Below, one piece after another: positions 1 through 63,656 of a stretch of 63,656 nucleotides of DNA (positions within the stretch are counted from its first letter, which is position 1; each line of letters begins with the position of its first letter). The stretch is from IMG/VR virus record IMGVR_UViG_3300017771_003653, positions 1 to 63,656 of that record; one strand, 5' to 3'. This DNA is from a virus. Its lineage: Duplodnaviria > Caudoviricetes. A program made the position numbers and the translations under genes. The notes under the pieces were generated by a model. The model saw nothing but the letters and a program-made list of their open reading frames with translations. It was not told where the DNA came from and ran no database searches.

Positions 1-243
1 AAATCTTCCTTTTCCTTCCTCAGATAATGTCTGGTTGTAGTAGTTATTTGCTACTGTTAACATTTTATCAATGTTTGCGATAGTTTTCTTTTCTTTAGCT
101 CCTGCACCGATTTGTCCAAATTTTGGTGCGGCTGTTGTAGCAAGTGTTGCCATCATTGCTGTAGTAACTGCGAATTCAGCAAGAGAGTTTCCTTTCGTGC
201 TTTTCATCTTTTTTAAGATCTTTTTTATTATTTTAACGAACAT
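1..243 (-). CDS. Type IV pilin / pseudopilin-like protein (3' end outside window)
   Basis: Not in ORF track. Manual translation MFVKIIKKILKKMKSTKG|NSLAEFAVTTAMMATLATTAAPKF...: basic leader, Gly-1, Glu+5, hydrophobic helix, Pro+22; AGGAG RBS upstream. Confidence 0.75.
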   Translation of the reverse strand, partial: MFVKIIKKILKKMKSTKGNSLAEFAVTTAMMATLATTAAPKFGQIGAGAKEKKTIANIDKMLTVANNYYNQTLSEEGKGRF

Positions 244-298
244 TTTAATGCTCCTTTTGTGTTTTTACTGGTTATTGTAGTGTTCCTATAGTATATAG

Positions 299-315
299 AG
301 AAAAAACCGTGCCAA
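299..315 (-). promoter_or_regulatory. Possible sigma-54 (-24/-12) promoter for pilin-like gene
   Basis: TTGGCACGGTTTTTTCT versus consensus YTGGCACGRNNNTTGCW; one mismatch, at the conserved -12 G. Confidence 0.35.
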
Positions 316-425
316 ACCCTAGCACTTTTGGAAACTATTTTTAATTATTTTTGCATTTCTTTGTAAGTGTGATTATTGTTGAAGATAAAATAAAACTTTT
401 TTTTGATAATTTTGCTCTTTATAAC

Positions 426-450
426 AAAAAAGGCCTCTGAAAAGAGGCCT
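426..450 (-). terminator. Rho-independent terminator
   Basis: Perfect 8-bp stem AGGCCTCT/AGAGGCCT, 4-nt loop, followed by a T-run on the minus strand. Confidence 0.8.
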
Positions 451-499
451 GTTTAATTTTGTTACACTTAAAATGTAACAGCTATAACATTATGTTACG

Positions 500-763
500 C
501 TAGAATTTTAAGTCATCATCCATGATTTCGCCATCTTCTTTCCACCATCTTCTGTTAGGATCTGATGATGCAGGACGTGTAAATGCTTCTTGATTCAGGT
601 TGTATTCTTTCTCTGACTTGACAACCCATAGATTATCAAAAGTATTTTCATCAAGCTGCTTTACACCCATAAAATAAGCTTTTGCAGACTTAATTCCATA
701 ACCACTGTGTAATTCTGCTTTTGTGTTTACATTGCCTTGATTATCTACCAAAACCCATTTCAT
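500..763 (-). CDS. Hypothetical protein
   Basis: 87 aa ORF tightly packed in the operon. Confidence 0.6.
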   Translation of the reverse strand: MKWVLVDNQGNVNTKAELHSGYGIKSAKAYFMGVKQLDENTFDNLWVVKSEKEYNLNQEAFTRPASSDPNRRWWKEDGEIMDDDLKF

Positions 764-766
764 TTG

Positions 767-1471
767 TTATACCTCACTAAGTTTAAAGTTTTTATTTTGC
801 TCAATAACATCTGTGTCTTTTCCTAACACATAATATCCTCTTCCGCCTCTTCTTGCCTTCTGCATACAGGGATAAGTATATTTGCTATGAGGATTATTTG
901 TAAACACTTTAACTTTGTCTTCAGGGTGAATTAGATTGTCTGATACTGCCTTGCTTATCATTTCAGGATTGCATACTACATTATTATAAGCATCATATCC
1001 AAATGCAATATCACCAATATCACAGTCGTCAACACAGACAACACCTGATTTAATTATGTTGAGCTCATCATGTAATGGCCAATAATCTTGCCAGTGTGCA
1101 TCCAAAAATATAAATGGAAATTTGTAATCTCCTGCATATTGAGCAAGAAACTTTTCACTACTCTGCAAAAATACATTTACGTTATCATATTTTTCTAATC
1201 TTATGTTTGCTACATCAACATACCTCTGTTCTATTTCGCATGTTAGCACGGGAAGGCTTGGAAACATTTTTGCTAAGAACTCAGTTGTGTCACCTGAATT
1301 TGTTCCTGTTTCTAGAATCGCATCACAGTTATAATGATGTATCAAATAGCATGCTTCTAATGCATGGTGTATGTCAAATCCAAATGCACCGCCTCCATCA
1401 CTCATATCCATTCCAAGTCTTGGTGTTGTATAGAAGTTTTTAAATATTTCTAAATTAAGATCGATCTTCAC
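767..1471 (-). CDS. Class I SAM-dependent methyltransferase
   Basis: ILETGTNSG motif I, acidic CEIE motif II, FIFLDAH. Confidence 0.75.
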   Translation of the reverse strand: MKIDLNLEIFKNFYTTPRLGMDMSDGGGAFGFDIHHALEACYLIHHYNCDAILETGTNSGDTTEFLAKMFPSLPVLTCEIEQRYVDVANIRLEKYDNVNVFLQSSEKFLAQYAGDYKFPFIFLDAHWQDYWPLHDELNIIKSGVVCVDDCDIGDIAFGYDAYNNVVCNPEMISKAVSDNLIHPEDKVKVFTNNPHSKYTYPCMQKARRGGRGYYVLGKDTDVIEQNKNFKLSEV

Positions 1472-2000
1472 TCATAGCCTCCTCTGTTTTAAATGCAACA
1501 GTATATCTGAATGCATTAGTTCTTATGTTTGGCAAGGCTCTATGATTGAACTTTGCATTAAATTTTATAATTCTGTTAAATACTGGGTACGACACCACCG
1601 ATGTCATATCAAGGGTTTGAAATTCAGTCCCACCACCATCATCGTAGGACCATTCTGGGTTAATATAGATAAGATAAGTTAACGATCCGTCATCTTCGTG
1701 AAAGTCACCATGTTGTCCAAAAGTCTGATAATTTACATATGCTCTTACTATTTTTGATGGGAAGTGTGATCCTATATGTTCTACATCTTTATTGTATTTC
1801 TTTCCTTCAAGCAAGTCTAAGAACCAGAACTGGTTTAGTCCTGTTCCATCGGGTTCTGCAGAAACACCTCTAAATTCAAATTTATCGCTTTTAATTTTAT
1901 TATAAAGTTTTAAGAGCCAGTCAGGATCAAAGAAGCTGTCAATATACTCGACACCATCTATTATGTTTTTCCATCCTCTTTCTGTATCAGGATTCGTCAT
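1455..2000 (-). CDS. 2OG-Fe(II) oxygenase (prolyl-hydroxylase-like)
   Basis: HxD (FHED), GGGTEF, distal H (NHRAL) and R (FRYT). Confidence 0.8.
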   Translation of the reverse strand: MTNPDTERGWKNIIDGVEYIDSFFDPDWLLKLYNKIKSDKFEFRGVSAEPDGTGLNQFWFLDLLEGKKYNKDVEHIGSHFPSKIVRAYVNYQTFGQHGDFHEDDGSLTYLIYINPEWSYDDGGGTEFQTLDMTSVVSYPVFNRIIKFNAKFNHRALPNIRTNAFRYTVAFKTEEAMSEDRS

Positions 2001-2003
2001 GTT

Positions 2004-2531
2004 CTAATCCATTAAAAATATTGACATTGAATCAATAACTGTTCCGTTTATTGACCACCACAACCACATTGATCGACTAACCATTGATTTAACTGGCGCA
2101 AGTACATTACCAAACTCACCTTCTGAATCTGCAAGTGATACTTGATTTGTGACAGGTGCCATTGTGTGAAAATTGTATGTCATTGGAGATGTTGTGCCAT
2201 CTGAATCATACCAAGTTCCGTTTACACACGTTCTACAGTCTAACTTAAAATATCCTGCTGTATCATCTACAACCCAAAACATATCAGACTGCCATTCAAT
2301 TCTCATGTTCTCTACATCAATATTTTCTGATTCTAGAAGACCGTACATTGTCACTATTGTCTGCCATGTATAATCATTTAGTTCTATTCTTGGAATTGAG
2401 GGCATTATAACTGTTACATTTCCTGTCACATGTTCATGTGACGTCATCCCGGTTCCTACTGGTGATTCACATGCTATGACAAGTAATAATAGTGTGCTAA
2501 CGACGAGGTTTTTTAGGGTGTTGTGTACCAT
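2004..2531 (-). CDS. Putative lipoprotein
   Basis: Hydrophobic signal LVVSTLLLLVIA followed by Cys (lipobox-like). Confidence 0.55.
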   Translation of the reverse strand: MVHNTLKNLVVSTLLLLVIACESPVGTGMTSHEHVTGNVTVIMPSIPRIELNDYTWQTIVTMYGLLESENIDVENMRIEWQSDMFWVVDDTAGYFKLDCRTCVNGTWYDSDGTTSPMTYNFHTMAPVTNQVSLADSEGEFGNVLAPVKSMVSRSMWLWWSINGTVIDSMSIFLMD

Positions 2532-2664
2532 TCTTTTTGGTCTCCTTCATTTTCTTTGCTTGAGTATGATCTAGTTTTTTCTTCTTATTCTTGAAAGATT
2601 GTTTGTATTCTCTCTCTTCAAGATCTTCGAATTCTTCTATATATTTTTCCCAATGCTGTGCCAT
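2497..2664 (-). CDS. Small charged hypothetical protein (55 aa)
   Basis: Below ORF-track cutoff; MAQHWEKYIEEFEDLEE...KKPRR; GGAG RBS upstream. Confidence 0.5.
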   Translation of the reverse strand: MAQHWEKYIEEFEDLEEREYKQSFKNKKKKLDHTQAKKMKETKKNGTQHPKKPRR

Positions 2665-2673
2665 CGTTTACTC

Positions 2674-2916
2674 CTAATTGAATAAAACTTTTAGTTTGTC
2701 TAAGTGATCAAAAAACTCTGTTAATGTGTATTTTGTTCCCATATCTGTAACTATTGTAACATCTTTTAAGTTGATCGGTGAACGTTCGATAATGCGCTCC
2801 AGAGTTTGCATTCCTCTCTCAGCGTAAAATGTACCGAAGCTTTCTCTTCCTAAAATGTTTACATCAAATATGTCCTTTGGATCATCATCAGGGAGTAATA
2901 TATAGAATTCTGCCAT
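2674..2916 (-). CDS. Hypothetical protein
   Basis: 80 aa ORF directly downstream of a repeated promoter motif. Confidence 0.6.
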   Translation of the reverse strand: MAEFYILLPDDDPKDIFDVNILGRESFGTFYAERGMQTLERIIERSPINLKDVTIVTDMGTKYTLTEFFDHLDKLKVLFN

Positions 2917-2921
2917 GTTAG

Positions 2922-2961
2922 AATCTAATACTCTTTTCCTATTAAAGTAAAGGACTTTTTT
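2922..2961 (-). promoter_or_regulatory. Putative early sigma-70-type promoter (class A, copy 1 of 4)
   Basis: AAAAAAGTCC-TTTACT-N18-TAGATT; same motif upstream of genes starting at 25173, 31691 and 35327. Confidence 0.65.
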
Positions 2962-3085
2962 ATTTTATTTTTATACATCTCATGAATCGTCTAAGTACAC
3001 GTTTGACAATATGTGGATTGCCGCTGTTCCTGTTTACTAATATTAGCGTTTGTGCTCTGACAACGGACTCTTGTAACTCACTCAA
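2960..3085 (-). CDS. Small hypothetical protein (41 aa, TTG start)
   Basis: Fills the gap between the nuclease gene and the promoter; MSELQESVVRAQTLILVNRN... Confidence 0.3.
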   Translation of the reverse strand: MSELQESVVRAQTLILVNRNSGNPHIVKRVLRRFMRCIKIK

Positions 3086-3088
3086 TTC

Positions 3089-3595
3089 CTATTCCTTTGT
3101 TGCTTGTTCCTCCGCAGGCTTATCAACAAGGTCTTCTTTTTTAGCTGCTTTTTCTTTTGCAATCTCTTTTTCAAAGTCTTTCTTTTTTCCACCGTGATAA
3201 TCGTAAGCATGACCTTCCGCTATTAATATGTCATTTATGCTTACTAATCCGTCTTTATTTCTATCAACACTCTCATCGATAACTGCATTTTCTCCAACAG
3301 CGTCAGGACTAACAAATATCTCTCCAAGAACACGACCAAATTTGCCTGTTCCATAAGATACTATTTTGAAAGTTCCTGCCTCTAGAAGCTCTTTGTTTCT
3401 AGCTTTTGCTGCAAGGCCTTTTTTCTTTTCTTCTAAGTCTCTAGTCCGTGATTCCCAGGTATCGATACCCATGTAACGAACTCTTTTCTTTATCTTGAGA
3501 TCGAAACCTAAATCAATGTAACAATCGATTGTGTCTCCATCTAAAACTTTTATTAACTGTGCGTTATATTCAAACGACGCGGGTTTTTGTGGCAT
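3089..3595 (-). CDS. Thermonuclease (SNase-family) nuclease
   Basis: KVLDGDTI, RVRYMGIDTWES, GKFGRVLG motifs. Confidence 0.85.
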   Translation of the reverse strand: MPQKPASFEYNAQLIKVLDGDTIDCYIDLGFDLKIKKRVRYMGIDTWESRTRDLEEKKKGLAAKARNKELLEAGTFKIVSYGTGKFGRVLGEIFVSPDAVGENAVIDESVDRNKDGLVSINDILIAEGHAYDYHGGKKKDFEKEIAKEKAAKKEDLVDKPAEEQATKE

Positions 3596-3624
3596 AACTA
3601 TTCTCCGTATTAACCATTCAATAT

Positions 3625-3632
3625 ATAAATAT
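3625..3632 (-). promoter_or_regulatory. Putative late promoter (class C, ATATTTAT)
   Basis: Same octamer upstream of sheath, tube and two other genes. Confidence 0.4.
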
Positions 3633-4352
3633 CTAAATCCTGTGTTTGAATGTCATATAATGATTCCAGTCCTGTATATTTTCATCTGGCAAGAGCCTTT
3701 CACTATCTAATTTTGGATAGAACGGTGTTCTTAATATTGATCCAGTGAGTGATGTTGCTTCTAACTTGTGAACATACATAAAGTATAAGAAGTTATCGAA
3801 GTCAAACAATCCTCTGTAGATAAACTGATGATTCATTCTCCAGTTAGGATTGCTTACAAATATTACAGAATCTTTATCTGTTAAATTATAAACTGTCTGC
3901 ATGATTATTGTAGGATTCTGAACATGCTCTAAAAAGTCATTCATTATTATAAGATCATATTTTTCTTCAAGTCCATCTGTATCAAATGAATTTGCTAGAT
4001 CTTTTACTATAAACTTACCTTTAAAGTTATGCTTGTCAAAATATTCTTTTGCAAAAGGCTTGTCAATGAGTGTAAATTCTAATTCAGGATTTAGTTTTAA
4101 CACCTCTTGTGATAAGACACCAGGGCCACTTCCAATCTCTAATACTTTTTTTATATTACTATTTTGTGATACTACCGAACTTACTAGTTGTGCTTCATAC
4201 TCGTATCTATTTCCCCATCCTGGCTCTTTCAGCCTGTCAGCTGATGCATCTTTCCACTCATCATGCATGTTAGTATCAAAGTCATCAAATGTAAAGTCCC
4301 TCTCAAATCTCTGAACTTCAGGATTTAGTCTAAAAAGATCTTCCATTACCAA
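3633..4352 (-). CDS. Class I SAM-dependent methyltransferase
   Basis: VLEIGSGPG, YDLII..FLEHVQNP motifs. Confidence 0.8.
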   Translation of the reverse strand: MVMEDLFRLNPEVQRFERDFTFDDFDTNMHDEWKDASADRLKEPGWGNRYEYEAQLVSSVVSQNSNIKKVLEIGSGPGVLSQEVLKLNPELEFTLIDKPFAKEYFDKHNFKGKFIVKDLANSFDTDGLEEKYDLIIMNDFLEHVQNPTIIMQTVYNLTDKDSVIFVSNPNWRMNHQFIYRGLFDFDNFLYFMYVHKLEATSLTGSILRTPFYPKLDSERLLPDENIQDWNHYMTFKHRI

Positions 4353-5296
4353 ATAAAATTCTGTTTATAAAATTGTACAATTCCCATTATCTCTTTATCA
4401 AACTCCCTCTCAGGTTTCCAGCCAAGCGATCTTAGCTTTGAATCATCAACTGCATATCTCACATCTTGACCCGGTCGTGTGTATTTAAAGTCTACATATT
4501 CATCAGGCTTGACATCTGCTTCCCAGTAGCACTGAATAATTGATGTTATTGTTTTCATATTTTCCTGTTCAAAGCCGCCACAAATATTGTAAATCTGATT
4601 AATTGCTTTGTCACCTGATTCAATTATTGTTGTTATTGCATTTGCAGTATCAGCAGCATGAAGCCAGTTTCTTACAGGTTTTCCTTGTTCGTGTATTGGT
4701 ATTTTTCTTCCCATTGAAAGATACTTACATGTTTTTGGTATTAGCTTTTCAGGATACTGCCATTTTCCGTAATTATTTGTTGGACGAACAATAACATAAG
4801 GTAAACCATAGGTTCTTCCCCAAGCAGTCACCAACTGATCAGCAGCAGCCTTCGTTGCTGAGTATGGATTACTCGGCTTAAGCATGTCATCTTCTTTGTG
4901 CATGCCATCTATAATATCACCATAAACCTCATCTGTGCTGAAATGTAAAAGTGTTGGCATTCTATAGTTTTCTTTTGTTCTGATTAGCTTTAGTAAATTG
5001 TGAACACCACCAACATTTGATTCTACAAACTTATTGGCATCAACTATTGAATTATCAACATGTGTTTCAGCCGCTGTATTAATTACATAATCACAATCAT
5101 ACAACCAGTCTAGTTCGTTGATGTCTTTTTTCTCAAATACAAAGTTCTTATATTCTGAAAACTCGTTTAGTATTTCTGGATGTCCTGCATAAGTGATATT
5201 GTCTACACCTCTTACTTGCCATCCTAGCTCTAAACATGCTTTTGTTACGTGGGAGCCTATAAATCCTAGACATCCTGTTACGTATACTACTTTCAC
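4346..5296 (-). CDS. rfbB: dTDP-glucose 4,6-dehydratase
   Basis: TGCLGFIG, AAETHVDNS, STDEVYG, PYSATKA, NNYG.WQYPEKLIP, RPGQD.RY. Confidence 0.85.
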   Translation of the reverse strand: MKVVYVTGCLGFIGSHVTKACLELGWQVRGVDNITYAGHPEILNEFSEYKNFVFEKKDINELDWLYDCDYVINTAAETHVDNSIVDANKFVESNVGGVHNLLKLIRTKENYRMPTLLHFSTDEVYGDIIDGMHKEDDMLKPSNPYSATKAAADQLVTAWGRTYGLPYVIVRPTNNYGKWQYPEKLIPKTCKYLSMGRKIPIHEQGKPVRNWLHAADTANAITTIIESGDKAINQIYNICGGFEQENMKTITSIIQCYWEADVKPDEYVDFKYTRPGQDVRYAVDDSKLRSLGWKPEREFDKEIMGIVQFYKQNFIW

Positions 5297-6675
5297 TCCA
5301 TTATCTCCTTTGCAACTTTTTCTATATAGTCATAATGTTCAGGCAAAGCACCTGGCCACACGCCTAAGAAGAAAGTATCGTTTGTAACTTTAGTTGCAAC
5401 TGGAAATGCCTTTTGGACATCTTTGTATTTCTTTCTTAATTCGGCATATGCCGGGTGTAGTAATGCGTTACCTGTAAAATAGCTTCTAGTCTGTATCTTT
5501 GCTTCTTCTAACTTTGCGATCATCTGTGCTTTGTTTACAGGCGAGCTATCTTTAACAGTTATTAAATAACCAAACCAAGACGGGTCTGCTCCTTGCATAG
5601 TTGTTGGTAACATTAAATGTTCTCTATACTTTCCCCATATTTCTGTCTGTCTAAAATAATTAAGCTTTCTTTTTGCATGCATTTCTGGTAACTTCTTAAC
5701 CTGTTCTAAACCCATTGCTGCTTGCATATCAAGTGGCTTTAAGTTGTAGCCCACTTCATCAAACACATAACGATGATCAAAAGTTGCTTGTGATCCTGCA
5801 TCTTTAAACCATTCAGAAAACCTATTTCCGCAAGCAGTTCCTTCAGTAACATTTCCTGGTTTTTGTGTATTGCAGTAACACGCTCTTCCCCAGTCTCTTG
5901 TTGCTGCAAGTGCAATCCTAACTTGATTATCATCTGTTGCAATAAAGCCGCCTTCTCCCATTGACATGTGATGTGCTGGAAAGAAAGAGCACGTTGACAT
6001 TAAGCCAAAACTACCTAGTGGTTTTCCTTTCCAAGTAGATCCTAATGCATCACATGCGTCTTCTAAGAATATTAGATCGTATTTCTTAACAATATCCATA
6101 AGTCTATCCATGTCTGGTGGATTACCGAGAACATGTGCAAATGTGATACCTTTAATTTTAGGATTCTTTTTCTTTCTATCTTTTTCCAAAAGTTTTTCTA
6201 CTTGATCTAAGTTAGGATGAAGATTGGGTAACTCTACATCAACAAAGACAGGCTCAAATCCATTTTGCAACATTGGATTTATTGTTGTAGGAAAACAAAC
6301 AACTGGTGTGATAAACTGATCGCCTCGTTTTAAGTTATATCTACTTTTTAGCCTATTTGATTTTAACACACTCATCATTAATAGATTTGCAGAACTTCCA
6401 GAATTAGTAAGCGATCCGTATTTTTTTCCTAAATGTGGAGCAAACTCTAATTCGAATTCTCTTGCTCTTTCTCCGTATATCAACCATTCATCCATTAGCC
6501 TTCCGACTCCTGCTGAATACTCTTCACCATCAAAGTAAGGCCCTGAATATTGAACCCAGTCTTTTCCTGGTTCCCATGTTTTCATTGCATGCTTTTGATT
6601 TATGTAGCTACGAGTATTTCTTATTATTGATTGCTTCTTTCTTTCAAGTAAATACTCTTTTAATTTAGTTATCAT
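5293..6675 (-). CDS. rfbH: DegT-family CDP-4-keto-6-deoxyglucose 3-dehydrase (E1/RfbH-like)
   Basis: NSGSSANL, EDACDALG, SFFPAHHM.MGEGG (His in place of the PLP Lys), RDWGRACYC...CGNRF Fe-S cysteines. Confidence 0.8.
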   Translation of the reverse strand: MITKLKEYLLERKKQSIIRNTRSYINQKHAMKTWEPGKDWVQYSGPYFDGEEYSAGVGRLMDEWLIYGERAREFELEFAPHLGKKYGSLTNSGSSANLLMMSVLKSNRLKSRYNLKRGDQFITPVVCFPTTINPMLQNGFEPVFVDVELPNLHPNLDQVEKLLEKDRKKKNPKIKGITFAHVLGNPPDMDRLMDIVKKYDLIFLEDACDALGSTWKGKPLGSFGLMSTCSFFPAHHMSMGEGGFIATDDNQVRIALAATRDWGRACYCNTQKPGNVTEGTACGNRFSEWFKDAGSQATFDHRYVFDEVGYNLKPLDMQAAMGLEQVKKLPEMHAKRKLNYFRQTEIWGKYREHLMLPTTMQGADPSWFGYLITVKDSSPVNKAQMIAKLEEAKIQTRSYFTGNALLHPAYAELRKKYKDVQKAFPVATKVTNDTFFLGVWPGALPEHYDYIEKVAKEIME

Positions 6676-7649
6676 GCGAATTCTCCATAATATCCTACCC
6701 AGTATTCTATCATTTCATCTAACATTGACTCAAATGTGTATTCTAATTCTAAGCCAAGAACTTTTTTAGCCTTTGATGGGTCACCTTTTAAATGCTCTAA
6801 TTCATCAGGCCTCCAAAACCTTTCATCTACATCAACATACTGTTTCGGATCTAAGTCTAATGAATTAAACACATAGTCTACCAAACCGCCAACTGAATTA
6901 GAAACACCTGTTGCACAGACAAAATCATCTGGTTCATCTTGCTGCAATATCATGTGCATTGCTCTTACATAATCTTTTGCATGACCCCAGTCTCTTGTTG
7001 CATTTAAATTACCAAGTAACAATTTATCAGAAAGGCCGTAGTTAATTAATACTGCTTCTTTTACTACTTTATTTGTAACAAAATTTGTTCCTCTTCTTGG
7101 TGACTCGTGATTAAACAAAATACCATTTGCAGCAAACAAATCATATCCAGCTCTATAGTTCTTCATTAAATTATATGCAAAAACCTTTGCACACCCATAA
7201 GGACTTGCAGGATGCATTGGTGTAGTTTCTCTCTGAAAACCATCTTCATCCATAGAATTACCAAACATTTCTGATGAGGATGCTTGATATATTTTTGCAC
7301 CTGGACATACTAGCCTTACAGATTCTAGTAAATTAAGAACACCCATTCCTACAACATTACCTGTGTAGATTGGCTGATCAAATGATATTCTTACATGTGA
7401 CTGTGCTGCTAAATTGTAAATCTCATCTGGCATAACTTTCTGCAACACACTTATAAGTGATGCCATGTCTGTCATGTCTGCATATTCTAAATTTATTTTA
7501 TCAAAGATATGCTCTATTCTTGCAGTTTGATTTTCTGCTACAGAGTTTCTCTTTAATATTCCGTGTACTTCATATCCTTTTTCTAGCAATAGCTCTGCAA
7601 GGTATGATCCGTCTTGACCGTTAATCCCAGTAATTAGTGCTTTTTTCAT
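6672..7649 (-). CDS. gmd: GDP-mannose 4,6-dehydratase
   Basis: ITGINGQDGSYL, YNLAAQSHV, QASSSE, GILFNHESPRRG, RDWGHA. Confidence 0.92.
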   Translation of the reverse strand: MKKALITGINGQDGSYLAELLLEKGYEVHGILKRNSVAENQTARIEHIFDKINLEYADMTDMASLISVLQKVMPDEIYNLAAQSHVRISFDQPIYTGNVVGMGVLNLLESVRLVCPGAKIYQASSSEMFGNSMDEDGFQRETTPMHPASPYGCAKVFAYNLMKNYRAGYDLFAANGILFNHESPRRGTNFVTNKVVKEAVLINYGLSDKLLLGNLNATRDWGHAKDYVRAMHMILQQDEPDDFVCATGVSNSVGGLVDYVFNSLDLDPKQYVDVDERFWRPDELEHLKGDPSKAKKVLGLELEYTFESMLDEMIEYWVGYYGEFA

Positions 7650-7783
7650 TTACTCCAACCTCTCTTAAATGGGCTTTTTAAAAAATGTTTAAATCCCTTA
7701 ACAACTTTTGTAAAGAATATATCTTCTTCACCTCTAAAGTTTCCAGCAATATTTGTTGATCTTCTTCTATATTTCTTTGGCAT
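7646..7783 (-). CDS. Small basic hypothetical protein (45 aa)
   Basis: Below ORF-track cutoff; stop overlaps gmd start (ATGA). Confidence 0.4.
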   Translation of the reverse strand: MPKKYRRRSTNIAGNFRGEEDIFFTKVVKGFKHFLKSPFKRGWSK

Positions 7784-7792
7784 TTTGTTTTC

Positions 7793-8275
7793 CTATCTTG
7801 ATAAATTAACGTAACTTGGCAATCCATTATACATGAAGTCGCTAAATTGGTCTTTCATTTCTTTGGCATCTTTTGGCCTAAATTTCTCTATGTTTTTAAA
7901 AGAGTTTAGGTGTGTTCTATCATCTATTCCCCAGTGTGAAAAGCCTAACCCACCATAATCTTTGTCCCTACCAGATCCGACTAATTTAACAGGTATTAGC
8001 TCATGATCTAAAAAGTTTCTTAATAATTCAAAAGGTCTAAAAATTACAAACGGTGTTATTGAATAACATACAGCTATCTTTCCATCTAATGCTAATCCTG
8101 TTGCCATTCCTACCATTAATTGTTCTGCTGCTAGTGGATTAATAACTCTGTCTGGATAGTCAATCCTGTGTTGATTGAAATGTCCGTAACCTAAATCTCC
8201 TAGTATCAATATTACATCATCATTCTCAGCCATCTCATCATACATCAATGAACTGAATTCTTTTCTAACACTCAT
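7793..8275 (-). CDS. Transketolase-like, pyrimidine-binding subunit
   Basis: GDLGYG, AAEQLMVGMATGLA, RPFE..RN, GFSHW. Confidence 0.8.
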   Translation of the reverse strand: MSVRKEFSSLMYDEMAENDDVILILGDLGYGHFNQHRIDYPDRVINPLAAEQLMVGMATGLALDGKIAVCYSITPFVIFRPFELLRNFLDHELIPVKLVGSGRDKDYGGLGFSHWGIDDRTHLNSFKNIEKFRPKDAKEMKDQFSDFMYNGLPSYVNLSR

Positions 8276-8922
8276 AATGACGCCTCCTGTATATCTAGAC
8301 TATGTAATCCTTCTTTGTAGTCTTCTTTACTCATAATATGATAATGTGCATTTATGCCTTTTAAGAATGAGAAGTGATTAACATACGTGTAGTGTATTAT
8401 TATGTCAGGTAAAAATGCTTTAAGTCGCTTTTCTAAATAAGGAACATCAACAGCATCATAAGCTGCAAGTCCATTCATATTGACATGAACTTTTATATTT
8501 CTGATATTGTGCTCGTAAATAAATCTTAAGCTTTCCCATACAGTTCCTTCTGCTGCTTCACCATCGCTTATAAGCACATGAACTGTTCTACTAGTATCAG
8601 CAAGTGCCCTTCCAACAGCAACTGTAATTCCTAATCCTAAACTTCCTGATGAGCAGTAAATTTTATTTTTTTCATCTAGATGAGGATGTCCTCCGTGCTT
8701 ATTAACTAATTCTTGTGCATCAATTCCGTAGTGCTTTTCTATAACAGCATAAAGTGCATAACCTAGATGTCCGCATGATAAGATAAAAATATCATCTTTG
8801 TCCATACTTGTGTGTATGTCATCTATTATTTCTAATCCAGAAAAACAACTTCCTACATGTTCTTCATTGTTTCTATAGTGTAGCTCTAAAAGACGCTTCT
8901 TTAATGTAACTGAGTTTGACAA
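8272..8922 (-). CDS. Transketolase-like, TPP-binding N-terminal subunit
   Basis: HVGSCFS, SCGH, SSGSLGLG, SDGEAAEGTVWE...N TPP motif. Confidence 0.8.
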   Translation of the reverse strand: MSNSVTLKKRLLELHYRNNEEHVGSCFSGLEIIDDIHTSMDKDDIFILSCGHLGYALYAVIEKHYGIDAQELVNKHGGHPHLDEKNKIYCSSGSLGLGITVAVGRALADTSRTVHVLISDGEAAEGTVWESLRFIYEHNIRNIKVHVNMNGLAAYDAVDVPYLEKRLKAFLPDIIIHYTYVNHFSFLKGINAHYHIMSKEDYKEGLHSLDIQEASL

Positions 8923-8942
8923 TTTAAAAACCTTTATTTTGT

Positions 8943-8977
8943 TTATATATATCTTTTAAAAATGCGTTATTTAAATT
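8943..8977 (-). promoter_or_regulatory. Putative middle promoter (class B)
   Basis: AATTTAA...ATATATATAA with the same spacing as copies at 44880, 49236 and 63327. Confidence 0.5.
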
Positions 8978-8978
8978 T

Positions 8979-9320
8979 TTATTCGTCTTCAAAACCTTTA
9001 TATAATTTTGGATTCTCTGCAACAGGGTTAAACTTTCCATTGCACATATTAGTAATAATTTTATCGATAGACTTTACTAGCATTGGCCTCTTCTGTTTAA
9101 AAGTAATATCTGCTTTATCTTTTAATTGTTTCATTTTATTACCATCTGTTTCCAATGTCATTGCATCTTCCAGATACCAAAGTCTTATATGTGTTATTAC
9201 TAATTTATCTATTAGTTCTGAAAAAGTATCGCTGTGTATGTTGTCATATTCAGGAAATTTTGTCTGATCTAAAACTTCTTTTACTTTTTCTTGTATGTAT
9301 TTATCTATTCCTGTTCCCAT
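8979..9320 (-). CDS. DUF4254-like protein
   Basis: SELIDKL.I..IRLWYLED helical motif typical of glycan clusters. Confidence 0.5.
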   Translation of the reverse strand: MGTGIDKYIQEKVKEVLDQTKFPEYDNIHSDTFSELIDKLVITHIRLWYLEDAMTLETDGNKMKQLKDKADITFKQKRPMLVKSIDKIITNMCNGKFNPVAENPKLYKGFEDE

Positions 9321-10216
9321 AGTTCCTTCGCTAATTTTTCTGGTTCTGGTGGATTGTATTGCTTATCACCTTTTATTATGTTTAATTTTACATTAGAAAA
9401 GTTTAGACAAGGATGAAAATAAGATGCATCTCTTTCTTCAGGCACATCTGACAGCATACCATTATTATCAATCATACTTAACACTGTTTTACCACTTACA
9501 TTACCAAAAGATTGTACGTAGTGACAAGGACCTGAAATTGTGCTTATAACATGCTTGCAGCTTGGATGATGCACATAACTACAATATTCTTTTAGCGTAT
9601 CTACATACTCAATATTATCACTAATAAGATACTTTGTCTCTTTTCCAAAAACAAATACTCTACTAAAATATTTTTTTGCTATGCTTAAAAAGCGAGTCCA
9701 GTACTCTTTGTCTAAATTCCTTCTAGTGTCAGATCTTTTCAATCTAGGAATGCAAATTAAAAAATCATCTAATTTTTTGTCAAGAATATTTGAATCGTAT
9801 TTTATATTCTGAATTAGTTCTTTGTCTCTTTCATAATTTCCATAAAGAGGTCCTTTACTATTTGTGTAATACGGGAGATCTGCAATATGTTTGTCAAAGT
9901 TAACTGGTGAGATAAAGTCTAGAGCATCTATATCTTTGTGTTGTGTGTCGTAGCCTCTGTCTCCCCAATACTTTTCTTCAAAGTCCACAACAGTATCTAC
10001 TAAGTTCTCATACAAAAACTTTCTCTCTGGGAGTGTCACAACAATAGTTTTCCTATCTAACTTTCCTCTCTGAAGCTTATCGATGAAAGCAAGTCTATTT
10101 ATGATGAGCTCTGTTGCTGCTTCTGTCTGATCAGCAGGAGTTCCTGTTGTAAGTGCACCGTTACCACTATTATAGTTTGTTGTTCCTTTTGAAAGTATTG
10201 CGTATTTTTTAGCCAT
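9305..10216 (-). CDS. Hypothetical protein (possibly glycosyltransferase-like)
   Basis: 303 aa ORF in glycan island; no decisive motif. Confidence 0.45.
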   Translation of the reverse strand: MAKKYAILSKGTTNYNSGNGALTTGTPADQTEAATELIINRLAFIDKLQRGKLDRKTIVVTLPERKFLYENLVDTVVDFEEKYWGDRGYDTQHKDIDALDFISPVNFDKHIADLPYYTNSKGPLYGNYERDKELIQNIKYDSNILDKKLDDFLICIPRLKRSDTRRNLDKEYWTRFLSIAKKYFSRVFVFGKETKYLISDNIEYVDTLKEYCSYVHHPSCKHVISTISGPCHYVQSFGNVSGKTVLSMIDNNGMLSDVPEERDASYFHPCLNFSNVKLNIIKGDKQYNPPEPEKLAKELWEQE

Positions 10217-11129
10217 TTACTCTAAATAGTGTGTCTTTATCTTTTATCCTACTGTAAGTTAGTTTTATTCCTTCTTCTAGCTCAGTAAATTTAAAATCAT
10301 TTAAGATATTGAGCAGCTTAGAAGAATCTACATCTTTTCTAAACTGACCGTCTGGTTTTGTAGAATCATAAGTTATTGATAAGTTCTCTTTGCCAATTGC
10401 TGCCTTTGCAATTGAAGCCATCTCTGCTATTGAATAATTGAAGTTTGGAGCGACATTATAACCACCAAAAATTTTGTTTTCTATAAAATATAGAATTACC
10501 TTTGCTAAGTCAGCACCGTACATAAACTGCCTGAGTGGCTTTCCTGTTCCCCATAATTCTATGCTGTCATCTGATTCGTGAATTTTTTTAATCAGCGCAG
10601 AAACAAAGTGACTGTTGTGCTCTGTGTATTTATCATACTCGCCATAAAGATTGCATGGTATTAAATAAGACCACTTCTTGTCATACTGTTTTGTATAAGA
10701 TTCTATCTGAGATGCTGTACATCTTTTTGCTAAACCATACGTAAAGTTACTTTTTGGAGGTGGACCATTAAACAAATCTTTTTCTGTCATTGGGTAATTT
10801 TCAACAACATCAGGATACACGCATGTACTCAGCATTGTTATTACATTTTCAACATCATATTTGTGACAGAACTTAAGAACATTAGTATTCATTAAGATAT
10901 TTTCTTCTAAATATTCTACAGGATGTTTCATGTTATCAAGTAAACCCCCAACTCTTGCAGCTAAGTGTACAACAACATCAGGATTTGTTTCTTTTACCAT
11001 AAGTTCTGCTTGTCTACAGTCAGCTAAATTATAATCTTTAGATGATAGGTATGATGCGTTTGGTAAAATTTCTCTTAAGTGGCTTCCTACTAATCCGCTA
11101 CCACCTGTTACAACTATCTTTTTATTCAT
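10209..11129 (-). CDS. fcl: GDP-L-fucose synthase
   Basis: VTGGSGLVG, HLAARVGG, STCVYP, YGLAK, PCNLYG, WGTGKPLRQF, KPDGQ; start refined to MNKKIVV. Confidence 0.85.
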   Translation of the reverse strand: MNKKIVVTGGSGLVGSHLREILPNASYLSSKDYNLADCRQAELMVKETNPDVVVHLAARVGGLLDNMKHPVEYLEENILMNTNVLKFCHKYDVENVITMLSTCVYPDVVENYPMTEKDLFNGPPPKSNFTYGLAKRCTASQIESYTKQYDKKWSYLIPCNLYGEYDKYTEHNSHFVSALIKKIHESDDSIELWGTGKPLRQFMYGADLAKVILYFIENKIFGGYNVAPNFNYSIAEMASIAKAAIGKENLSITYDSTKPDGQFRKDVDSSKLLNILNDFKFTELEEGIKLTYSRIKDKDTLFRVNG

Positions 11130-11130
11130 T

Positions 11131-12705
11131 TTATTCTCCAAATAAATAATCATCGACAATTACATAGTCTAGCTCTGTATTGTCTAGGACATGAAGTGCA
11201 TCTTCGATCTTTGTCAAAATAGGATTGCCAAGTATATTAAAAGAAGTATTTAAGATAACTGATACATGTCCTTGATTATCTAATTCTTTTAAGATTTCAT
11301 AGAATCCTTTGTGCTGATCTTCTGTCACTGTTTGCAGACGTGATGTTTTATCGATATGTGTTATTGCACTTAACTCTTCTTCATATTCTGCTTTTACTGT
11401 AGGAGCAAAGCTCATATACTTTGACTCAAATACATTATTAAAATATTTAGAAGCATTTTCTAGTCTTGCAACAGGAGCAAAAGGCCTGTACCATTCTCTA
11501 AATTTGACTTTTGAGTTTAGTGTATCTTTCATGTCAGGAAAAGAAGGGTCACAAATAATACTTCTGTTTCCTAATGCTCTTGGACCTACTTCAGAACAAC
11601 CTGTAACCATGCCTATTAGTTTGCCACTTTTTAAAAGAGAAACTATTTCTGGTGTTTTAATTTTTCTTGCATTTCTTTTAGTAACGTAGTCATCTAATTT
11701 GTTGTAGTCAAGTAATTCCCAGCCATTGTAATGTAGATCTTCAGGGTGTATTTTATTATGAAGTAAAAATTGACCGAGAGCAAGACCACAATCATTTGGA
11801 TTCGGTGGAACATATAATTTTCTTCCTGTGATTGACAATTCTTCATATAATATCTGATTAAACAATACGTTCAGTGCACAACCCCCTACTAATACCACAT
11901 CATGATCTTTGTACTCATCGATTAATGGACTTAAAATATCCATAGCAATTGTTTCAAAAACATACTGAGATGTTGCAGCTAAGTCATAACTATTCATACC
12001 TTCTAGACTGTCAAATGATAAGTCTAATTTAATATCCCTACCAAGTGTTTCTAGTGACATATGTTTATAATAGTCATGCATTGGTTCAACCCAATCTTTT
12101 CTAACTTCACCATAAGCGCATAATCCCATAACTTTTCCTGCATAAACCAACGAATGCGCATCGCTGTCAGGGCCTGGCTTTATTTCTGATATAGGCATTC
12201 CGATGTGTCCGTAAGCAACCCCTAGATTTATAAATTCATATGTTTGAATTGTCTTAATTTTATCATCTTCTGCTAAGTAAGAAGCTGTGTATATTATTTC
12301 ATCAAAATCATTTCCACCTCCGTCTATTGATAATATAATTGCTTTGTCAAAGCCTGACTGGAAATATCCGCTAGCTGCATGTGCTCTATGATGCTCCATT
12401 CTTATAAACTCACATTTTGGAAAATGTTCTGCTATAAAGCTTATATCTTCAGGATTTAATTCATTGTAAATTACAGTTGCAATCTTTTCTTTTGTATTTG
12501 CCTTTATGTACTCGAGGAAAGCACTACGCTCTTCGTCATTGCTTCCCATCTTTGGACCTCTTGCATCCATTTTCTTTTTAAAAGATCCGTAACGCTTGTT
12601 AACAAATCTTTCATACTCTAAAACTTTTATATTGTCATCTTTGTCTATGAAAGTTGCTGCTGCGTCATGTGATCCATAAATACTTAATACTTGCTCTTTA
12701 CTCAT
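11131..12705 (-). CDS. NodU/CmcH-family carbamoyltransferase
   Basis: SHDAA, HHRAHA, DGGG, GGCALN, GPRALGNRSI, FREWYRPFAP, LNTSFN. Confidence 0.9.
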   Translation of the reverse strand: MSKEQVLSIYGSHDAAATFIDKDDNIKVLEYERFVNKRYGSFKKKMDARGPKMGSNDEERSAFLEYIKANTKEKIATVIYNELNPEDISFIAEHFPKCEFIRMEHHRAHAASGYFQSGFDKAIILSIDGGGNDFDEIIYTASYLAEDDKIKTIQTYEFINLGVAYGHIGMPISEIKPGPDSDAHSLVYAGKVMGLCAYGEVRKDWVEPMHDYYKHMSLETLGRDIKLDLSFDSLEGMNSYDLAATSQYVFETIAMDILSPLIDEYKDHDVVLVGGCALNVLFNQILYEELSITGRKLYVPPNPNDCGLALGQFLLHNKIHPEDLHYNGWELLDYNKLDDYVTKRNARKIKTPEIVSLLKSGKLIGMVTGCSEVGPRALGNRSIICDPSFPDMKDTLNSKVKFREWYRPFAPVARLENASKYFNNVFESKYMSFAPTVKAEYEEELSAITHIDKTSRLQTVTEDQHKGFYEILKELDNQGHVSVILNTSFNILGNPILTKIEDALHVLDNTELDYVIVDDYLFGE

Positions 12706-13582
12706 GTTTAAATAGCTCCGGATATTCAGTTTTTATTATATTTTTATAATACCACTCTTCTGGTATTTCATAATCTTTTGCTTTTACAAAGTTGTCTAAC
12801 ATTGCGTCTGTCATATCTTTGTATTTTTCTACTGATAGATTCTTAATAATTTTTTCGACATCATACAGTGGAGGTGTGTTGTTTAATATAATCATTCCGT
12901 CTGTATTGAAATACTCATCAACATTTGGACATCCCCAATAAATTGGTATTGTTCCTGTCAGAAAGGGATCTATTAGTTTTTCTGTAAAATAGTCATTTGT
13001 TCTTATATTTTCTATCACTATTGTGAACATAAAATCTGTAAGTCCTATCTCTTTATATTCTATTGGTGTTGGTGATCCGTTTCCAAAAAGCTCCAATCCT
13101 GCAACGTTGTTCGCAATATCATGTCTCAACATGTGACCTAGTTCTTGTTTTTTATTTGAGTAAATCATTGAAACCAGTCTACGCTTTTCTTTTTCTGCAT
13201 TTTGGTTTTCTTTCTTTATCCATCCGCCACCAAACGGAGTAAACCTTGCCTTATCAGGATATTGCTCTATCAGTGACTTATCATTTGTCATTATTAGATC
13301 TAAATCTTTTACACTATCATGAAATGATTGTGGGATTGTTCCAATTCTCTCGATCAACCATCCAATCTTTATTTCTGAGTTAACAGAGCTTACATTCTCA
13401 GGAGTTATAAGAGAGTCAGTGAATATTGTTATGCCCTCCCAGTCTCTATTTCCTCTGACGTACTTTATGCTTGTTGGTTTTTTAATACTGTTTGGGTGTC
13501 CAGCCATAGAGTAATGACCGTCAGGTGTTTCTAAGTGCCCGAAAGAGGCGTCAATTAAATTAATTGTTACTGGATAGTTCAT
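12698..13582 (-). CDS. GT10-like (alpha-1,3-fucosyltransferase-like) glycosyltransferase
   Basis: FTIVIEN...DYFTEKL...GTIPIYWG motif. Confidence 0.75.
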   Translation of the reverse strand: MNYPVTINLIDASFGHLETPDGHYSMAGHPNSIKKPTSIKYVRGNRDWEGITIFTDSLITPENVSSVNSEIKIGWLIERIGTIPQSFHDSVKDLDLIMTNDKSLIEQYPDKARFTPFGGGWIKKENQNAEKEKRRLVSMIYSNKKQELGHMLRHDIANNVAGLELFGNGSPTPIEYKEIGLTDFMFTIVIENIRTNDYFTEKLIDPFLTGTIPIYWGCPNVDEYFNTDGMIILNNTPPLYDVEKIIKNLSVEKYKDMTDAMLDNFVKAKDYEIPEEWYYKNIIKTEYPELFKHE

Positions 13583-15152
13583 CTATTGTTTTCCACTCCT
13601 TTGGAAATAAATCTCTTGTGTTTACTGTGCTTGGCTGTGAGGGACCAAACCACTCATTAGGTATAATGACTTCTTTACCGTCGTTAACGTTTAAGAATGC
13701 ACCCCACCAACTAAATGTTGAATTTGCTATTATGTTGTGATTGCACCAAGTCATTATGTACATATCCATCCAGTCAGTCTCTGCTTCCATATAGTATATG
13801 TCAAATTTACCATCACTCAAATTTTCTTTACACCATCTAATATCATCGCTAAAGCACATAAATCTAACATCTTCTCCAAAGTATTCCATTGCTTCTAAAT
13901 AGTATGATGCTGGAAGAACAGTGTGATAGTCACTCAAATTTACAAAGTCTCCTCTTCTTACATGAAGTGAAACTGTTTTCTTATCAAATAAGTGACCGTA
14001 TGTATTACTCATTGCAACTTTTTCTGCTTCATTTGGTGAAAACAACTTGACAATATCATCTTTGTATTTTTCAAAATATTTGTAAGACTGATAATAACCG
14101 TCTACGTAAATTCTTTTGTTTAAGAATTGTTGTGTATCTATAGGTTCATAATTATACTGCCCCTCTTTAAATAAGAGTGCATCTTCTCCCATCTGCTGTG
14201 TCTCAGGAAGATTTTTAAATATGTTTAATTTATAATTTGTTGGGTGTCCATGCAATGTGCCAATATGAACATAGTCTACTGCAAACTTAGATTTTACGTC
14301 TTTTGCAAAAGAATATGATGCAGCTATTTGAAACATCATGTTTCCAAGACCTCCTGCAAGCTTAGGCACTACTAATCCGTTGTCATCTGCAATCTCTTGG
14401 TAAGGTAACTTTGCTCTGCACTCTGTTTCCATTTCCCAATGATTCTCTTGTGATTGTCTTTCTGCTGTATTACCATCCGCATCTTCCCCGCCATTCCAAA
14501 CATAGCTTGTAAAGTCCAATACACCAATTCTTTCTTTTGGACACATTTCTAAGCAAGGGTATGATGTTGCAAGATCTTCTGCATGATAGTACTCATTTGT
14601 TTTTGTGTACCTTAAGTCTTTATCTTTTATTTTTTCGTACAACCACCACTTAAAAGATCTGAGATGACTTGCTCTCCATAAATCTTGCCTATAAGCATTC
14701 ATTGCATGAACGTTAGGTGGGTAATGTGAATTTTGTGGATGAGCCTGATCTATTCTATCTCCACCTCTCCAGCATACCATTCCTCCGTATGTCATCCAGA
14801 TTTTTTGATTATTGTAAAACTCATTTACTTTTTCTAAAACACCTGCATGCGGCAACCAGTCATCCCCGTCTACAAATAAAAGTATTTCTTCAGGATCATT
14901 AAAAAAGTGTGCTAAGTTTTTAGGTGCAACATTGTAAGGCCTTTTTCTATTAACCTCATTATTTTGAAGTGTCCACTTAGGGTCATCACCTACTAATTTA
15001 TGATATAACTCTTCTGTATTGTCTGTTGATTTGTCATTTATATAGAGTACTTCATAGAACGCATAGTTTTGTTCTTGAATACTTTCTATATTTGTCTGTA
15101 TCCATTTCTCATTATTGTAAGATGGGACTACTATTTTAAATTTATTGTTCAT
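13560..15152 (-). CDS. GT2 + GT11 (alpha-1,2-fucosyltransferase-like) fusion
   Basis: N-term VVPSYN, NDKSTD, VDGDD; C-term GGLGNMMFQ, LHVRRGD, NSTFSWWGA. Confidence 0.8.
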   Translation of the reverse strand: MNNKFKIVVPSYNNEKWIQTNIESIQEQNYAFYEVLYINDKSTDNTEELYHKLVGDDPKWTLQNNEVNRKRPYNVAPKNLAHFFNDPEEILLFVDGDDWLPHAGVLEKVNEFYNNQKIWMTYGGMVCWRGGDRIDQAHPQNSHYPPNVHAMNAYRQDLWRASHLRSFKWWLYEKIKDKDLRYTKTNEYYHAEDLATSYPCLEMCPKERIGVLDFTSYVWNGGEDADGNTAERQSQENHWEMETECRAKLPYQEIADDNGLVVPKLAGGLGNMMFQIAASYSFAKDVKSKFAVDYVHIGTLHGHPTNYKLNIFKNLPETQQMGEDALLFKEGQYNYEPIDTQQFLNKRIYVDGYYQSYKYFEKYKDDIVKLFSPNEAEKVAMSNTYGHLFDKKTVSLHVRRGDFVNLSDYHTVLPASYYLEAMEYFGEDVRFMCFSDDIRWCKENLSDGKFDIYYMEAETDWMDMYIMTWCNHNIIANSTFSWWGAFLNVNDGKEVIIPNEWFGPSQPSTVNTRDLFPKEWKTIDELSSNN

Positions 15153-16131
15153 AATTCCTCATAAAATTTTTAAACCATACATCTTCTGAGTATTCTTTTT
15201 TGTAAAACTCTTTAGCTTTTTCAGAAACGTCATTTCTAAAGTTTTCTTCATCTCTTAATTTTACTGCTAGTTCAACTGCTTTTTCTACATCATCATTTTC
15301 AACTGAAAGATCTGGAAAGCATATTCTTTGTGTATCAACTTTTTGATTTCCTATGCAGGGTATTCCCCAATAAGCACAGTTTAAACTAAATGTTCCTGCT
15401 GCAACTGTTGGCATTAAGTGAACTGCATATTTAAAAGTAGATAATGTTCTCATCCATTCAGTCCAATTCATTCTTGGTAAATGCTCTAACTCTTGTATTC
15501 TTGCCTCATCTTGCATCATTGCATGTGAAGTTTGTGTGTACACTTGATTTCTAAAATGAGATGCTACTGTAAAGCTTTGAAAACCTCCGTACCATCTTGC
15601 AAAATTACCACCAATGATAGTTTTATCTAGCTTTGGTCCATTCATGTCTTCAACATTATCTGTTATCATTAGTGTTCTCATGTCAAAAACTTTCTTACCT
15701 GGAAATAATCCTTTGTAAAATTTAACGTCTGATTTGTTATGAGCAAGTATCATGTCAGTTTGACTTAACTGGTTATAAAAACCGATCTGCTCTTTAATAT
15801 CATAATCATTAAATAGCCAGCAAGGACCTTCTTGCATATAAGCAACTTTTTTATTATTTGACTTTAACATTTTTATAAAATCGTATGTTAAAAAATCACT
15901 TATAGGATTTTGTTGATCTTCATGCATTCTAACACCAACTGCATTTTTAAACACCAGGCCTTTCGGTAATATTACAATTACAAGATCATAATTCTGTATG
16001 CTAGCACCTGCGTCAATTGGATAGTGCTCTGCATCTAATTTGCACATCCATGCAAACTCAGTCCTCATATTATGGTGTTCTCTTCCTACCTTTCCTCTGT
16101 TTGGTAATTCAGATGTAAATGCTATCTTCAA
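15142..16131 (-). CDS. Putative GT-B glycosyltransferase
   Basis: C-terminal AGTFSLNCAYWGIPCIG GT-B-like segment; glycan-island context. Confidence 0.55.
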   Translation of the reverse strand: MKIAFTSELPNRGKVGREHHNMRTEFAWMCKLDAEHYPIDAGASIQNYDLVIVILPKGLVFKNAVGVRMHEDQQNPISDFLTYDFIKMLKSNNKKVAYMQEGPCWLFNDYDIKEQIGFYNQLSQTDMILAHNKSDVKFYKGLFPGKKVFDMRTLMITDNVEDMNGPKLDKTIIGGNFARWYGGFQSFTVASHFRNQVYTQTSHAMMQDEARIQELEHLPRMNWTEWMRTLSTFKYAVHLMPTVAAGTFSLNCAYWGIPCIGNQKVDTQRICFPDLSVENDDVEKAVELAVKLRDEENFRNDVSEKAKEFYKKEYSEDVWFKNFMRNYEQ

Positions 16132-17417
16132 TGTATCTCCAATAAGCTCATGTCAAATGGTGGATTTTCAACTAATAATTCAGGGTTTCTTATTGCCTTT
16201 TTCCTGATGTGTATTTTTAAATTTCCGTACTCGTACTCACCAAAATCATATTCTTCTATTACCTTATTGACAGTGTGACATACTTCTTGTACTTCTCTTA
16301 CCCATGCTTCTTGAGTTTCTGGAGTTGGTGGTGTTCCTGCAACTAAGACTTTGTACTGATTTTGCTTTGGCAAACCTATTTTTATCTTACTAGACAGATC
16401 TGTCTTATTGTAATATCGGCTTGCAACTTTCCAATCATTCTCAGTAAAACCGAGCAGCTTATTTGCATATATATGCTCTTCGTCTTGTAGCTCTGTGATA
16501 TACGCTTGTTTTATCTCATGCTTAGGTATCCACACTCTTGAGAAGTACGGTTCTATTTCTGCTAATAAAGCTAAGCTTGGTGGAAAATTAAAAGCAAAGT
16601 CACAGTCGTATTTGTTTACTTTTTCTGTGTGAGAAAAATGTCCCCACTTTCTTAAAAATCTTCTTAACTCTATAATGTCTGCGCTCTGTTGTATTTGTAC
16701 TCTTTCTTGTGCTTTGTTATTGTCACTTTTAAACCAATCTTTTCCTCTAGAAGTAACACATGTAAAATGATACACTATTGCACCAAAAGTCTGTTTAATT
16801 TCTACACCTTGATGTCGAAGCCTCATTAATAAGTCACTGTCTTCTCTAGACCTTCTAAACATTGTGTCATAACCGCCTGCATCTTGCCATGTTTTTTTAT
16901 AGAAAGTAAACGGTGCAAAGAAGTACTCCATTGTTTTCTCTTCTTTACTTTCTTTTGCAAAGTGATTAAATTTACTAAAATCAAAATCATCAGGCTCTAG
17001 TCCAAAGTCTTTTGTAATGACTTCTTGTGATGTTCCGTGCAAAGGCGGCTCTATTCTTGTAGAGCTTAAAATTTGATTAGGTTTTACATACTTTAAAATA
17101 TCTTCATCATAATTTTCTGAGATAACCATGTCTGATTGAAGGTAACTTACGATTTCATGTTTGGCTAGTTCAACTAATAAATTGTTATTTCTAGCATATC
17201 CAATACAAGGCTTTACTTTATGAGTAACAATTTTTAGATCTTTAAACTTGCTTTTTTGAGTTTTTAACCATTCTGCTGTTCCTTCATTATCTGAATCAAC
17301 AAAAATTATTATTTCATGAGCATCTGATTTTAAGTTGATTATCAAAGACTTTACTAAAAGCTTAAGATGATTAAGCGTGTCATTTGAACAGTTAATTAAA
17401 AAACTAATTTTTTGCAT
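16128..17417 (-). CDS. GT2-family glycosyltransferase
   Basis: ISFLI, EIIIFVD, QSDM, GGYD..F...EDSD. Confidence 0.7.
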   Translation of the reverse strand: MQKISFLINCSNDTLNHLKLLVKSLIINLKSDAHEIIIFVDSDNEGTAEWLKTQKSKFKDLKIVTHKVKPCIGYARNNNLLVELAKHEIVSYLQSDMVISENYDEDILKYVKPNQILSSTRIEPPLHGTSQEVITKDFGLEPDDFDFSKFNHFAKESKEEKTMEYFFAPFTFYKKTWQDAGGYDTMFRRSREDSDLLMRLRHQGVEIKQTFGAIVYHFTCVTSRGKDWFKSDNNKAQERVQIQQSADIIELRRFLRKWGHFSHTEKVNKYDCDFAFNFPPSLALLAEIEPYFSRVWIPKHEIKQAYITELQDEEHIYANKLLGFTENDWKVASRYYNKTDLSSKIKIGLPKQNQYKVLVAGTPPTPETQEAWVREVQEVCHTVNKVIEEYDFGEYEYGNLKIHIRKKAIRNPELLVENPPFDMSLLEIH

Positions 17418-18201
17418 TCATTGCCTCCAAACCTTTTGATAAACCTGCCAGTTTATCTTTCATAAAAATTTCTATGTGACTTAATTGTGTTGAATTGCCT
17501 GTGTATTCATCTCCTGTTGGATTTCCAATTACAACTTTTAATTCTGGCCTGTACTTTTCTTTTATCATATTTGCAATATCAGAAAGCTTGTGTTTTTCTT
17601 CATATACACAATCTATATCTTTTATTCTTTCATTGTATGCAGATCTGCTGTCTCCGAGACCACCATCAATTAGAAACTTACATACCCTTGCAACGTCTTC
17701 AACATAAAAGAAGTCAAACTCTATATCATCTGCTACAATTATTTCTTCTCTTTCAAAACATCTTTTGATAAATCTTGTTTCCATCTCATCAGGCCCAAAG
17801 CATCCATATAATCTTAAGTTGTAAGAGTTTTTCCTGCCATTTATTAATCTTGTAGTAATTTTCTTTGCTAGTCCGTATGCAGTATTTTCATTTCTAAATT
17901 CTGCTCCTGAGCTGAAGTTTATTAATACTTGTTCATCATTTATTTCAGACATTAGATTCTCTATCATTGCCATATTATCACAAAAAACACTTTTATCATC
18001 TACGTCTTTTCTATTTCCGCCTACAACTGCTGTATTTATTATTACATCATAAAATTCTAATGCTCTTCTATGTATGCTTTCTTTATCTAGAAGATTTAGT
18101 TGATCTTTTCCTAAGCAGTGAACTTCATAGTCTCCTCTTAAATACTCATCTAATACTTTTGCAACAAAACCGTTGCCTCCTGTTATTAATACTCTAGACA
18201 T
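17404..18201 (-). CDS. NAD-dependent epimerase/dehydratase
   Basis: ITGGNGFVA, SSGA, YGLAK; start refined to MSRVL. Confidence 0.8.
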   Translation of the reverse strand: MSRVLITGGNGFVAKVLDEYLRGDYEVHCLGKDQLNLLDKESIHRRALEFYDVIINTAVVGGNRKDVDDKSVFCDNMAMIENLMSEINDEQVLINFSSGAEFRNENTAYGLAKKITTRLINGRKNSYNLRLYGCFGPDEMETRFIKRCFEREEIIVADDIEFDFFYVEDVARVCKFLIDGGLGDSRSAYNERIKDIDCVYEEKHKLSDIANMIKEKYRPELKVVIGNPTGDEYTGNSTQLSHIEIFMKDKLAGLSKGLEAMNAKN

Positions 18202-19073
18202 TGATATTCTCCTGTAATCCAATTAAGTACATCTATTTTTGGCTCCCAGTCAAGTAACTCCATTGCTGTTCTATTATCTGAGCACCTCGTCTCTCTCATC
18301 TCTCCTGGTGTTGCTGGAATATATTTTGTTGGATAATCTTCACCAAATGCTGCTGCTAATTGATTTATTGAATAATTTTTTCCAGTTCCTAACTCCAGTG
18401 TCATTCCTGAAAACTTCATGTCAACTTCTCCCCACATTGCCCTTAGACATTTTTCTATTGCTTTTCCAATATCTTCAGCATGAATAAAGTCTCTTCTTTG
18501 TTCACCATCACCTGTAATTGTTAGCGGTCGTCCTTCTTTAAACAGCCTGTCAAAAACTCCTAGCACATTACAATATGCACCCTCAGTTGCTGCGTGAGGA
18601 CCAAATACATTATAAAATCTAGTTATGCACGAAGGGACATCGTATATCAAGCTATACATTTTTATAATTTCTTCAGCCTGATGTTTTGTGAATGTGTAAG
18701 GATTTGCCATTATATTTCCATGCACAGAAGATGTTCCTGCGTAAACTACTGGGATCTTATTTCTTCTTGCATCTTCCATTATATTGACAGTTGCAGCAAC
18801 ATTATTAGAAAAAGTCATTCTTGGCTTTTCAAAAGAAGGTTGTATTCTTGACATGCCTGCTAAATGTATTATTGCATCTGGCTTCTGTGCAAATATTGAT
18901 ATGTACTTTACAGTAGACAGATCTAAATCGTAATATTTGCATCCTTCTTGTTCATTCTCTTTTTTCCCTGTTGAATAATCATCAATTGAAGTTACATCGT
19001 AACCTTTCTTTAATAAAACTTTTATAACATTTGTACCTATAAAACCAGCGCCTCCTGTTACTAATATTTTCAT
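18186..19073 (-). CDS. NAD-dependent epimerase/dehydratase (UDP-glucose 4-epimerase-like)
   Basis: VTGGAGFIG, YTFTK, RFYNVFGP, GDGEQRRDFIH; start refined to MKILV. Confidence 0.85.
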   Translation of the reverse strand: MKILVTGGAGFIGTNVIKVLLKKGYDVTSIDDYSTGKKENEQEGCKYYDLDLSTVKYISIFAQKPDAIIHLAGMSRIQPSFEKPRMTFSNNVAATVNIMEDARRNKIPVVYAGTSSVHGNIMANPYTFTKHQAEEIIKMYSLIYDVPSCITRFYNVFGPHAATEGAYCNVLGVFDRLFKEGRPLTITGDGEQRRDFIHAEDIGKAIEKCLRAMWGEVDMKFSGMTLELGTGKNYSINQLAAAFGEDYPTKYIPATPGEMRETRCSDNRTAMELLDWEPKIDVLNWITGEYQCLEY

Positions 19074-19699
19074 CTTAATATCTCCGCGTATTTTTGATTT
19101 TGACTTTCTTGTTTTTGTATTGTTTTTGGGTGATACAAACACCACTGTTCTTCATAAGGTAAGAAAGCATCTTTTTTTGCACCGATAAGCCTTTCGTGAA
19201 CTGGTCTTACCCATTCAATATGATCTGCATTCTTATAAATTCTCTGTTGAGGATCTGGCCAGTTTACCCATCCGTTCTCTTCTACTCTCCAGTTCCACAT
19301 TTTAATATGATCATCTGTAAGACCTTCTACTGTGTTTACTCTTGGCACCCAATATAGTTCTACTTCTGGATTTGTTGATATAAGAGCTTTGATATTCTGC
19401 ATTAAAAACTGATTTGGTATTTCATCAGCATCTATATTAACAATCCAATCACCACTGCATTGTTTATTCATAAAGTTTTTATGAACTGAAAAGTCGCTAT
19501 ACAGTGCATGCTCTACAAATTTTATATGATGCCATTGATCATGTATGTATTCATCAAAAACATTCAATGTCTTATAATCAGAGTGATCGTCGATAATTAC
19601 TAATTCATCTTCAGGGTCTTTATTTTCAAGTATAAAGGGAATTAATTTTGCTATTTCTTTATGTTCGTTGTGTGTTGTAACCGCGTAACTTATTTTCAT
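19070..19699 (-). CDS. GT2-family glycosyltransferase
   Basis: ISYAVTTHNE, IIDDHSD, IDADE, PDPQQR, VHE. Confidence 0.8.
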   Translation of the reverse strand: MKISYAVTTHNEHKEIAKLIPFILENKDPEDELVIIDDHSDYKTLNVFDEYIHDQWHHIKFVEHALYSDFSVHKNFMNKQCSGDWIVNIDADEIPNQFLMQNIKALISTNPEVELYWVPRVNTVEGLTDDHIKMWNWRVEENGWVNWPDPQQRIYKNADHIEWVRPVHERLIGAKKDAFLPYEEQWCLYHPKTIQKQESQNQKYAEILR

Positions 19700-19705
19700 T
19701 TTCTT

Positions 19706-20401
19706 CTATATGTCATCCAAAGTTATATTTTTAGGTTTGTATAAATCCTTTGCTAATTGTGCTTTAAGCTGTTTTTTCATTTTTTCATTTTGCTGTTTCA
19801 AAAAAGCTTCATTGGATTCTTTAATTTGTTTCTCAACCTGTGGAGTGGTTGCATCTTTTGCTTCTTGCGTAACAAACTTGCTAATATACTCGCTTGGCCA
19901 ATCATAATCCCTATCTCTAAAAACTGATGATCTTTTTAATATATCCCAGCTAAATGTTCTATAAATTGAATTCTTTTCTAAAACTACTTTTAATTTGCTA
20001 TAACTTTTTTTTGCATTGCCTCGTGATAAATTAATTCTGTAGGCTTGGTCACCTATTGCATACTTTTCTGTTCCTGTTCTTTTTAACCCTAGATTTCTTT
20101 GCTCTTGATATGAAGAGTCATCTTCACTAGTCATTAATATTGCAGGTCCTAGTTGTTTAAATATTTTTTTTGCCTCTTCAGGTCTAATTTTTCTATTCCC
20201 TCTAGGTCTTGGAATAGCATCAAGTTGAAGTGCGTGTATTAGTCTTATTTTTTTACCATCGTTTCGAAGATACATGTGTCTCATATTCAGTATCAGGCAT
20301 GTCCTATTTCTACTTTTAGCATCTTTCTTCTTGCCCTTGTAACGAAAATTTACTATTTCGCCTTCTAAAATACCACCCCACTGTGTTCTTTGCTTAGCCA
20401 T
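19706..20401 (-). CDS. Hypothetical protein (basic)
   Basis: 231 aa ORF in operon. Confidence 0.55.
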   Translation of the reverse strand: MAKQRTQWGGILEGEIVNFRYKGKKKDAKSRNRTCLILNMRHMYLRNDGKKIRLIHALQLDAIPRPRGNRKIRPEEAKKIFKQLGPAILMTSEDDSSYQEQRNLGLKRTGTEKYAIGDQAYRINLSRGNAKKSYSKLKVVLEKNSIYRTFSWDILKRSSVFRDRDYDWPSEYISKFVTQEAKDATTPQVEKQIKESNEAFLKQQNEKMKKQLKAQLAKDLYKPKNITLDDI

Positions 20402-20828
20402 CTGTTATGTCTTTTGCTATTCCCATTTCTTTGCAAGCATCTAAAAATGTATTATAAGTACTTGCATTTTCTGTGTCTAGCATTGATGAATAGTTCGGCA
20501 TTGCTTCTCTCTTCTCTTCAGGTATAGGGATAGTTTTGGCATATTTCCATTGCCACTCATCTTCTGTTCCTTCTGGATAAATAATACCCAGCTTGCCCAT
20601 ATTGACAACAGAAGGACGCCACCAAATACCTTTTTCTTCGTCAAATTTTTTCAACTTATTAATTAAGATAGTACCGTCCTGTTCCATTTTATCTTCATTG
20701 TCTTTTGTAAATCTAGAATCACTCATAAATCCGCAATTAAAACACATATAGCTGCTATACTCTTCCTGCATTTCTTCGAAACAATGGTGTTCACTATTAC
20801 ATATCGGACACTTAATTACTCGTTCCAT
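20394..20828 (-). CDS. Hypothetical protein with Zn-ribbon
   Basis: CPIC...CFNCG. Confidence 0.55.
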   Translation of the reverse strand: MERVIKCPICNSEHHCFEEMQEEYSSYMCFNCGFMSDSRFTKDNEDKMEQDGTILINKLKKFDEEKGIWWRPSVVNMGKLGIIYPEGTEDEWQWKYAKTIPIPEEKREAMPNYSSMLDTENASTYNTFLDACKEMGIAKDITDG

Positions 20829-22099
20829 TATATTTTCTCCAATTTAGGAACATTTAGCTTTGGAAGTTTAACACCTACAGTCTCTGTAAATGCTGGCAAG
20901 TGCTGATTTAATATGTTACCCAGCAGCTCTGTCATTTTCTTTAAGCTAAATTTATTTCTGTTTGATCTAGATAGTTTTCCTGCTAGCTTCTTGTACTGAT
21001 TGTAGTTCTTTTTAGTTTCTTTCATAGCTAATCCAGCTTTTTGAATATCTACTTGAAACCATTGTTGTTCTTGAACCCATATTCCTTCTTGGAAACCACC
21101 TTCAGGAACTGGGATTAGATTACCTTCAAGTAATCTTGTATATTTAGGATTTAAGAAGTCAACATGACCACTCCAATTAGGAGCGATAACAGGCTTACCT
21201 GATAGTGATGCCTCTAGAAGTGGCCTTCCATATCCCTCACCGTGTGTAAAAGTTATATTTGCACTTACTTTTGGATGATTGTATAAATCATTCATTTCAG
21301 TATCATGAAGATCTCCGTGTAGCAAATAAACATTTGGGATGTCGTCATTAATAACAGATGTCCTAATATCATCTATTCTCCTTAACATATCTTCTCTGTC
21401 TAATCTAGATACGCTTGCTCCGCTAGATTTTAGTATAAGACCTGCACCTTGTTTCTTTTTAAATGTAGACATAAATGTTTTTACTAAGTTACCTACATCT
21501 TTCCTGTCCTGTCCTAAGTTTCCACCTAACCAGTGGCCGACAAATAGAAAGTTAAATTTTTCTTTTACATTGTCCATCTCTTTTTTAAGGTCTACAGAGC
21601 ATTCATTTGTTTTATGAAATATATTAGTGTCTGCACCTTCAAAAAATGTAACTATTGGTGTGGTTGCTGTGAGTGAAACACCGGTGTCATTATTCTTCCA
21701 TCCTGAGTTTCTCATTACATGTGCACCAAAATTAGAGCTGCATAAAACCAAATTCATTCTGTTAATTCCTTCTATCCAGTTTGAAGGTATTATTGTTGCT
21801 TCTAATCCCGCAGTAATTCCTATATTATATTTTCCGATCGGCTGAAATTCATTCGGTATAACAATATGAATATGCACATCAGGAGTTCCTCTGTCCCAAG
21901 GCTTTATGCACTCAATTATTTTTTGATCGTTTGGATCATCTGAGTTCAATGCATTTTGTGCAGTTGCTCCCCACGGAAGAGCGTTTATTGTAACATCGTA
22001 TTTGTCTAAGCCTATTAGTGACCTAACAACATCTCTTGATCTTGCACCGTAACCTGACCTTGTTGCTACTGGTGCTGAAACTAAAACCGTTGGCTTCAT
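20828..22099 (-). CDS. GT4-like glycosyltransferase
   Basis: TRSGYG, FLFVGHW, RKDV, GEGYGRPLLEA..GKPVI. Confidence 0.8.
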   Translation of the reverse strand: MKPTVLVSAPVATRSGYGARSRDVVRSLIGLDKYDVTINALPWGATAQNALNSDDPNDQKIIECIKPWDRGTPDVHIHIVIPNEFQPIGKYNIGITAGLEATIIPSNWIEGINRMNLVLCSSNFGAHVMRNSGWKNNDTGVSLTATTPIVTFFEGADTNIFHKTNECSVDLKKEMDNVKEKFNFLFVGHWLGGNLGQDRKDVGNLVKTFMSTFKKKQGAGLILKSSGASVSRLDREDMLRRIDDIRTSVINDDIPNVYLLHGDLHDTEMNDLYNHPKVSANITFTHGEGYGRPLLEASLSGKPVIAPNWSGHVDFLNPKYTRLLEGNLIPVPEGGFQEGIWVQEQQWFQVDIQKAGLAMKETKKNYNQYKKLAGKLSRSNRNKFSLKKMTELLGNILNQHLPAFTETVGVKLPKLNVPKLEKI

Positions 22100-23583
22100 T
22101 ATATCTCCTTCGTCATAGTTAAACCATTTTCTTTGATAACTTTTCTTCTCCAGTCAGTTCCATTTACCACAACCATTCTAGGTATTGGTTTGAAATTGTC
22201 GATTGTTTGTAGAATATCATGTGTAAATCTCTTTGACATTTCTGATGCTGTAAAACCGTATTCCGGATTTATAACATACTCATATCCTGCTTTTCCTCTC
22301 GCTTTAAGTTTTTCACCTCTTTCAGACCAAGCATTTTTCATCTGTATTGCAACATCTTGCCAGTCTGGTCTGTCATCTGAAATATACGGCGTAGGGATTG
22401 ATCCTTGAATAGATCTACTAGTTGGCCATACTGGAAATGCCCATTCGCCATGATCTTTGTAACGACCATCATGATTAGATCCCCACTCAGTTGTGTAGTC
22501 TTCATGTGTTAAATGAGTCCCATCTTCTTTTTTAAAGCCACAGTAGTCCTGCATACCGCCAGACACGTTTACAATTATAGGATTTCCTACCATCAAACTC
22601 TCTGCACCAGAAAGTCCAAATCCTTCATTTGAACTTATTAGTATTCCAACATCACCGATATTATAAAGAATATTCATTACTTCTCTATCATACTTTGTTG
22701 TTGAAAATATCACATCGTGTCCATTTCCGAGCTGTCTAACTACTTCAGGTAGATCTGTTCCGTTTTGGTCTGCAGGATCGCAGTGCATTAATAATGCACA
22801 TTTTTTAGCCTGTTCTTCTGTTAAAGAGTCACAAAATGCTCTGTACGCGTATACAATATCAGCAGGTAGTTTTCTCCTGATATTTCTTGCATTATAAAAT
22901 ATTACAAAGTCTTTTTCTTCACCTTTGAATATCTGTTCTTTTAATTCTGCTTTTGCTTTTTGTAATTTTTCATCACCTTCTGGAATTGGAAAGTAGTCTT
23001 GTTCACTTATTCCGTGAGGAATATAAGTAACTTGCCAATCTTCATATGAAGTCCTAACATTCTTAACAATATTAACTGTTTGCTTTGATATATTAAAAAG
23101 TGCATCTACAGAATCATAATACTTCTGATTCCATATTGGGTAAGGTAAATCATCCCAGATGTTGTAGTACATAATAGGAAGATGTGACCTGATCTCATGT
23201 TCCATCTGAAACAGCCATTCCCAGAATCTTGGGTCTGTATAGATCATTAATCCTTCTATTTCTGGATGTGCATTGAGAACCTGTCTTACAAGCTGTGGAC
23301 TTCCGTAACCACTGCAAGGATACATCCTTACAAAAGCACCTGGTACACCTGTTCTTTGTTGTGTATCTGCATCTAGATCAATTGCTTTTCCTTCATCAGG
23401 ATGCGTTATTGCACCGCCTATCTGTACCCAGTTAAAATGGTGTACTGTTCCCATAACAAACTCTTTAGACATGTTTCCTACACCTGAGGGCATTCTTAAA
23501 TCATCACTCAGTAGCAGAATTGTTTTCCGCTTGTTTGCTGGGAGGACTTCGTATCCGTTACGAATATCTCCTATCTTTAACAT
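22099..23583 (-). CDS. GT4-like glycosyltransferase
   Basis: SDDLRMPSGVG, IPHGI, RNIRRK, NEGFGLSGAESL..GNPII. Confidence 0.8.
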   Translation of the reverse strand: MLKIGDIRNGYEVLPANKRKTILLLSDDLRMPSGVGNMSKEFVMGTVHHFNWVQIGGAITHPDEGKAIDLDADTQQRTGVPGAFVRMYPCSGYGSPQLVRQVLNAHPEIEGLMIYTDPRFWEWLFQMEHEIRSHLPIMYYNIWDDLPYPIWNQKYYDSVDALFNISKQTVNIVKNVRTSYEDWQVTYIPHGISEQDYFPIPEGDEKLQKAKAELKEQIFKGEEKDFVIFYNARNIRRKLPADIVYAYRAFCDSLTEEQAKKCALLMHCDPADQNGTDLPEVVRQLGNGHDVIFSTTKYDREVMNILYNIGDVGILISSNEGFGLSGAESLMVGNPIIVNVSGGMQDYCGFKKEDGTHLTHEDYTTEWGSNHDGRYKDHGEWAFPVWPTSRSIQGSIPTPYISDDRPDWQDVAIQMKNAWSERGEKLKARGKAGYEYVINPEYGFTASEMSKRFTHDILQTIDNFKPIPRMVVVNGTDWRRKVIKENGLTMTKEI

Positions 23584-23594
23584 TTAAACTCCTA

Positions 23595-23798
23595 TCAATA
23601 ACCGTTTTTGTAATTTTCTTTTAACTCTTCTGTGGATTTGATTTTACTTGCGAAATCTTCGTCATTTAAGTAAAGCCACATTGCTCTATTAACTAATTTC
23701 TGAAGTGTAACATTTTCCATTCGTCCTTTGTTTTTGAATCCGTTGTAAACTTCAGTTAATAACTTAATAGATGTGAGCCTCCAAATATCAATACTCAT
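23595..23798 (-). CDS. Small putative ribbon-helix-helix DNA-binding protein
   Basis: LTSIKL strand followed by two helices (TLQKLVNRAMWLY). Confidence 0.45.
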   Translation of the reverse strand: MSIDIWRLTSIKLLTEVYNGFKNKGRMENVTLQKLVNRAMWLYLNDEDFASKIKSTEELKENYKNGY

Positions 23799-23849
23799 AC
23801 TTATTTCCTTTGTTGTATATACTATATATATCGTGTAAAAGTGGAAAGA

Positions 23850-24296
23850 TTATTTTTTATTGTAGTCAAAGTCGATAGAATCATTTCTTTTTTGCTTCTT
23901 ATTAGAAGTTACTTGTTCTTCGTTCTTTGACCTCATAAATCTAAAATGATCAATGATAAAATTCATTGACATTATAACATTTGTAGGTGCAGGCGCATTA
24001 CATGCAAACCTATATCTTCTTATATGTGCAATATCAGCAGGTGTGAAAGAATCTAAAAATACACTCTCAGACTTTGCTTTTTCCCATAGTTTAACAGTTG
24101 TCTTTAACTGCAAACTATCAGCATGCTTATCTGCTGATGCTGCTATTTGTTTTAAACTTTTTGAGTCTGACCCATGAAAACAGATCATAAATTCTCTTGC
24201 GCAAGCTTTCTTTGCTTCTTTTATATTATTCCATATAGCACTTTCATATTCTGTGCCTATAAAATCTTCGCCATTTATTCTAACTATTGGTATCAT
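23850..24296 (-). CDS. Hypothetical protein
   Basis: 148 aa ORF in operon. Confidence 0.55.
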   Translation of the reverse strand: MIPIVRINGEDFIGTEYESAIWNNIKEAKKACAREFMICFHGSDSKSLKQIAASADKHADSLQLKTTVKLWEKAKSESVFLDSFTPADIAHIRRYRFACNAPAPTNVIMSMNFIIDHFRFMRSKNEEQVTSNKKQKRNDSIDFDYNKK

Positions 24297-25173
24297 TTCT
24301 TCCCCTTATCACATATTTCTGGTGATTTAGCAAATTCACACCATTTACATTTTGTGTTTACACCAAGCTTTTCATATGTTGCTTCTGTCTTGTAACTTCC
24401 ATCTTCATTGAAACATTCATTAATAAATAGGTCAACTTGTTTAAAAATTCTATTAATTGACACACCTGCTGAAGGAGGTTCAAATCTCTGTATCCACTTT
24501 ACTGCCAGTCGCCTTTGTCCCATACAATCCTTTTAATGATTATAAACTCCACGTCAACCATAGATATGTCTACATTATACTTATCAGCAATAAACTTCTT
24601 ATAAAATAATAGCTGGCCTCGCTTCATAGGATCTGTCTTTTCTTTTTTCCATCCCATAGTAGAAGTTTTAAGATCAATTACTTTTATCTTTCCTGACTTT
24701 GTATTACGCATAAGAACATCAATATAACCTAACACTCCTACACTTTTGTATTTGTCTTCTATCGGAACCTCAATTCCTAATAATTCCCAGTTCTTTTTTG
24801 CAAAATAACTAGCTCTATTCTTCTTAAACCAGTCCAGAGCTTTTGCACCCTGTACACAGAATTCAGTTAATTGTGACTGTGTGGAGAAATGCTTTCCATC
24901 TGCATTCTTAACGCCTTCACTATAAAAATGCTTTAATTTGTCTACGAGCATATTTGGCATGTCTATTTCATCAGCTTTTTTAATTGAGTCTTCATACATT
25001 ACCGTCAAATAATGTTGTAAAACTTCATGTACTGCTTTTCCGTAAACTGTGTAAATAGAGTCTGTAAACTTTCTATTCTTATCAATATAATTTAGTTTCC
25101 ATTTAAATGGACACTGTGTATAGATTTGTACTTGAGACCAACTTATTTTGTTCATGATTGTACCTTTATTCAT
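24293..25173 (-). CDS. PD-(D/E)XK (RecB/Cas4-like) nuclease, split by a frameshift near 24505
   Basis: ISWSQ..QCP, YGKAVHE, GYIDVL, VIDLKTS in the first ORF; CKWCEF...C in the overlapping ORF 24293..24523. Confidence 0.75.
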
Positions 25174-25178
25174 GATAG

Positions 25179-25217
25179 AATCTAAGCCTTTTTCGTGTTA
25201 ATGTAAAGGACTTTTTT
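25179..25217 (-). promoter_or_regulatory. Putative early promoter (class A, copy 2)
   Basis: AAAAAAGTCC-TTTACA-N17-TAGATT. Confidence 0.65.
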
Positions 25218-25450
25218 CATAAACTTATAGATTCTGAATAGCAAGTCTCATTACAATAGTGCTTTATAGAGCATTTTTCAGAACCCCTTCTATCAGCCCT
25301 TAGTTCTTTTTCTTTTTTAGGCGGTTGAATTTCAAAACTAAAACCCTGAGGAGGAACAACAGTCCTTGTGTAAGGCAGCCATGCCATCTTTCCGCAACTT
25401 TGACATTTTCTCCTAATTTGTGGTCTTTTGTATTTTCTGGGTCTTCCCAT
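25217..25450 (-). CDS. Small Zn-finger-like protein
   Basis: CQSCG ... CSIKHYCNETC, basic N-terminus. Confidence 0.5.
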   Translation of the reverse strand: MGRPRKYKRPQIRRKCQSCGKMAWLPYTRTVVPPQGFSFEIQPPKKEKELRADRRGSEKCSIKHYCNETCYSESISL

Positions 25451-25725
25451 TATAACTGTCTCCTTGATTTTTGTACTACATAATCGTAGTGGTTTTTGTT
25501 TGAATTATATAATGCTTGAACATCTTCAAATTGAAAATGCTTCTTGCAGTAAAGTGTCTTTTTATCTAAATGATATAATAGTGGAAATTCATTATAGTCA
25601 TGTTGTGATTTTCTCTGGTCTACAAGCAAAAAGCTTTTTGCATCTGCATGTGCACATGTAATTTGTGTTAGTATAAAAGCCAAACAGCAAAACTGGAATA
25701 TTAACGTGGGTATGTATCTATTCAC
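25450..25725 (-). CDS. Hypothetical protein with possible signal peptide
   Basis: Hydrophobic N-terminus ending CAHA. Confidence 0.45.
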   Translation of the reverse strand: MNRYIPTLIFQFCCLAFILTQITCAHADAKSFLLVDQRKSQHDYNEFPLLYHLDKKTLYCKKHFQFEDVQALYNSNKNHYDYVVQKSRRQL

Positions 25726-25867
25726 TTCTTTGGCTAAGCTTTCGAAGCTTATAAGTACGCGCTTCTTTTTCTTTTGTCAAAACATAATCTCTAACTTGTT
25801 TACCTAGCATCATATCATTTGGATATTTGCTTACTAGTTCTTTAATCTTCTCATACTGTGTATTCAT
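25718..25867 (-). CDS. Small hypothetical protein (49 aa)
   Basis: MNTQYEKIKELVSKYPNDMMLGKQVR...; overlaps both neighbours. Confidence 0.45.
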   Translation of the reverse strand: MNTQYEKIKELVSKYPNDMMLGKQVRDYVLTKEKEARTYKLRKLSQRSE

Positions 25868-25968
25868 CTGTCTCTAAATTTTCCTTCGATTTTATCTGCT
25901 ATCCAATCAACTACATCTGTAGAAACTGCTAACAGACAGATTCCTAATGCCCATAATAATCCTTCCAC
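25864..25968 (-). CDS. Small hydrophobic peptide (34 aa, GTG start)
   Basis: Fills the gap with start/stop overlaps; LLWALGICLLAV. Confidence 0.3.
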   Translation of the reverse strand: MEGLLWALGICLLAVSTDVVDWIADKIEGKFRDR

Positions 25969-26333
25969 TACTTACCCCACTTTCCTCTTGCAACAATTGC
26001 TGCCATAATACCGTAATTTGATACATCAAGGTAAGCATCTTCCATAGATTCTTCAACAGCAGCTTTTCTTCCTCCCAGCAACAGTGTTTTTAGCCTTTGT
26101 ATTTTATCGTTCATTCTAAACCATAATCCTGTCAGAGATAAGTTAATTTCATCTTTTGTTGCCAATTGTGTTCCAACTGAAATATTCCCTGGACCGTAAT
26201 CATGTTGCTTCTTGCAGAATAAATCAAATTGTTGTTTTTGAATTATTTTAAATTCTGCTATCATTTTAGGATATGCTTGTTCTAGAACTGATTCTGCATC
26301 AGCCATTGTCATATCATTTTCTGTAACACTCAT
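25968..26333 (-). CDS. DUF1599 / nucleotide-modification-associated domain protein
   Basis: KKQHDYG, RMNDKIQRL, EDAYLDVSNY. Confidence 0.75.
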   Translation of the reverse strand: MSVTENDMTMADAESVLEQAYPKMIAEFKIIQKQQFDLFCKKQHDYGPGNISVGTQLATKDEINLSLTGLWFRMNDKIQRLKTLLLGGRKAAVEESMEDAYLDVSNYGIMAAIVARGKWGK

Positions 26334-26342
26334 TATAACTCC

Positions 26343-26780
26343 TTATAAGCTCTCACAACTTATGTTATTATCGTTTAAAAACTTTATTCCTTCTATAATT
26401 CTGTATTCATCAATATACCAGACTTCTTTTATCCCTGATGCAACTATTAATTTTGCACAGTCAATACAGGGAGAAACTGATGTGTATAATACAGCATTTT
26501 TTGTTGATACACCACTTTGTGCTGCATAACCTATTGCATTAACTTCTGCATGTAATTCATTTAGAGGAGACCAGTCTTGATGACTTTTGTCATTTAGTGG
26601 TAATGCACCCCATTCATAAATGTGATCACAGTGCTGTTTTCCTGCCGGTACGCCATTCCATCCTGTAGATATTATCCTTCCGTCCCTTACAATTACACAT
26701 CCGACTTGTGTTGATGCGCATGTTGACATTACCTCTGTTCTTTTTAATATGTCAGTAAAATAACCTTTGTAATTTGGCAA
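26343..26780 (-). CDS. dCMP deaminase
   Basis: VGCVIV, STGWNG, HAEVNAI, SPCIDC Zn motif. Confidence 0.9.
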   Translation of the reverse strand: MPNYKGYFTDILKRTEVMSTCASTQVGCVIVRDGRIISTGWNGVPAGKQHCDHIYEWGALPLNDKSHQDWSPLNELHAEVNAIGYAAQSGVSTKNAVLYTSVSPCIDCAKLIVASGIKEVWYIDEYRIIEGIKFLNDNNISCESL

Positions 26781-26781
26781 T

Positions 26782-27144
26782 TTAGCCCTCTTTAAGTCTT
26801 TCTTCTACTTTTTTAGATTTATTTTTAAACATATTATAAACTTCATCGACTGTAAATCCGTTTACAATTATTAATCCTAAAAGAAACTTCATCACATCAA
26901 TACTTTCTTCTAAAAGTCTATCTCTTGCGTCTGTAGGTAGATTCATCTTTTTATGCATTTTCCAGTCAACCTCATTTAGTACTTCAGTTGATTCTGCTAT
27001 TAAAGCAAGTATGTATTCTTTATTCCACTTTACTAGCATGTGTTTATTATTTCTGACTTGCTTTAGTGTAAGATCTTGCTTTTCTTTAAAGAACTTTTCA
27101 GTAAATGCTTCTTGTATTTTGTAAATTTCTTCTAACTTATCCAT
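26782..27144 (-). CDS. All-alpha NTP pyrophosphatase (dimeric dUTPase/dCTPase or MazG-like)
   Basis: AESTEVLNEVDWK and EESID acidic metal-binding motifs. Confidence 0.75.
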   Translation of the reverse strand: MDKLEEIYKIQEAFTEKFFKEKQDLTLKQVRNNKHMLVKWNKEYILALIAESTEVLNEVDWKMHKKMNLPTDARDRLLEESIDVMKFLLGLIIVNGFTVDEVYNMFKNKSKKVEERLKEG

Positions 27145-28057
27145 CTTCTTCCTCTATTATGTGTGCAGAATGCATTGATATATCAAGAGACATTTCATCC
27201 TGATCTTCTATTTCTAAATGATTTTTTACGAACCTTGACATGTAAATTAAGAATTTTAAGTCAAATGAAAATGTATCGATTGTATTTGAAGATCTGCATG
27301 TTGCATAAAATGATAGTCTGTCCTTCCTAAACATTGTGTGGAACAAAGATATGCATGTTGGTTCTGTATGTATAAATCTTCTTGTTGTTATTGGTTTTTG
27401 TTTTGATTTATACTCATTCTTTCCATTTACTTCTTTGTCTATGTTTGTTATAACATCATTTAGAATTTGTTTATAATACTTGCCTTCTATTTCGTCATCC
27501 ATAACATCTTTAAGCAATTCAACATCATAGCTTTTTAAGTCTACTTGAAGTTTGACAGGATGTGCTTCATTATCTGATGCAGATGCTATTTCTGCAATAT
27601 CGTTTGCAATGCTATCTATATCTGATGTTTCACAGTCTGCTAGCCATGCGATACATAGTGCAGTTATCTCTTCTACTGATCCTTCTATATTTTCTAGCAA
27701 TCCCATAGTAGGATAATCAGAATATAGCTTTGCATTTTTCTTAAAAATCTCATAAAGCTCTATTAGAGACTTTTTATTTTGTTTGTCATCACCTCTCTTG
27801 TCGTATCTTTCAAGTATGACATCAAGTGGTGGTATTACAACAATCATTCTGTCATTTAAGTTTTGAAGCCTGTCTCTTAATCTTTTATGCCAAATATCAG
27901 TATTTCTACCGTACATTTCTGCGTAGCAAAGCATACTAAGTTCAGATCTGTCCTGTATGTTCCACCTATAACCTGTTGCTGAGTGTATTGCTTCAAAAAG
28001 AGTTGTTTTTCCAGATAAATCTGGACCTTCTAGTGTAACATTATTTAGTCTAAGCAT
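27137..28057 (-). CDS. dNMP kinase fused to a thymidylate-synthase-like domain
   Basis: EGPDLSGKTT P-loop and DRS; C-term RRFI..EPTCISLFH...CRSSN...FSFDL...HSAHI. Confidence 0.7.
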   Translation of the reverse strand: MLRLNNVTLEGPDLSGKTTLFEAIHSATGYRWNIQDRSELSMLCYAEMYGRNTDIWHKRLRDRLQNLNDRMIVVIPPLDVILERYDKRGDDKQNKKSLIELYEIFKKNAKLYSDYPTMGLLENIEGSVEEITALCIAWLADCETSDIDSIANDIAEIASASDNEAHPVKLQVDLKSYDVELLKDVMDDEIEGKYYKQILNDVITNIDKEVNGKNEYKSKQKPITTRRFIHTEPTCISLFHTMFRKDRLSFYATCRSSNTIDTFSFDLKFLIYMSRFVKNHLEIEDQDEMSLDISMHSAHIIEEEDG

Positions 28058-28058
28058 A

Positions 28059-31000
28059 TTATATGTTTAATTGGCTTATTTTTGCACAACTCGAAGACAT
28101 ACCCCATTGTGGGTCATGATGAACTTCGCCTACGCACAAAGTATATTTTTCAGGTTCTTTACCTTCAAGAAAAGTACCCCAAAGTCTTAGCCATCCTGTG
28201 TTATTTAAATTATCCATTATTTTAAACCGCCAAAACGTTTTACCGTTCTTCGTTTTCTTTTTAATTTTATCAACTAAGCAAAACCAAGACATTAATTTAG
28301 ATCCTGGTGGTATTGCCATTGTAGAAGTTACATTATGAACATTAATTTGCTGTATTACTTCATCAGGAAATAACAATTTTCCATTTGCTGTTTGCGTCAT
28401 GTCCATATAGTTTTCTATCTTTTCAATTCTTGTCCAATCTTCAACATCTTCATACTTTGCAACTAGTTGAGTGAGTATTTGTTCAGGCTGGATACCTTTT
28501 TTAGTTTCTCTTGCATATTGAGTTTTTGTAAGACCGTATGGACCTTTTCTAAGCTGTTCATAATTCTTTTCGTCTGTTAATATTAATTGAAGTTGATTAT
28601 GATTCTTTATTTCACCATTTTGTAATTCACCAAAAGATGAAAATGCTTCTACAGCGCACAATGATTTAAGTGCAGTCTTATTAAATTTTGACCATCTCCA
28701 AACGCCATCACTATCCCATAGAAATTCTCTTAAACTCTTAAATGGTCGTTTTTCTATTAACTCATTCATTGCAACGTCACCAACACCTTTTACAGATGAA
28801 AGCGGTGGAACAAATGCTTTAATCTCAGAAGAGTATTCCCATTCCTTACCTGAATAGTTAGCGTCTGGATCAATAAATGAGTAGCCATAAGATTTTATTT
28901 CTGCTATTGTTTTTTGTAGTCCTTTTGGGTTGTTATTTTCAGACTGTAGTACTGTTCCTAGCCATTCTTCTTCATGATATGTATGCAACCATGCTGAATA
29001 GTAAGAATCGATAGCATAAGCAATTGCATGTGACTTATTAAAACCATACACTGAGAATGCTTCGATTGTTTCCCATAATGCAACTGTTATTTTTTCATCT
29101 ATATTGTGAAGTTTTTTAGCACCTTTTACAAATTTTTGTTTTGCCAATTCTCTTTCAGACGCCTTACCATCTAATGTGTCAAGTGACTTCTTAACAAGTG
29201 TCTTTCTAAGTTTATCAGATTCACCTGGAGTAAATCCTGCTAGTTTTTGTGCAAGTAACATAAACTGTTCTTGAAATATTACAAAATTAAAAGTAGGTCC
29301 TAACACTTCTTTGATTACTGGGTGGTCGTATATTATATTTGCAGCATTCTTCTTAGCTTTTACAAATTTTTGATGAACATTAGCTTTTAATGGTCCAGGC
29401 CTGTAGATTGCTGTCAATGCACCTAATGTTTCTATGTCTGTTGGCTTTGCATTTAAGCAGAATTTTCTTGCACCTTCAGCTGTAAACTGGAATATTGCAG
29501 TAAACTTTCCTTCTTCATAAACATGTTTCCAAACCTTTGGGTCTTCTTGAGTATTTGTTCTACAATTTAAGTGCTTATCAAAGAAGTCTCTGATTTGTAA
29601 GAATGACGGTTCTTTTATTCCTTGCTTTACTAATATTCTTCTAATACAGTTTTCTACATCTTTTAAAAGTGTTAATCCTAAGAAGTCAAACTTTAGAAAT
29701 CCGTTATCTTCAAGGTGTCTAAAATTCATACCTTCTGTCCACGGAGTTTGAAGCTCACCTCTTACAGAAATCAATGGCATACAAGATTCTATATCACCTT
29801 CTGTTGCAACTATAACACCACCTGCATGTCTACCTATTGACCTGTTTTCCATAAAAAGAGTTTCTACATGCCTGCCGACATCTTCATGCTTTTCCATAAA
29901 TTCACGATACTTTTTAGAGTATTTCATACAGTCAGCATGTTTTAGAACAAATACTGATTTTTCTTCATCTTCGTTTCTTGCATGAGGCATTACTTCTTCT
30001 TGCAAGCCATTCATAAGTGTATTGACATCAGAAAACGGTATTCCATAAAATTTACAAATGTCTTTTACGAGAGATTTTAATTTAAGTGTATTGAAGTTTG
30101 ATACTGGTATAACAGCATCTTCACCAAACAATTCACGTGATGCTTCTATTAATGCATCTCTGTCTCCAGCATCTGTATCAATATCTGGCCATGAAACTCT
30201 GTGTCTTCCTAAGAATCTTGACCATAGCAAACCGTAAGGTAGGGGATCAATCTGTGTTATTCCTAAAAGAAAGTTTACTAAACTTCCAGATCCTGATCCC
30301 CTGCCAGGTCCGAAAAGAGTCTTATCGCGTGCCTTCTCAAATATTTTGTACATTGATATAAAATAAGACTCATGTCCTAAGTACTTAATGTCTGCTAATT
30401 CTTCTTTACACCTGTCGATGTATTCTTGTTTTTTGTCTAGGTCTTCTCTTACTAAGCCTTCTTTGACTAGATCAACAAGCATATTAAATGCAGGTTTTTC
30501 TGTTGATCCAAATGTTGGCAACTTCGCAGTTTTATCAATCCACGTGTCTTCACATAAATCCCAAGCAATATCGTGAGTTCTGTTTATTGAGTCACGAACA
30601 TCTTCTTCATAACCTTTGTAGAAGTCGTATTCTTGGTAGTTATCACTAAATTCATCCCACATCTGCTGTGCATTCTTAGGATATAGCAAGCATTTGAGAT
30701 CTTCTTCTTTTGGCAAAACCATTTTTGTAGGATCATTGCTAAACCAGCCTAGTTTCTTATATAGCTCGCGTGCTTCCCACTTATCAGGGCTAGGAAAATG
30801 TGAATCTGCTGTAGAGATTAGCTTTATACCTGTATCCCTAGAAAGATCTAGTAACATTCTATTTGTCATGTGCTGTGCAGATAATTTATTGAACTGTAGC
30901 TCTAAGAAGAAGTTTTCTTGTCCAACACAGTCAACAAAATAGTCAGTCATATTTTTTAATCTACCCATTACTGTATTATATTTTAATGAGTCGTTCAATA

Positions 31001-31691
31001 AGTCTGGGTGGAATTGATCGAATGTCTTGTCTTGAAATTCATTATAAATAATTCCAGATGCCAAACCACCAACACATGCAGTAGAAACTACAAGTCCTTC
31101 ACCGTGTTCTTTAAGCATTTCAAAGTCAATTCTAGGAAACCTATAAAAGCCGTGTTTGTAAGATTTTTTAACAAGAGTGAAAAGATTAGATAAGCCTGTT
31201 CTGTTTTTTGCAACAACAACTAAGTGATAATATCTCTTCCATGCCGGCTTTCCTTTTGCTGATCCTTTTGTTTCTTCTTCATCTTCTAAAACATGTCCGC
31301 CGGCTTTAATCTCAGCCTCTGCTTCTACTATGACAGGAGACTTAGAAAGCTTTTCTTTCTTCTTTGCATCTCTTTCAGCTTGCACTGCTTCACGATGATT
31401 TTCGTACTGTTCTTTCCATGTTTTTAATGAAGGGACAAAATAAAACTCTACACCATATAACTGCCTGTATTTTCTACCTGTTTTTTTCATTAACTCAGCA
31501 TGTTGATTTGCATGTGCTAGACCGGAACCTTGTCCATGATCTGTCAATGCCCAAGAATCTCCTCCTTGTGCCTCACTAGTTATGAAGTCAATATGCTCTT
31601 TTGGATAACCTAGACCATCAAACGTACTGAAAGAAGTATGCGCATGAAGTCCAGTGAATTGTGTTGGTGGTTGTATATTTTTCAAAGACAC
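28059..31691 (-). CDS. dnaE: DNA polymerase III alpha subunit (family C)
   Basis: PHP LHAHT/LTDHG/ADSH, GPGRGSGSGS, WPDIDTD, GRHAGG, KFDFLGL, YRPGP, YGFNKSHA. Confidence 0.95.
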   Translation of the reverse strand: MSLKNIQPPTQFTGLHAHTSFSTFDGLGYPKEHIDFITSEAQGGDSWALTDHGQGSGLAHANQHAELMKKTGRKYRQLYGVEFYFVPSLKTWKEQYENHREAVQAERDAKKKEKLSKSPVIVEAEAEIKAGGHVLEDEEETKGSAKGKPAWKRYYHLVVVAKNRTGLSNLFTLVKKSYKHGFYRFPRIDFEMLKEHGEGLVVSTACVGGLASGIIYNEFQDKTFDQFHPDLLNDSLKYNTVMGRLKNMTDYFVDCVGQENFFLELQFNKLSAQHMTNRMLLDLSRDTGIKLISTADSHFPSPDKWEARELYKKLGWFSNDPTKMVLPKEEDLKCLLYPKNAQQMWDEFSDNYQEYDFYKGYEEDVRDSINRTHDIAWDLCEDTWIDKTAKLPTFGSTEKPAFNMLVDLVKEGLVREDLDKKQEYIDRCKEELADIKYLGHESYFISMYKIFEKARDKTLFGPGRGSGSGSLVNFLLGITQIDPLPYGLLWSRFLGRHRVSWPDIDTDAGDRDALIEASRELFGEDAVIPVSNFNTLKLKSLVKDICKFYGIPFSDVNTLMNGLQEEVMPHARNEDEEKSVFVLKHADCMKYSKKYREFMEKHEDVGRHVETLFMENRSIGRHAGGVIVATEGDIESCMPLISVRGELQTPWTEGMNFRHLEDNGFLKFDFLGLTLLKDVENCIRRILVKQGIKEPSFLQIRDFFDKHLNCRTNTQEDPKVWKHVYEEGKFTAIFQFTAEGARKFCLNAKPTDIETLGALTAIYRPGPLKANVHQKFVKAKKNAANIIYDHPVIKEVLGPTFNFVIFQEQFMLLAQKLAGFTPGESDKLRKTLVKKSLDTLDGKASERELAKQKFVKGAKKLHNIDEKITVALWETIEAFSVYGFNKSHAIAYAIDSYYSAWLHTYHEEEWLGTVLQSENNNPKGLQKTIAEIKSYGYSFIDPDANYSGKEWEYSSEIKAFVPPLSSVKGVGDVAMNELIEKRPFKSLREFLWDSDGVWRWSKFNKTALKSLCAVEAFSSFGELQNGEIKNHNQLQLILTDEKNYEQLRKGPYGLTKTQYARETKKGIQPEQILTQLVAKYEDVEDWTRIEKIENYMDMTQTANGKLLFPDEVIQQINVHNVTSTMAIPPGSKLMSWFCLVDKIKKKTKNGKTFWRFKIMDNLNNTGWLRLWGTFLEGKEPEKYTLCVGEVHHDPQWGMSSSCAKISQLNI

Positions 31692-31716
31692 GTATTTTTA
31701 CCTTATTTATAGTTGT

Positions 31717-31755
31717 AACTTAACACTTTTTCATGAATAAGTAAAGGACTTTTTT
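31717..31755 (-). promoter_or_regulatory. Putative early promoter (class A, copy 3) for dnaE
   Basis: AAAAAAGTCC-TTTACT-N17-TAAGTT. Confidence 0.65.
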
Positions 31756-32737
31756 AATAAAAGTCCAATAAATTTACATTTTTTTGTTTTGCTTCTTCAA
31801 GATACTGAAGTGGGTTATAGCCCACATTTCCTTGTACAGCATGACAGATACTATTCCAAGCATCCCTCAGACCTTGATCTAATGTAAATTTTGGCTGCCA
31901 TCCTGTCATCGCCTTGAACTTTCTAGCAGATAGCCTATGGTGACCTAAGTAGTCTGTCTCTGGATGCCAAGTAATTAGCTTATTTAGATCTTCACCTGCA
32001 ATTACTGACATCATATCAACAATTTCTCTTGTCACAATTGGTGTTTCTGCAGCGACATTATAATCTTCACCTCTGTGATTTTCGTTTGCACAAACAATTG
32101 CAACTGCATCACAAAAGTCACTTACATGTAAATAGTCTTTTATCTTTTGAGGATCTAAGAACATATCTATATTATCTTTTTTAGCAAAATAACCATAGAA
32201 AGTTTTTGCAATTAAAGAGTTCATGTCTCCTACACCGCCAAATGCAAAAAGTGGTCTAACAATTGACCAGTCATTTGCGTAAGACTTGACAAGATTCTCA
32301 CCTAATAATTTTAAGTGACCATAGTAAGTATGAGGACCTCTTTGTGAACCTTCTACTATACTTTCTTCTTGATATTTAAACGTATCGTAAATTACAGATG
32401 TCCCTAAATAGATGATTGGTATTTTTAGTTTATTCGCAACTCTTGTTAAACTGTAAGTGCCTGTTACATTTGAGCTTGTTGCTCTTTCAGGATCAAGACC
32501 TACAACATCAGTTCCTACAACAGCAGCATTGTGAATTAAAATGTCAACTTCTAATTCTTGCAATACTTTCTTCCAAACATCTTCACTATTTGTGTAAACA
32601 TCTAGTTCGTTATTATTTGTAAAGTTTAAGTCTAAATGTCTTTCATCTGTAAATACTGTTTGTATTCCCTGCCGCTCTAGTGCAGCAGGGAGATTCTTTC
32701 CTATAAATCCATTGTGTCCAGTTATAAATGCTCTCAT
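31754..32737 (-). CDS. NAD-dependent epimerase/dehydratase (extended SDR)
   Basis: ITGHNGFIG, HNAA, GTSVIYD, YGHLK catalytic motif, DYLHVSD. Confidence 0.85.
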   Translation of the reverse strand: MRAFITGHNGFIGKNLPAALERQGIQTVFTDERHLDLNFTNNNELDVYTNSEDVWKKVLQELEVDILIHNAAVVGTDVVGLDPERATSSNVTGTYSLTRVANKLKIPIIYLGTSVIYDTFKYQEESIVEGSQRGPHTYYGHLKLLGENLVKSYANDWSIVRPLFAFGGVGDMNSLIAKTFYGYFAKKDNIDMFLDPQKIKDYLHVSDFCDAVAIVCANENHRGEDYNVAAETPIVTREIVDMMSVIAGEDLNKLITWHPETDYLGHHRLSARKFKAMTGWQPKFTLDQGLRDAWNSICHAVQGNVGYNPLQYLEEAKQKNVNLLDFY

Positions 32738-33693
32738 TTCTTACCTAAAAAGTCATATCTTTCATATGCTTGTCTTCTTAGGTCTTCAATTTCAGCATCA
32801 ACTTCTGCTATCTTTTCCATGAATGTATTTCGTCCACCTTCAGTACCATTTAGATCTTCACGTGTTGACTGATATAAGAAGTCGTTTTCATTATATTCGA
32901 ACTCATCAGAATCAGCATCTGGCCAGTATAAGTTTGTGCCTGTACCAGTCCTTGCTGTAGAAATATAGTATCTTGCAGGTGTGTGAATATCAATACAGTC
33001 AACAATCATTGGATATTGCCTGACCAATTCTAACCACATGTAATAAGCAACTAGATTGTCTTCTGTTGGCTGGATTTGCTTGTCAATGCGTGTCTTAATA
33101 AAAGCCATTACATCTCTTATGTTTCCTCTTGCCCAGTAAAATGTGCTTAAGCACTTAGGTAATATATGTCTAGCATCCATAACAGAAATCTCTTTAGTGT
33201 CAACCATATCTGCATATAATTGCTTTGTGTCGTTAACTAATTGTTTATAACGTTCTGCCATTTCAGGTGAGTTTATTATTGCATGTGGTATAACAGCATC
33301 ATCATTTCTTTGTGATCTATCACCTGTGCACTGTGCTGAAAAACTAAATGCACGGTGTCTAATTAAGTGTGTAACAAATTGTGTGTCAACACCTTCAATT
33401 GTAAAAGTACAATTAATTGTTTCGAATGCTGTTGGTAATAGTTTACCATTAAAAAGCATCCAGATCATTTTATCTTTTTCATAGTTTGATAATGATCCCT
33501 TGTTAAATGGTTGTTCTGCCCATGTAGCTGTGCAGAAGTCTGGTATATAGTTTCTTAATTCTTCTATAGACGGACAACTTACTAGTTTTGTCTTTATAGA
33601 GTCTAAGTGATCATGAAACTCTGTTTTTATCGGTTCATCAAACCCCAACCCAGTTGGAAGTTCAACTACTGATAGTTCATTATTAATTGGCAT
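32734..33693 (-). CDS. Divergent ThyX-like flavin-dependent protein
   Basis: AFETINCTFTIEG, THLIRHRAFSFSAQC, DARHILP; the RHRx7S Ser is Cys. Confidence 0.75.
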   Translation of the reverse strand: MPINNELSVVELPTGLGFDEPIKTEFHDHLDSIKTKLVSCPSIEELRNYIPDFCTATWAEQPFNKGSLSNYEKDKMIWMLFNGKLLPTAFETINCTFTIEGVDTQFVTHLIRHRAFSFSAQCTGDRSQRNDDAVIPHAIINSPEMAERYKQLVNDTKQLYADMVDTKEISVMDARHILPKCLSTFYWARGNIRDVMAFIKTRIDKQIQPTEDNLVAYYMWLELVRQYPMIVDCIDIHTPARYYISTARTGTGTNLYWPDADSDEFEYNENDFLYQSTREDLNGTEGGRNTFMEKIAEVDAEIEDLRRQAYERYDFLGKK

Positions 33694-34219
33694 TTTTTAT
33701 TCTCCTGTATTTTTGTAAGTTCTTTTCACATTCAATTACACGTTTTCCTGCGTTTGTTGCAACCTCTGTCATATATCCTTTGTTACCAAGCTCCATTTCA
33801 GCATGAGCATATTGTACACAGCTTAAGTTGTCTGCCATTTTTACAACTAATGCTTCTACAGAGTCTTGGTCTTCGAATAGCTTAAATGTATCATACCACT
33901 GCGGGTATCTTTCTTTCATAATAACATATTCTGCTTTTACAACCTCTTCAGCTAACTTTGGAAAGTTTCGCTTTACATCATGAGTCACATCAGAAAGATG
34001 TAGTTCTGGTATGTCGTGTATTAAACACATCTTCAGTGCTTTTTCTAAGTCAAATTCATAATCATCATGTAGTTTAAGTGCTAGCACAGAAACAAAATAA
34101 GAATGTTCTGCAACACTTTCACTTATGATTTTAAATTTATTATTATATCTTGTGAGTGCTTTTAAGATATAGACATCATTAACAAAATCACTCAATGAAA
34201 CCGACATATTCTTTTTCAT
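33683..34219 (-). CDS. HD-domain 5'-deoxynucleotidase (YfbR-like)
   Basis: RY...ESVAEHSY, IHDIPE...SD, ADNL. Confidence 0.85.
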   Translation of the reverse strand: MKKNMSVSLSDFVNDVYILKALTRYNNKFKIISESVAEHSYFVSVLALKLHDDYEFDLEKALKMCLIHDIPELHLSDVTHDVKRNFPKLAEEVVKAEYVIMKERYPQWYDTFKLFEDQDSVEALVVKMADNLSCVQYAHAEMELGNKGYMTEVATNAGKRVIECEKNLQKYRRIKNAN

Positions 34220-34622
34220 ATGTTAAATCTTCCATTATACCTGTTACGTGTTCTTTTAACTCTTCAACGTTTGTTGCTACAGCTCTTCCGCTGCGTGATA
34301 GCATAAGATTAAAATTTCCTGTCAATCCTTCTGCATAATAAATGATAGGTACATTAGAAGCATATGAAAAACCTGCTTCGAATATTGTTCCAAGATCTTT
34401 ATCACGTGTATTACAAACAACAAAGCGTCCTTCTGTGATTGCATCAACGTTGCCTTTGAAGATCATTTCTTGTTCTTCTGTTGTTGCATCTCTTTTTGCT
34501 ACAATTTCATCTTTAGGTGAAAAGTAGTTTACGCCTAAATCATCAAGCGCATTTTTTATGTTTTCTAAGTCCCTAGCTTGGTTCTCATTAAACCAGCCGC
34601 TAGCAATATAACAATCATGCAT
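34188..34622 (-). CDS. Nucleoside 2-deoxyribosyltransferase / dNMP N-glycosidase
   Basis: YIASGWF, FSPKD, DLGTIFEAG, NLML. Confidence 0.85.
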   Translation of the reverse strand: MHDCYIASGWFNENQARDLENIKNALDDLGVNYFSPKDEIVAKRDATTEEQEMIFKGNVDAITEGRFVVCNTRDKDLGTIFEAGFSYASNVPIIYYAEGLTGNFNLMLSRSGRAVATNVEELKEHVTGIMEDLTYEKEYVGFIE

Positions 34623-34696
34623 TTAAAACTCCTTTGTGAATTAATATAACCATTTGTAATATATATACTCTAAATTTATCAAAATATATATTTTTT

Positions 34697-34924
34697 TTAT
34701 TTTTTTAAAATTTCTAATTTATACCACTTTTTCTTTGGTGCACCTTTTAATTCATCCCATTCGTGTAATTTTTCAGATACGTTTAAATAAAAGCTTAATC
34801 TCTTCCACACGCATACAAGTGTGCATTCTCTTCCGAAAACAATACCACATATAGCCCTATAGTTATCTTCATCTGGATACTTTGGGTCATATCCGTAGTA
34901 TTTATTCCACCAAATATCAATCAT
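34697..34924 (-). CDS. Hypothetical protein
   Basis: 75 aa aromatic-rich ORF overlapping the upstream stop. Confidence 0.45.
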   Translation of the reverse strand: MIDIWWNKYYGYDPKYPDEDNYRAICGIVFGRECTLVCVWKRLSFYLNVSEKLHEWDELKGAPKKKWYKLEILKK

Positions 34925-35327
34925 TTATCTGTTTAAGCCCTGTTAGGTCGCTGCTACTTCTTATTTTATTGCCTAAGCCGTCTATCATTTCAATATTATA
35001 TTTTTCCATTATCTTAGTCTCTGGTATTTCTCCATTGCTTCTATCACCACCGTTTGCGAATACATTAGGTCTTATAATTGCTAAAGATTCACATACAGAT
35101 AAGTCTGTGTCTATGCTGAGAAATGCTGAATCAACTGGAACTAGTGCTTGTACTATTCTCAGTCTGTCATCTTCATTCATAAAAGATTTTCCCTTTTTTA
35201 ATTTACACTGATAATCATTATTTACGATTACCGTTAGATGATCGCCAAGTTCGCTAGCTAATTCTATATATTCTAAATGACCTACGTGTAGTGGATCAAA
35301 ATAACCGCTAATTGCTATAGTCTTCAT
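34917..35327 (-). CDS. Cytidylyltransferase-family nucleotidyltransferase (TagD/RibL-like)
   Basis: SGYFDPLHVGH (HxGH), FANGGDR, SSS. Confidence 0.85.
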   Translation of the reverse strand: MKTIAISGYFDPLHVGHLEYIELASELGDHLTVIVNNDYQCKLKKGKSFMNEDDRLRIVQALVPVDSAFLSIDTDLSVCESLAIIRPNVFANGGDRSNGEIPETKIMEKYNIEMIDGLGNKIRSSSDLTGLKQIND

Positions 35328-35349
35328 AATTTAACCTTATGTTATGTTG

Positions 35350-35390
35350 TAACTTAAGCCTTTTTTCTTTAAAAGTAAAGGACTTTTTTT
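35350..35390 (-). promoter_or_regulatory. Putative early promoter (class A, copy 4)
   Basis: AAAAAAAGTCC-TTTACT-N17-TAAGTT. Confidence 0.65.
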
Positions 35391-35400
35391 AATTATTTTG

Positions 35401-35471
35401 CTGGGGTATAAGGATTCGAACCTCAACTGCCTGGACCAAAACCAGGTGTCCTACCATTAGACCATACCCCA
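35401..35471 (-). tRNA. tRNA-Gln(TTG)
   Basis: Acceptor TGGGGTA/TACCCCA, anticodon arm CCTGG-TTTTGGT-CCAGG, GTTCGAATC; no encoded CCA. Confidence 0.92.
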
Positions 35472-35482
35472 AATAACATTTG

Positions 35483-35554
35483 TAGCCCGTAGGAGAATCG
35501 AACTCCTGTTGCCAGGATGAAAACCTGGAGTCCTAACCACTAGACGAACGGGCC
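35483..35554 (-). tRNA. tRNA-Glu(TTC)
   Basis: Acceptor GGCCCGT/ACGGGCT, anticodon arm CCAGG-TTTTCAT-CCTGG, GTTCGATTC; no encoded CCA. Confidence 0.93.
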
Positions 35555-35562
35555 ATTAATTT

Positions 35563-35622
35563 TGGTCCGGCTGCTTCGAGGATTTATCCTATCTTAGAGA
35601 TAAGTACCTGGAAGCTAGCCGG
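35563..35622 (-). ncRNA. Candidate 60-nt hairpin RNA ending in ACCA
   Basis: CCGGCU/AGCCGG, GCUUC/GAAGC, AGG/CCU and UUAUC/GAUAA stems followed by unpaired ACCA. Confidence 0.45.
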
Positions 35623-35625
35623 TAG

Positions 35626-35698
35626 TGGAGCTGACAGGGATCGAACCTGCGACCTCCGCAGTGCAAGTGCGGCGCTCTCCCAACTGAGCTACAGCCCC
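35626..35698 (-). tRNA. tRNA-Ala(TGC)
   Basis: GGGGCTG acceptor with G3:U70, anticodon arm CCGCA-CTTGCAC-TGCGG, GTTCGATC. Confidence 0.95.
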
Positions 35699-35707
35699 AA
35701 ATTTCAA

Positions 35708-38434
35708 TTAGAAATTAACCGAAATTCCTACATTAGCATATCTTGGTGTTCCAAGAAATACTTCTGCGTTATGAGCAGCATGAACTTTGTCACCATACCC
35801 ATTATATTGACTATTGTCAACAGCATCTTGTACGTATACTCCGTCAAGTGCATTAAATACATGAGCTGATATTGTCATATCAACTGCATCTATTGGAAGC
35901 TTATACGATAAGTGTAAGTCTAACTTACCATAACCAGGTGCTTTCCAAACCTGATCTCTATCTGCATCACCATCTACTTCACGTGAATCAGGACTCCAGT
36001 CGGAGTAATTATCATCATACATTCTGTAAAGAGCTTGCATGTTTAGGCCTTTAATTGGCTTGAATGTTAATCCACCAACATAAGCTGTTTGCGGCATGTC
36101 ACCAACCATAAGGTCATTAAGTGCATAAGAATACTCAGATGTTGTCATACCAATTACTTCACCGTTCTCATTGAACTCTTGTTCTTGATATGTACCATCA
36201 GCGTCGCCTACGAACTTCCAATTACCTTTACTTAAAGCTAAATCAATATCTAGCATTTCGTGAACAGCAATTTTACTTTCCACTTCCCAACCAGTATGAT
36301 TTTGTTCAACTCCTCGTAAAAAGATAACATCAGTATCACCAGAATCGCCTTGACCTGTTGAAACAGCTTTAGTGATATTTCTATCAATCCAGCGTGTGTT
36401 GTACTGACTTAATTTAACAGCTACTTTATCACTGTTATACTTTCCACCAAATTCGAAGCTTTTAAACTTCTCATTATCAGGGTCAGTAGCTACTGTTCCA
36501 TCATAGTATATGACGTTGTCCATAATTGGCGGCTTTTGAACGTATCCGTAATTAACAAATCCAGACATACGATCATCTAAATTGTAAGTAGCACCACCTT
36601 TTAACTGAAATGTAGTTATAGCATCAGCACTTATCTTTTCATTAGCCACAGTAAAGTGATCCTGATAGGAATAAGCTATAGTGGATAAACCACCCATACC
36701 GTATAAACTCATTTTGTCAGTTGTGTACTTACCTTGTGCAAAACTACCAAACCAGTCTACTGTTGTAGTGTTAAAGTATGCGATTTCATCACCTAAACGA
36801 ACAATTTTACCGTCTTCGGCATTGTCGTCTGCAAAATCTACATAATAATCACCACCAAGTAGGTCACGTACTTCACGCGCGTGTTCTATTTCAGCAGTTC
36901 GCCAATCAATACCTACTTGAATCTCTAACTCATCTGATACATCATAATTAAGTTTAGAAATTAATCCATAAGTGTTTTGACGATTAATTGAATTACGAAG
37001 GATTCCTGTTGAGCGATTTTCTGTATCTGAAAAAGCAGAATCTACATTTGCAGAGTTCTGTGCTATCTCAGCATTCCAATCCCATTGCCAGGGTGAAGAT
37101 GCATACCATCTTTCTCCTTCTACCGCGGGTGTTCTACTTACGCTACCATAAGTTCCAGTTCCTCCACCAGAGCCACCACTCCAATATAGTACTGAACTTA
37201 ATCTTGCATTGTCATTTAAAGTTAAAAAGTGGTTTAAGTTGACAAGAGGCTTGTGGAAATAATTTTCCCTTTCATTAAGCATGCCAGCATTCATTCTATC
37301 TGTAGTGTTTGCACCATACATATAAAAATACTGTTTTCCTTTATAGGATTCATCCACAGGTGCCCAGTTCTGGTTAAACAATCTACCAGCTTCAGTTTCA
37401 AACTTCTCACCTGCAACATAAGCAGAGTCATTATAACCATCAATGTCTCCTGCTAGATCTTGCGAGTAAGTCGCTATATTCTGCTTGTATAGATTTTGAC
37501 CATGACGCTGTGGTGCACCAATAGCGTATAGTTCGAATCGTTGATCGTCACTGACTGCATAGCTTCCACCTAAGTAGTATGCCCATGCATCTGTCCAAGT
37601 TCCGTCAATGATTCCATCACCTGTCTTTTTAACGATTGTTCCGCTTAATGCTAACTTATCGCCAATAAGACCTGTGTTGTAATTCATAGTAGTTTTTACA
37701 AAACCACCAGCTCCAGCTTCCTGCTTAACTAACCCACCTTTTTCGTGAGCAGCAGGATCTGTTATTATGTTCATAGTTCCACCTATAGAAGGTGTTGCTA
37801 GATTGACTGCTGATAAACCTCGTTGCATCTGGATAGAGTTTGCAGCATCTGCTACACCGTCCCAATTGGACCAATAAACCCAACCGTTCTCCATATCGTT
37901 TTGAGGTACACCATTAATCATAACAGCAACATTTCTTTGGTTAAAACCACGAACATTGATACGAGCATCACCCGCACCACCACCTTGTTGAGTCGCATAA
38001 ACTGACGGTGTCATATTAAGCGCCATTGGAATGTCTTGTGATCCAAGACGGATTTCCATTTCAGCTTTATCAACCGTAGTATAGGCAACAGGTGTGTTTT
38101 CGTCTGCACGAGAAGCCAAAACTTCTAATGCTGTCATTGCAACAACGTCAGATTCCATAATAAAATTGACGCTTGACACAATATCTCCAACACTAACTGT
38201 TTGAGTGTTTGAGATATAACCAATGAAGGAAGCAGTGATGTCATAGTCCCCAGAAACGACGTCTATTTTGAATTTACCTTCTGAATCGGTAACTCCTCCA
38301 AGATCTGTTTCTTCAACTACTACATTAGCTCCAACAAGTGGTTCTGAGTCTGAATCCAGTACTACACCTACAATAGATTGCGCGAACAATCCTGATAAGA
38401 ATAGTAAGGACACAGCAAGATTACGATAGTTCAT
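35708..38434 (-). CDS. TonB-dependent outer-membrane receptor
   Basis: Signal peptide, CarboxypepD_reg-like domain (EPLVGANV..TDSEGKF), plug (INVRGF..VMINGVP..IQMQRG..GGTMNIIT), beta-barrel ending in Phe. Confidence 0.9.
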   Translation of the reverse strand: MNYRNLAVSLLFLSGLFAQSIVGVVLDSDSEPLVGANVVVEETDLGGVTDSEGKFKIDVVSGDYDITASFIGYISNTQTVSVGDIVSSVNFIMESDVVAMTALEVLASRADENTPVAYTTVDKAEMEIRLGSQDIPMALNMTPSVYATQQGGGAGDARINVRGFNQRNVAVMINGVPQNDMENGWVYWSNWDGVADAANSIQMQRGLSAVNLATPSIGGTMNIITDPAAHEKGGLVKQEAGAGGFVKTTMNYNTGLIGDKLALSGTIVKKTGDGIIDGTWTDAWAYYLGGSYAVSDDQRFELYAIGAPQRHGQNLYKQNIATYSQDLAGDIDGYNDSAYVAGEKFETEAGRLFNQNWAPVDESYKGKQYFYMYGANTTDRMNAGMLNERENYFHKPLVNLNHFLTLNDNARLSSVLYWSGGSGGGTGTYGSVSRTPAVEGERWYASSPWQWDWNAEIAQNSANVDSAFSDTENRSTGILRNSINRQNTYGLISKLNYDVSDELEIQVGIDWRTAEIEHAREVRDLLGGDYYVDFADDNAEDGKIVRLGDEIAYFNTTTVDWFGSFAQGKYTTDKMSLYGMGGLSTIAYSYQDHFTVANEKISADAITTFQLKGGATYNLDDRMSGFVNYGYVQKPPIMDNVIYYDGTVATDPDNEKFKSFEFGGKYNSDKVAVKLSQYNTRWIDRNITKAVSTGQGDSGDTDVIFLRGVEQNHTGWEVESKIAVHEMLDIDLALSKGNWKFVGDADGTYQEQEFNENGEVIGMTTSEYSYALNDLMVGDMPQTAYVGGLTFKPIKGLNMQALYRMYDDNYSDWSPDSREVDGDADRDQVWKAPGYGKLDLHLSYKLPIDAVDMTISAHVFNALDGVYVQDAVDNSQYNGYGDKVHAAHNAEVFLGTPRYANVGISVNF

Positions 38435-38464
38435 AATCTGTCTCCTTGTTTTTGATTAGTAAGT

Positions 38465-38500
38465 GGCACATTTTTCTACAGGTGTGCCGTCTGCCTGTCC
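38465..38500 (-). promoter_or_regulatory. H-type RNA pseudoknot upstream of TonB receptor
   Basis: ACAGG-CAGAC-GGCACA-CCUGU-AGAAAAA-UGUGCC, two perfect interleaved stems. Confidence 0.5.
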
Positions 38501-38515
38501 GCTTTTTGTGTAAAT

Positions 38516-40489
38516 TTAAACGATGCATACATCGCCATCACAAAACTTTTCAGCTTCTGAATCTTCGCCTTTCATCTTTGCAAAAGATAAGTTCTTTAAT
38601 TTCTTACTCATTTTATTGTAAGTCTTCTCATCAATTGCTTCATAAGGCATTTGTTTATATGCACCCATGTCTAATCGAGGTAAACAACTTATTCCCTTTA
38701 ACTGATATTGAAAGTAATTCAAACACTGTTCTAATTGATCTGCTTCTGTCTCTGGATCAAATGTAACTGTACAACTAACTTGATTATCTGCCCAATGTCT
38801 TTGCAGTAGTGCTGCTAAACTAAATTGTTCCCATACAGTCAATTCCTTTGCAGTTCTTATTCCATCACCGACATCTATTGGAACTTCTATGCAAACAGTA
38901 GAGTCTTCAGAACCAAATGCAGGTTCTATTGTATATCCTGCGTCTTGTAATGGCTTAAGTAGCTCTGACTGGTTTGATAATCTCATTCTTCTAATATAGT
39001 GTCTTGATTCAGGATAGTGTACACCTGGCGTTGATCCTGCAAGTAGTGATACTGTTCCACTTGGCTTTACAGATGTTGTTTTTATTGACTTAGGAATAGC
39101 TAAGAAATCTGAATAGACGTTATCTAAACGTTGAATTTCATCATATCCTGATTCTAGCCAATCTCTTAATTCACCAACACCTCTGTAAGTTAAGAACTGT
39201 GCAACTCCACTAACAGAACATCCTATTCTTCTATTACGAAGCATAACTCTGTTTGTTTCTGGCCAATGTGTTTTTCCTAATGTAACTGTCTTTGCATATA
39301 AGTACGCATACTTTAATGTCTTTTTATAATCTTCTAATGATTCATGTTTATACGGAAATGTTTCTACTAAGCAGCATAATTCATAAGATTCCAGTGTTTG
39401 CTCTAAACAAGGATTTCCACCCATTGCTCTATGGTCTTTGTTATCTTTACCATTTTTCATTCTAGAGTATTCACGCATATTATCTAGCCATGCAAATCCT
39501 GGTTCACCATTCTTAACAACTCTTTTACAAGCATCAGAATAATCCATTCCTAGCTCTGCAAATATTGAATTATTAGATGTCCATCCGTATTGATCTCTGT
39601 GAGGGTTTACTTCATAATCTTTTAAGTCCATGTATTCATCAGAATAAGGGTCACCGAATACGATTTCAGCTGTGCGACGTACGTTTCCTGCTACTACACA
39701 CTTCCCGATGAGATTCATTATGTCTACAATTGTCGTAATTGTAATTGGTGAACCTGCATTTCCATCTAGAGTTTTTCTTATAGTTTCATGAACTTCTCTT
39801 AAAGGGTCAGGGCCACTTGATTGTCCCCCAAAACCTTTGATTGGTACACCAGCTGGTCTAATTTTAGAATAATCAAATGTGATTGCAGATGTTCCGTGAA
39901 AATAAGAATCAATTAATGCTGCAACTGATTCTACCCAGCCTTCTCTTGTGTCTGGTATTGTAATTACTTCAGGATCTCTTTTTTCTGTAGGACCTTTTAC
40001 CATTATTTGGTCAGCACCTTTTGTGTCAAAGCCAACACCCACACCTAACATGCTTGCATCCATTAAAAATGTGAAAGGTTTTGAGCCGTCATCTTTTATA
40101 GTTTCTGTTGATACAAATGCACAATTATTAAGAGCAGCATATAGATTTCTTTCTTCTGTTATTGCTGTTCCCATTGCCCATAACCCTCTGCCTGGTGGTA
40201 GAAACTTCATGTTAAATATTCTATCAAACATTTCTTGTGCAGATTTTTGTGCTTGCCACGGGTTCCAACCTAACTGATGTGATTCAATATGGTCTTTTTG
40301 CATAGAGTATGTTCCTTCTACAACCCTTTGTACTGTTTCCCACCATTTTTCGTTTTTACCATTTTCTTTTAGCCTAGAATATGTCCTCATAAAGACTAAT
40401 TCTCCTAAACCATTAAACCCAAATGGTGCTTTTTTTCTTTTATATTTGTCTATGAATGCTTGTGAAAGCTTAAATTTATTTGAATCCAT
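38516..40489 (-). CDS. nrdJ: Class II adenosylcobalamin-dependent ribonucleoside-triphosphate reductase (monomeric RTPR type)
   Basis: PPGRGLW, ALNNCAFVS, GNVRRTAEI, NPCLEQTL..ELCCLVE, KPSGTVS, C-terminal CDGDVC. Confidence 0.92.
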   Translation of the reverse strand: MDSNKFKLSQAFIDKYKRKKAPFGFNGLGELVFMRTYSRLKENGKNEKWWETVQRVVEGTYSMQKDHIESHQLGWNPWQAQKSAQEMFDRIFNMKFLPPGRGLWAMGTAITEERNLYAALNNCAFVSTETIKDDGSKPFTFLMDASMLGVGVGFDTKGADQIMVKGPTEKRDPEVITIPDTREGWVESVAALIDSYFHGTSAITFDYSKIRPAGVPIKGFGGQSSGPDPLREVHETIRKTLDGNAGSPITITTIVDIMNLIGKCVVAGNVRRTAEIVFGDPYSDEYMDLKDYEVNPHRDQYGWTSNNSIFAELGMDYSDACKRVVKNGEPGFAWLDNMREYSRMKNGKDNKDHRAMGGNPCLEQTLESYELCCLVETFPYKHESLEDYKKTLKYAYLYAKTVTLGKTHWPETNRVMLRNRRIGCSVSGVAQFLTYRGVGELRDWLESGYDEIQRLDNVYSDFLAIPKSIKTTSVKPSGTVSLLAGSTPGVHYPESRHYIRRMRLSNQSELLKPLQDAGYTIEPAFGSEDSTVCIEVPIDVGDGIRTAKELTVWEQFSLAALLQRHWADNQVSCTVTFDPETEADQLEQCLNYFQYQLKGISCLPRLDMGAYKQMPYEAIDEKTYNKMSKKLKNLSFAKMKGEDSEAEKFCDGDVCIV

Positions 40490-40548
40490 TGCAACTTACT
40501 CCTTTAGTAACATGTTTATATTTTGCTATTCTAAATAAGAAGATATAA

Positions 40549-41967
40549 CTAATTTGTCTCAAAATTTTTCCACTTTGTGTCATCTTTTTTCTCTTCATTA
40601 TTTCCTTTGAGGTCTTCGTATTTTTTAGCTAAAAGCTTTCTTGTATACTCATTACCATTGTCTTGTTTTTTCTGTTCAGCTTGTCCATTAGATGAAGATG
40701 AATCATATATGTCCATCTTGCCAATCGATGTATTCATAGTCAAAGGATAGGTCATTCCGTCAGGTCCAAACCTATTTTTTATTACGTGTACACGTCCTGT
40801 ATTTGCAATTTTATCTTCTATCTTTCTAGAAAGTGACATAACAAAATCAGCTGTCATTATTTTAGAATACGATTCTGCTATCTTTTCTGCTCCGATTACT
40901 TCATCTTCCAGTGATGATCTATTTGACTGTGATGCTGTCCACACTGGTATTTGAAATTCTCCACTGAGCCCTCTTAAATCTTCGTAAATGTTTCCCAATT
41001 GATGTCTTACAGCTGCATCTCTTGCAGCACTAGTGTCCCTTAATAAATCAGCATAATCAACTAATATTAAGTCAGGACTATTTCCCATAAGCTCTATTGT
41101 CTTTAAATGTGTGTGTATTGTCTGAACAGTTGCACCTCTAGTAGGGAAATATTTAATAATTAAATCACCCTTACACATCTTCTTTATTTTTTCTTTTACT
41201 TCTTCTTTGTTGTCTTTAATATTTGCTACAGGAATTTCAGAAAATATAGTTGCAAATCTTAATCCTACGTATGCTTCATTTAGCTCCAACGTGTAGTGAA
41301 TTACGTTCTTGCCTGCTTTAAGTGCATTAACACCAAGCGCTTGTAAGAACCAACTCTTACCTATTCCTGAAGGTGCAACAACTACACCTAATTCTCCACC
41401 TGCAAGACCTCCGTCCATTATTCCATCTATTGGTTCCCATCCTGTTGGTGTTGTATCTCTGTTAATATCTTCTAATATAGAGTCAAATTCTTTTACATAT
41501 TCTAAACCTATGTCTCTATGAGTTCCTGCTCTCATTGCATTGTCAACAAGTCTTTTTATCTCATCATACTGACCTTCTTGTAGCAAATCAACTGACTTTA
41601 CAATTGCTGCTTTGAGTGTTTGATTTTTGCAAAAAGTTATTGTTTCATTTTTGACAAAGTCTAAGTCAGGTGCTTCTAAGTTTTTTGTTACTTCACGAAG
41701 CTCATCAACTATTGAATCTCTGAGTAGTTCAGCATTGACTTCATTTAGTTTAATTTTTAGTGTCTGTAGTGAAGGTGTTAATTTATATTCGTAATAATAA
41801 TCTTTGATAGTTTTTATCAACCATTGTTTTGCTTCTGTATCTAATAATTCTGGCTGAAGCATATCATAAATTGTTACTGCGAATTGTTGATCTTCTAGCA
41901 GACTAGTAATTATTTTAGTCTGAAATACTGATCCGTACTTTGTTAGTGCGTCATTTATTGGTGGCAT
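40549..41967 (-). CDS. Replicative DnaB/gp41-like helicase
   Basis: APSGIGKS Walker A, TLEL, LVDYADL, WTASQSNR, KNRFG. Confidence 0.9.
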   Translation of the reverse strand: MPPINDALTKYGSVFQTKIITSLLEDQQFAVTIYDMLQPELLDTEAKQWLIKTIKDYYYEYKLTPSLQTLKIKLNEVNAELLRDSIVDELREVTKNLEAPDLDFVKNETITFCKNQTLKAAIVKSVDLLQEGQYDEIKRLVDNAMRAGTHRDIGLEYVKEFDSILEDINRDTTPTGWEPIDGIMDGGLAGGELGVVVAPSGIGKSWFLQALGVNALKAGKNVIHYTLELNEAYVGLRFATIFSEIPVANIKDNKEEVKEKIKKMCKGDLIIKYFPTRGATVQTIHTHLKTIELMGNSPDLILVDYADLLRDTSAARDAAVRHQLGNIYEDLRGLSGEFQIPVWTASQSNRSSLEDEVIGAEKIAESYSKIMTADFVMSLSRKIEDKIANTGRVHVIKNRFGPDGMTYPLTMNTSIGKMDIYDSSSSNGQAEQKKQDNGNEYTRKLLAKKYEDLKGNNEEKKDDTKWKNFETN

Positions 41968-42976
41968 TTTGTAATATTAATTCTAATTTGTTAAAACTGT
42001 CTTGCAGCCAGACGTCAGGATTTCTGATTGCATGATCAATTGTATCTTCTAAAAACATTTTATGAATTTTATATTTTACTAGTCTTCCAGAACCATTGTT
42101 TACTTGATCAATTATTTGTAACTTTGCATTTCCAGCAATATCTACATCCTTAAGTTGCATTAAGTCGTAGTTTCTTTCAAGTAAATCTTTGTGTTCATCT
42201 AATTTTCTAACATTTAAAAACTCATCTATATTAACTATTTCTGTATCTGTCAAAAGAGGAAATTTTTTCCTAATTGTTTTTAGACCTAGTCCTCTTACTC
42301 CCGGGATATTATCTGACTTATCCCCATCTATAATCCTGTAGAAAACAAAGTTCTCTGCTAATATTTCAAATTCATCTTCAAGACGTTTTCTATCATATAA
42401 AACCTTTTTAGTAGGCGACCAGACTGCTACTCTATCATTAACCATTTGGTAGAAGTCTTTATCTGTCGACATTACTGTTATTTTAGATGTCTTTAAAACT
42501 TGATTTGCAATATAGGCAATTGTGTCGTCTGCTTCTATATTTTCAACTGTAATAAACGTAACGGGCAAAACGTCAAGATATTCAATTAAGCGTGAAAACT
42601 GCATTCTCATATTTTCAGCTTCATTTACATCATTAACACCCTCGATTCTATTTGGCCTTTTAAGTGGTTTTCTACCTGCCTTATAATCAGGATAGATTTT
42701 CTTTCTACGAGCAGAGCCACCTTTACCATCAAACGCAATAATAACCCTGGTAGGTGATAACGTCCGGATTGCAAGAGCTATTGTCTGTAAGAATCCTACG
42801 ATACCACCTATATGTTGTCCATTTGCATTAGTTGCGGGTGAGACAGCCCACGTCCTGATAAAATTGTTTAGTCCGTCAATTACCAGGACGTGATCATTTA
42901 CGTCTCGCTCTTTGTTGGCTTCATTGCCTATCTGCTTCAGTATTTCACTATATCGCTTGCTAAGCAAGGTCGCCAT
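41951..42976 (-). CDS. 5'-3' exonuclease / T4 RNase H-like flap endonuclease
   Basis: IDGLN, FDGKGG, YKAGR, EADD, STDKDF, GDKSDNIPGVRGLG. Confidence 0.9.
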   Translation of the reverse strand: MATLLSKRYSEILKQIGNEANKERDVNDHVLVIDGLNNFIRTWAVSPATNANGQHIGGIVGFLQTIALAIRTLSPTRVIIAFDGKGGSARRKKIYPDYKAGRKPLKRPNRIEGVNDVNEAENMRMQFSRLIEYLDVLPVTFITVENIEADDTIAYIANQVLKTSKITVMSTDKDFYQMVNDRVAVWSPTKKVLYDRKRLEDEFEILAENFVFYRIIDGDKSDNIPGVRGLGLKTIRKKFPLLTDTEIVNIDEFLNVRKLDEHKDLLERNYDLMQLKDVDIAGNAKLQIIDQVNNGSGRLVKYKIHKMFLEDTIDHAIRNPDVWLQDSFNKLELILQNATNK

Positions 42977-44066
42977 CCACTACTTCATCTGTAAATTCAA
43001 CATCATCGATACCTCGCTTGTCTTCATATTGCAGTATGCTTTCATCACATATCTTTTCGTAAAGATAATCTTTGAGTCCTTCATTTTCTGCAAGCTTATC
43101 AGCAAAGTCTTTTGATAAGAATTTAATTGGCTTTCCTTTGTAGTCTATAGTATACCAAGCGCCTGCTGTTTGTGCAATTTTAAGATTTTTTAATTGCGCA
43201 AGCCAACCACCTTCATCGTCAATTCCTCTATCAAAATACATTTCATAGTCTGAAATTCTTAATGGAGGTCCAATACGGTTTTTAACGATTTTAGCACGGC
43301 ACTTATGTCCAATTACGTTGCCTTCCTTATCTTTAATCATACCCATATTTGATAATCTAATACGTGTTGATGCATGAAAAGGTAGAGCCAATCCGCCACT
43401 TGTTGTATAAGGATCACCAAACATGACTCCCATCTTTTGACGTAACTGGTTAGTAAATACTAGTGTTATTTTATGACGACCAATCATCTGCGTAATTTTA
43501 CGCATAGCCTTAGAAATAATGATAGCTTTTGACGTAGCCCATCCGTCTTTGTCATAATCAGACGACATTTCAACCTTAGTAGAAGCAGCTGCAAGACTAT
43601 CAACAAGTATTGTTACATGTTTGTCTTTGTTAGTTTCTCTTACTTTAGTTACGATGTCTTCAATGCCTTGAAATATATCTTCAACAGTTTCCATATGAAG
43701 ATACAGGATATTTTGAGTATCAGCTCCAATTGCGTCCAAAAACTCTTTACTAACTGAAGTTTCTGTATCAATGTAGATTCCAATACCACCTTTTTTCTGT
43801 GTTTCAGCAAGTATATGTGCACCAAGCAGTGATTTTCCGGAAGCCTGAAGTCCATTGATTTCAGTTATTCTTCCCACTGCTATTCCGCCATTCGGCCTAT
43901 TTGATATTGCTAAGTCCAGTAAAGATGACCCTGTAGATATAAAGTCATTAATGTCTGTCGGTGTGTCGTCTGATCCATCTAAGAAAAAAGCAACTTTTTG
44001 CCCTTTAATTTTAGAGTTTAGACTATCTGCTAGCTCGCTAGCAAGGACATCTCGTCTCTCGCTCAT
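42960..44066 (-). CDS. recA: RecA/UvsX-like recombinase
   Basis: ISTGS..LD, GRITEINGLQASGKS, IDTE, VDSLAA, FTNQLR, TSGG.ALPFHAS. Confidence 0.9.
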   Translation of the reverse strand: MSERRDVLASELADSLNSKIKGQKVAFFLDGSDDTPTDINDFISTGSSLLDLAISNRPNGGIAVGRITEINGLQASGKSLLGAHILAETQKKGGIGIYIDTETSVSKEFLDAIGADTQNILYLHMETVEDIFQGIEDIVTKVRETNKDKHVTILVDSLAAASTKVEMSSDYDKDGWATSKAIIISKAMRKITQMIGRHKITLVFTNQLRQKMGVMFGDPYTTSGGLALPFHASTRIRLSNMGMIKDKEGNVIGHKCRAKIVKNRIGPPLRISDYEMYFDRGIDDEGGWLAQLKNLKIAQTAGAWYTIDYKGKPIKFLSKDFADKLAENEGLKDYLYEKICDESILQYEDKRGIDDVEFTDEVVDGDLA

Positions 44067-44081
44067 TGCGTTCTCCTAAGT

Positions 44082-44834
44082 TTATGAATTAAATAGATCG
44101 TCGAATGCTGAAGATACGTCTTCCGTAGCTGTAGCTGCTTTAGCTCCAACTGCTGGATCAGTAACCTGACTGTCTTCAACATCACCTTCTTGGCTTAACC
44201 AGCCTTCTAGTGCTTTTTGAAGATCATCATACTCTAATTCAGAATAGATGTCAGTAATTGGTTTCTGTGTATCTTTAACAGTCTTCATAACGTCGGCATT
44301 CTCTGTGAGAGGCGTCTGATTAGGTTTAACTCTAATAGACGTCATTGGGAAAGCACGTCCTGTTTCTTCGCTGGTCTTAAACTCAACAACAATATCACGT
44401 CCGTTTACTGGATCGGTAATATCGCCATAGTCTGGATCTGCGATAACAGAAAGTAGTTCCTGATATACCATTTTTCCAAAGCCCCAGAATTTTACGCCTT
44501 CGTTCTCTTCACCTCTTACGATGACAGGAGCGTAGGTACGCATCTTAGCTTCGATTTTCTTACCAAGCTTGTAGTCTTCTTTATTACCAGAAGTTTTTAG
44601 CTTAGTTGCAAACTCCTCAATTGGGTCAGGACGTCCAAATGAAATTGGAGATAAGTAATTTTTATCGCCCATGTCATAATGGAAATATAACTCAATGAAA
44701 GGATTATCCTTATTAAATTTATAAGGTACAACTCTAATCTGTGTCTTACCTGGTGAAGGTTTCCATAGATTTGAGGTTCTGTTGTTGGTTGATTGTAGTT
44801 GTGATAACCTGGATTTTATTACGGATAAGTCCAT
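44082..44834 (-). CDS. Single-stranded DNA-binding protein (T4 gp32-like)
   Basis: LWKP..GKTQIRVVP, DPIEE, FWGFGK.VY, DPVNGRD, acidic tail FDDLFN. Confidence 0.8.
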   Translation of the reverse strand: MDLSVIKSRLSQLQSTNNRTSNLWKPSPGKTQIRVVPYKFNKDNPFIELYFHYDMGDKNYLSPISFGRPDPIEEFATKLKTSGNKEDYKLGKKIEAKMRTYAPVIVRGEENEGVKFWGFGKMVYQELLSVIADPDYGDITDPVNGRDIVVEFKTSEETGRAFPMTSIRVKPNQTPLTENADVMKTVKDTQKPITDIYSELEYDDLQKALEGWLSQEGDVEDSQVTDPAVGAKAATATEDVSSAFDDLFNS

Positions 44835-44879
44835 GTGTCATTACTCCTTAGTTAAGTGTTCATTATTCAATTAATACGC

Positions 44880-44914
44880 TTATATATATTGCGAAACATT
44901 TTTAAAATTAAATT
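44880..44914 (-). promoter_or_regulatory. Putative middle promoter (class B) for SSB operon
   Basis: AATTTAATTTT-N14-ATATATATAA. Confidence 0.55.
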
Positions 44915-44931
44915 TTTTATAACATTTTTAA

Positions 44932-45004
44932 TAAAATAAAGGCCACAGCTGTTTTTAAGCTTTTAATATAGTGGAAACTAAAAATCGTTCGGGCCTTTAT
45001 TTTA
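44932..45004 (-). ncRNA. Candidate structured RNA / long inverted repeat upstream of SSB
   Basis: 13-bp perfect IR TAAAATAAAGGCC/GGCCTTTATTTTA enclosing an inner stem. Confidence 0.4.
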
Positions 45005-45073
45005 ATAGCATTTTTAATAAGCAATAATATATATACTGTTAAAGACCCAAAAATCAGTTTTTATATATATTTT

Positions 45074-45643
45074 TTAAATTATGTATCCGGTCATTTGTCC
45101 TTCATCAGCTTCTTTTGCATTTGCTGCTGGATTTCCCCAGCCTCCCATTCCGCCGCCTGATACTTTTATCTTGCCGTCTTTTAAAGATACTTGTATGTCT
45201 TTTCTAGCAGCATGATCAACAACTCCTATCCAGTCAGGTTCGTTTTGATAAATACTTATACCCTGAAGTTTAATAACATCATCGAAAGGGTCACCATACA
45301 TCCATCCTTTTCCTTTAGAGACATGTTTTTTCATCATGTCTTCTAGCTGCTTCATCTTGCCGTCGTCACCAGAAACGCCGCCTAATTGTTTAATTGCTTT
45401 TGAAAACTCATTTGCTGTTTTCTTCACTCTTGAATCGATACCTTTTCTGCTCCATACTTTTTCCATTCTATTTTTCTTTATCCAAGCAGGATCTACATCA
45501 TCAGCACCGGTTGAAAACGGATATTTTTTTGCAAGTGCTTCTTGCTCTGGAGATGCTTCTTCTTTCAAGACTTGTTTCTTAAAATAGCTCTCCTGAATCT
45601 TTTTAAAAGATCCTTTTTTTGGTGGCCAGTTAAATTTTTTCAT
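45074..45643 (-). CDS. Hypothetical protein (possible internal head protein)
   Basis: 189 aa, preceded by ATATTTAT motif and GGAG RBS. Confidence 0.55.
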   Translation of the reverse strand: MKKFNWPPKKGSFKKIQESYFKKQVLKEEASPEQEALAKKYPFSTGADDVDPAWIKKNRMEKVWSRKGIDSRVKKTANEFSKAIKQLGGVSGDDGKMKQLEDMMKKHVSKGKGWMYGDPFDDVIKLQGISIYQNEPDWIGVVDHAARKDIQVSLKDGKIKVSGGGMGGWGNPAANAKEADEGQMTGYII

Positions 45644-45673
45644 TAGTTCACTCCAGTTAATTTTATATAAATA

Positions 45674-46063
45674 TTAAACGTTTATTATTTTATATAGTTT
45701 TGTTCTTATCACATTCAATCCTGCATCATTTGTAAGAAGCAGTGAATTTCTATAGCTTTCCCAGTTTAGTGAATAAGACTTATCCAATATACCGTTATTC
45801 TCTTTTCTTATTGCTTCATTTAAAGCATTGATTGTGTATAGTGTATTTGTCTCTTTCTTTCTATGGATTGCCATAGTCTTATTGTTCTGTATAAAGTCTT
45901 CTGTCTTCTCTACATTATAAGTAGATATTAACGAATTGCTGTCATCTACATTTTCAAAGACATATATTTTATTAAATACTATTTCTGATGCCATACTAAT
46001 TAATTGTATTGTGTCATCAAAATCTTGTTTTGTACAAAATGTGCATAATAATTGTGTTTTCAT
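45674..46063 (-). CDS. Hypothetical phage protein
   Basis: MKTQLLCTF...HRKKETNTLYTINALN; start refined to the ATG overlapping the NUDIX stop. Confidence 0.65.
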   Translation of the reverse strand: MKTQLLCTFCTKQDFDDTIQLISMASEIVFNKIYVFENVDDSNSLISTYNVEKTEDFIQNNKTMAIHRKKETNTLYTINALNEAIRKENNGILDKSYSLNWESYRNSLLLTNDAGLNVIRTKLYKIINV

Positions 46064-46467
46064 TAGATTAAATCCTTTAATCGTGGATCTGTTCTGTCTG
46101 GTAGTTCTTTGAACCACCGCACTTCTTCGTGCTCTAAACTTTTAGTTGGTATAACAGCCATCTTCATTCTTGTCTCGTAAATATAATAATTGCCATTTCT
46201 TGAATTTTTCTTTGTGGCTTTTAGTTCGACTGGACTGTTTAAATGAGATCCTTCTTTTTTGACGAGAATAGAAACTTCTTCTATTGTCTCTCTACATGCT
46301 GCATCGATTGGTTCTTCACCAGGCTCCACTTTACCTTTTGGTATTCCCCATTCATACGCATCAGTTGCATCTTTAACCAATACAACTCCTGCGATTGGAT
46401 CTCTTAAAATTATGCCAGCAGTATTCATTTCTTTCTTTTCTACTATTAAATCTTTTAATTTTATCAT
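46063..46467 (-). CDS. NUDIX hydrolase
   Basis: WGIPKGKVEPGEEPIDAACRETIEEV Nudix box. Confidence 0.85.
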   Translation of the reverse strand: MIKLKDLIVEKKEMNTAGIILRDPIAGVVLVKDATDAYEWGIPKGKVEPGEEPIDAACRETIEEVSILVKKEGSHLNSPVELKATKKNSRNGNYYIYETRMKMAVIPTKSLEHEEVRWFKELPDRTDPRLKDLI

Positions 46468-46718
46468 TTAAAGACTCCAGCTCCTTTCTTGCCAGTCGTC
46501 ATAATAAAATTAGTAAACCAGTTCTTTTCCTCACCCACTCTTTTAACTGCATCATATAACCCATCTTTACTAATCTTACTCTGCTTTGCGACATCATCTG
46601 ATATTTCTTTTAATTTTTCTTGTGACACTTTAATCTCATTGCTAATGATATAGTCCCAGACTCTTCCTGCAATGTTATCCCACTTTGCCTCTAACAATAT
46701 GTCTTTTAGTTTTATCAT
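46464..46718 (-). CDS. Hypothetical protein with MIKLKD..E leader
   Basis: 84 aa; N-terminus nearly identical to that of the NUDIX protein. Confidence 0.6.
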   Translation of the reverse strand: MIKLKDILLEAKWDNIAGRVWDYIISNEIKVSQEKLKEISDDVAKQSKISKDGLYDAVKRVGEEKNWFTNFIMTTGKKGAGVFK

Positions 46719-47929
46719 TATTCTAATTCTTTAAATTTAATTCCATTTTGACTAATTACAGAATAGTTAAAATTCTTACCTTTAGCAGGAATAACTTTCA
46801 TCTGGGGTGAGGACTTTCCTCTAAATATTACCCAGTATTTAGCTTGCCCGCCTTCTATAATTTCATCTATTGCTGATTGTATGTCTTTGTCAAATCCTTT
46901 TGGATCTCTTATATACTTTAATTTTTTAAGATAATTAAAAATTGTTGCTTGAGTTATCGAACCTTTTGAAGACGAAAAGTCTATTTTTACACCTGACTTT
47001 ATATCATTTGCATTTATTGGCTCTATTTCATACGACATCGGCTTAACACCTGGTCCTTGAAATATTACTTGGTTTACAGAATTATCAGATTCACCGAGCA
47101 AGCTAGACATTATTGTATAAAACTCTCTTGTCACTCTTGTGTCTTCTTTATTATATTCACCATTGACTATTTTTAATTGATTCTGTACTCTGTCTAGTAA
47201 ATAGTCTTTTAATTGAATTACTGGCGCAAATGCAGGAGATGATGCTGACAAAACATCCCACGCATCATCTGACTCCATCTTTTTTAATGTCTCTATTGTT
47301 CTTAAAACTTCTTTCCAAAAAGTGAATTTACTTACAGATGCTTCAACTCCTGCTCTTATTGCAGCACTATTATTTTTTGCTGTGTAGTCTTTTACTTCAT
47401 AATTTGTGTCTGCCTTTATATCAAAACTTGTATTCCCACCTTGTATTTCTCCGCCATCAATAACCCATGCTAAATAAATTTCTCCTTTACCAATACCTTT
47501 TGCGTCAATATCAAATATTTTTGTCTCGAGTCCGCTACTCAATGTTCTTGGCTTTATGCTTTTTCCTCTGCTTCCTAGACCTTTGTAAAATTGCTGAACT
47601 TCTTTTGAAGATAGCGTTCCTAGTACATTAATTGCTGCTTTTAGAGGTGCACCTGTTGGCAGCTTTTTATAAAAAGACTCAAATTTTGCTTTTTCACTGT
47701 CGCTTCCATTTTCTTCCCATATTGTAGCATTTTTAAATTTTGCGTATGATTTTGCTTCATTAATCATACTTTTGTCAAATAAGCTTTCTACGATTTCTGC
47801 TGGTACGTGTTTTTTTAGTTCTTCTTGAACCATATAAAGATGATATGAATCATCTAAGCTTACCATTCCGTTTGCTGTCTTTAGTGAGACTTTGTCAACA
47901 GCTTCACTTATAACTTTGTTAATGTCCAT
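46718..47929 (-). CDS. Hypothetical protein, possible PD-(D/E)XK nuclease fold
   Basis: GIGKGE...SFDI...YEVK pattern. Confidence 0.45.
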   Translation of the reverse strand: MDINKVISEAVDKVSLKTANGMVSLDDSYHLYMVQEELKKHVPAEIVESLFDKSMINEAKSYAKFKNATIWEENGSDSEKAKFESFYKKLPTGAPLKAAINVLGTLSSKEVQQFYKGLGSRGKSIKPRTLSSGLETKIFDIDAKGIGKGEIYLAWVIDGGEIQGGNTSFDIKADTNYEVKDYTAKNNSAAIRAGVEASVSKFTFWKEVLRTIETLKKMESDDAWDVLSASSPAFAPVIQLKDYLLDRVQNQLKIVNGEYNKEDTRVTREFYTIMSSLLGESDNSVNQVIFQGPGVKPMSYEIEPINANDIKSGVKIDFSSSKGSITQATIFNYLKKLKYIRDPKGFDKDIQSAIDEIIEGGQAKYWVIFRGKSSPQMKVIPAKGKNFNYSVISQNGIKFKELE

Positions 47930-49220
47930 TTATTCTCTCCGTTATATCTTGCATTTCCCCATAGTTTAAACCTGCTTTTACCTTAACAGGAAAGGAACCT
48001 GCATTTAATATTTTCTTTAACCGTAGTATCACTTCTAATCCCTCTGTCCTATCTAGATCAAACAGAAAACTATCATACGTATATAATATCATGTTAGTGC
48101 TACGAGACTTTAAAAAATCTTGTATTTTCCTTATAGTCTCTATATTCTGCTCCGTTTCATACGATTGAATAAAATAGTTCAATACTTTATTTTTATTTGC
48201 ATCAGGAACATTACTTGACGCAAACTGTCGTCTATAAATATGCGATTTAAAATGTTTATGCTTTTTAAAATAACCCCATAATGCATCTGACATTTTATCA
48301 ACTTTATAGAAAAACGGGTTTTCTTTTTCTGTTACCTTAACATTACCGTATAGTATTTGCCATGATATTCTTTTTGCTTCATCATATGAAGACTTGTAAA
48401 TTGTATCTGCAAAGTATTGGTGTAGTGATACATCAGAAGGCACATCATACTTCAATATCTTTGCCAAAAGCCTTAAATGATATGCATCATAATCAAATTC
48501 AACTAGCATTCCCGGTTTGTGTCTAGTTACTATTTGATTTCTAGTATCGTCATTCTTATTTAATGCGCCTAGATTTATTCCTCTAAATGTGTTTGAAGGC
48601 CTACCTGTTGTTGTCAATATATTAAAGTTTGAATATGCGTAACCATTCTTAAAAACCCTTTTGAAAGGACCCATTGTAATTTTAAGTCCTGACTTTTCTA
48701 ATGCTGCAAATGTCTTTAGTGATTTATTATATTTCAAGTACGGCTTTGTAATATTTTTTGGCTGGCTTATAGTGTTTAATTTAGATTCTGAATACTGTAT
48801 TACTTTTGTTAGCGGAACTAGTCTGTTAATACCTTGCTTCTTTGAAGCGCCTAGATGTTCAAAAACATACGGTAACACAGGCTTTTCTAATTTCTCATTA
48901 TTAAAGTAAGATAACAATTTACTATCATAACAGTTTTTTAATCCTGTTAAATGATAAAATTCTTTTGCATCATCTACAAAAAATCTTTTAACTTTGCTTA
49001 GATCTTGCAAGTCTATATCATTTCTCTTTGGCCAGCTTTCTGACTCTGTATGATCTAGTACTATATTATAGACTTCGCTGTTATATTTTATTGTTACTAC
49101 AATTGGATCACACTCTGCCGGGTGGTATCTAAAGTCATCAGATACTGCTGTTGCAAATACATTCTTATTGTTTAGTTTACTAACCAGATCTTTATATTGT
49201 TGTCTGCTTTCTATAACCAA
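47919..49220 (-). CDS. Compact family A DNA polymerase
   Basis: TTTGRPS, motif A FDYDAYHLRLL, motif B AKRISWQILYG, NYFIQS, motif C YTYDSFLFD. Confidence 0.85.
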   Translation of the reverse strand: MVIESRQQYKDLVSKLNNKNVFATAVSDDFRYHPAECDPIVVTIKYNSEVYNIVLDHTESESWPKRNDIDLQDLSKVKRFFVDDAKEFYHLTGLKNCYDSKLLSYFNNEKLEKPVLPYVFEHLGASKKQGINRLVPLTKVIQYSESKLNTISQPKNITKPYLKYNKSLKTFAALEKSGLKITMGPFKRVFKNGYAYSNFNILTTTGRPSNTFRGINLGALNKNDDTRNQIVTRHKPGMLVEFDYDAYHLRLLAKILKYDVPSDVSLHQYFADTIYKSSYDEAKRISWQILYGNVKVTEKENPFFYKVDKMSDALWGYFKKHKHFKSHIYRRQFASSNVPDANKNKVLNYFIQSYETEQNIETIRKIQDFLKSRSTNMILYTYDSFLFDLDRTEGLEVILRLKKILNAGSFPVKVKAGLNYGEMQDITERINGH

Positions 49221-49235
49221 TTGTATAACCTTTGT

Positions 49236-49271
49236 TTATATATATCACTTGTATTTGTGAAAAATTAAATT
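49236..49271 (-). promoter_or_regulatory. Putative middle promoter (class B) for the polymerase operon
   Basis: AATTTAATTTT-N15-ATATATATAA. Confidence 0.55.
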
Positions 49272-49273
49272 TG

Positions 49274-49834
49274 TTACTCCGCGTAAGTTGGATTCTGTAG
49301 CAATAATTCTCCTAAGTTTCTATCATCTTCAAACTTTGATTGGTGTAGCTGAAGTGTGGGAATTGCTTCTGATATTCCTAATATCTTTTTCTCTGCAATC
49401 CTTAACTGTTTAGAGTTATGTATTTCTGCTTGCTCTGTTGATCCGCCTATTTGCCATTCCAGCTTAACAAATCTATAGAGATTAGTTTTTGTAGGCTTTT
49501 CAATTTCAATAATCTTAGGTGTTTCTTCTAGCTTGCTTATTGCAAAATATCTTGTCATAAACAGGCTGTCAAATGGAAGATCTTTTTTTGTAGAATACTT
49601 TATCTTAGGATAGACGTCTCTATTTTTTGTAGGTTTGAGAAGGTAGTAAACTTCTTTATTAAGCTTTTTTAGCCTGTATATTATTTCATCTGTTGCTCTT
49701 AAAACATAAGTAGCAGATTTATCATCTTTGTAATAAATCATGTACTCTTGGCCTCTTCTAATTTGTATTCCTCTACTGTCGTAGAATTCACCTATTTTAG
49801 TTTTTAGAGGACCTTCTTGCATTTCAATAATCAT
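49274..49834 (-). CDS. Hypothetical protein (end of tail/baseplate operon)
   Basis: 186 aa ORF, start overlaps the upstream stop. Confidence 0.55.
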   Translation of the reverse strand: MIIEMQEGPLKTKIGEFYDSRGIQIRRGQEYMIYYKDDKSATYVLRATDEIIYRLKKLNKEVYYLLKPTKNRDVYPKIKYSTKKDLPFDSLFMTRYFAISKLEETPKIIEIEKPTKTNLYRFVKLEWQIGGSTEQAEIHNSKQLRIAEKKILGISEAIPTLQLHQSKFEDDRNLGELLLQNPTYAE

Positions 49835-52800
49835 TAATATCCTCCTGATCCTCTTGGTCTACCTGGAAATCTTGTTGCCCTACCTATATTCTGTGTTTCT
49901 TCAAATACATTCCTGTTGACATCTAATGTTTTGTCAGGATTCATAAAGTCATCTAAATTATCATATTCAAACAGTGTTGTATTACCAATGCTGAATGATG
50001 AATTACTATCTCCTATTCTATGATACGAGTCTTCTTCTGCAGGGTCATAAAAAATTGATTGTTTAATTTGATCGTCTGGCTCAATTATCACTACTTCTGC
50101 TGGTGCAGGATAAGAGTCATTAACAGGAGGTGGTCCTGGAGGTGCTCCTCCCGCAGCAGGTTGTGGTATTGGTGCTGGTGGTCCTATTGGAGGAATATCA
50201 GGCTCTGCTTTAATAAAATTGCTTATTTTTTCTTTGTATACTTGTCTTACTATATCTCTTGATTTTTTAGTTGCCTCTTCCTCATATACGTCATCTTTTG
50301 ACTTATTTGTGACCGCTGTTATCTGTGTATCCCATCCGTCACTACTTATTGTGTGGGTCAATCCCATTACAGAGAAATATGTTTTTGGCATAATGTCATT
50401 CGGCTTTACATAAGCAGGCTTTCTAATTGAGTAGTCTACTTGACCGTATATTTCTGGAAGATAAGATAATCTAAACATATCACCTGGATAAATACCACCA
50501 CAACCTTCTATTGTCATGTCAATGTTTATTGGCATTGTCAATGGCCCTTGATTGTTTGCAGAAAACCTAGTAAGTGGTGACTCAGTCAAGAACCATTTCA
50601 TTGCTCTTTTAAATGATTCAATCATTTCGCCTTCTGGGTTATAAGGCATTCTGTAGACTTTTTGTCCGTTTGGCTCTACATCATACATAAATAAATTAGA
50701 TATGTCTTCAGCCTTAGCTTTTCCTGCCTTTACTTGTTGCCATGCCTTAGTTTCTAGTTTACGCCTTTCTTGTTCGTGTTTCTTCTTAAATTGATCTAAA
50801 AATTTTGTTGTAGCTGCATTAGAAGATACTTTTTCTAAAATTGGTGGTATTGTATGGCTCCATCTATCTCCATTAGGTCCTGTAGCTGCAGAGTGTGAAA
50901 GTCCTCCTTTAGATAATTCTGGTGTAGACACTTCTATATGAGCAAATTCAAATGGATTTCCGTAGTCAGGATCTTTTGTTGCCTCTGTTTTGACTTGAAA
51001 TAGTCCTATATTTGCTGGATCTTGAAAGAATTCTCCTGCAGCTTTAAATTTATCTTCATCAACATCATCAGTCCCATCTTTAAAATATTTGCTTATTGCA
51101 TCTTCATTTGAGTCTTTTTCACCTGCCTGTCTAGCTCCTGTAAATCCTGCAGTAATCGCAAACTTATCAGGTATTGTTGACTGAAGTGATATATCTTTAA
51201 CTAGTGAATTAAAACCAAAGTTGTCAAATACGTAAGAATTTTTTGGGCTTGTGTCTGCAGCATCGCCTGTTTCAGCACCTTCTGAAGATTGTTCTGCAAC
51301 TACTCTAAATGTAGATATTGCACCTGTAATATTATCTGCTTTGTCAATAGTAAAATTCCACAACTTTACATCACCATTTATAACATTTGCTAGCTTTATC
51401 ATAGAGCTCTGTATCGTAGCACCTGATGTAGAGAACACAGATTTTATTTGATTTAAATTTATATAAACGTTTCTTAAGTAACCTTCTGTCTTCTTATCAT
51501 CTGTTGCAAACAAGAATCTATCTTCTGTTATTACTTCTGCCTCTATTGATTCTGCAAGAAGTCTGTATGCAGACTTTGTATCAGACTTTTCTCCTACTTT
51601 TGCAAAAAATGAAGAAGGAAATTGTCCTGGTAGAATAAATTTTGAAGGATCATAAGTGTAAAGTTCAGGGTCATTCTTTATTTTTACTGATCTTAGCTGG
51701 CCTACTGCTCCTCCTACTCTGTCCAATGATCTAAAGTCTGCAAGTACTTTTCCATCTGACTTATCCGATCTTGTGTAAAAAGACACGATATTGTCTTCAA
51801 ACCAACCCCACCTAACCCAGATTTCGTTAGAAAAATCTCTTGCTCTTTTTAGTGTTTGTGTTTCTTCACCATCATTATCTAATTCTTTCTCAAAAAGAAC
51901 AGGTCTGTCAGAACCATCTTTTCCTGTATCTCTCAATATTGCAACTACATTCTTATCAAATGACACAGCAACATTTACACCTTTATTCAGTTCTAATTGA
52001 TCATCTTTTTTATCTAAATAATTTTTAAAATATTTCATTAGAATTTCTATATCTAATGATGCAATTCTGTCAGGGAGACTAAATTCTTTTGTAAACTGCC
52101 TGCCTACTCCGTAATTATCGTTATTATCACCGTCTTTTGTCATAACGTCTTTTATTAGCTCGTCAGCAAATTCTTCAAATGTAGGCTGTTTTACGGGAAA
52201 TGTCTTTAATTCAGGAGGTGTGTTTTGTAGAGCTGTCAAAGACTTATCGAAGATATTTGATCCTCTCGATATCATTTCTGTTACACAATCAAATCCTCCA
52301 TCAGATCTTTGTGCCCATGTAAATTTTGTAATTGGCCCTATTAGTCCTGACCAGTCTCCAAAATATTCTATCTCTAATTTATCCCACTGAGCATCTACAG
52401 TTTTTCTTTCTACACCGTCTACAATATCTATTGTATCTTTAAATAAGTCTTGATTTATTTTCGCATGCTGACCTTCACCCATCATAAATTTTGGTATGTC
52501 ACCTGCTCTACCTGAAGGTTTTTGTGATCTTACCCAACCAAAGTCTAATATTATGTTTTGGCCTGATGAAAGAAAAGATCCTTTTTGATACATCTCTAAT
52601 TGTTCTAGTGTAAAGCATGTCCAATTTATAGTTGCTTTTCTAACAGCTCCACCGTATCCTGTATATTCAACAGAGACATTATTTATTCCTGCAATCGGTC
52701 TTATTCCTGGTACTGATACTTGTTGCTGATGAGGGTGATCATGTCCTTTGTTAGGTACTGTATCATAAAATGCATCAGCTGCGCCTTTTACCCTAGATCC

Positions 52801-53100
52801 TAATGACTGGAAGTAGTCTTCTCCTCCATCTGCACCAGGCACTTCTCCTGTAATTCTTGCATCATCAATATTAAACATTCCATAGATAATATTTGTCTTT
52901 CTTGTTCCTGGAGAGATCATTCTTATGTAACAATTCTTAGAAACTTGTCCTTCTCTTGTCAATACAAAGTCTTCACTTGCTTGAGATTCTGCTAACAGTG
53001 AAGATCTTAATTCTTGTCCAGCATACTCAGAAATTGCTTTAACGCGTGCATCCAAACCTTGCTTAATATTCGGGTGTATGTTGTGCCTAAAACCTGCCAT
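49834..53100 (-). CDS. Baseplate hub / tail-associated protein (gp27-like, inferred)
   Basis: Follows LysM gene; RKATINWTCF, LDFGW, MTIEGCGGIYPGDMF, HTISSDGWDT; Pro-rich linker near the C-terminus. Confidence 0.55.
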   Translation of the reverse strand: MAGFRHNIHPNIKQGLDARVKAISEYAGQELRSSLLAESQASEDFVLTREGQVSKNCYIRMISPGTRKTNIIYGMFNIDDARITGEVPGADGGEDYFQSLGSRVKGAADAFYDTVPNKGHDHPHQQQVSVPGIRPIAGINNVSVEYTGYGGAVRKATINWTCFTLEQLEMYQKGSFLSSGQNIILDFGWVRSQKPSGRAGDIPKFMMGEGQHAKINQDLFKDTIDIVDGVERKTVDAQWDKLEIEYFGDWSGLIGPITKFTWAQRSDGGFDCVTEMISRGSNIFDKSLTALQNTPPELKTFPVKQPTFEEFADELIKDVMTKDGDNNDNYGVGRQFTKEFSLPDRIASLDIEILMKYFKNYLDKKDDQLELNKGVNVAVSFDKNVVAILRDTGKDGSDRPVLFEKELDNDGEETQTLKRARDFSNEIWVRWGWFEDNIVSFYTRSDKSDGKVLADFRSLDRVGGAVGQLRSVKIKNDPELYTYDPSKFILPGQFPSSFFAKVGEKSDTKSAYRLLAESIEAEVITEDRFLFATDDKKTEGYLRNVYINLNQIKSVFSTSGATIQSSMIKLANVINGDVKLWNFTIDKADNITGAISTFRVVAEQSSEGAETGDAADTSPKNSYVFDNFGFNSLVKDISLQSTIPDKFAITAGFTGARQAGEKDSNEDAISKYFKDGTDDVDEDKFKAAGEFFQDPANIGLFQVKTEATKDPDYGNPFEFAHIEVSTPELSKGGLSHSAATGPNGDRWSHTIPPILEKVSSNAATTKFLDQFKKKHEQERRKLETKAWQQVKAGKAKAEDISNLFMYDVEPNGQKVYRMPYNPEGEMIESFKRAMKWFLTESPLTRFSANNQGPLTMPINIDMTIEGCGGIYPGDMFRLSYLPEIYGQVDYSIRKPAYVKPNDIMPKTYFSVMGLTHTISSDGWDTQITAVTNKSKDDVYEEEATKKSRDIVRQVYKEKISNFIKAEPDIPPIGPPAPIPQPAAGGAPPGPPPVNDSYPAPAEVVIIEPDDQIKQSIFYDPAEEDSYHRIGDSNSSFSIGNTTLFEYDNLDDFMNPDKTLDVNRNVFEETQNIGRATRFPGRPRGSGGY

Positions 53101-53101
53101 T

Positions 53102-53404
53102 CTATTTTAAGTTTTCAGAATTGAATGCTCTTAAAACTTCTCCTATGTCTGTAGGTATTCTTAATTGTGTTGCCGGATCTAGCCCTATATCTGATGGGTT
53201 TAGTCCGTTTGCCTTACTTATTATCCACCAATAATTAACGTCACCATAATATTTGTGTGCTAACAAGTCTAATCTTTCACCCTGAACAACATTATGCATT
53301 ATATCAGTATCTCTCTCTGGTATTGCAGGGTATAGTGTTGGCTTAAAGTATCTGTCTTTATTGCTTGATATTTTTATCTTTGTGTCTTTATATCTGTTAA
53401 ACAT
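53102..53404 (-). CDS. LysM/gp53-like baseplate wedge protein
   Basis: GERLDLLAHKYYGD..WWIISKANG...LRIP. Confidence 0.8.
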   Translation of the reverse strand: MFNRYKDTKIKISSNKDRYFKPTLYPAIPERDTDIMHNVVQGERLDLLAHKYYGDVNYWWIISKANGLNPSDIGLDPATQLRIPTDIGEVLRAFNSENLK

Positions 53405-53416
53405 AAGATCTCTCTA

Positions 53417-55879
53417 TTATATTACTGACTCACGATCTAAGAAAGCGCCTATTGGGTTTGATTCGTTCCTTAAAGCACCTGATTGTTTACCATCAGTATT
53501 TTGCAAGTCTTCGTAAGTTTGACCTGCTCCGTTGTTATTTAGCCATTTTAAGTTATAATGTGTACCTCTATTTAGTGGCAAATTATCGCCAATATATTGA
53601 AAACCAACAGATACATTTATTCGCTTTGTAAACATTAATCCAGCATCTGTTTCCCATGTACTATCTTGTGGAAATGATATTGAACACTCTGTCAAGAATC
53701 CCATTTGATCATGAATAATATCACCTACTGTCATTCTTATCATTGGCCCAGACATCCTGTAAAATGAGTCTAAATTTGGATAGCATAAGCCCACAAGATA
53801 ATTTACTTTCTCTAATAGTGCAGGAAATTCTTGTTTTGTCTTTGGATAAACAACAAAGCTAAATGATAGTGACCTCTCAGTCCCTTGATAGGTGTATGAA
53901 GATACTGGCCTTCCTACAAAAGATGTAGGACTCCAAGTAGGCTGAATTGAGTCTTCAATGTCTCCGTCAAAACTTGCCCTAAAAGGTATATCAGTATTAT
54001 TGTGAATGTCATAAAAATTTAACGGTATAAAGTCATTTGATGCCAATCCTATTGTTTGTGCACCACCTTCGTTTGGAGTGTTCTCTTTTCTTTCAGTAAC
54101 TTTTTGTGCGTTTACTTTGTCTACACCGTCATATAAAAGTTTATTGGCGTCATTCTTATAAACAAGTGCATCACCAAAAGTCTTATTACCTGGACCGTCT
54201 AAAAATCTTGCTTGAAGCCCTTGTCTTCCTATTGCATAAACTTTATTTCTGCCTTCTAGTCTTTTACCTTCCATTGGGAAAGCTACAGCATTTTCTCCTT
54301 CTGGTACATCATCTGCATGATCAAGTACTCCTGTATCTTTTAAGTTGATTTTCCACTGCTTGCTATTAAGCTCTTTAGGTGTGAGAAGGTTGTCTTCATA
54401 TTTATTTATTTGATCAAGTTGTTGATAGCCAAGTGTGCTATATTTATGTGCTAGTCCTTGTGAAGTCTCTTTTTCATATTTCTGTACATAATTTTCACCT
54501 TCTATAGATCTGTCTAATATTAGTTTTGTTGGGTCGTGGAAAAATTCTTTAACACGATCTTCATTATCAAAATCTTCAAATTTTTCTCTTAAACTTCCTA
54601 TAGGTGTTGGTTGTAATTTATCTTCTAAGCGATTATACTGCAAATTAGTTGCTTTAAACTTAGAATCAAAATAGTAATCCTCAGGCATTCCTTTTGATGC
54701 ATATCCTGCTTTTAATATTTTATCTCCACCTATCTCCAATTCTTCATTAAAAGCATCTTTGATATATTTTCTAGTTCCTAATACGGAAGCTGTTCCTCCA
54801 TGCCAGTAATTAGTTTCTGGCAGATAGGGAATTGAATTTACAACGTTTAAGGACGGTACAATTGGATTTATGAACTCATTTGCTGTGTTTTTAAATAATG
54901 AAAATGCTGCTGCCCAAAATCCACCAGGCCCTTGTTCAGAAGTATCAGTTAGTATAAAGTTTTTATATAGATAAAGCATTTTTGAATCTGTCTCTTGATC
55001 AAATTTATCTCCTTTCTGCTGCTTTATGAAAGACATGTCTGTGATAACATCGGCACTGTATGTATTAGTATCTATTCTTGGTGTATTCTTTAAATAAGAA
55101 GGCTTTCCAAATATTACACTTCCTATAGATACTCCTCTAACACCTGGATAAAATCCTGCTTGCAAGCCTATTGCATCAAATGTTCCAAATTCTGCAGGAA
55201 GCCCTTCAAATTGGTCAGCACTCGGATCAGCTGCACCTTGCATTACGTGATATAGTGCTTGTCTTGAAGTTCTCTTATTTATAAACCTATTGTACATATC
55301 ACCTGAATCCCTTACTAATTCTAAGTGTCTATCAGCTGATCTATCTGCATTGCTCCCTCCTCTTTGTAACTGAACAGTATACCCTATTAAAGGATTTTGA
55401 CCAACTGGTCTAAAAGGGCCTTCTTCTGCAGACTGTTGTCCAAAATAATAAGAGTTTGCCAGACTATCATCAAGTCCAGGATAACCCTCTAATTGAGGCC
55501 TTTTCATATAACTAAAAAGATCTTGATTGTCTACTGAATCTGCCCATGTAGATACTAAAATACTTTTTGACTTTAAATCATCTAATCCGCTAAATGAAAC
55601 AGAACCTTTTAATCCTGATATTGTTGCCTCACCACCTGCATGTGATATTGTATAGACTTGAGGAGTTGGTGGGTTTGTATCATCAAAAACTGTTGCTGCG
55701 GTGTTAACTGTTATTGGTTCACCAGGATTTAAAAATTGTTCTAGAATTTTATCTCTTTCACCAGTTACAGTTGTTCCGGAATGACCGTCATCAAATGTTT
55801 GTGCAGTATCAGTCTCTGCTCCTATTGAGTCATATCTAAAATTTCTTAACTTGGATGCGTCAAAGTCTTTTAAACTCAT
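53417..55879 (-). CDS. Baseplate / tail-tube initiator-like protein
   Basis: Between TMP and LysM; C-term IPFRA, W.P..FVGR, YTY..TERSLSFSF, LVGLCYP. Confidence 0.6.
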   Translation of the reverse strand: MSLKDFDASKLRNFRYDSIGAETDTAQTFDDGHSGTTVTGERDKILEQFLNPGEPITVNTAATVFDDTNPPTPQVYTISHAGGEATISGLKGSVSFSGLDDLKSKSILVSTWADSVDNQDLFSYMKRPQLEGYPGLDDSLANSYYFGQQSAEEGPFRPVGQNPLIGYTVQLQRGGSNADRSADRHLELVRDSGDMYNRFINKRTSRQALYHVMQGAADPSADQFEGLPAEFGTFDAIGLQAGFYPGVRGVSIGSVIFGKPSYLKNTPRIDTNTYSADVITDMSFIKQQKGDKFDQETDSKMLYLYKNFILTDTSEQGPGGFWAAAFSLFKNTANEFINPIVPSLNVVNSIPYLPETNYWHGGTASVLGTRKYIKDAFNEELEIGGDKILKAGYASKGMPEDYYFDSKFKATNLQYNRLEDKLQPTPIGSLREKFEDFDNEDRVKEFFHDPTKLILDRSIEGENYVQKYEKETSQGLAHKYSTLGYQQLDQINKYEDNLLTPKELNSKQWKINLKDTGVLDHADDVPEGENAVAFPMEGKRLEGRNKVYAIGRQGLQARFLDGPGNKTFGDALVYKNDANKLLYDGVDKVNAQKVTERKENTPNEGGAQTIGLASNDFIPLNFYDIHNNTDIPFRASFDGDIEDSIQPTWSPTSFVGRPVSSYTYQGTERSLSFSFVVYPKTKQEFPALLEKVNYLVGLCYPNLDSFYRMSGPMIRMTVGDIIHDQMGFLTECSISFPQDSTWETDAGLMFTKRINVSVGFQYIGDNLPLNRGTHYNLKWLNNNGAGQTYEDLQNTDGKQSGALRNESNPIGAFLDRESVI

Positions 55880-55880
55880 A

Positions 55881-58517
55881 CTAAGCTCCTTTAGATCTGC
55901 CTATGTTGTTAACTGCTGCAGTAATTTCTTTATTTGTTCTTATAATTTCTGACATTTGTGCATTAGAGTTATTTACGAGTGCCTGTAATAATGCAACTTG
56001 TTTTGTTCCGGAGTCATTCATTCCTCTGTTACCAGCTAGTGCTGATAAAACGCCTGGATCTTTTACACCGACGACTGTATCTGCTGATGAAAATCTTTGT
56101 ATTCCTTGTCCTGGTCTCATTACAAAATCTTGTGATACAACTCCACTTGGTTTATCGCCTCCAAGACCAAAGAAATCAGCAAACTTTCCACCAAAATCCA
56201 TTGCGCTTGCTATTAGTTCTTTTGCCTGCTCAACAAGTGCATCAAATACGCTGGTTATTCCGTCGACCACAACTTGACCTAAATTTGAAAATGCAGAAGT
56301 TACCGAGGAATAAACATTTACTGCGCTATCTTTAAATGAATTTACACCATTCATCACTGCATTGCCTAGACCACTAAAGTAAGATGTCAGTGCAACCCCT
56401 AAATCTTCTAAACCTGTCATTCCTGCATTAAATGCTCCAGTTGCAAGGGCTCCAGCGCCTGATAACACGCTTCCAAATCCGCTTATTAATCCTGAAATTC
56501 CGTTTGATAGCATTTCGCCTACTTTTGGAAATACAGTGTCTACTAGCATTCCTACTATACTTCCGATTCCGTAGCCTATTGCTGCTCCGACTGGTCCACC
56601 AAAAATTGCGCCTATCCCTGCACCAATTCCTCCAAACCCTATACTAGTCAGCGCATTTTCTTTTGTATCTTTACCACCAAATGCAAATGACAGCATATCA
56701 ACTAAAGGTGCAAGAAACAATGATAACTTACTTAAAAATCCTAACATTGGCCTGAAAAATTTTGAGATGTTGGCCATTGTCTTTCCTAACATACTTCCTG
56801 ATCCGAGAAATTTCCCAATTCCGATTCTTTTTGCAATGCTTTTTGCCATTCCTTTTAATGGCGCTGTAAATTTTGCAATAGTTTTAGAAGAGGCTGTAAC
56901 TGCTCCGGCTATTGCACCTCCTGCTATACTAAATGCAGATCCTAATTTAGCGGGCGTCAATGCAAATAAGATGTCAAATAGTGTTTTATTTGATTGTTTT
57001 TGCAGCTTAAGGCCTATGTCTAAATCAGCAGCACCTTCACCACCCCTTCTAACCATAGCTGCAAGATCTTCGACTCCTACACCAATTGAATCTGCAAGCG
57101 CCTGTCTTTGTATTGCATTAAGTCTATTAAATTCTTCTTCACTTCCAAGCTGATCAACGATATCTTTCATTGCGCCTTCAATGTCATTGTTTAGTGCAAG
57201 ATTTCTTGCTCTATCAAAATTTAAATCGCGTCCAATAAGAACAGATGCTTCAAATTCACTTGCTATTGAAGATTCTAAGTTTAATAAGCTGTCAGCGATC
57301 TGCCCTGCTTTAGATAAGTTTATTCCTAATTTTTGTGCCTGTATTGCTGCCCTTGCCATGCCTTCTGCAGTCCCATCTGAAAACTTTGCTAACATTTCTG
57401 CATTGGTTGCCATATCTTCTAGTACTTGGCTTGGAATTACACCTGCCATTTCTGACATTGAAGCGAGTCCTAGCTGTAGCTGTGAAGCTTGCTCTGCTGT
57501 TGCACCTGCTGAGTTCTGAAATAATTGGTTTACAGTTGCAAGTGTTGATGCAGATGCACCTGTATCTTTTGAAATTTGTGCTAAGTTTACTGCTACTTGT
57601 CCGGATCTATTAGATGCCAAGCTTAAGTTGTTTGATGCAAGTCCTAATTGTGTGCTTGCCTCTGTTAGCTCATCATTTATTCCTAATATACTAAATGCTA
57701 GTGATTCTCTACTGAAGATTTGGCCTAATGCAGTTGCATTTGTAACCCCTAAATTATCTTGAAATTTTTGTGCTTCCTCTGCTGCATCTGCCATTTTTGA
57801 TGATATAAAAACAATTGCTGCGCCTAATGCCTCTGATAACGATGAAGATATGCCTAGTGCATCTTGGAAGTCTGATGCATATTCTGAAAATGATTTTCCT
57901 GCTGATGCAGTACCTTTCATTCCTTCAAATATATCTTTTGTCCTATCTCCGCCTTCTTTAAATGCGCCTTTAAATACATCATCTGCAGATTTTTCTATTT
58001 CTTTTATTTTGTCATTTAGTGCTTGAGCTTGATCATCTGATAAGTTCCTAAAGCCTGCGCCTGCTTCAATAACTTCTGTTTGCAAGTCAACTATTGTGTC
58101 TATTAATTCAGTTGCCTTATCTGCGCCTTTTTTTGAGCTACTTGAATATTCCTCTGCTAGTTTTGTAAGGCCTGTAAATCCTTTAGATCCTTTTAAAAAA
58201 AGTTCTTCTTCTTTTTCTGAAACACTTGATAATGCTGATGCTAGTTTCCTGTCTAATGATTGTGCGTAGTCTTCTGAAGCTTTCTTTGCTTTTTTTCCTG
58301 CTTTTGTTCTTTTATCAGCTGCTTTTGCAGCAGCTTTTCCTGCTTCTTCTGTAGCTTTTTTTAAATCTACAAATTCTCTTTTTTCTTCACCTGTAAGATC
58401 TATACCTTCTTGCTGATAACGGAGTAGTTTCGACTCCATTGCTGTCTGTTCTTTTAAGAGTTTTGTATATTCTCTTTTAAGTTGTACTGCTGTTTTAAGA
58501 TCTTTATTCTGAGCCAT
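55881..58517 (-). CDS. Tape measure protein
   Basis: 878 aa Ala/Gly-rich helical protein, GAIFGGPVGAAIG hydrophobic segment, position after tail chaperone. Confidence 0.8.
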   Translation of the reverse strand: MAQNKDLKTAVQLKREYTKLLKEQTAMESKLLRYQQEGIDLTGEEKREFVDLKKATEEAGKAAAKAADKRTKAGKKAKKASEDYAQSLDRKLASALSSVSEKEEELFLKGSKGFTGLTKLAEEYSSSSKKGADKATELIDTIVDLQTEVIEAGAGFRNLSDDQAQALNDKIKEIEKSADDVFKGAFKEGGDRTKDIFEGMKGTASAGKSFSEYASDFQDALGISSSLSEALGAAIVFISSKMADAAEEAQKFQDNLGVTNATALGQIFSRESLAFSILGINDELTEASTQLGLASNNLSLASNRSGQVAVNLAQISKDTGASASTLATVNQLFQNSAGATAEQASQLQLGLASMSEMAGVIPSQVLEDMATNAEMLAKFSDGTAEGMARAAIQAQKLGINLSKAGQIADSLLNLESSIASEFEASVLIGRDLNFDRARNLALNNDIEGAMKDIVDQLGSEEEFNRLNAIQRQALADSIGVGVEDLAAMVRRGGEGAADLDIGLKLQKQSNKTLFDILFALTPAKLGSAFSIAGGAIAGAVTASSKTIAKFTAPLKGMAKSIAKRIGIGKFLGSGSMLGKTMANISKFFRPMLGFLSKLSLFLAPLVDMLSFAFGGKDTKENALTSIGFGGIGAGIGAIFGGPVGAAIGYGIGSIVGMLVDTVFPKVGEMLSNGISGLISGFGSVLSGAGALATGAFNAGMTGLEDLGVALTSYFSGLGNAVMNGVNSFKDSAVNVYSSVTSAFSNLGQVVVDGITSVFDALVEQAKELIASAMDFGGKFADFFGLGGDKPSGVVSQDFVMRPGQGIQRFSSADTVVGVKDPGVLSALAGNRGMNDSGTKQVALLQALVNNSNAQMSEIIRTNKEITAAVNNIGRSKGA

Positions 58518-58529
58518 TTAAAAATCCGA

Positions 58530-58820
58530 TTAAGACTTTGACTTTCTCATCTTAGCTGTCATCTGCTTGAGATTGTCTGACCTTCTTTCTATATCAGCTC
58601 TTTTTTCTGGATCCATTTTGTTAAGCCTTCTTTCAATAGACTTTTCAACTTTGTCCATTGCTTTACCTAAGTCTCGTATTGCTGCATCTGACGCAGCATC
58701 TTTGTCTTTAAAACCTAGTGCTTTTTTTATTTTATCTGAATTGGACAAGACAGCTCTTGTTCCAATATAAGCTGCAATAGTTTTTGCAAGGTTGGATATT
58801 TCATTTATCTCTTTGGACAT
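58530..58820 (-). CDS. Hypothetical helical protein
   Basis: 96 aa, GGAGG RBS, ATATTTAT motif upstream. Confidence 0.6.
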   Translation of the reverse strand: MSKEINEISNLAKTIAAYIGTRAVLSNSDKIKKALGFKDKDAASDAAIRDLGKAMDKVEKSIERRLNKMDPEKRADIERRSDNLKQMTAKMRKSKS

Positions 58821-58876
58821 AGTAGCCTCCAGTTAATACTTTCTTAATGATAAATATTAGAAAAATAGCTTTTGTG

Positions 58877-59092
58877 CTACTTCTTTCTAGATCTAGATGC
58901 TTTATCTATCTTTTCTTGCTCTTTCTTTTTTTGTTCAGCTAACTTGTTCATGTAGAATTTACGAAGATAGATAGGCATACCATATACATCACTAAATGTA
59001 AATCCTCCCTCTGAAAAGTATATAAGCTGAAATATGCCCTCGTGTACTATGGGCCGGTATTCAGGGGTTACCGGGAGGGCCAGAAGAAATTT
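58877..59092 (-). CDS. -1 frame extension of tail chaperone (gp51/GT-like)
   Basis: 72-codon open frame (..PEYRPIVHEGIFQLIYFSEGGFTFSDVYGMPIYLRKFY..) with no 5' start of its own; entered at heptamer A AAT TTC. Confidence 0.7.
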   Translation of the reverse strand, partial: KFLLALPVTPEYRPIVHEGIFQLIYFSEGGFTFSDVYGMPIYLRKFYMNKLAEQKKKEQEKIDKASRSRKK

Positions 59093-59832
59093 ACTGATAT
59101 TGGCAAATCAACATCTGAATTTTCACCGCAAGAAGGGCAAGAAAAGACTGTACTGAAGTCTATGTCTGGCTGTGATTCTGAATAGTGTTCTCTATAAGCT
59201 CTAGAATCCATAGCAAAGAACTCATTGTTAATAAAGTTATTAATAAACTCTTTGTCTTCATTTCCATCAACAGAAACTATTTGTTTCCTTAGCCTTGTAG
59301 TAACTTCTTGAGTTCTACCACCCATTGCTTTCTTCATTCTATCAACTTCTATAGCAGCATCTTGCTCATCTTTATGTGTCATAAATTTATATTCTATGAC
59401 TCTACCAGAATTAGGTAGTTTAAATTCAAACTTATTTTCACCTTTAAACTGGTTTTCATCTATAGGTTTGTGTTCAAAAAGTGTCAAATCATATTCGCAC
59501 TCTTTCTCTACTGCACCGCAATGAGTACATGTTGTATCTGTAGCATATGTTTTTCCATATCCTAGTATTCTAGCTGCCAACATTATTGCATTTTTATCAC
59601 CTATTAATAATTCATCTAGGCTTACTTTTGAAATTATTAAAGATTTCAAAAGCTGATCAATAACAACGCCTTTCTTAATAAGGTTTTGAGAAGTCAGTAT
59701 GTCTTCTTCTCTTGCTGTCATGTATTTTATTTCTATCGATCCTTCAGACAATGCATGTCCTTTAGGATATAAAAGTCCCTTGCTAGGCAGATCCACTGCC
59801 TCAGTCGGGAACTTAGGTTGTTCTTTAGGCAT
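59068..59832 (-). CDS. Tail assembly chaperone / T4 gp26-like baseplate hub assembly protein
   Basis: VDLPSKG, KYMTAREEDIL, GDKNAI..ARI..YG, two CxxC pairs, C-terminal FFWP. Confidence 0.8.
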   Translation of the reverse strand: MPKEQPKFPTEAVDLPSKGLLYPKGHALSEGSIEIKYMTAREEDILTSQNLIKKGVVIDQLLKSLIISKVSLDELLIGDKNAIMLAARILGYGKTYATDTTCTHCGAVEKECEYDLTLFEHKPIDENQFKGENKFEFKLPNSGRVIEYKFMTHKDEQDAAIEVDRMKKAMGGRTQEVTTRLRKQIVSVDGNEDKEFINNFINNEFFAMDSRAYREHYSESQPDIDFSTVFSCPSCGENSDVDLPISVNFFWPSR

Positions 59833-59924
59833 TATAACTCCTTTTTCTATTTTTTAACTACAACTATTTATCGACCATCAACACAGAATGCCACATTCAT
59901 AAACTGATGTTTGATATAGTACTC

Positions 59925-60413
59925 TTAGAACTGTAATACTGCGTAATCGTATCTAAGTGTGCAAGTGATTTCTACTGGATCACTTGTACCCCAATCTAAA
60001 TCTCCAAAAGAAGCAGACTGGATATAAGCACCAACAAGTTGCCATTCTTCAATGACGTCACCTACTGGTCCTAGTAAATTAAAAGTAACGTTTTTCTTAT
60101 AAAAATCTGAGTATCCATCACGGCCTGTTACTGACTCGTGAGATAAACGAACCCATTCCATAACAGCCTGTGAAGCTGAAGGAACGATTGGATCGTACAT
60201 TGTTATATCAAGTGTTTGCCATTCCCCTTTACCCTTAACATAGCGCTTTACGTTTATGTGATCAAGTGCAACTTCTTCAAACTCGATACTTGGACGACTG
60301 GCAGCCTTGATAGTGTAAGCAGGAATGCCTTCTATATACATGATGAACCGGTTCTGAACTTTCGGTTCGAATTGTGTGAACATTATATCGTTCGGATCAA
60401 TCAATTGTGGCAT
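59925..60413 (-). CDS. Tail tube protein (T4 gp19-like)
   Basis: EPKVQNRF, RP, KGKGEW, YDPI, EWV, GPVGD.IEEW.L.GA, LRYDYA; follows the sheath gene. Confidence 0.88.
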   Translation of the reverse strand: MPQLIDPNDIMFTQFEPKVQNRFIMYIEGIPAYTIKAASRPSIEFEEVALDHINVKRYVKGKGEWQTLDITMYDPIVPSASQAVMEWVRLSHESVTGRDGYSDFYKKNVTFNLLGPVGDVIEEWQLVGAYIQSASFGDLDWGTSDPVEITCTLRYDYAVLQF

Positions 60414-60445
60414 TCTATTTCTCCTGTGTTACAATTTTATCGATA

Positions 60446-60453
60446 ATAAATAT
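60446..60453 (-). promoter_or_regulatory. Putative late promoter (class C) for tail tube
   Basis: ATATTTAT lying between the sheath terminator and the tube RBS. Confidence 0.55.
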
Positions 60454-60481
60454 CATTAAACAAAGAAATAAGCACAAAAAC

Positions 60482-60512
60482 AAAAAAGCCCGAAGTATTA
60501 TTTCGGGCCTTT
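60482..60512 (-). terminator. Rho-independent terminator after sheath gene
   Basis: GCCCGAA/TTCGGGC stem followed by TTTTTT on the minus strand. Confidence 0.8.
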
Positions 60513-60530
60513 AAGTTAATTAGGTGTCTC

Positions 60531-62894
60531 TTAGCTTGGGAAGCTAGCACCTGTAGGTTGTACGACAAAGTCCAATACAATGAATTCAACTGAACGTGCA
60601 GGTTGTAGGAATATCTGTCCTACTAGCTGGTTACGATCAATCACATATGGTGTATTATTAGTGTCATCCATAACAACTCTGAAAGCTGTCAGACCTTGAT
60701 TAGACTGTATAGATTCTAAATAAGGATTGACGATGTTCAGAAACCTGTTCCTAGTAGCAACTGTATTGTTTTCAAACAATAAGTAGCGTGAAGAACTTGC
60801 AACGAACTTCTTAACCCTGATAAGTAATCTTCTTACATTGATTCTATCAAGTGCTGAAGGTTTAGCTTGTAATGTTTTCTGTCCGAAAACTACTACACCT
60901 TGACCTGGGAATGAAGCAATAGGATTAATCCTGTCTTCATATAACAAGTCTCTTTCAGCGTGTGTTAAACGTGTCTTAGCTTCTAAAACGTTAGATAAGC
61001 CACCACGATTTAGACCTGCTGGTGCAAACCATTCGTGTGCTACTCTATCGTTCTGTGCTATAACACCTGGAATCACAACTGAAGGTGGTACCCAAGTTGG
61101 TAGATTAACGCTATCATCAAGTACCTTGACCCAAGGATAATAAGCAGCTGCATAGTTTGTATCTACAGAAGATACTGCGCTAGTTGCTGCTGATATTCCA
61201 TCACCCCATGCTGCAGGATCAAAAATATAGAAAGCATCGCCTCTATTTTTTACCATATCCATTGCATGATTGGTTGGGTTAGGGTGCAAGTTGTAAATTA
61301 AACCAGGAGTAGCTAACAAGTTAATGTCAAATTCATCCTGATTACTTACTGCATTAATTGCCCTCTTATAAGCAACAGACCCACTAGCAGAAGCGTTTGA
61401 GCAATCAAGACCTTGTTGGTTTGTTGCGCTTATGTCGCCTGCTGTGTTCTTCTTAATAGCAGGATTGGCACCGTCGAATCCACCTTGTAATGGAACTACG
61501 AATTTGTGCTGTGCTACGTTTGAAGTGCCTAATGCTAAATTACCAGCGCTAGTTACGAATGTTGAAGATCCACCAAAGTCTCCTGACGAAGCTGATGGGT
61601 GACCTTTAAAATCGTTAAGACTCATTGTCACGTTGTTACCTGCTACTGCTCCTACTGGAAGCGGTGATAGGTATTCTCTATTGATCTTCTTTGAGAAGTC
61701 AAAACCGTGAAATGATGAGAAGTCTTTTTCACCTGTCGCTGCATTTTGTTGTACTGTTACATAAGATGCAGATGCAACTGGTGATGCACCAAAAACGCCT
61801 ATTGTTGCATTTGGTACTGGTTGTAAGACTTTTCCATGTCCGAAAGGAACTAATGCTGCAGGTGCACCATTTTTGATAATATCATAATTCGATACGTAAA
61901 TATACTTAGACATATTTGGCCAGTCACCGTTGTAGGTTAACTTACCATCTGAATCTATAGTAACATATCTATCACCAATCTTTCTAGCAAAATAATTTGC
62001 TGAAGTTGGATCTAAATTAAGGTTATCAAACTGCTCTACAATAACATCATCAGATTCTTTAAAAGAGCTCTGGTCTATTTCTCTAACTTGTAAAGAAAAT
62101 GATCCAAAGTCTGATCCTGCTATTGACCCTGCTTGTTTTACATTTGCTATAGCTATTTTAAACTTACCGTGTGTATCAACTTCACCGTGTGATCTTAATT
62201 CTACTTTAAAAAGATTTGTAGCTGAATTATTGATCTTTTGTGATGTGATAAACGGTGTTACAGCATTCTGGTAGTCTTGCTTTAAATTAACAGCACCTAG
62301 TGATCCTGTTACATTTATTGTTCCTGCCATTGCTGTTACTGGTTGAAATAACTTGTATAGGTAAAATGGTGAGTCCTGACCCTGTGCCTTTGTTGACATT
62401 GGGTTAGAACTAAAAACATCCTCTATATAAGTTGCCGACGTAGCGTCTAGTGATGCTGTAAATTGGTATGATCCCGTTCCAATATTAAACGAACTAACAG
62501 ATCCTGTAATACTCGTTCCATTTAAAATCGCATCTGGATTTAAATTACTAGGAGCTAATACAGCAACTACATGTGGTTCAATTGAAGATGAAACAAGGGC
62601 ACCAATGTTTAGCATATTGGCAGAATATCCACCAATACCTAAGACTCTAACAATCGTAACAGAGCCAGCGCTTCTTAAGTACTCACGTACTGTAAATGGA
62701 ACGTATAAATCTTGATCAAGACCTCCAAACATATCCGCGAATTCGTTGAAATTTCGTACAATTGTAGGAACAAAAGCAGGACCTTTTTTAGTAGGTCCAA
62801 CGATTGCTGCGCCAATTTCAGCTATTCCTTGCGGTAAGAAGGAGAGATCTTTTTCACGAGTAAATACGCCTGGTGAGACAATTCTCTCTGCCAT
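60531..62894 (-). CDS. Contractile tail sheath protein
   Basis: SPGVFTREKD, GPTKKGP, YYPWV, WFAPAGLNRG, RINPI, FGQKTLQ, DRINVRRL. Confidence 0.93.
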   Translation of the reverse strand: MAERIVSPGVFTREKDLSFLPQGIAEIGAAIVGPTKKGPAFVPTIVRNFNEFADMFGGLDQDLYVPFTVREYLRSAGSVTIVRVLGIGGYSANMLNIGALVSSSIEPHVVAVLAPSNLNPDAILNGTSITGSVSSFNIGTGSYQFTASLDATSATYIEDVFSSNPMSTKAQGQDSPFYLYKLFQPVTAMAGTINVTGSLGAVNLKQDYQNAVTPFITSQKINNSATNLFKVELRSHGEVDTHGKFKIAIANVKQAGSIAGSDFGSFSLQVREIDQSSFKESDDVIVEQFDNLNLDPTSANYFARKIGDRYVTIDSDGKLTYNGDWPNMSKYIYVSNYDIIKNGAPAALVPFGHGKVLQPVPNATIGVFGASPVASASYVTVQQNAATGEKDFSSFHGFDFSKKINREYLSPLPVGAVAGNNVTMSLNDFKGHPSASSGDFGGSSTFVTSAGNLALGTSNVAQHKFVVPLQGGFDGANPAIKKNTAGDISATNQQGLDCSNASASGSVAYKRAINAVSNQDEFDINLLATPGLIYNLHPNPTNHAMDMVKNRGDAFYIFDPAAWGDGISAATSAVSSVDTNYAAAYYPWVKVLDDSVNLPTWVPPSVVIPGVIAQNDRVAHEWFAPAGLNRGGLSNVLEAKTRLTHAERDLLYEDRINPIASFPGQGVVVFGQKTLQAKPSALDRINVRRLLIRVKKFVASSSRYLLFENNTVATRNRFLNIVNPYLESIQSNQGLTAFRVVMDDTNNTPYVIDRNQLVGQIFLQPARSVEFIVLDFVVQPTGASFPS

Positions 62895-62944
62895 TATGGT
62901 TCTCCGATTATTTTGTGTTCATGAACAAAAACTTTTATTCAGGA

Positions 62945-62952
62945 ATAAATAT
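62945..62952 (-). promoter_or_regulatory. Putative late promoter (class C) for sheath
   Basis: ATATTTAT about 50 nt upstream of the sheath start. Confidence 0.5.
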
Positions 62953-62981
62953 ACATTAAACCATTGAAAATGCAGTTGTTT

Positions 62982-63320
62982 TTATTTTGCTGGCTTTGGT
63001 GCTTCTTCAGCTGCTGGTTTTTCTGGAGCAGGTGTAAATATACCTGTCTTTGGATCTAGTTGACCTTGACCATACTTCTCATTAAAAGATTGTGCTAGCT
63101 GTTGTTCTGAATCTTGAAGGCTACTTAGCTCATCTAATAGTGATTCTTCTAAAGACTCAAGTTGTTCAGCTGATTTTTCATGCTGAATCTGTTGCATCTT
63201 TAAATTACCCATTCTCATCTGTATATTTTGATAAGCTTCTTGAGTTTCTCTTAGACTTTTAAGTTCATCTTCTGTAAATTTTATTTCAGACATTTTGTTT
63301 TCCTCATAATTAATTTTCAT
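62982..63320 (-). CDS. Small coiled-coil protein (probable start MSEIKF at 63293)
   Basis: Glu/Gln-rich helix followed by KYGQGQLDPKTGIF. Confidence 0.6.
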   Translation of the reverse strand: MKINYEENKMSEIKFTEDELKSLRETQEAYQNIQMRMGNLKMQQIQHEKSAEQLESLEESLLDELSSLQDSEQQLAQSFNEKYGQGQLDPKTGIFTPAPEKPAAEEAPKPAK

Positions 63321-63326
63321 AACCAG

Positions 63327-63361
63327 TTATATATATTATCTTAAATTTTCAAAATTAAATT
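63327..63361 (-). promoter_or_regulatory. Putative middle promoter (class B)
   Basis: AATTTAATTTT-N14-ATATATATAA. Confidence 0.5.
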
Positions 63362-63362
63362 T

Positions 63363-63656
63363 TTATTCATTATCATTAAAAATAGAATCTTCAGACCACC
63401 AGTCGCTACTGCTGGAAAAGATACTTAATATTTCTGATTGTGTGTATTCTTTAGACTTTGTTGTTAAATTACTTACTGAACTTGGCATACTTCCTTCATA
63501 TTTTACGTATGTATAAGAACCTGAGACATTGGTGTTGAATTCTTGTGCTGAAGAAGTTACTTCTCTATACCCAGGAAATTTGTGTAGTGCAATAACCTGT
63601 GTAACATCTAGGCTGCCTGTCTCTGCTGTACTAAAAATTACCCATTTATGATTCGT
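63363..63656 (-). CDS. Hypothetical protein, 5' end outside window
   Basis: Open frame to the window edge (..YVKYEGSMPSSV..KSKEYTQSEIL..W); absent from ORF track. Confidence 0.6.
   Translation of the reverse strand, partial: TNHKWVIFSTAETGSLDVTQVIALHKFPGYREVTSSAQEFNTNVSGSYTYVKYEGSMPSSVSNLTTKSKEYTQSEILSIFSSSSDWWSEDSIFNDNE

Follow-up and report, generated by a model that had tools for sequence, protein, structure and literature searches.

The window analysed here is the whole of IMG/VR virus record IMGVR_UViG_3300017771_003653 (63,656 nucleotides), and the gene studied in it comes from an uncultured marine giant phage. The gene encodes a protein with a two-part architecture, a P-loop kinase followed by a domain with the fold of thymidylate synthase (TS). 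Its fold, aligned active-site residues, conservation, predicted dimer and gene context were all established by computation.

27137..28057, minus strand: whole fusion ORF, kinase plus minimal TS-like domain (306 amino acids plus stop)
27626..28057, minus strand: N-terminal P-loop nucleotide kinase, YorR/dTMP-kinase-like, residues 1-144 (structure and profile matches)
27140..27625, minus strand: C-terminal minimal TS-fold domain, residues 145-306 (model, Foldseek, VIA, hhalign)

The fusion gene is part of a tight same-strand run consisting of DnaE, the fusion, and the MazG-like, dCMP deaminase and DUF1599 genes. The neighbouring genes used in this work are listed below.

28059..31691, minus strand: DnaE-type DNA polymerase III alpha (TIGR00594, E 2.8e-164; Pfam DNA_pol3_alpha, PHP and finger domains)
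26782..27144, minus strand: all-alpha NTP pyrophosphohydrolase, MazG/dimeric-dUTPase-like (PF08761, E 1.1e-8; phrog_173)
26343..26780, minus strand: dCMP deaminase (PF00383, E 7.5e-23; phrog_174, E 2.3e-50)
25968..26333, minus strand: DUF1599 ('nucleotide modification associated domain 1') protein (PF07659, E 1.1e-7)
32734..33693, minus strand: ThyX flavin-dependent thymidylate synthase (PF02511, E 5.8e-20)
22099..23583, minus strand: GT-B (GT1/GT4, BshA-like) glycosyltransferase (PF00534, E 5.3e-7; PF20706 'GT4-conflict', E 1.3e-5)

DnaE is directly upstream of the fusion, with one base between its stop and the fusion ATG, and the two genes lie side by side in 72 of 74 related viral loci. On the other side, the start of the MazG-like gene overlaps the fusion end by 8 nt. 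The MazG-like protein is a candidate dCTPase/dUTPase, which would supply dCMP; its similarity to the RB69 gp56 dCTPase is limited to a local stretch of 27 amino acids (E 5e-4). A dCMP deaminase gene is found at most 10 kb from the fusion in 57 of the 74 loci. According to passages of the MetaGPA preprint (10.1101/2024.12.05.627091), a dCMP deaminase less than 3 kb from an N177D TS homolog was a mark of contigs with modified cytosine (70% versus 6.1%). As ThyX supplies dTMP, the TS-like domain is not required for thymidylate. The GT-B protein is a candidate DNA sugar transferase, and its match to BshA is weak (E 6.3e-7, below the cut-off).

For sequencing runs containing the fusion gene we used the stored contigs. 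An independent assembly also contains the complete ORF, on a 6,805-nt contig from run X3 that spans positions 26538-33342 and carries 8 substitutions and no indel. A contig from an RNA library overlaps just 151 nt of the gene, an overlap that does not in itself prove transcription.

A total of 219 homologs of the fusion were found at E<=1e-3, and among the matches listed almost all are full length, with 296-322 amino acids. The family comprises 385 representatives at 50% identity. No match to the Pfam TS family PF00303 was found at E<=1 in the fusion protein and none in the whole window record. The same family gave no hit over the cut-off in 17 related viral records with the fusion, of which two are 100% complete (about 240-284 kb), although one fusion-bearing record has a sub-threshold match of 12.6 bits (E 0.004). 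The fusion was the sole TS-superfamily gene detected in 17/17 related records searched. A tblastn search of the fusion protein against 50,697 GenBank phage records gave no match at E<=1e-5, and BFVD held no full-length match (best TMq 0.40, all matches being single-domain); thus, no cultured-phage example was found among these records, which may omit those close to the window genome. A literature search of main texts found no paper on a kinase-minimal-TS fusion, and the thymidylate synthase passages of a jumbo-phage review (PMC7824862) describe no such fusion.

All motifs quoted in an earlier note on this DNA are there and in the order it gave: the P-loop LEGPDLSGKT (9-18), TTRRFIHTEPTCI (224-236), LSFYATCRSSNT (248-259), TFSFDLKFL (262-270) and SMHSAHIIE (294-302). 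The note had put the TS-like domain at about 140 amino acids, a figure corrected here to about 162 (residues 145-306), with the domain beginning with a helix and a strand upstream of RRF.

The kinase half has the features of a P-loop NMP kinase, i.e. the fold, a Walker A motif (G11-T18), a DR motif (D36-R37) and lid arginines (R84, R88-G89-D90). The motif residues G11-T18, D36-R37, R84 and R88 are invariant in 181/181 aligned family members. B. subtilis SPbeta YorR (PDB 2axp, 3kb2) was the best match in a VIA structure search (2axp, Z 14.1, rmsd 2.7, 139 aligned), followed by dTMP kinases at Z 12.0-12.5, and YorR was also matched by the kinase-half profile against PDB (E 7.3e-8). YorR and the dTMP kinases share with the N-terminal domain the fold, the P-loop, the DR motif and an Arg-rich lid, but the fusion kinase, unlike YorR, bears a C-terminal TS-like domain. 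We know of no established substrate for YorR itself. Both dTMP-kinase models score below their cut-offs (PF02223, 17.8 bits with a cut-off of 27; TIGR00041, 20.6 bits with a cut-off of 83.25), and the domain is therefore described as a kinase of the dTMP-kinase fold and not as a typed dTMP kinase. The kinase profile also aligned with the gp45 family (hhalign 94.2%, E 1.1e-7, 105 columns); because the register is doubtful, this match was counted solely as common P-loop kinase ancestry.

The structure of the whole protein was predicted with a pLDDT of 93.7, and that of the C-terminal domain with 94.8. In a VIA search of 48,161 chains only 7 reached Z>=8, all from the TS family, and the next chain had Z 5.2. 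The top match was AfhB with dCMP and FAD (9iqc; Z 11.4, 146 of its 234 residues aligned, rmsd 3.6), the others being ThyA chains (Z 9.9-10.0), MilA (9.8) and the T4 dCMP hydroxymethylase (dCH, gp42), the weakest of the seven at 8.2. Foldseek ranked 9iqu first (2.8e-7) and 9iqc second (2.1e-6), with the best ThyA at 1.2e-5; it returned 367 matches at E<=1e-3, all TS-family among the matches listed. The earlier proposal of a TS fold is borne out by both searches, and by its predicted structure the C-terminal domain belongs to the thymidylate synthase superfamily at fold level.

Single-sequence phmmer against PDB gave noise only. Likewise, hhalign reached 5% against the single RB69 gp48 sequence and 80% over 23 columns against single gp45, and family profiles were therefore needed. 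With the C-domain profile, cytosine-specific TS homologs alone rose above the noise among PDB sequences (T4 dCH E 0.0018 and 0.044, AfhB 0.11). Using hhalign, the 181-sequence family matched the family of gp48, a 5-hydroxy-dCMP (5hodCMP) synthase, with a probability of 96.3% (E 1.8e-9), the gp42 family with 91.6% (E 8e-7) and ThyA with 40% (E 3e-4). The match to gp48 covers only 77 C-terminal columns (gp48 residues 135-227) and contains a 16-residue deletion before the Cys. Compared with its relatives, the TS-like domain is without about 75 residues found in AfhB and about 100 found in ThyA, and its chain ends 7 residues past the SAH motif, whereas T4 gp42 has 30 more residues and ThyA 57 more. 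The C-terminal tail of ThyA closes over folate.

Profile-profile alignment reproduced the by-eye alignment to E. coli ThyA of the earlier note, with an identical R-to-D spacing of 11 residues, and hhalign places the catalytic and specificity residues at TS active-site positions. The correspondence with ThyA is well beyond chance. The codons of the aligned residues are as follows.

27377..27382, minus strand: Arg226-Arg227, equivalent to ThyA R126/R127, the phosphate clamp given across the dimer (hhalign)
27362..27364, minus strand: Glu232, at the ThyA L143 position and three residues N-terminal of the Cys (hhalign against ThyA and gp48)
27353..27355, minus strand: Cys235, predicted catalytic nucleophile, equivalent to ThyA C146 and aligned with T4 dCH C148 and the AfhB Cys
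27284..27295, minus strand: Arg255-Ser256-Ser257-Asn258, equivalent to ThyA R166-S167-C168-D169 (hhalign)
27260..27262, minus strand: Asp266, equivalent to ThyA N177 and T4 dCH D179, the cytosine-selecting residue (hhalign, profile alignments)
27161..27169, minus strand: Ser297-Ala298-His299, the SAH motif, identical to gp48 and AfhB; SLH in T4 gp42 (alignments)

Asp at 266 is found in 181/181 family members, Arg in 180 each at 226 and 227, Cys235, R255 and S256 in 179 each, and the S, A and H of the SAH motif in 176, 164 and 179, respectively. Position 232 is variable (D 59, Q 42, E 28, S 21, H 18), and so is position 258 (D 91, N 76, E 14), where at least 19 changes were counted on the family tree; P0004, which is 82% identical to the window protein, has Asp there. 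The 232/258 pairs are uncoupled (E/N 16, E/D 11, D/N 25, D/D 27, Q/D 29). Position 261 is acidic in 39 of the 76 Asn258 proteins versus 7 of the 105 Asp/Glu258 proteins. The earlier note had pointed to Asp at the N177 position, as the dCMP-specificity residue, and to Asn at the D169 position. The Asp holds throughout the family, whereas the Asn is present in just 76 of 181 members and is no family trait.

Passages of a recent paper (NAR 2026, PMC13326640) give L143E/D169N/N177D as the 5hodCMP-synthase signature. The window protein carries it as E232/N258/D266, of which only D266 is fixed family-wide. In the gp48 family the E/N/D signature is fixed (121/121 aligned sequences at each position), and the gp42 family is D/D/D at the L143, D169 and N177 positions (121/121). 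As 258 and 232 vary independently, the published signature does not partition the fusion family, and from the alignment the match of the window protein to it may be incidental.

Tracking of neighbour genes by residue 258 was not used as evidence, since relatedness and loci cut at contig ends confound the following counts: a MazG-like neighbour with N in 3/41, D in 15/21 and E in 3/8; ThyX with N in 7/41 and D in 16/21; and pterin dehydratase with N in 5/41, D in 7/21 and E in 6/8.

The homodimer model of the protein gave an ipSAE of 0.77 versus 0.01 for the best control, with contacts that agree across three runs and a partner pLDDT of at least 90. Of 30 solved homo-pairs, 20 reach the ipSAE mark used for dimers, as does 1 of 23 single chains. 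The modelled R226 contacts R255/S256 and S297 in the opposite copy. A homodimer with the Arg-Arg pair entering the partner site, a TS trait, is thereby predicted; resemblance to TS dimers of known structure may explain part of this prediction.

The best structural and profile match to the C-terminal domain is to the 5hodCMP synthases (HY126 AfhB, PDB 9iqu/9iqc; RB69 gp48; DLP3 gp80; RL38JI gp216). These have in common with the window protein the Cys, Arg-Arg, Arg-Ser, Asp (N177), Asn (D169), Glu (L143), an Arg at Cys+9 and SAH, and in gp48, as in the window protein, the C-terminus comes soon after SAH. However, the synthases are 217-238 amino acids long versus 162 here, and by sequence only the C-terminal half aligns. 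PF00303 is carried by all gp48 relatives among 120 matches listed but does not detect the fusion C-domain. The synthases occur in a T4-type polymerase context whereas the fusion adjoins a DnaE-type polymerase, and, unlike AfhB and gp48, the window protein is fused to a kinase and its Asn and Glu are not conserved across its family. According to PMC13326640, DLP3, RB69 and RL38JI each encode a YorR/dTMP-kinase-like 'nucleotide kinase' at a distance of two or three genes from their 5hodCMP synthase; those phages keep kinase and synthase as separate genes where the window phage has a single polypeptide. The same source describes flavin/O2-dependent 5-hydroxylation of dCMP by TS homologs with Asp at N177 and Asn at D169. 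This gives a published precedent for the idea of the earlier note that a cytosine nucleotide is modified by non-standard chemistry. He et al. are said to have described the flavin site of AfhB (Nat Chem Biol, 2026).

T4 gp42 (PDB 1b49, 1b5d, 6l18) is also a cytosine-specific TS homolog and shares with the fusion the Cys, RS, Asp (N177) and the Arg at Cys+9. Its product goes to a phage dNMP kinase, but that kinase, gp1, is a separate protein of a different kinase family. Furthermore, gp42 is folate-dependent, has 246 amino acids and carries Asp at the positions of D169 and L143, where the window protein has Asn258 and Glu232. E. coli ThyA (PF00303) shares the fold, a homodimer with shared active site, the Cys and the R126/R127 and R166/S167 equivalents, and differs in its Asn177 (uracil-specific), Leu143, Asp169 and length of 264 amino acids.

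A viral-contig scan with a 6-sequence alignment addressed stand-alone forms. Such minimal TS-like proteins of 166-228 amino acids (e.g. P0240, P0257, L169:6001-6546) were found in viral metagenomes with the C-domain profile, at E of about 1e-12 to 1e-17. They have the minimal domain and the motifs E..YY, SRR, C-I-S, R, RSSD, D and GS[AL]H in common with the fusion but, unlike the window protein, are not fused to a kinase. No Pfam family was found in the 4 forms scanned. A kinase matching the fusion N-domain is encoded two genes upstream in 3 of 4 loci, and a gp42-type hydroxymethylase directly upstream in 4 of 4 (hmmsearch E 1e-98 to 1e-101).

We propose that the gene product would be a bifunctional enzyme of pre-replicative cytosine modification. 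The minimal dimeric TS-fold domain would bind dCMP, with Asp266 reading the cytosine and the phosphate held by Arg255/Ser256 together with Arg226'/Arg227' of the partner subunit. Attack of Cys235 on C6 would turn C5 into a nucleophile able to take a substituent, most likely a hydroxyl donated by a flavin hydroperoxide in the manner of AfhB and RB69 gp48, giving 5-hydroxy-dCMP. The YorR/dTMP-kinase-like domain would then phosphorylate the modified dNMP to the diphosphate, and the nucleotide, once a triphosphate, would be incorporated by the adjacent DnaE polymerase. The MazG-like NTPase, as candidate dCTPase, and dCMP deaminase would shape the nucleotide pool, with dTMP coming from ThyX. We regard an active kinase joined to an active cytosine-nucleotide C5 enzyme as likely, and by analogy the phage probably makes chemically altered C for its DNA, most likely 5-hydroxy-C. 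Since N258 is not family-wide and the domain has about 75 residues fewer than AfhB, we infer the product; judged from the known synthases it may well be 5-hydroxy-dCMP, an assignment we make tentatively. The substrate, the cofactor and the channelling to the kinase are likewise inferences.

A point against the AfhB-type reading is that the best solved relative by profile-to-sequence search is the folate-dependent T4 hydroxymethylase (E 0.0018). The protein could then be a gp42-like dCMP hydroxymethylase fused to its kinase, producing 5-hydroxymethyl-dCDP, which would also suit the hhalign match to the gp42 family, the shared Arg at Cys+9 and the gp42-like Asp at the D169 position in 91/181 members and at the L143 position in 59/181. 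We consider this quite unlikely: the window protein has Asn258 and Glu232 where the gp42 family has Asp and Asp throughout, its chain stops sooner after the SAH motif than gp42 and ThyA do, and T4 dCH is the weakest of the TS-family structure matches. Additionally, the true gp42-type gene immediately beside all four stand-alone relatives argues that the minimal domain is no duplicate hydroxymethylase. An Xp12-like dCMP methyltransferase yielding 5-methyl-dCMP would share the Asp at the N177 position, a change which, as Liu and Santi reportedly found in 1992, turns TS into a dCMP methylase. The adjacent dCMP deaminase would fit the 5mC-phage pattern in the MetaGPA preprint (passages of 10.1101/2024.12.05.627091). 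Yet almost every member has a polar or acidic residue (D, Q, E, S or H) at the L143-equivalent position, whereas passages of the NAR 2026 paper (PMC13326640) link a bulky hydrophobic residue there to methyl products; folate-site elements are also apparently absent, and methylation appears highly improbable. It is very unlikely, too, that the TS-like domain is without C5 catalysis and serves as a dCMP-binding, regulatory or dimerising module of a general phage dNMP kinase, or that the kinase phosphorylates a non-5'-phosphate target. Points in favour are the strong reduction of the domain, the resemblance of the kinase half by itself to general phage dNMP kinases, the lack of a second dNMP kinase in Pfam scans of the window and a 5-hmdU DNA kinase among the weaker BFVD matches (E 1.3e-3). 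Against this, the Cys, both Arg clamps, the Ser, Asp and His are near-invariant over 181 sequences (down to about 30% identity), which is what purifying selection on catalysis predicts, and these residues are also retained in the stand-alone forms, which have no kinase.

The same architecture could also act on dCMP by an undescribed C5 reaction, or with a cofactor that is neither flavin nor methylene-tetrahydrofolate, for example a reduced pterin with O2, and with a product that may vary between members. The size of the domain, so much smaller than AfhB and ThyA, is consistent with this, as is the free and independent variation of residues that are diagnostic and fixed in the known branches. 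The acidity of position 261 tracks Asn258, as if a carboxylate shifts and does not vanish. Within 10 kb in related loci, genes for pterin-4a-carbinolamine dehydratase occur in 18/75 sources and SOD-like genes in 43/75, but shared ancestry and the truncation of loci at contig ends confound these associations. Stand-alone relatives right after a canonical gp42-type hydroxymethylase presumably have another role. On the other side, no specific alternative is positively supported, and a flavin hydroxylase is both the nearest structure and the nearest profile; we therefore rate the undescribed chemistry as somewhat unlikely. A wider reading, which we regard as doubtful, takes the family as a distinct branch of pyrimidine C5 chemistry, in which environmental giant phages maintain a kinase-fused minimal TS scaffold as a core gene next to the DNA polymerase. 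On this reading the cofactor-facing residues 258, 232 and 261 have switched many times, and cytosine derivatives might differ by phage, or the cofactor might be neither flavin nor folate. If it were true, many marine and freshwater phages would carry modified cytosine in their DNA, invisible to Pfam-TS screens.

To our knowledge, the first reports of TS-fold dCMP hydroxylases date from 2025-2026, and to date all concern free-standing proteins of about 230 amino acids from cultured phages. The window protein is a far smaller TS-fold version joined to a nucleotide kinase. If active, it would be the smallest TS-fold enzyme we know of, a natural case of substrate hand-over from a base-modifying enzyme to its kinase and a compact tool to place modified C in DNA in vivo. 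The free variation at the diagnostic residues offers a direct route to what sets product and cofactor in the TS superfamily. As PF00303 misses the fusion, surveys of cytosine-modifying phages based on it would not count such phages; passages of the MetaGPA preprint (10.1101/2024.12.05.627091) provide an example of a PF00303-type screen.

At the L169 locus, HAD-phosphatase-like and NTP-transferase/APH genes are located downstream of the stand-alone form.

The window (63,656 bp, about 34% GC) is rated 34% complete by CheckV in the IMG/VR virus record, and its minus strand carries all long ORFs. Since it encodes proteins of the tail sheath, tail tube and baseplate, it is a fragment of a large myovirus. 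The fusion of a P-loop kinase with a thymidylate synthase (TS)-like domain and the genes around it are, in same-strand order:

28059-31691 (-), DnaE-type Pol III alpha, preceding the fusion
27137-28057 (-), kinase-TS fusion, a 306-aa protein
26782-27144 (-), all-alpha NTP pyrophosphohydrolase, its start overlapping the end of the fusion by 8 nt
26343-26780 (-), dCMP deaminase
25968-26333 (-), DUF1599 'nucleotide modification associated domain 1' protein

Every motif quoted in the earlier note was found in the 306-aa protein. In a second assembly, from DNA run X3, a 6,805-nt contig corresponds to 26538-33342 with 8 substitutions and no indels and contains the intact fusion ORF, and nearly all relatives of the protein are also full length. 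The fusion is therefore not an assembly or frameshift artefact. At position 24503, DNA contigs of runs X3 and X11 show one extra G after the base, at the 3' end of a PD-(D/E)XK nuclease ORF (24499-25173); the window sequence may differ by one base here.

Residues 1-144 are a P-loop nucleotide kinase. An AlphaFold2 model of the whole protein was obtained from a 42-sequence alignment (pLDDT 93.7, pTM 0.88), and the top structural match of the kinase half was YorR from the B. subtilis prophage SPbeta (2axp, Z 14.1, rmsd 2.7, 139 aligned), followed by a mycoplasma deoxyadenosine kinase (2jaq, Z 13.4) and dTMP kinases (Z 12.0-12.5). YorR is also matched by the family profile (E 7.3e-8). The kinase half scores under the cut-offs of the dTMP-kinase models of Pfam and NCBIfam, and the kinase motif residues are kept in 181/181 members of the family of unique full-length fusions. 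Gene fusion is a classic hint that two proteins work jointly, and the joining of kinase and TS-like domain thus hints that both work together.

Residues 145-306 were modelled alone from A2, a 44-sequence alignment of unchanged translations (pLDDT 94.8, pTM 0.90). Foldseek against the PDB placed the dCMP hydroxylase AfhB of phage HY126 first (9iqu, 2.8e-7; 9iqc, with dCMP and FAD, 2.1e-6), and thymidylate synthases came next, from 1.2e-5. The domain model was also compared with 48,161 representative chains by an aligner independent of Foldseek. Z>=8 was reached by 7 chains, all of the TS family, and the next chain had Z 5.2. The scores were 11.4 for 9iqc, 10.0, 10.0 and 9.9 for ThyA, 9.8 for MilA, 9.4 for plant DHFR-TS and 8.2 for T4 dCMP hydroxymethylase. 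Both methods thus find the TS fold that had been proposed for this domain.

A homodimer of the TS-like domain was predicted with an ipSAE of 0.77 (best control 0.01), contacts agreeing across three runs and a partner pLDDT of at least 90. Of solved homo-pairs, 20 of 30 pass the mark used for dimers, against 1 of 23 single chains; the pass seen here may owe something to already solved TS dimers. In the predicted dimer, R226 of one copy contacts R255/S256 and S297 of the other, matching the Arg that in TS reaches into the site of the partner subunit.

Against all PDB sequences, the A2 profile matched T4 dCMP hydroxymethylase (E 0.0018 and 0.044) and AfhB (E 0.11), and no ThyA at E<=10. The 181-sequence profile was aligned by hhalign with the families of RB69 gp48 (121 sequences; 96.3%, E 1.8e-9, 77 columns), T4 gp42 (121 sequences; 91.6%, E 8e-7) and E. 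coli-type ThyA (79 sequences; 40%, E 3e-4), a ranking that is indicative only, because the reference sets are unequal in diversity. All three alignments give one common register, in which R226/R227, E232, C235, R255/S256, N258 and D266 correspond to R126/R127, L143, C146, R166/S167, D169 and N177 of ThyA. Additionally, the SAH motif of gp48 falls on S297-A298-H299 of the fusion, where gp42 has SLH, and Arg244 (Cys+9) is common to gp48 (121/121) and gp42 (121/121), whereas ThyA has Ala.

According to Lee et al. (NAR 2026, PMC13326640), dCMP is converted to 5-hydroxy-dCMP by RB69 gp48, DLP3 gp80 and further TS homologs, which carry flavin; O2-derived 18O is recovered in the product, and a dNMP kinase is required for 5-hydroxy-dCMP to reach DNA. 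The same paper treats N177D with L143E as the marker of dCMP use and a non-methyl product, and proposes D169N as diagnostic of 5-hydroxy-dCMP synthases. Our own alignments agree with the rules stated there, the L143/D169/N177 positions being E/N/D in 121/121 members of the gp48 family and D/D/D in 121/121 of the gp42 family. Its Table 1 places a 'nucleotide kinase' gene of YorR/dTMP-kinase-like type two or three genes away from that of the synthase (DLP3 078/080, RB69 045/048, RL38JI 214/216); kinase and synthase are separate genes in these phages and one chain in the fusion family.

We consider it quite probable that the fusion is a bifunctional dCMP C5-modifying enzyme and dNMP kinase. The window protein carries the gp48-family signature as E232/N258/D266, and 5-hydroxy-dCMP is our tentative choice for its product. 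A methylase is hardly to be expected given the marker residues at 232 and 266. A hydroxymethylase would fit the gp42 alignment and the shared Arg244, and is distinctly unlikely with Glu and Asn where gp42 has Asp. That the domain is non-catalytic is very improbable: among the 181 members D266 is invariant (181/181), R226 and R227 are each kept in 180, and C235, R255, S256 and H299 each in 179.

Two positions of the signature vary in the family, and other or new C5 chemistry is possible, though rather unlikely. Residue 258, one of the two, is compared below with residue 261, which lies outside the signature; their codons in the window are:

27284-27286, codon of residue 258
27275-27277, codon of residue 261

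Of the 181 members, 91 have Asp, 76 Asn and 14 Glu at residue 258, and a protein 82% identical to that of the window has Asp there. This residue changed at least 19 times on the family FastTree, against 68.7 on average and no fewer than 60 in 200 label shuffles. Residue 232 (D 59, Q 42, E 28, S 21, H 18) is uncoupled from it, and AfhB is about 75 residues longer than the TS-like domain. Because of this variation and the shorter domain, the published signature is not simply transferable to the fusion family. Either residue 258 is nearly neutral, or product or cofactor differs between members. Fifteen matched pairs of Asn against Asp/Glu258 proteins contained no second position with a consistent change, residue 261 being a partial exception. 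It is acidic in 39/76 Asn258 proteins and 7/105 Asp/Glu258 proteins, an association in which shared ancestry is controlled through the 15 pairs only, and it looks as if a carboxylate was relocated by three positions, from 258 to 261. The earlier observation is confirmed. The earlier interpretation, non-standard modification of a cytosine nucleotide with the product passed to the kinase, is partly supported: fold and active-site register agree with it, and the position of the diagnostic D169N is variable.

Among 1.84 billion representative proteins, the C-domain profile matched 385 at E<=1e-3; of these, 159 reach E<=1e-10 and 76 reach E<=1e-30. The best 150 of the 385 are mostly fusions of about 300 aa, and some are complete proteins of 166-228 aa with the minimal domain alone and its motifs kept; four stand-alone proteins scanned matched no Pfam family. 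Stand-alone genes were found at four viral loci (L169, 4759-9812; L170; L171; L172). Directly upstream lies a gp42-type dCMP hydroxymethylase in 4/4 (hmmsearch E 1e-98 to 1e-101, signature D/C/D/D), and one gene further up, in 3/4, a kinase matching the N-domain of the fusion family (E 7.7e-9 to 1.7e-6). At L169, whose record also contains a true ThyA, the next genes encode a HAD-phosphatase-like protein and an NTP-transferase/APH fusion, the architecture described in PMC13326640 for the sugar-activating AfhF/AfhE and DLP3 gp81/gp82. These neighbours place the minimal domain in cytosine-hypermodification clusters, and it is probably not a second hydroxymethylase.

Upstream in the window are an epimerase, ThyX, an HD 5'-deoxynucleotidase-like protein and a nucleoside 2-deoxyribosyltransferase, and 3.5 kb downstream a GT-B glycosyltransferase that weakly resembles BshA/GT4. 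In 74 related loci, taken from contigs no longer than 284 kb, the genes counted up to 10 kb from the fusion include DnaE (72/74), dCMP deaminase (57/74), nucleoside deoxyribosyltransferase (33), ThyX (28) and a MazG-like gene (19). ORF clustering of 75 sources, the loci and the window, adds thymidine kinase (56/75), a SOD-like protein (43/75), DHH phosphoesterase (33/75), pterin-4a-carbinolamine dehydratase (18/75) and GMP reductase (15/75). The pterin dehydratase and Fe/Mn-SOD-like genes lie a few kb downstream of the fusion (e.g. L023:19887-20300, L027:14558-15262), and their clusters have no member in the window; a tie to the chemistry of oxygen or pterins is speculative.

According to a preprint (10.1101/2024.12.05.627091), contigs with modified cytosine are marked by a dCMP deaminase gene no more than 3 kb from an N177D TS homolog (70% vs 6.1%). 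The screen, as described there, would have missed the fusion family because a PF00303 match was required. When 17 records bearing the fusion were searched over their whole length, including two that are 100% complete, no canonical TS was found, that is, no PF00303 match over cut-off. Relative to known systems, the protein stands out by its fusion to a kinase, its minimal TS-like domain and its escape from Pfam's TS model. Literature searches of full texts found no description of a kinase-minimal-TS fusion, GenBank phages contained no match to the protein, and BFVD no fusion.

Elsewhere in the window, genes for sugar nucleotides and glycans form a run of about 19 kb (4346-23583, -) that is unusual in a phage. 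Among its products are GDP-mannose 4,6-dehydratase-type epimerases/dehydratases, a DegT aminotransferase, a carbamoyltransferase, fucosyltransferase-like proteins of GT10 and GT11, several GT2 and one GT1/GT4 protein, and the run may serve to decorate DNA, virion or host surface. Only the ORFs of 19070-26333 are common to other loci, just 3 related ones. The regions 767-4352 and 7793-8922 (-) include a weakly FlmC-like 2OG-Fe(II) oxygenase (1455-2000), two methyltransferase-like ORFs, a staphylococcal-nuclease homolog and a transketolase split over two ORFs. Inside the replication region lies a SusC-like 908-aa ORF at 35708-38434 (-), which combines a CarboxypepD_reg domain with a TonB-dependent receptor plug domain; it is a hint that the host belongs to the Bacteroidota or that the phage carries a gene of host type. 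Furthermore, a 433-aa ORF at 47919-49220 (-) has a sub-threshold match to family-A DNA polymerase (24.3 bits, cut-off 34.3) and co-occurs with the DnaE-type polymerase in the same phage.
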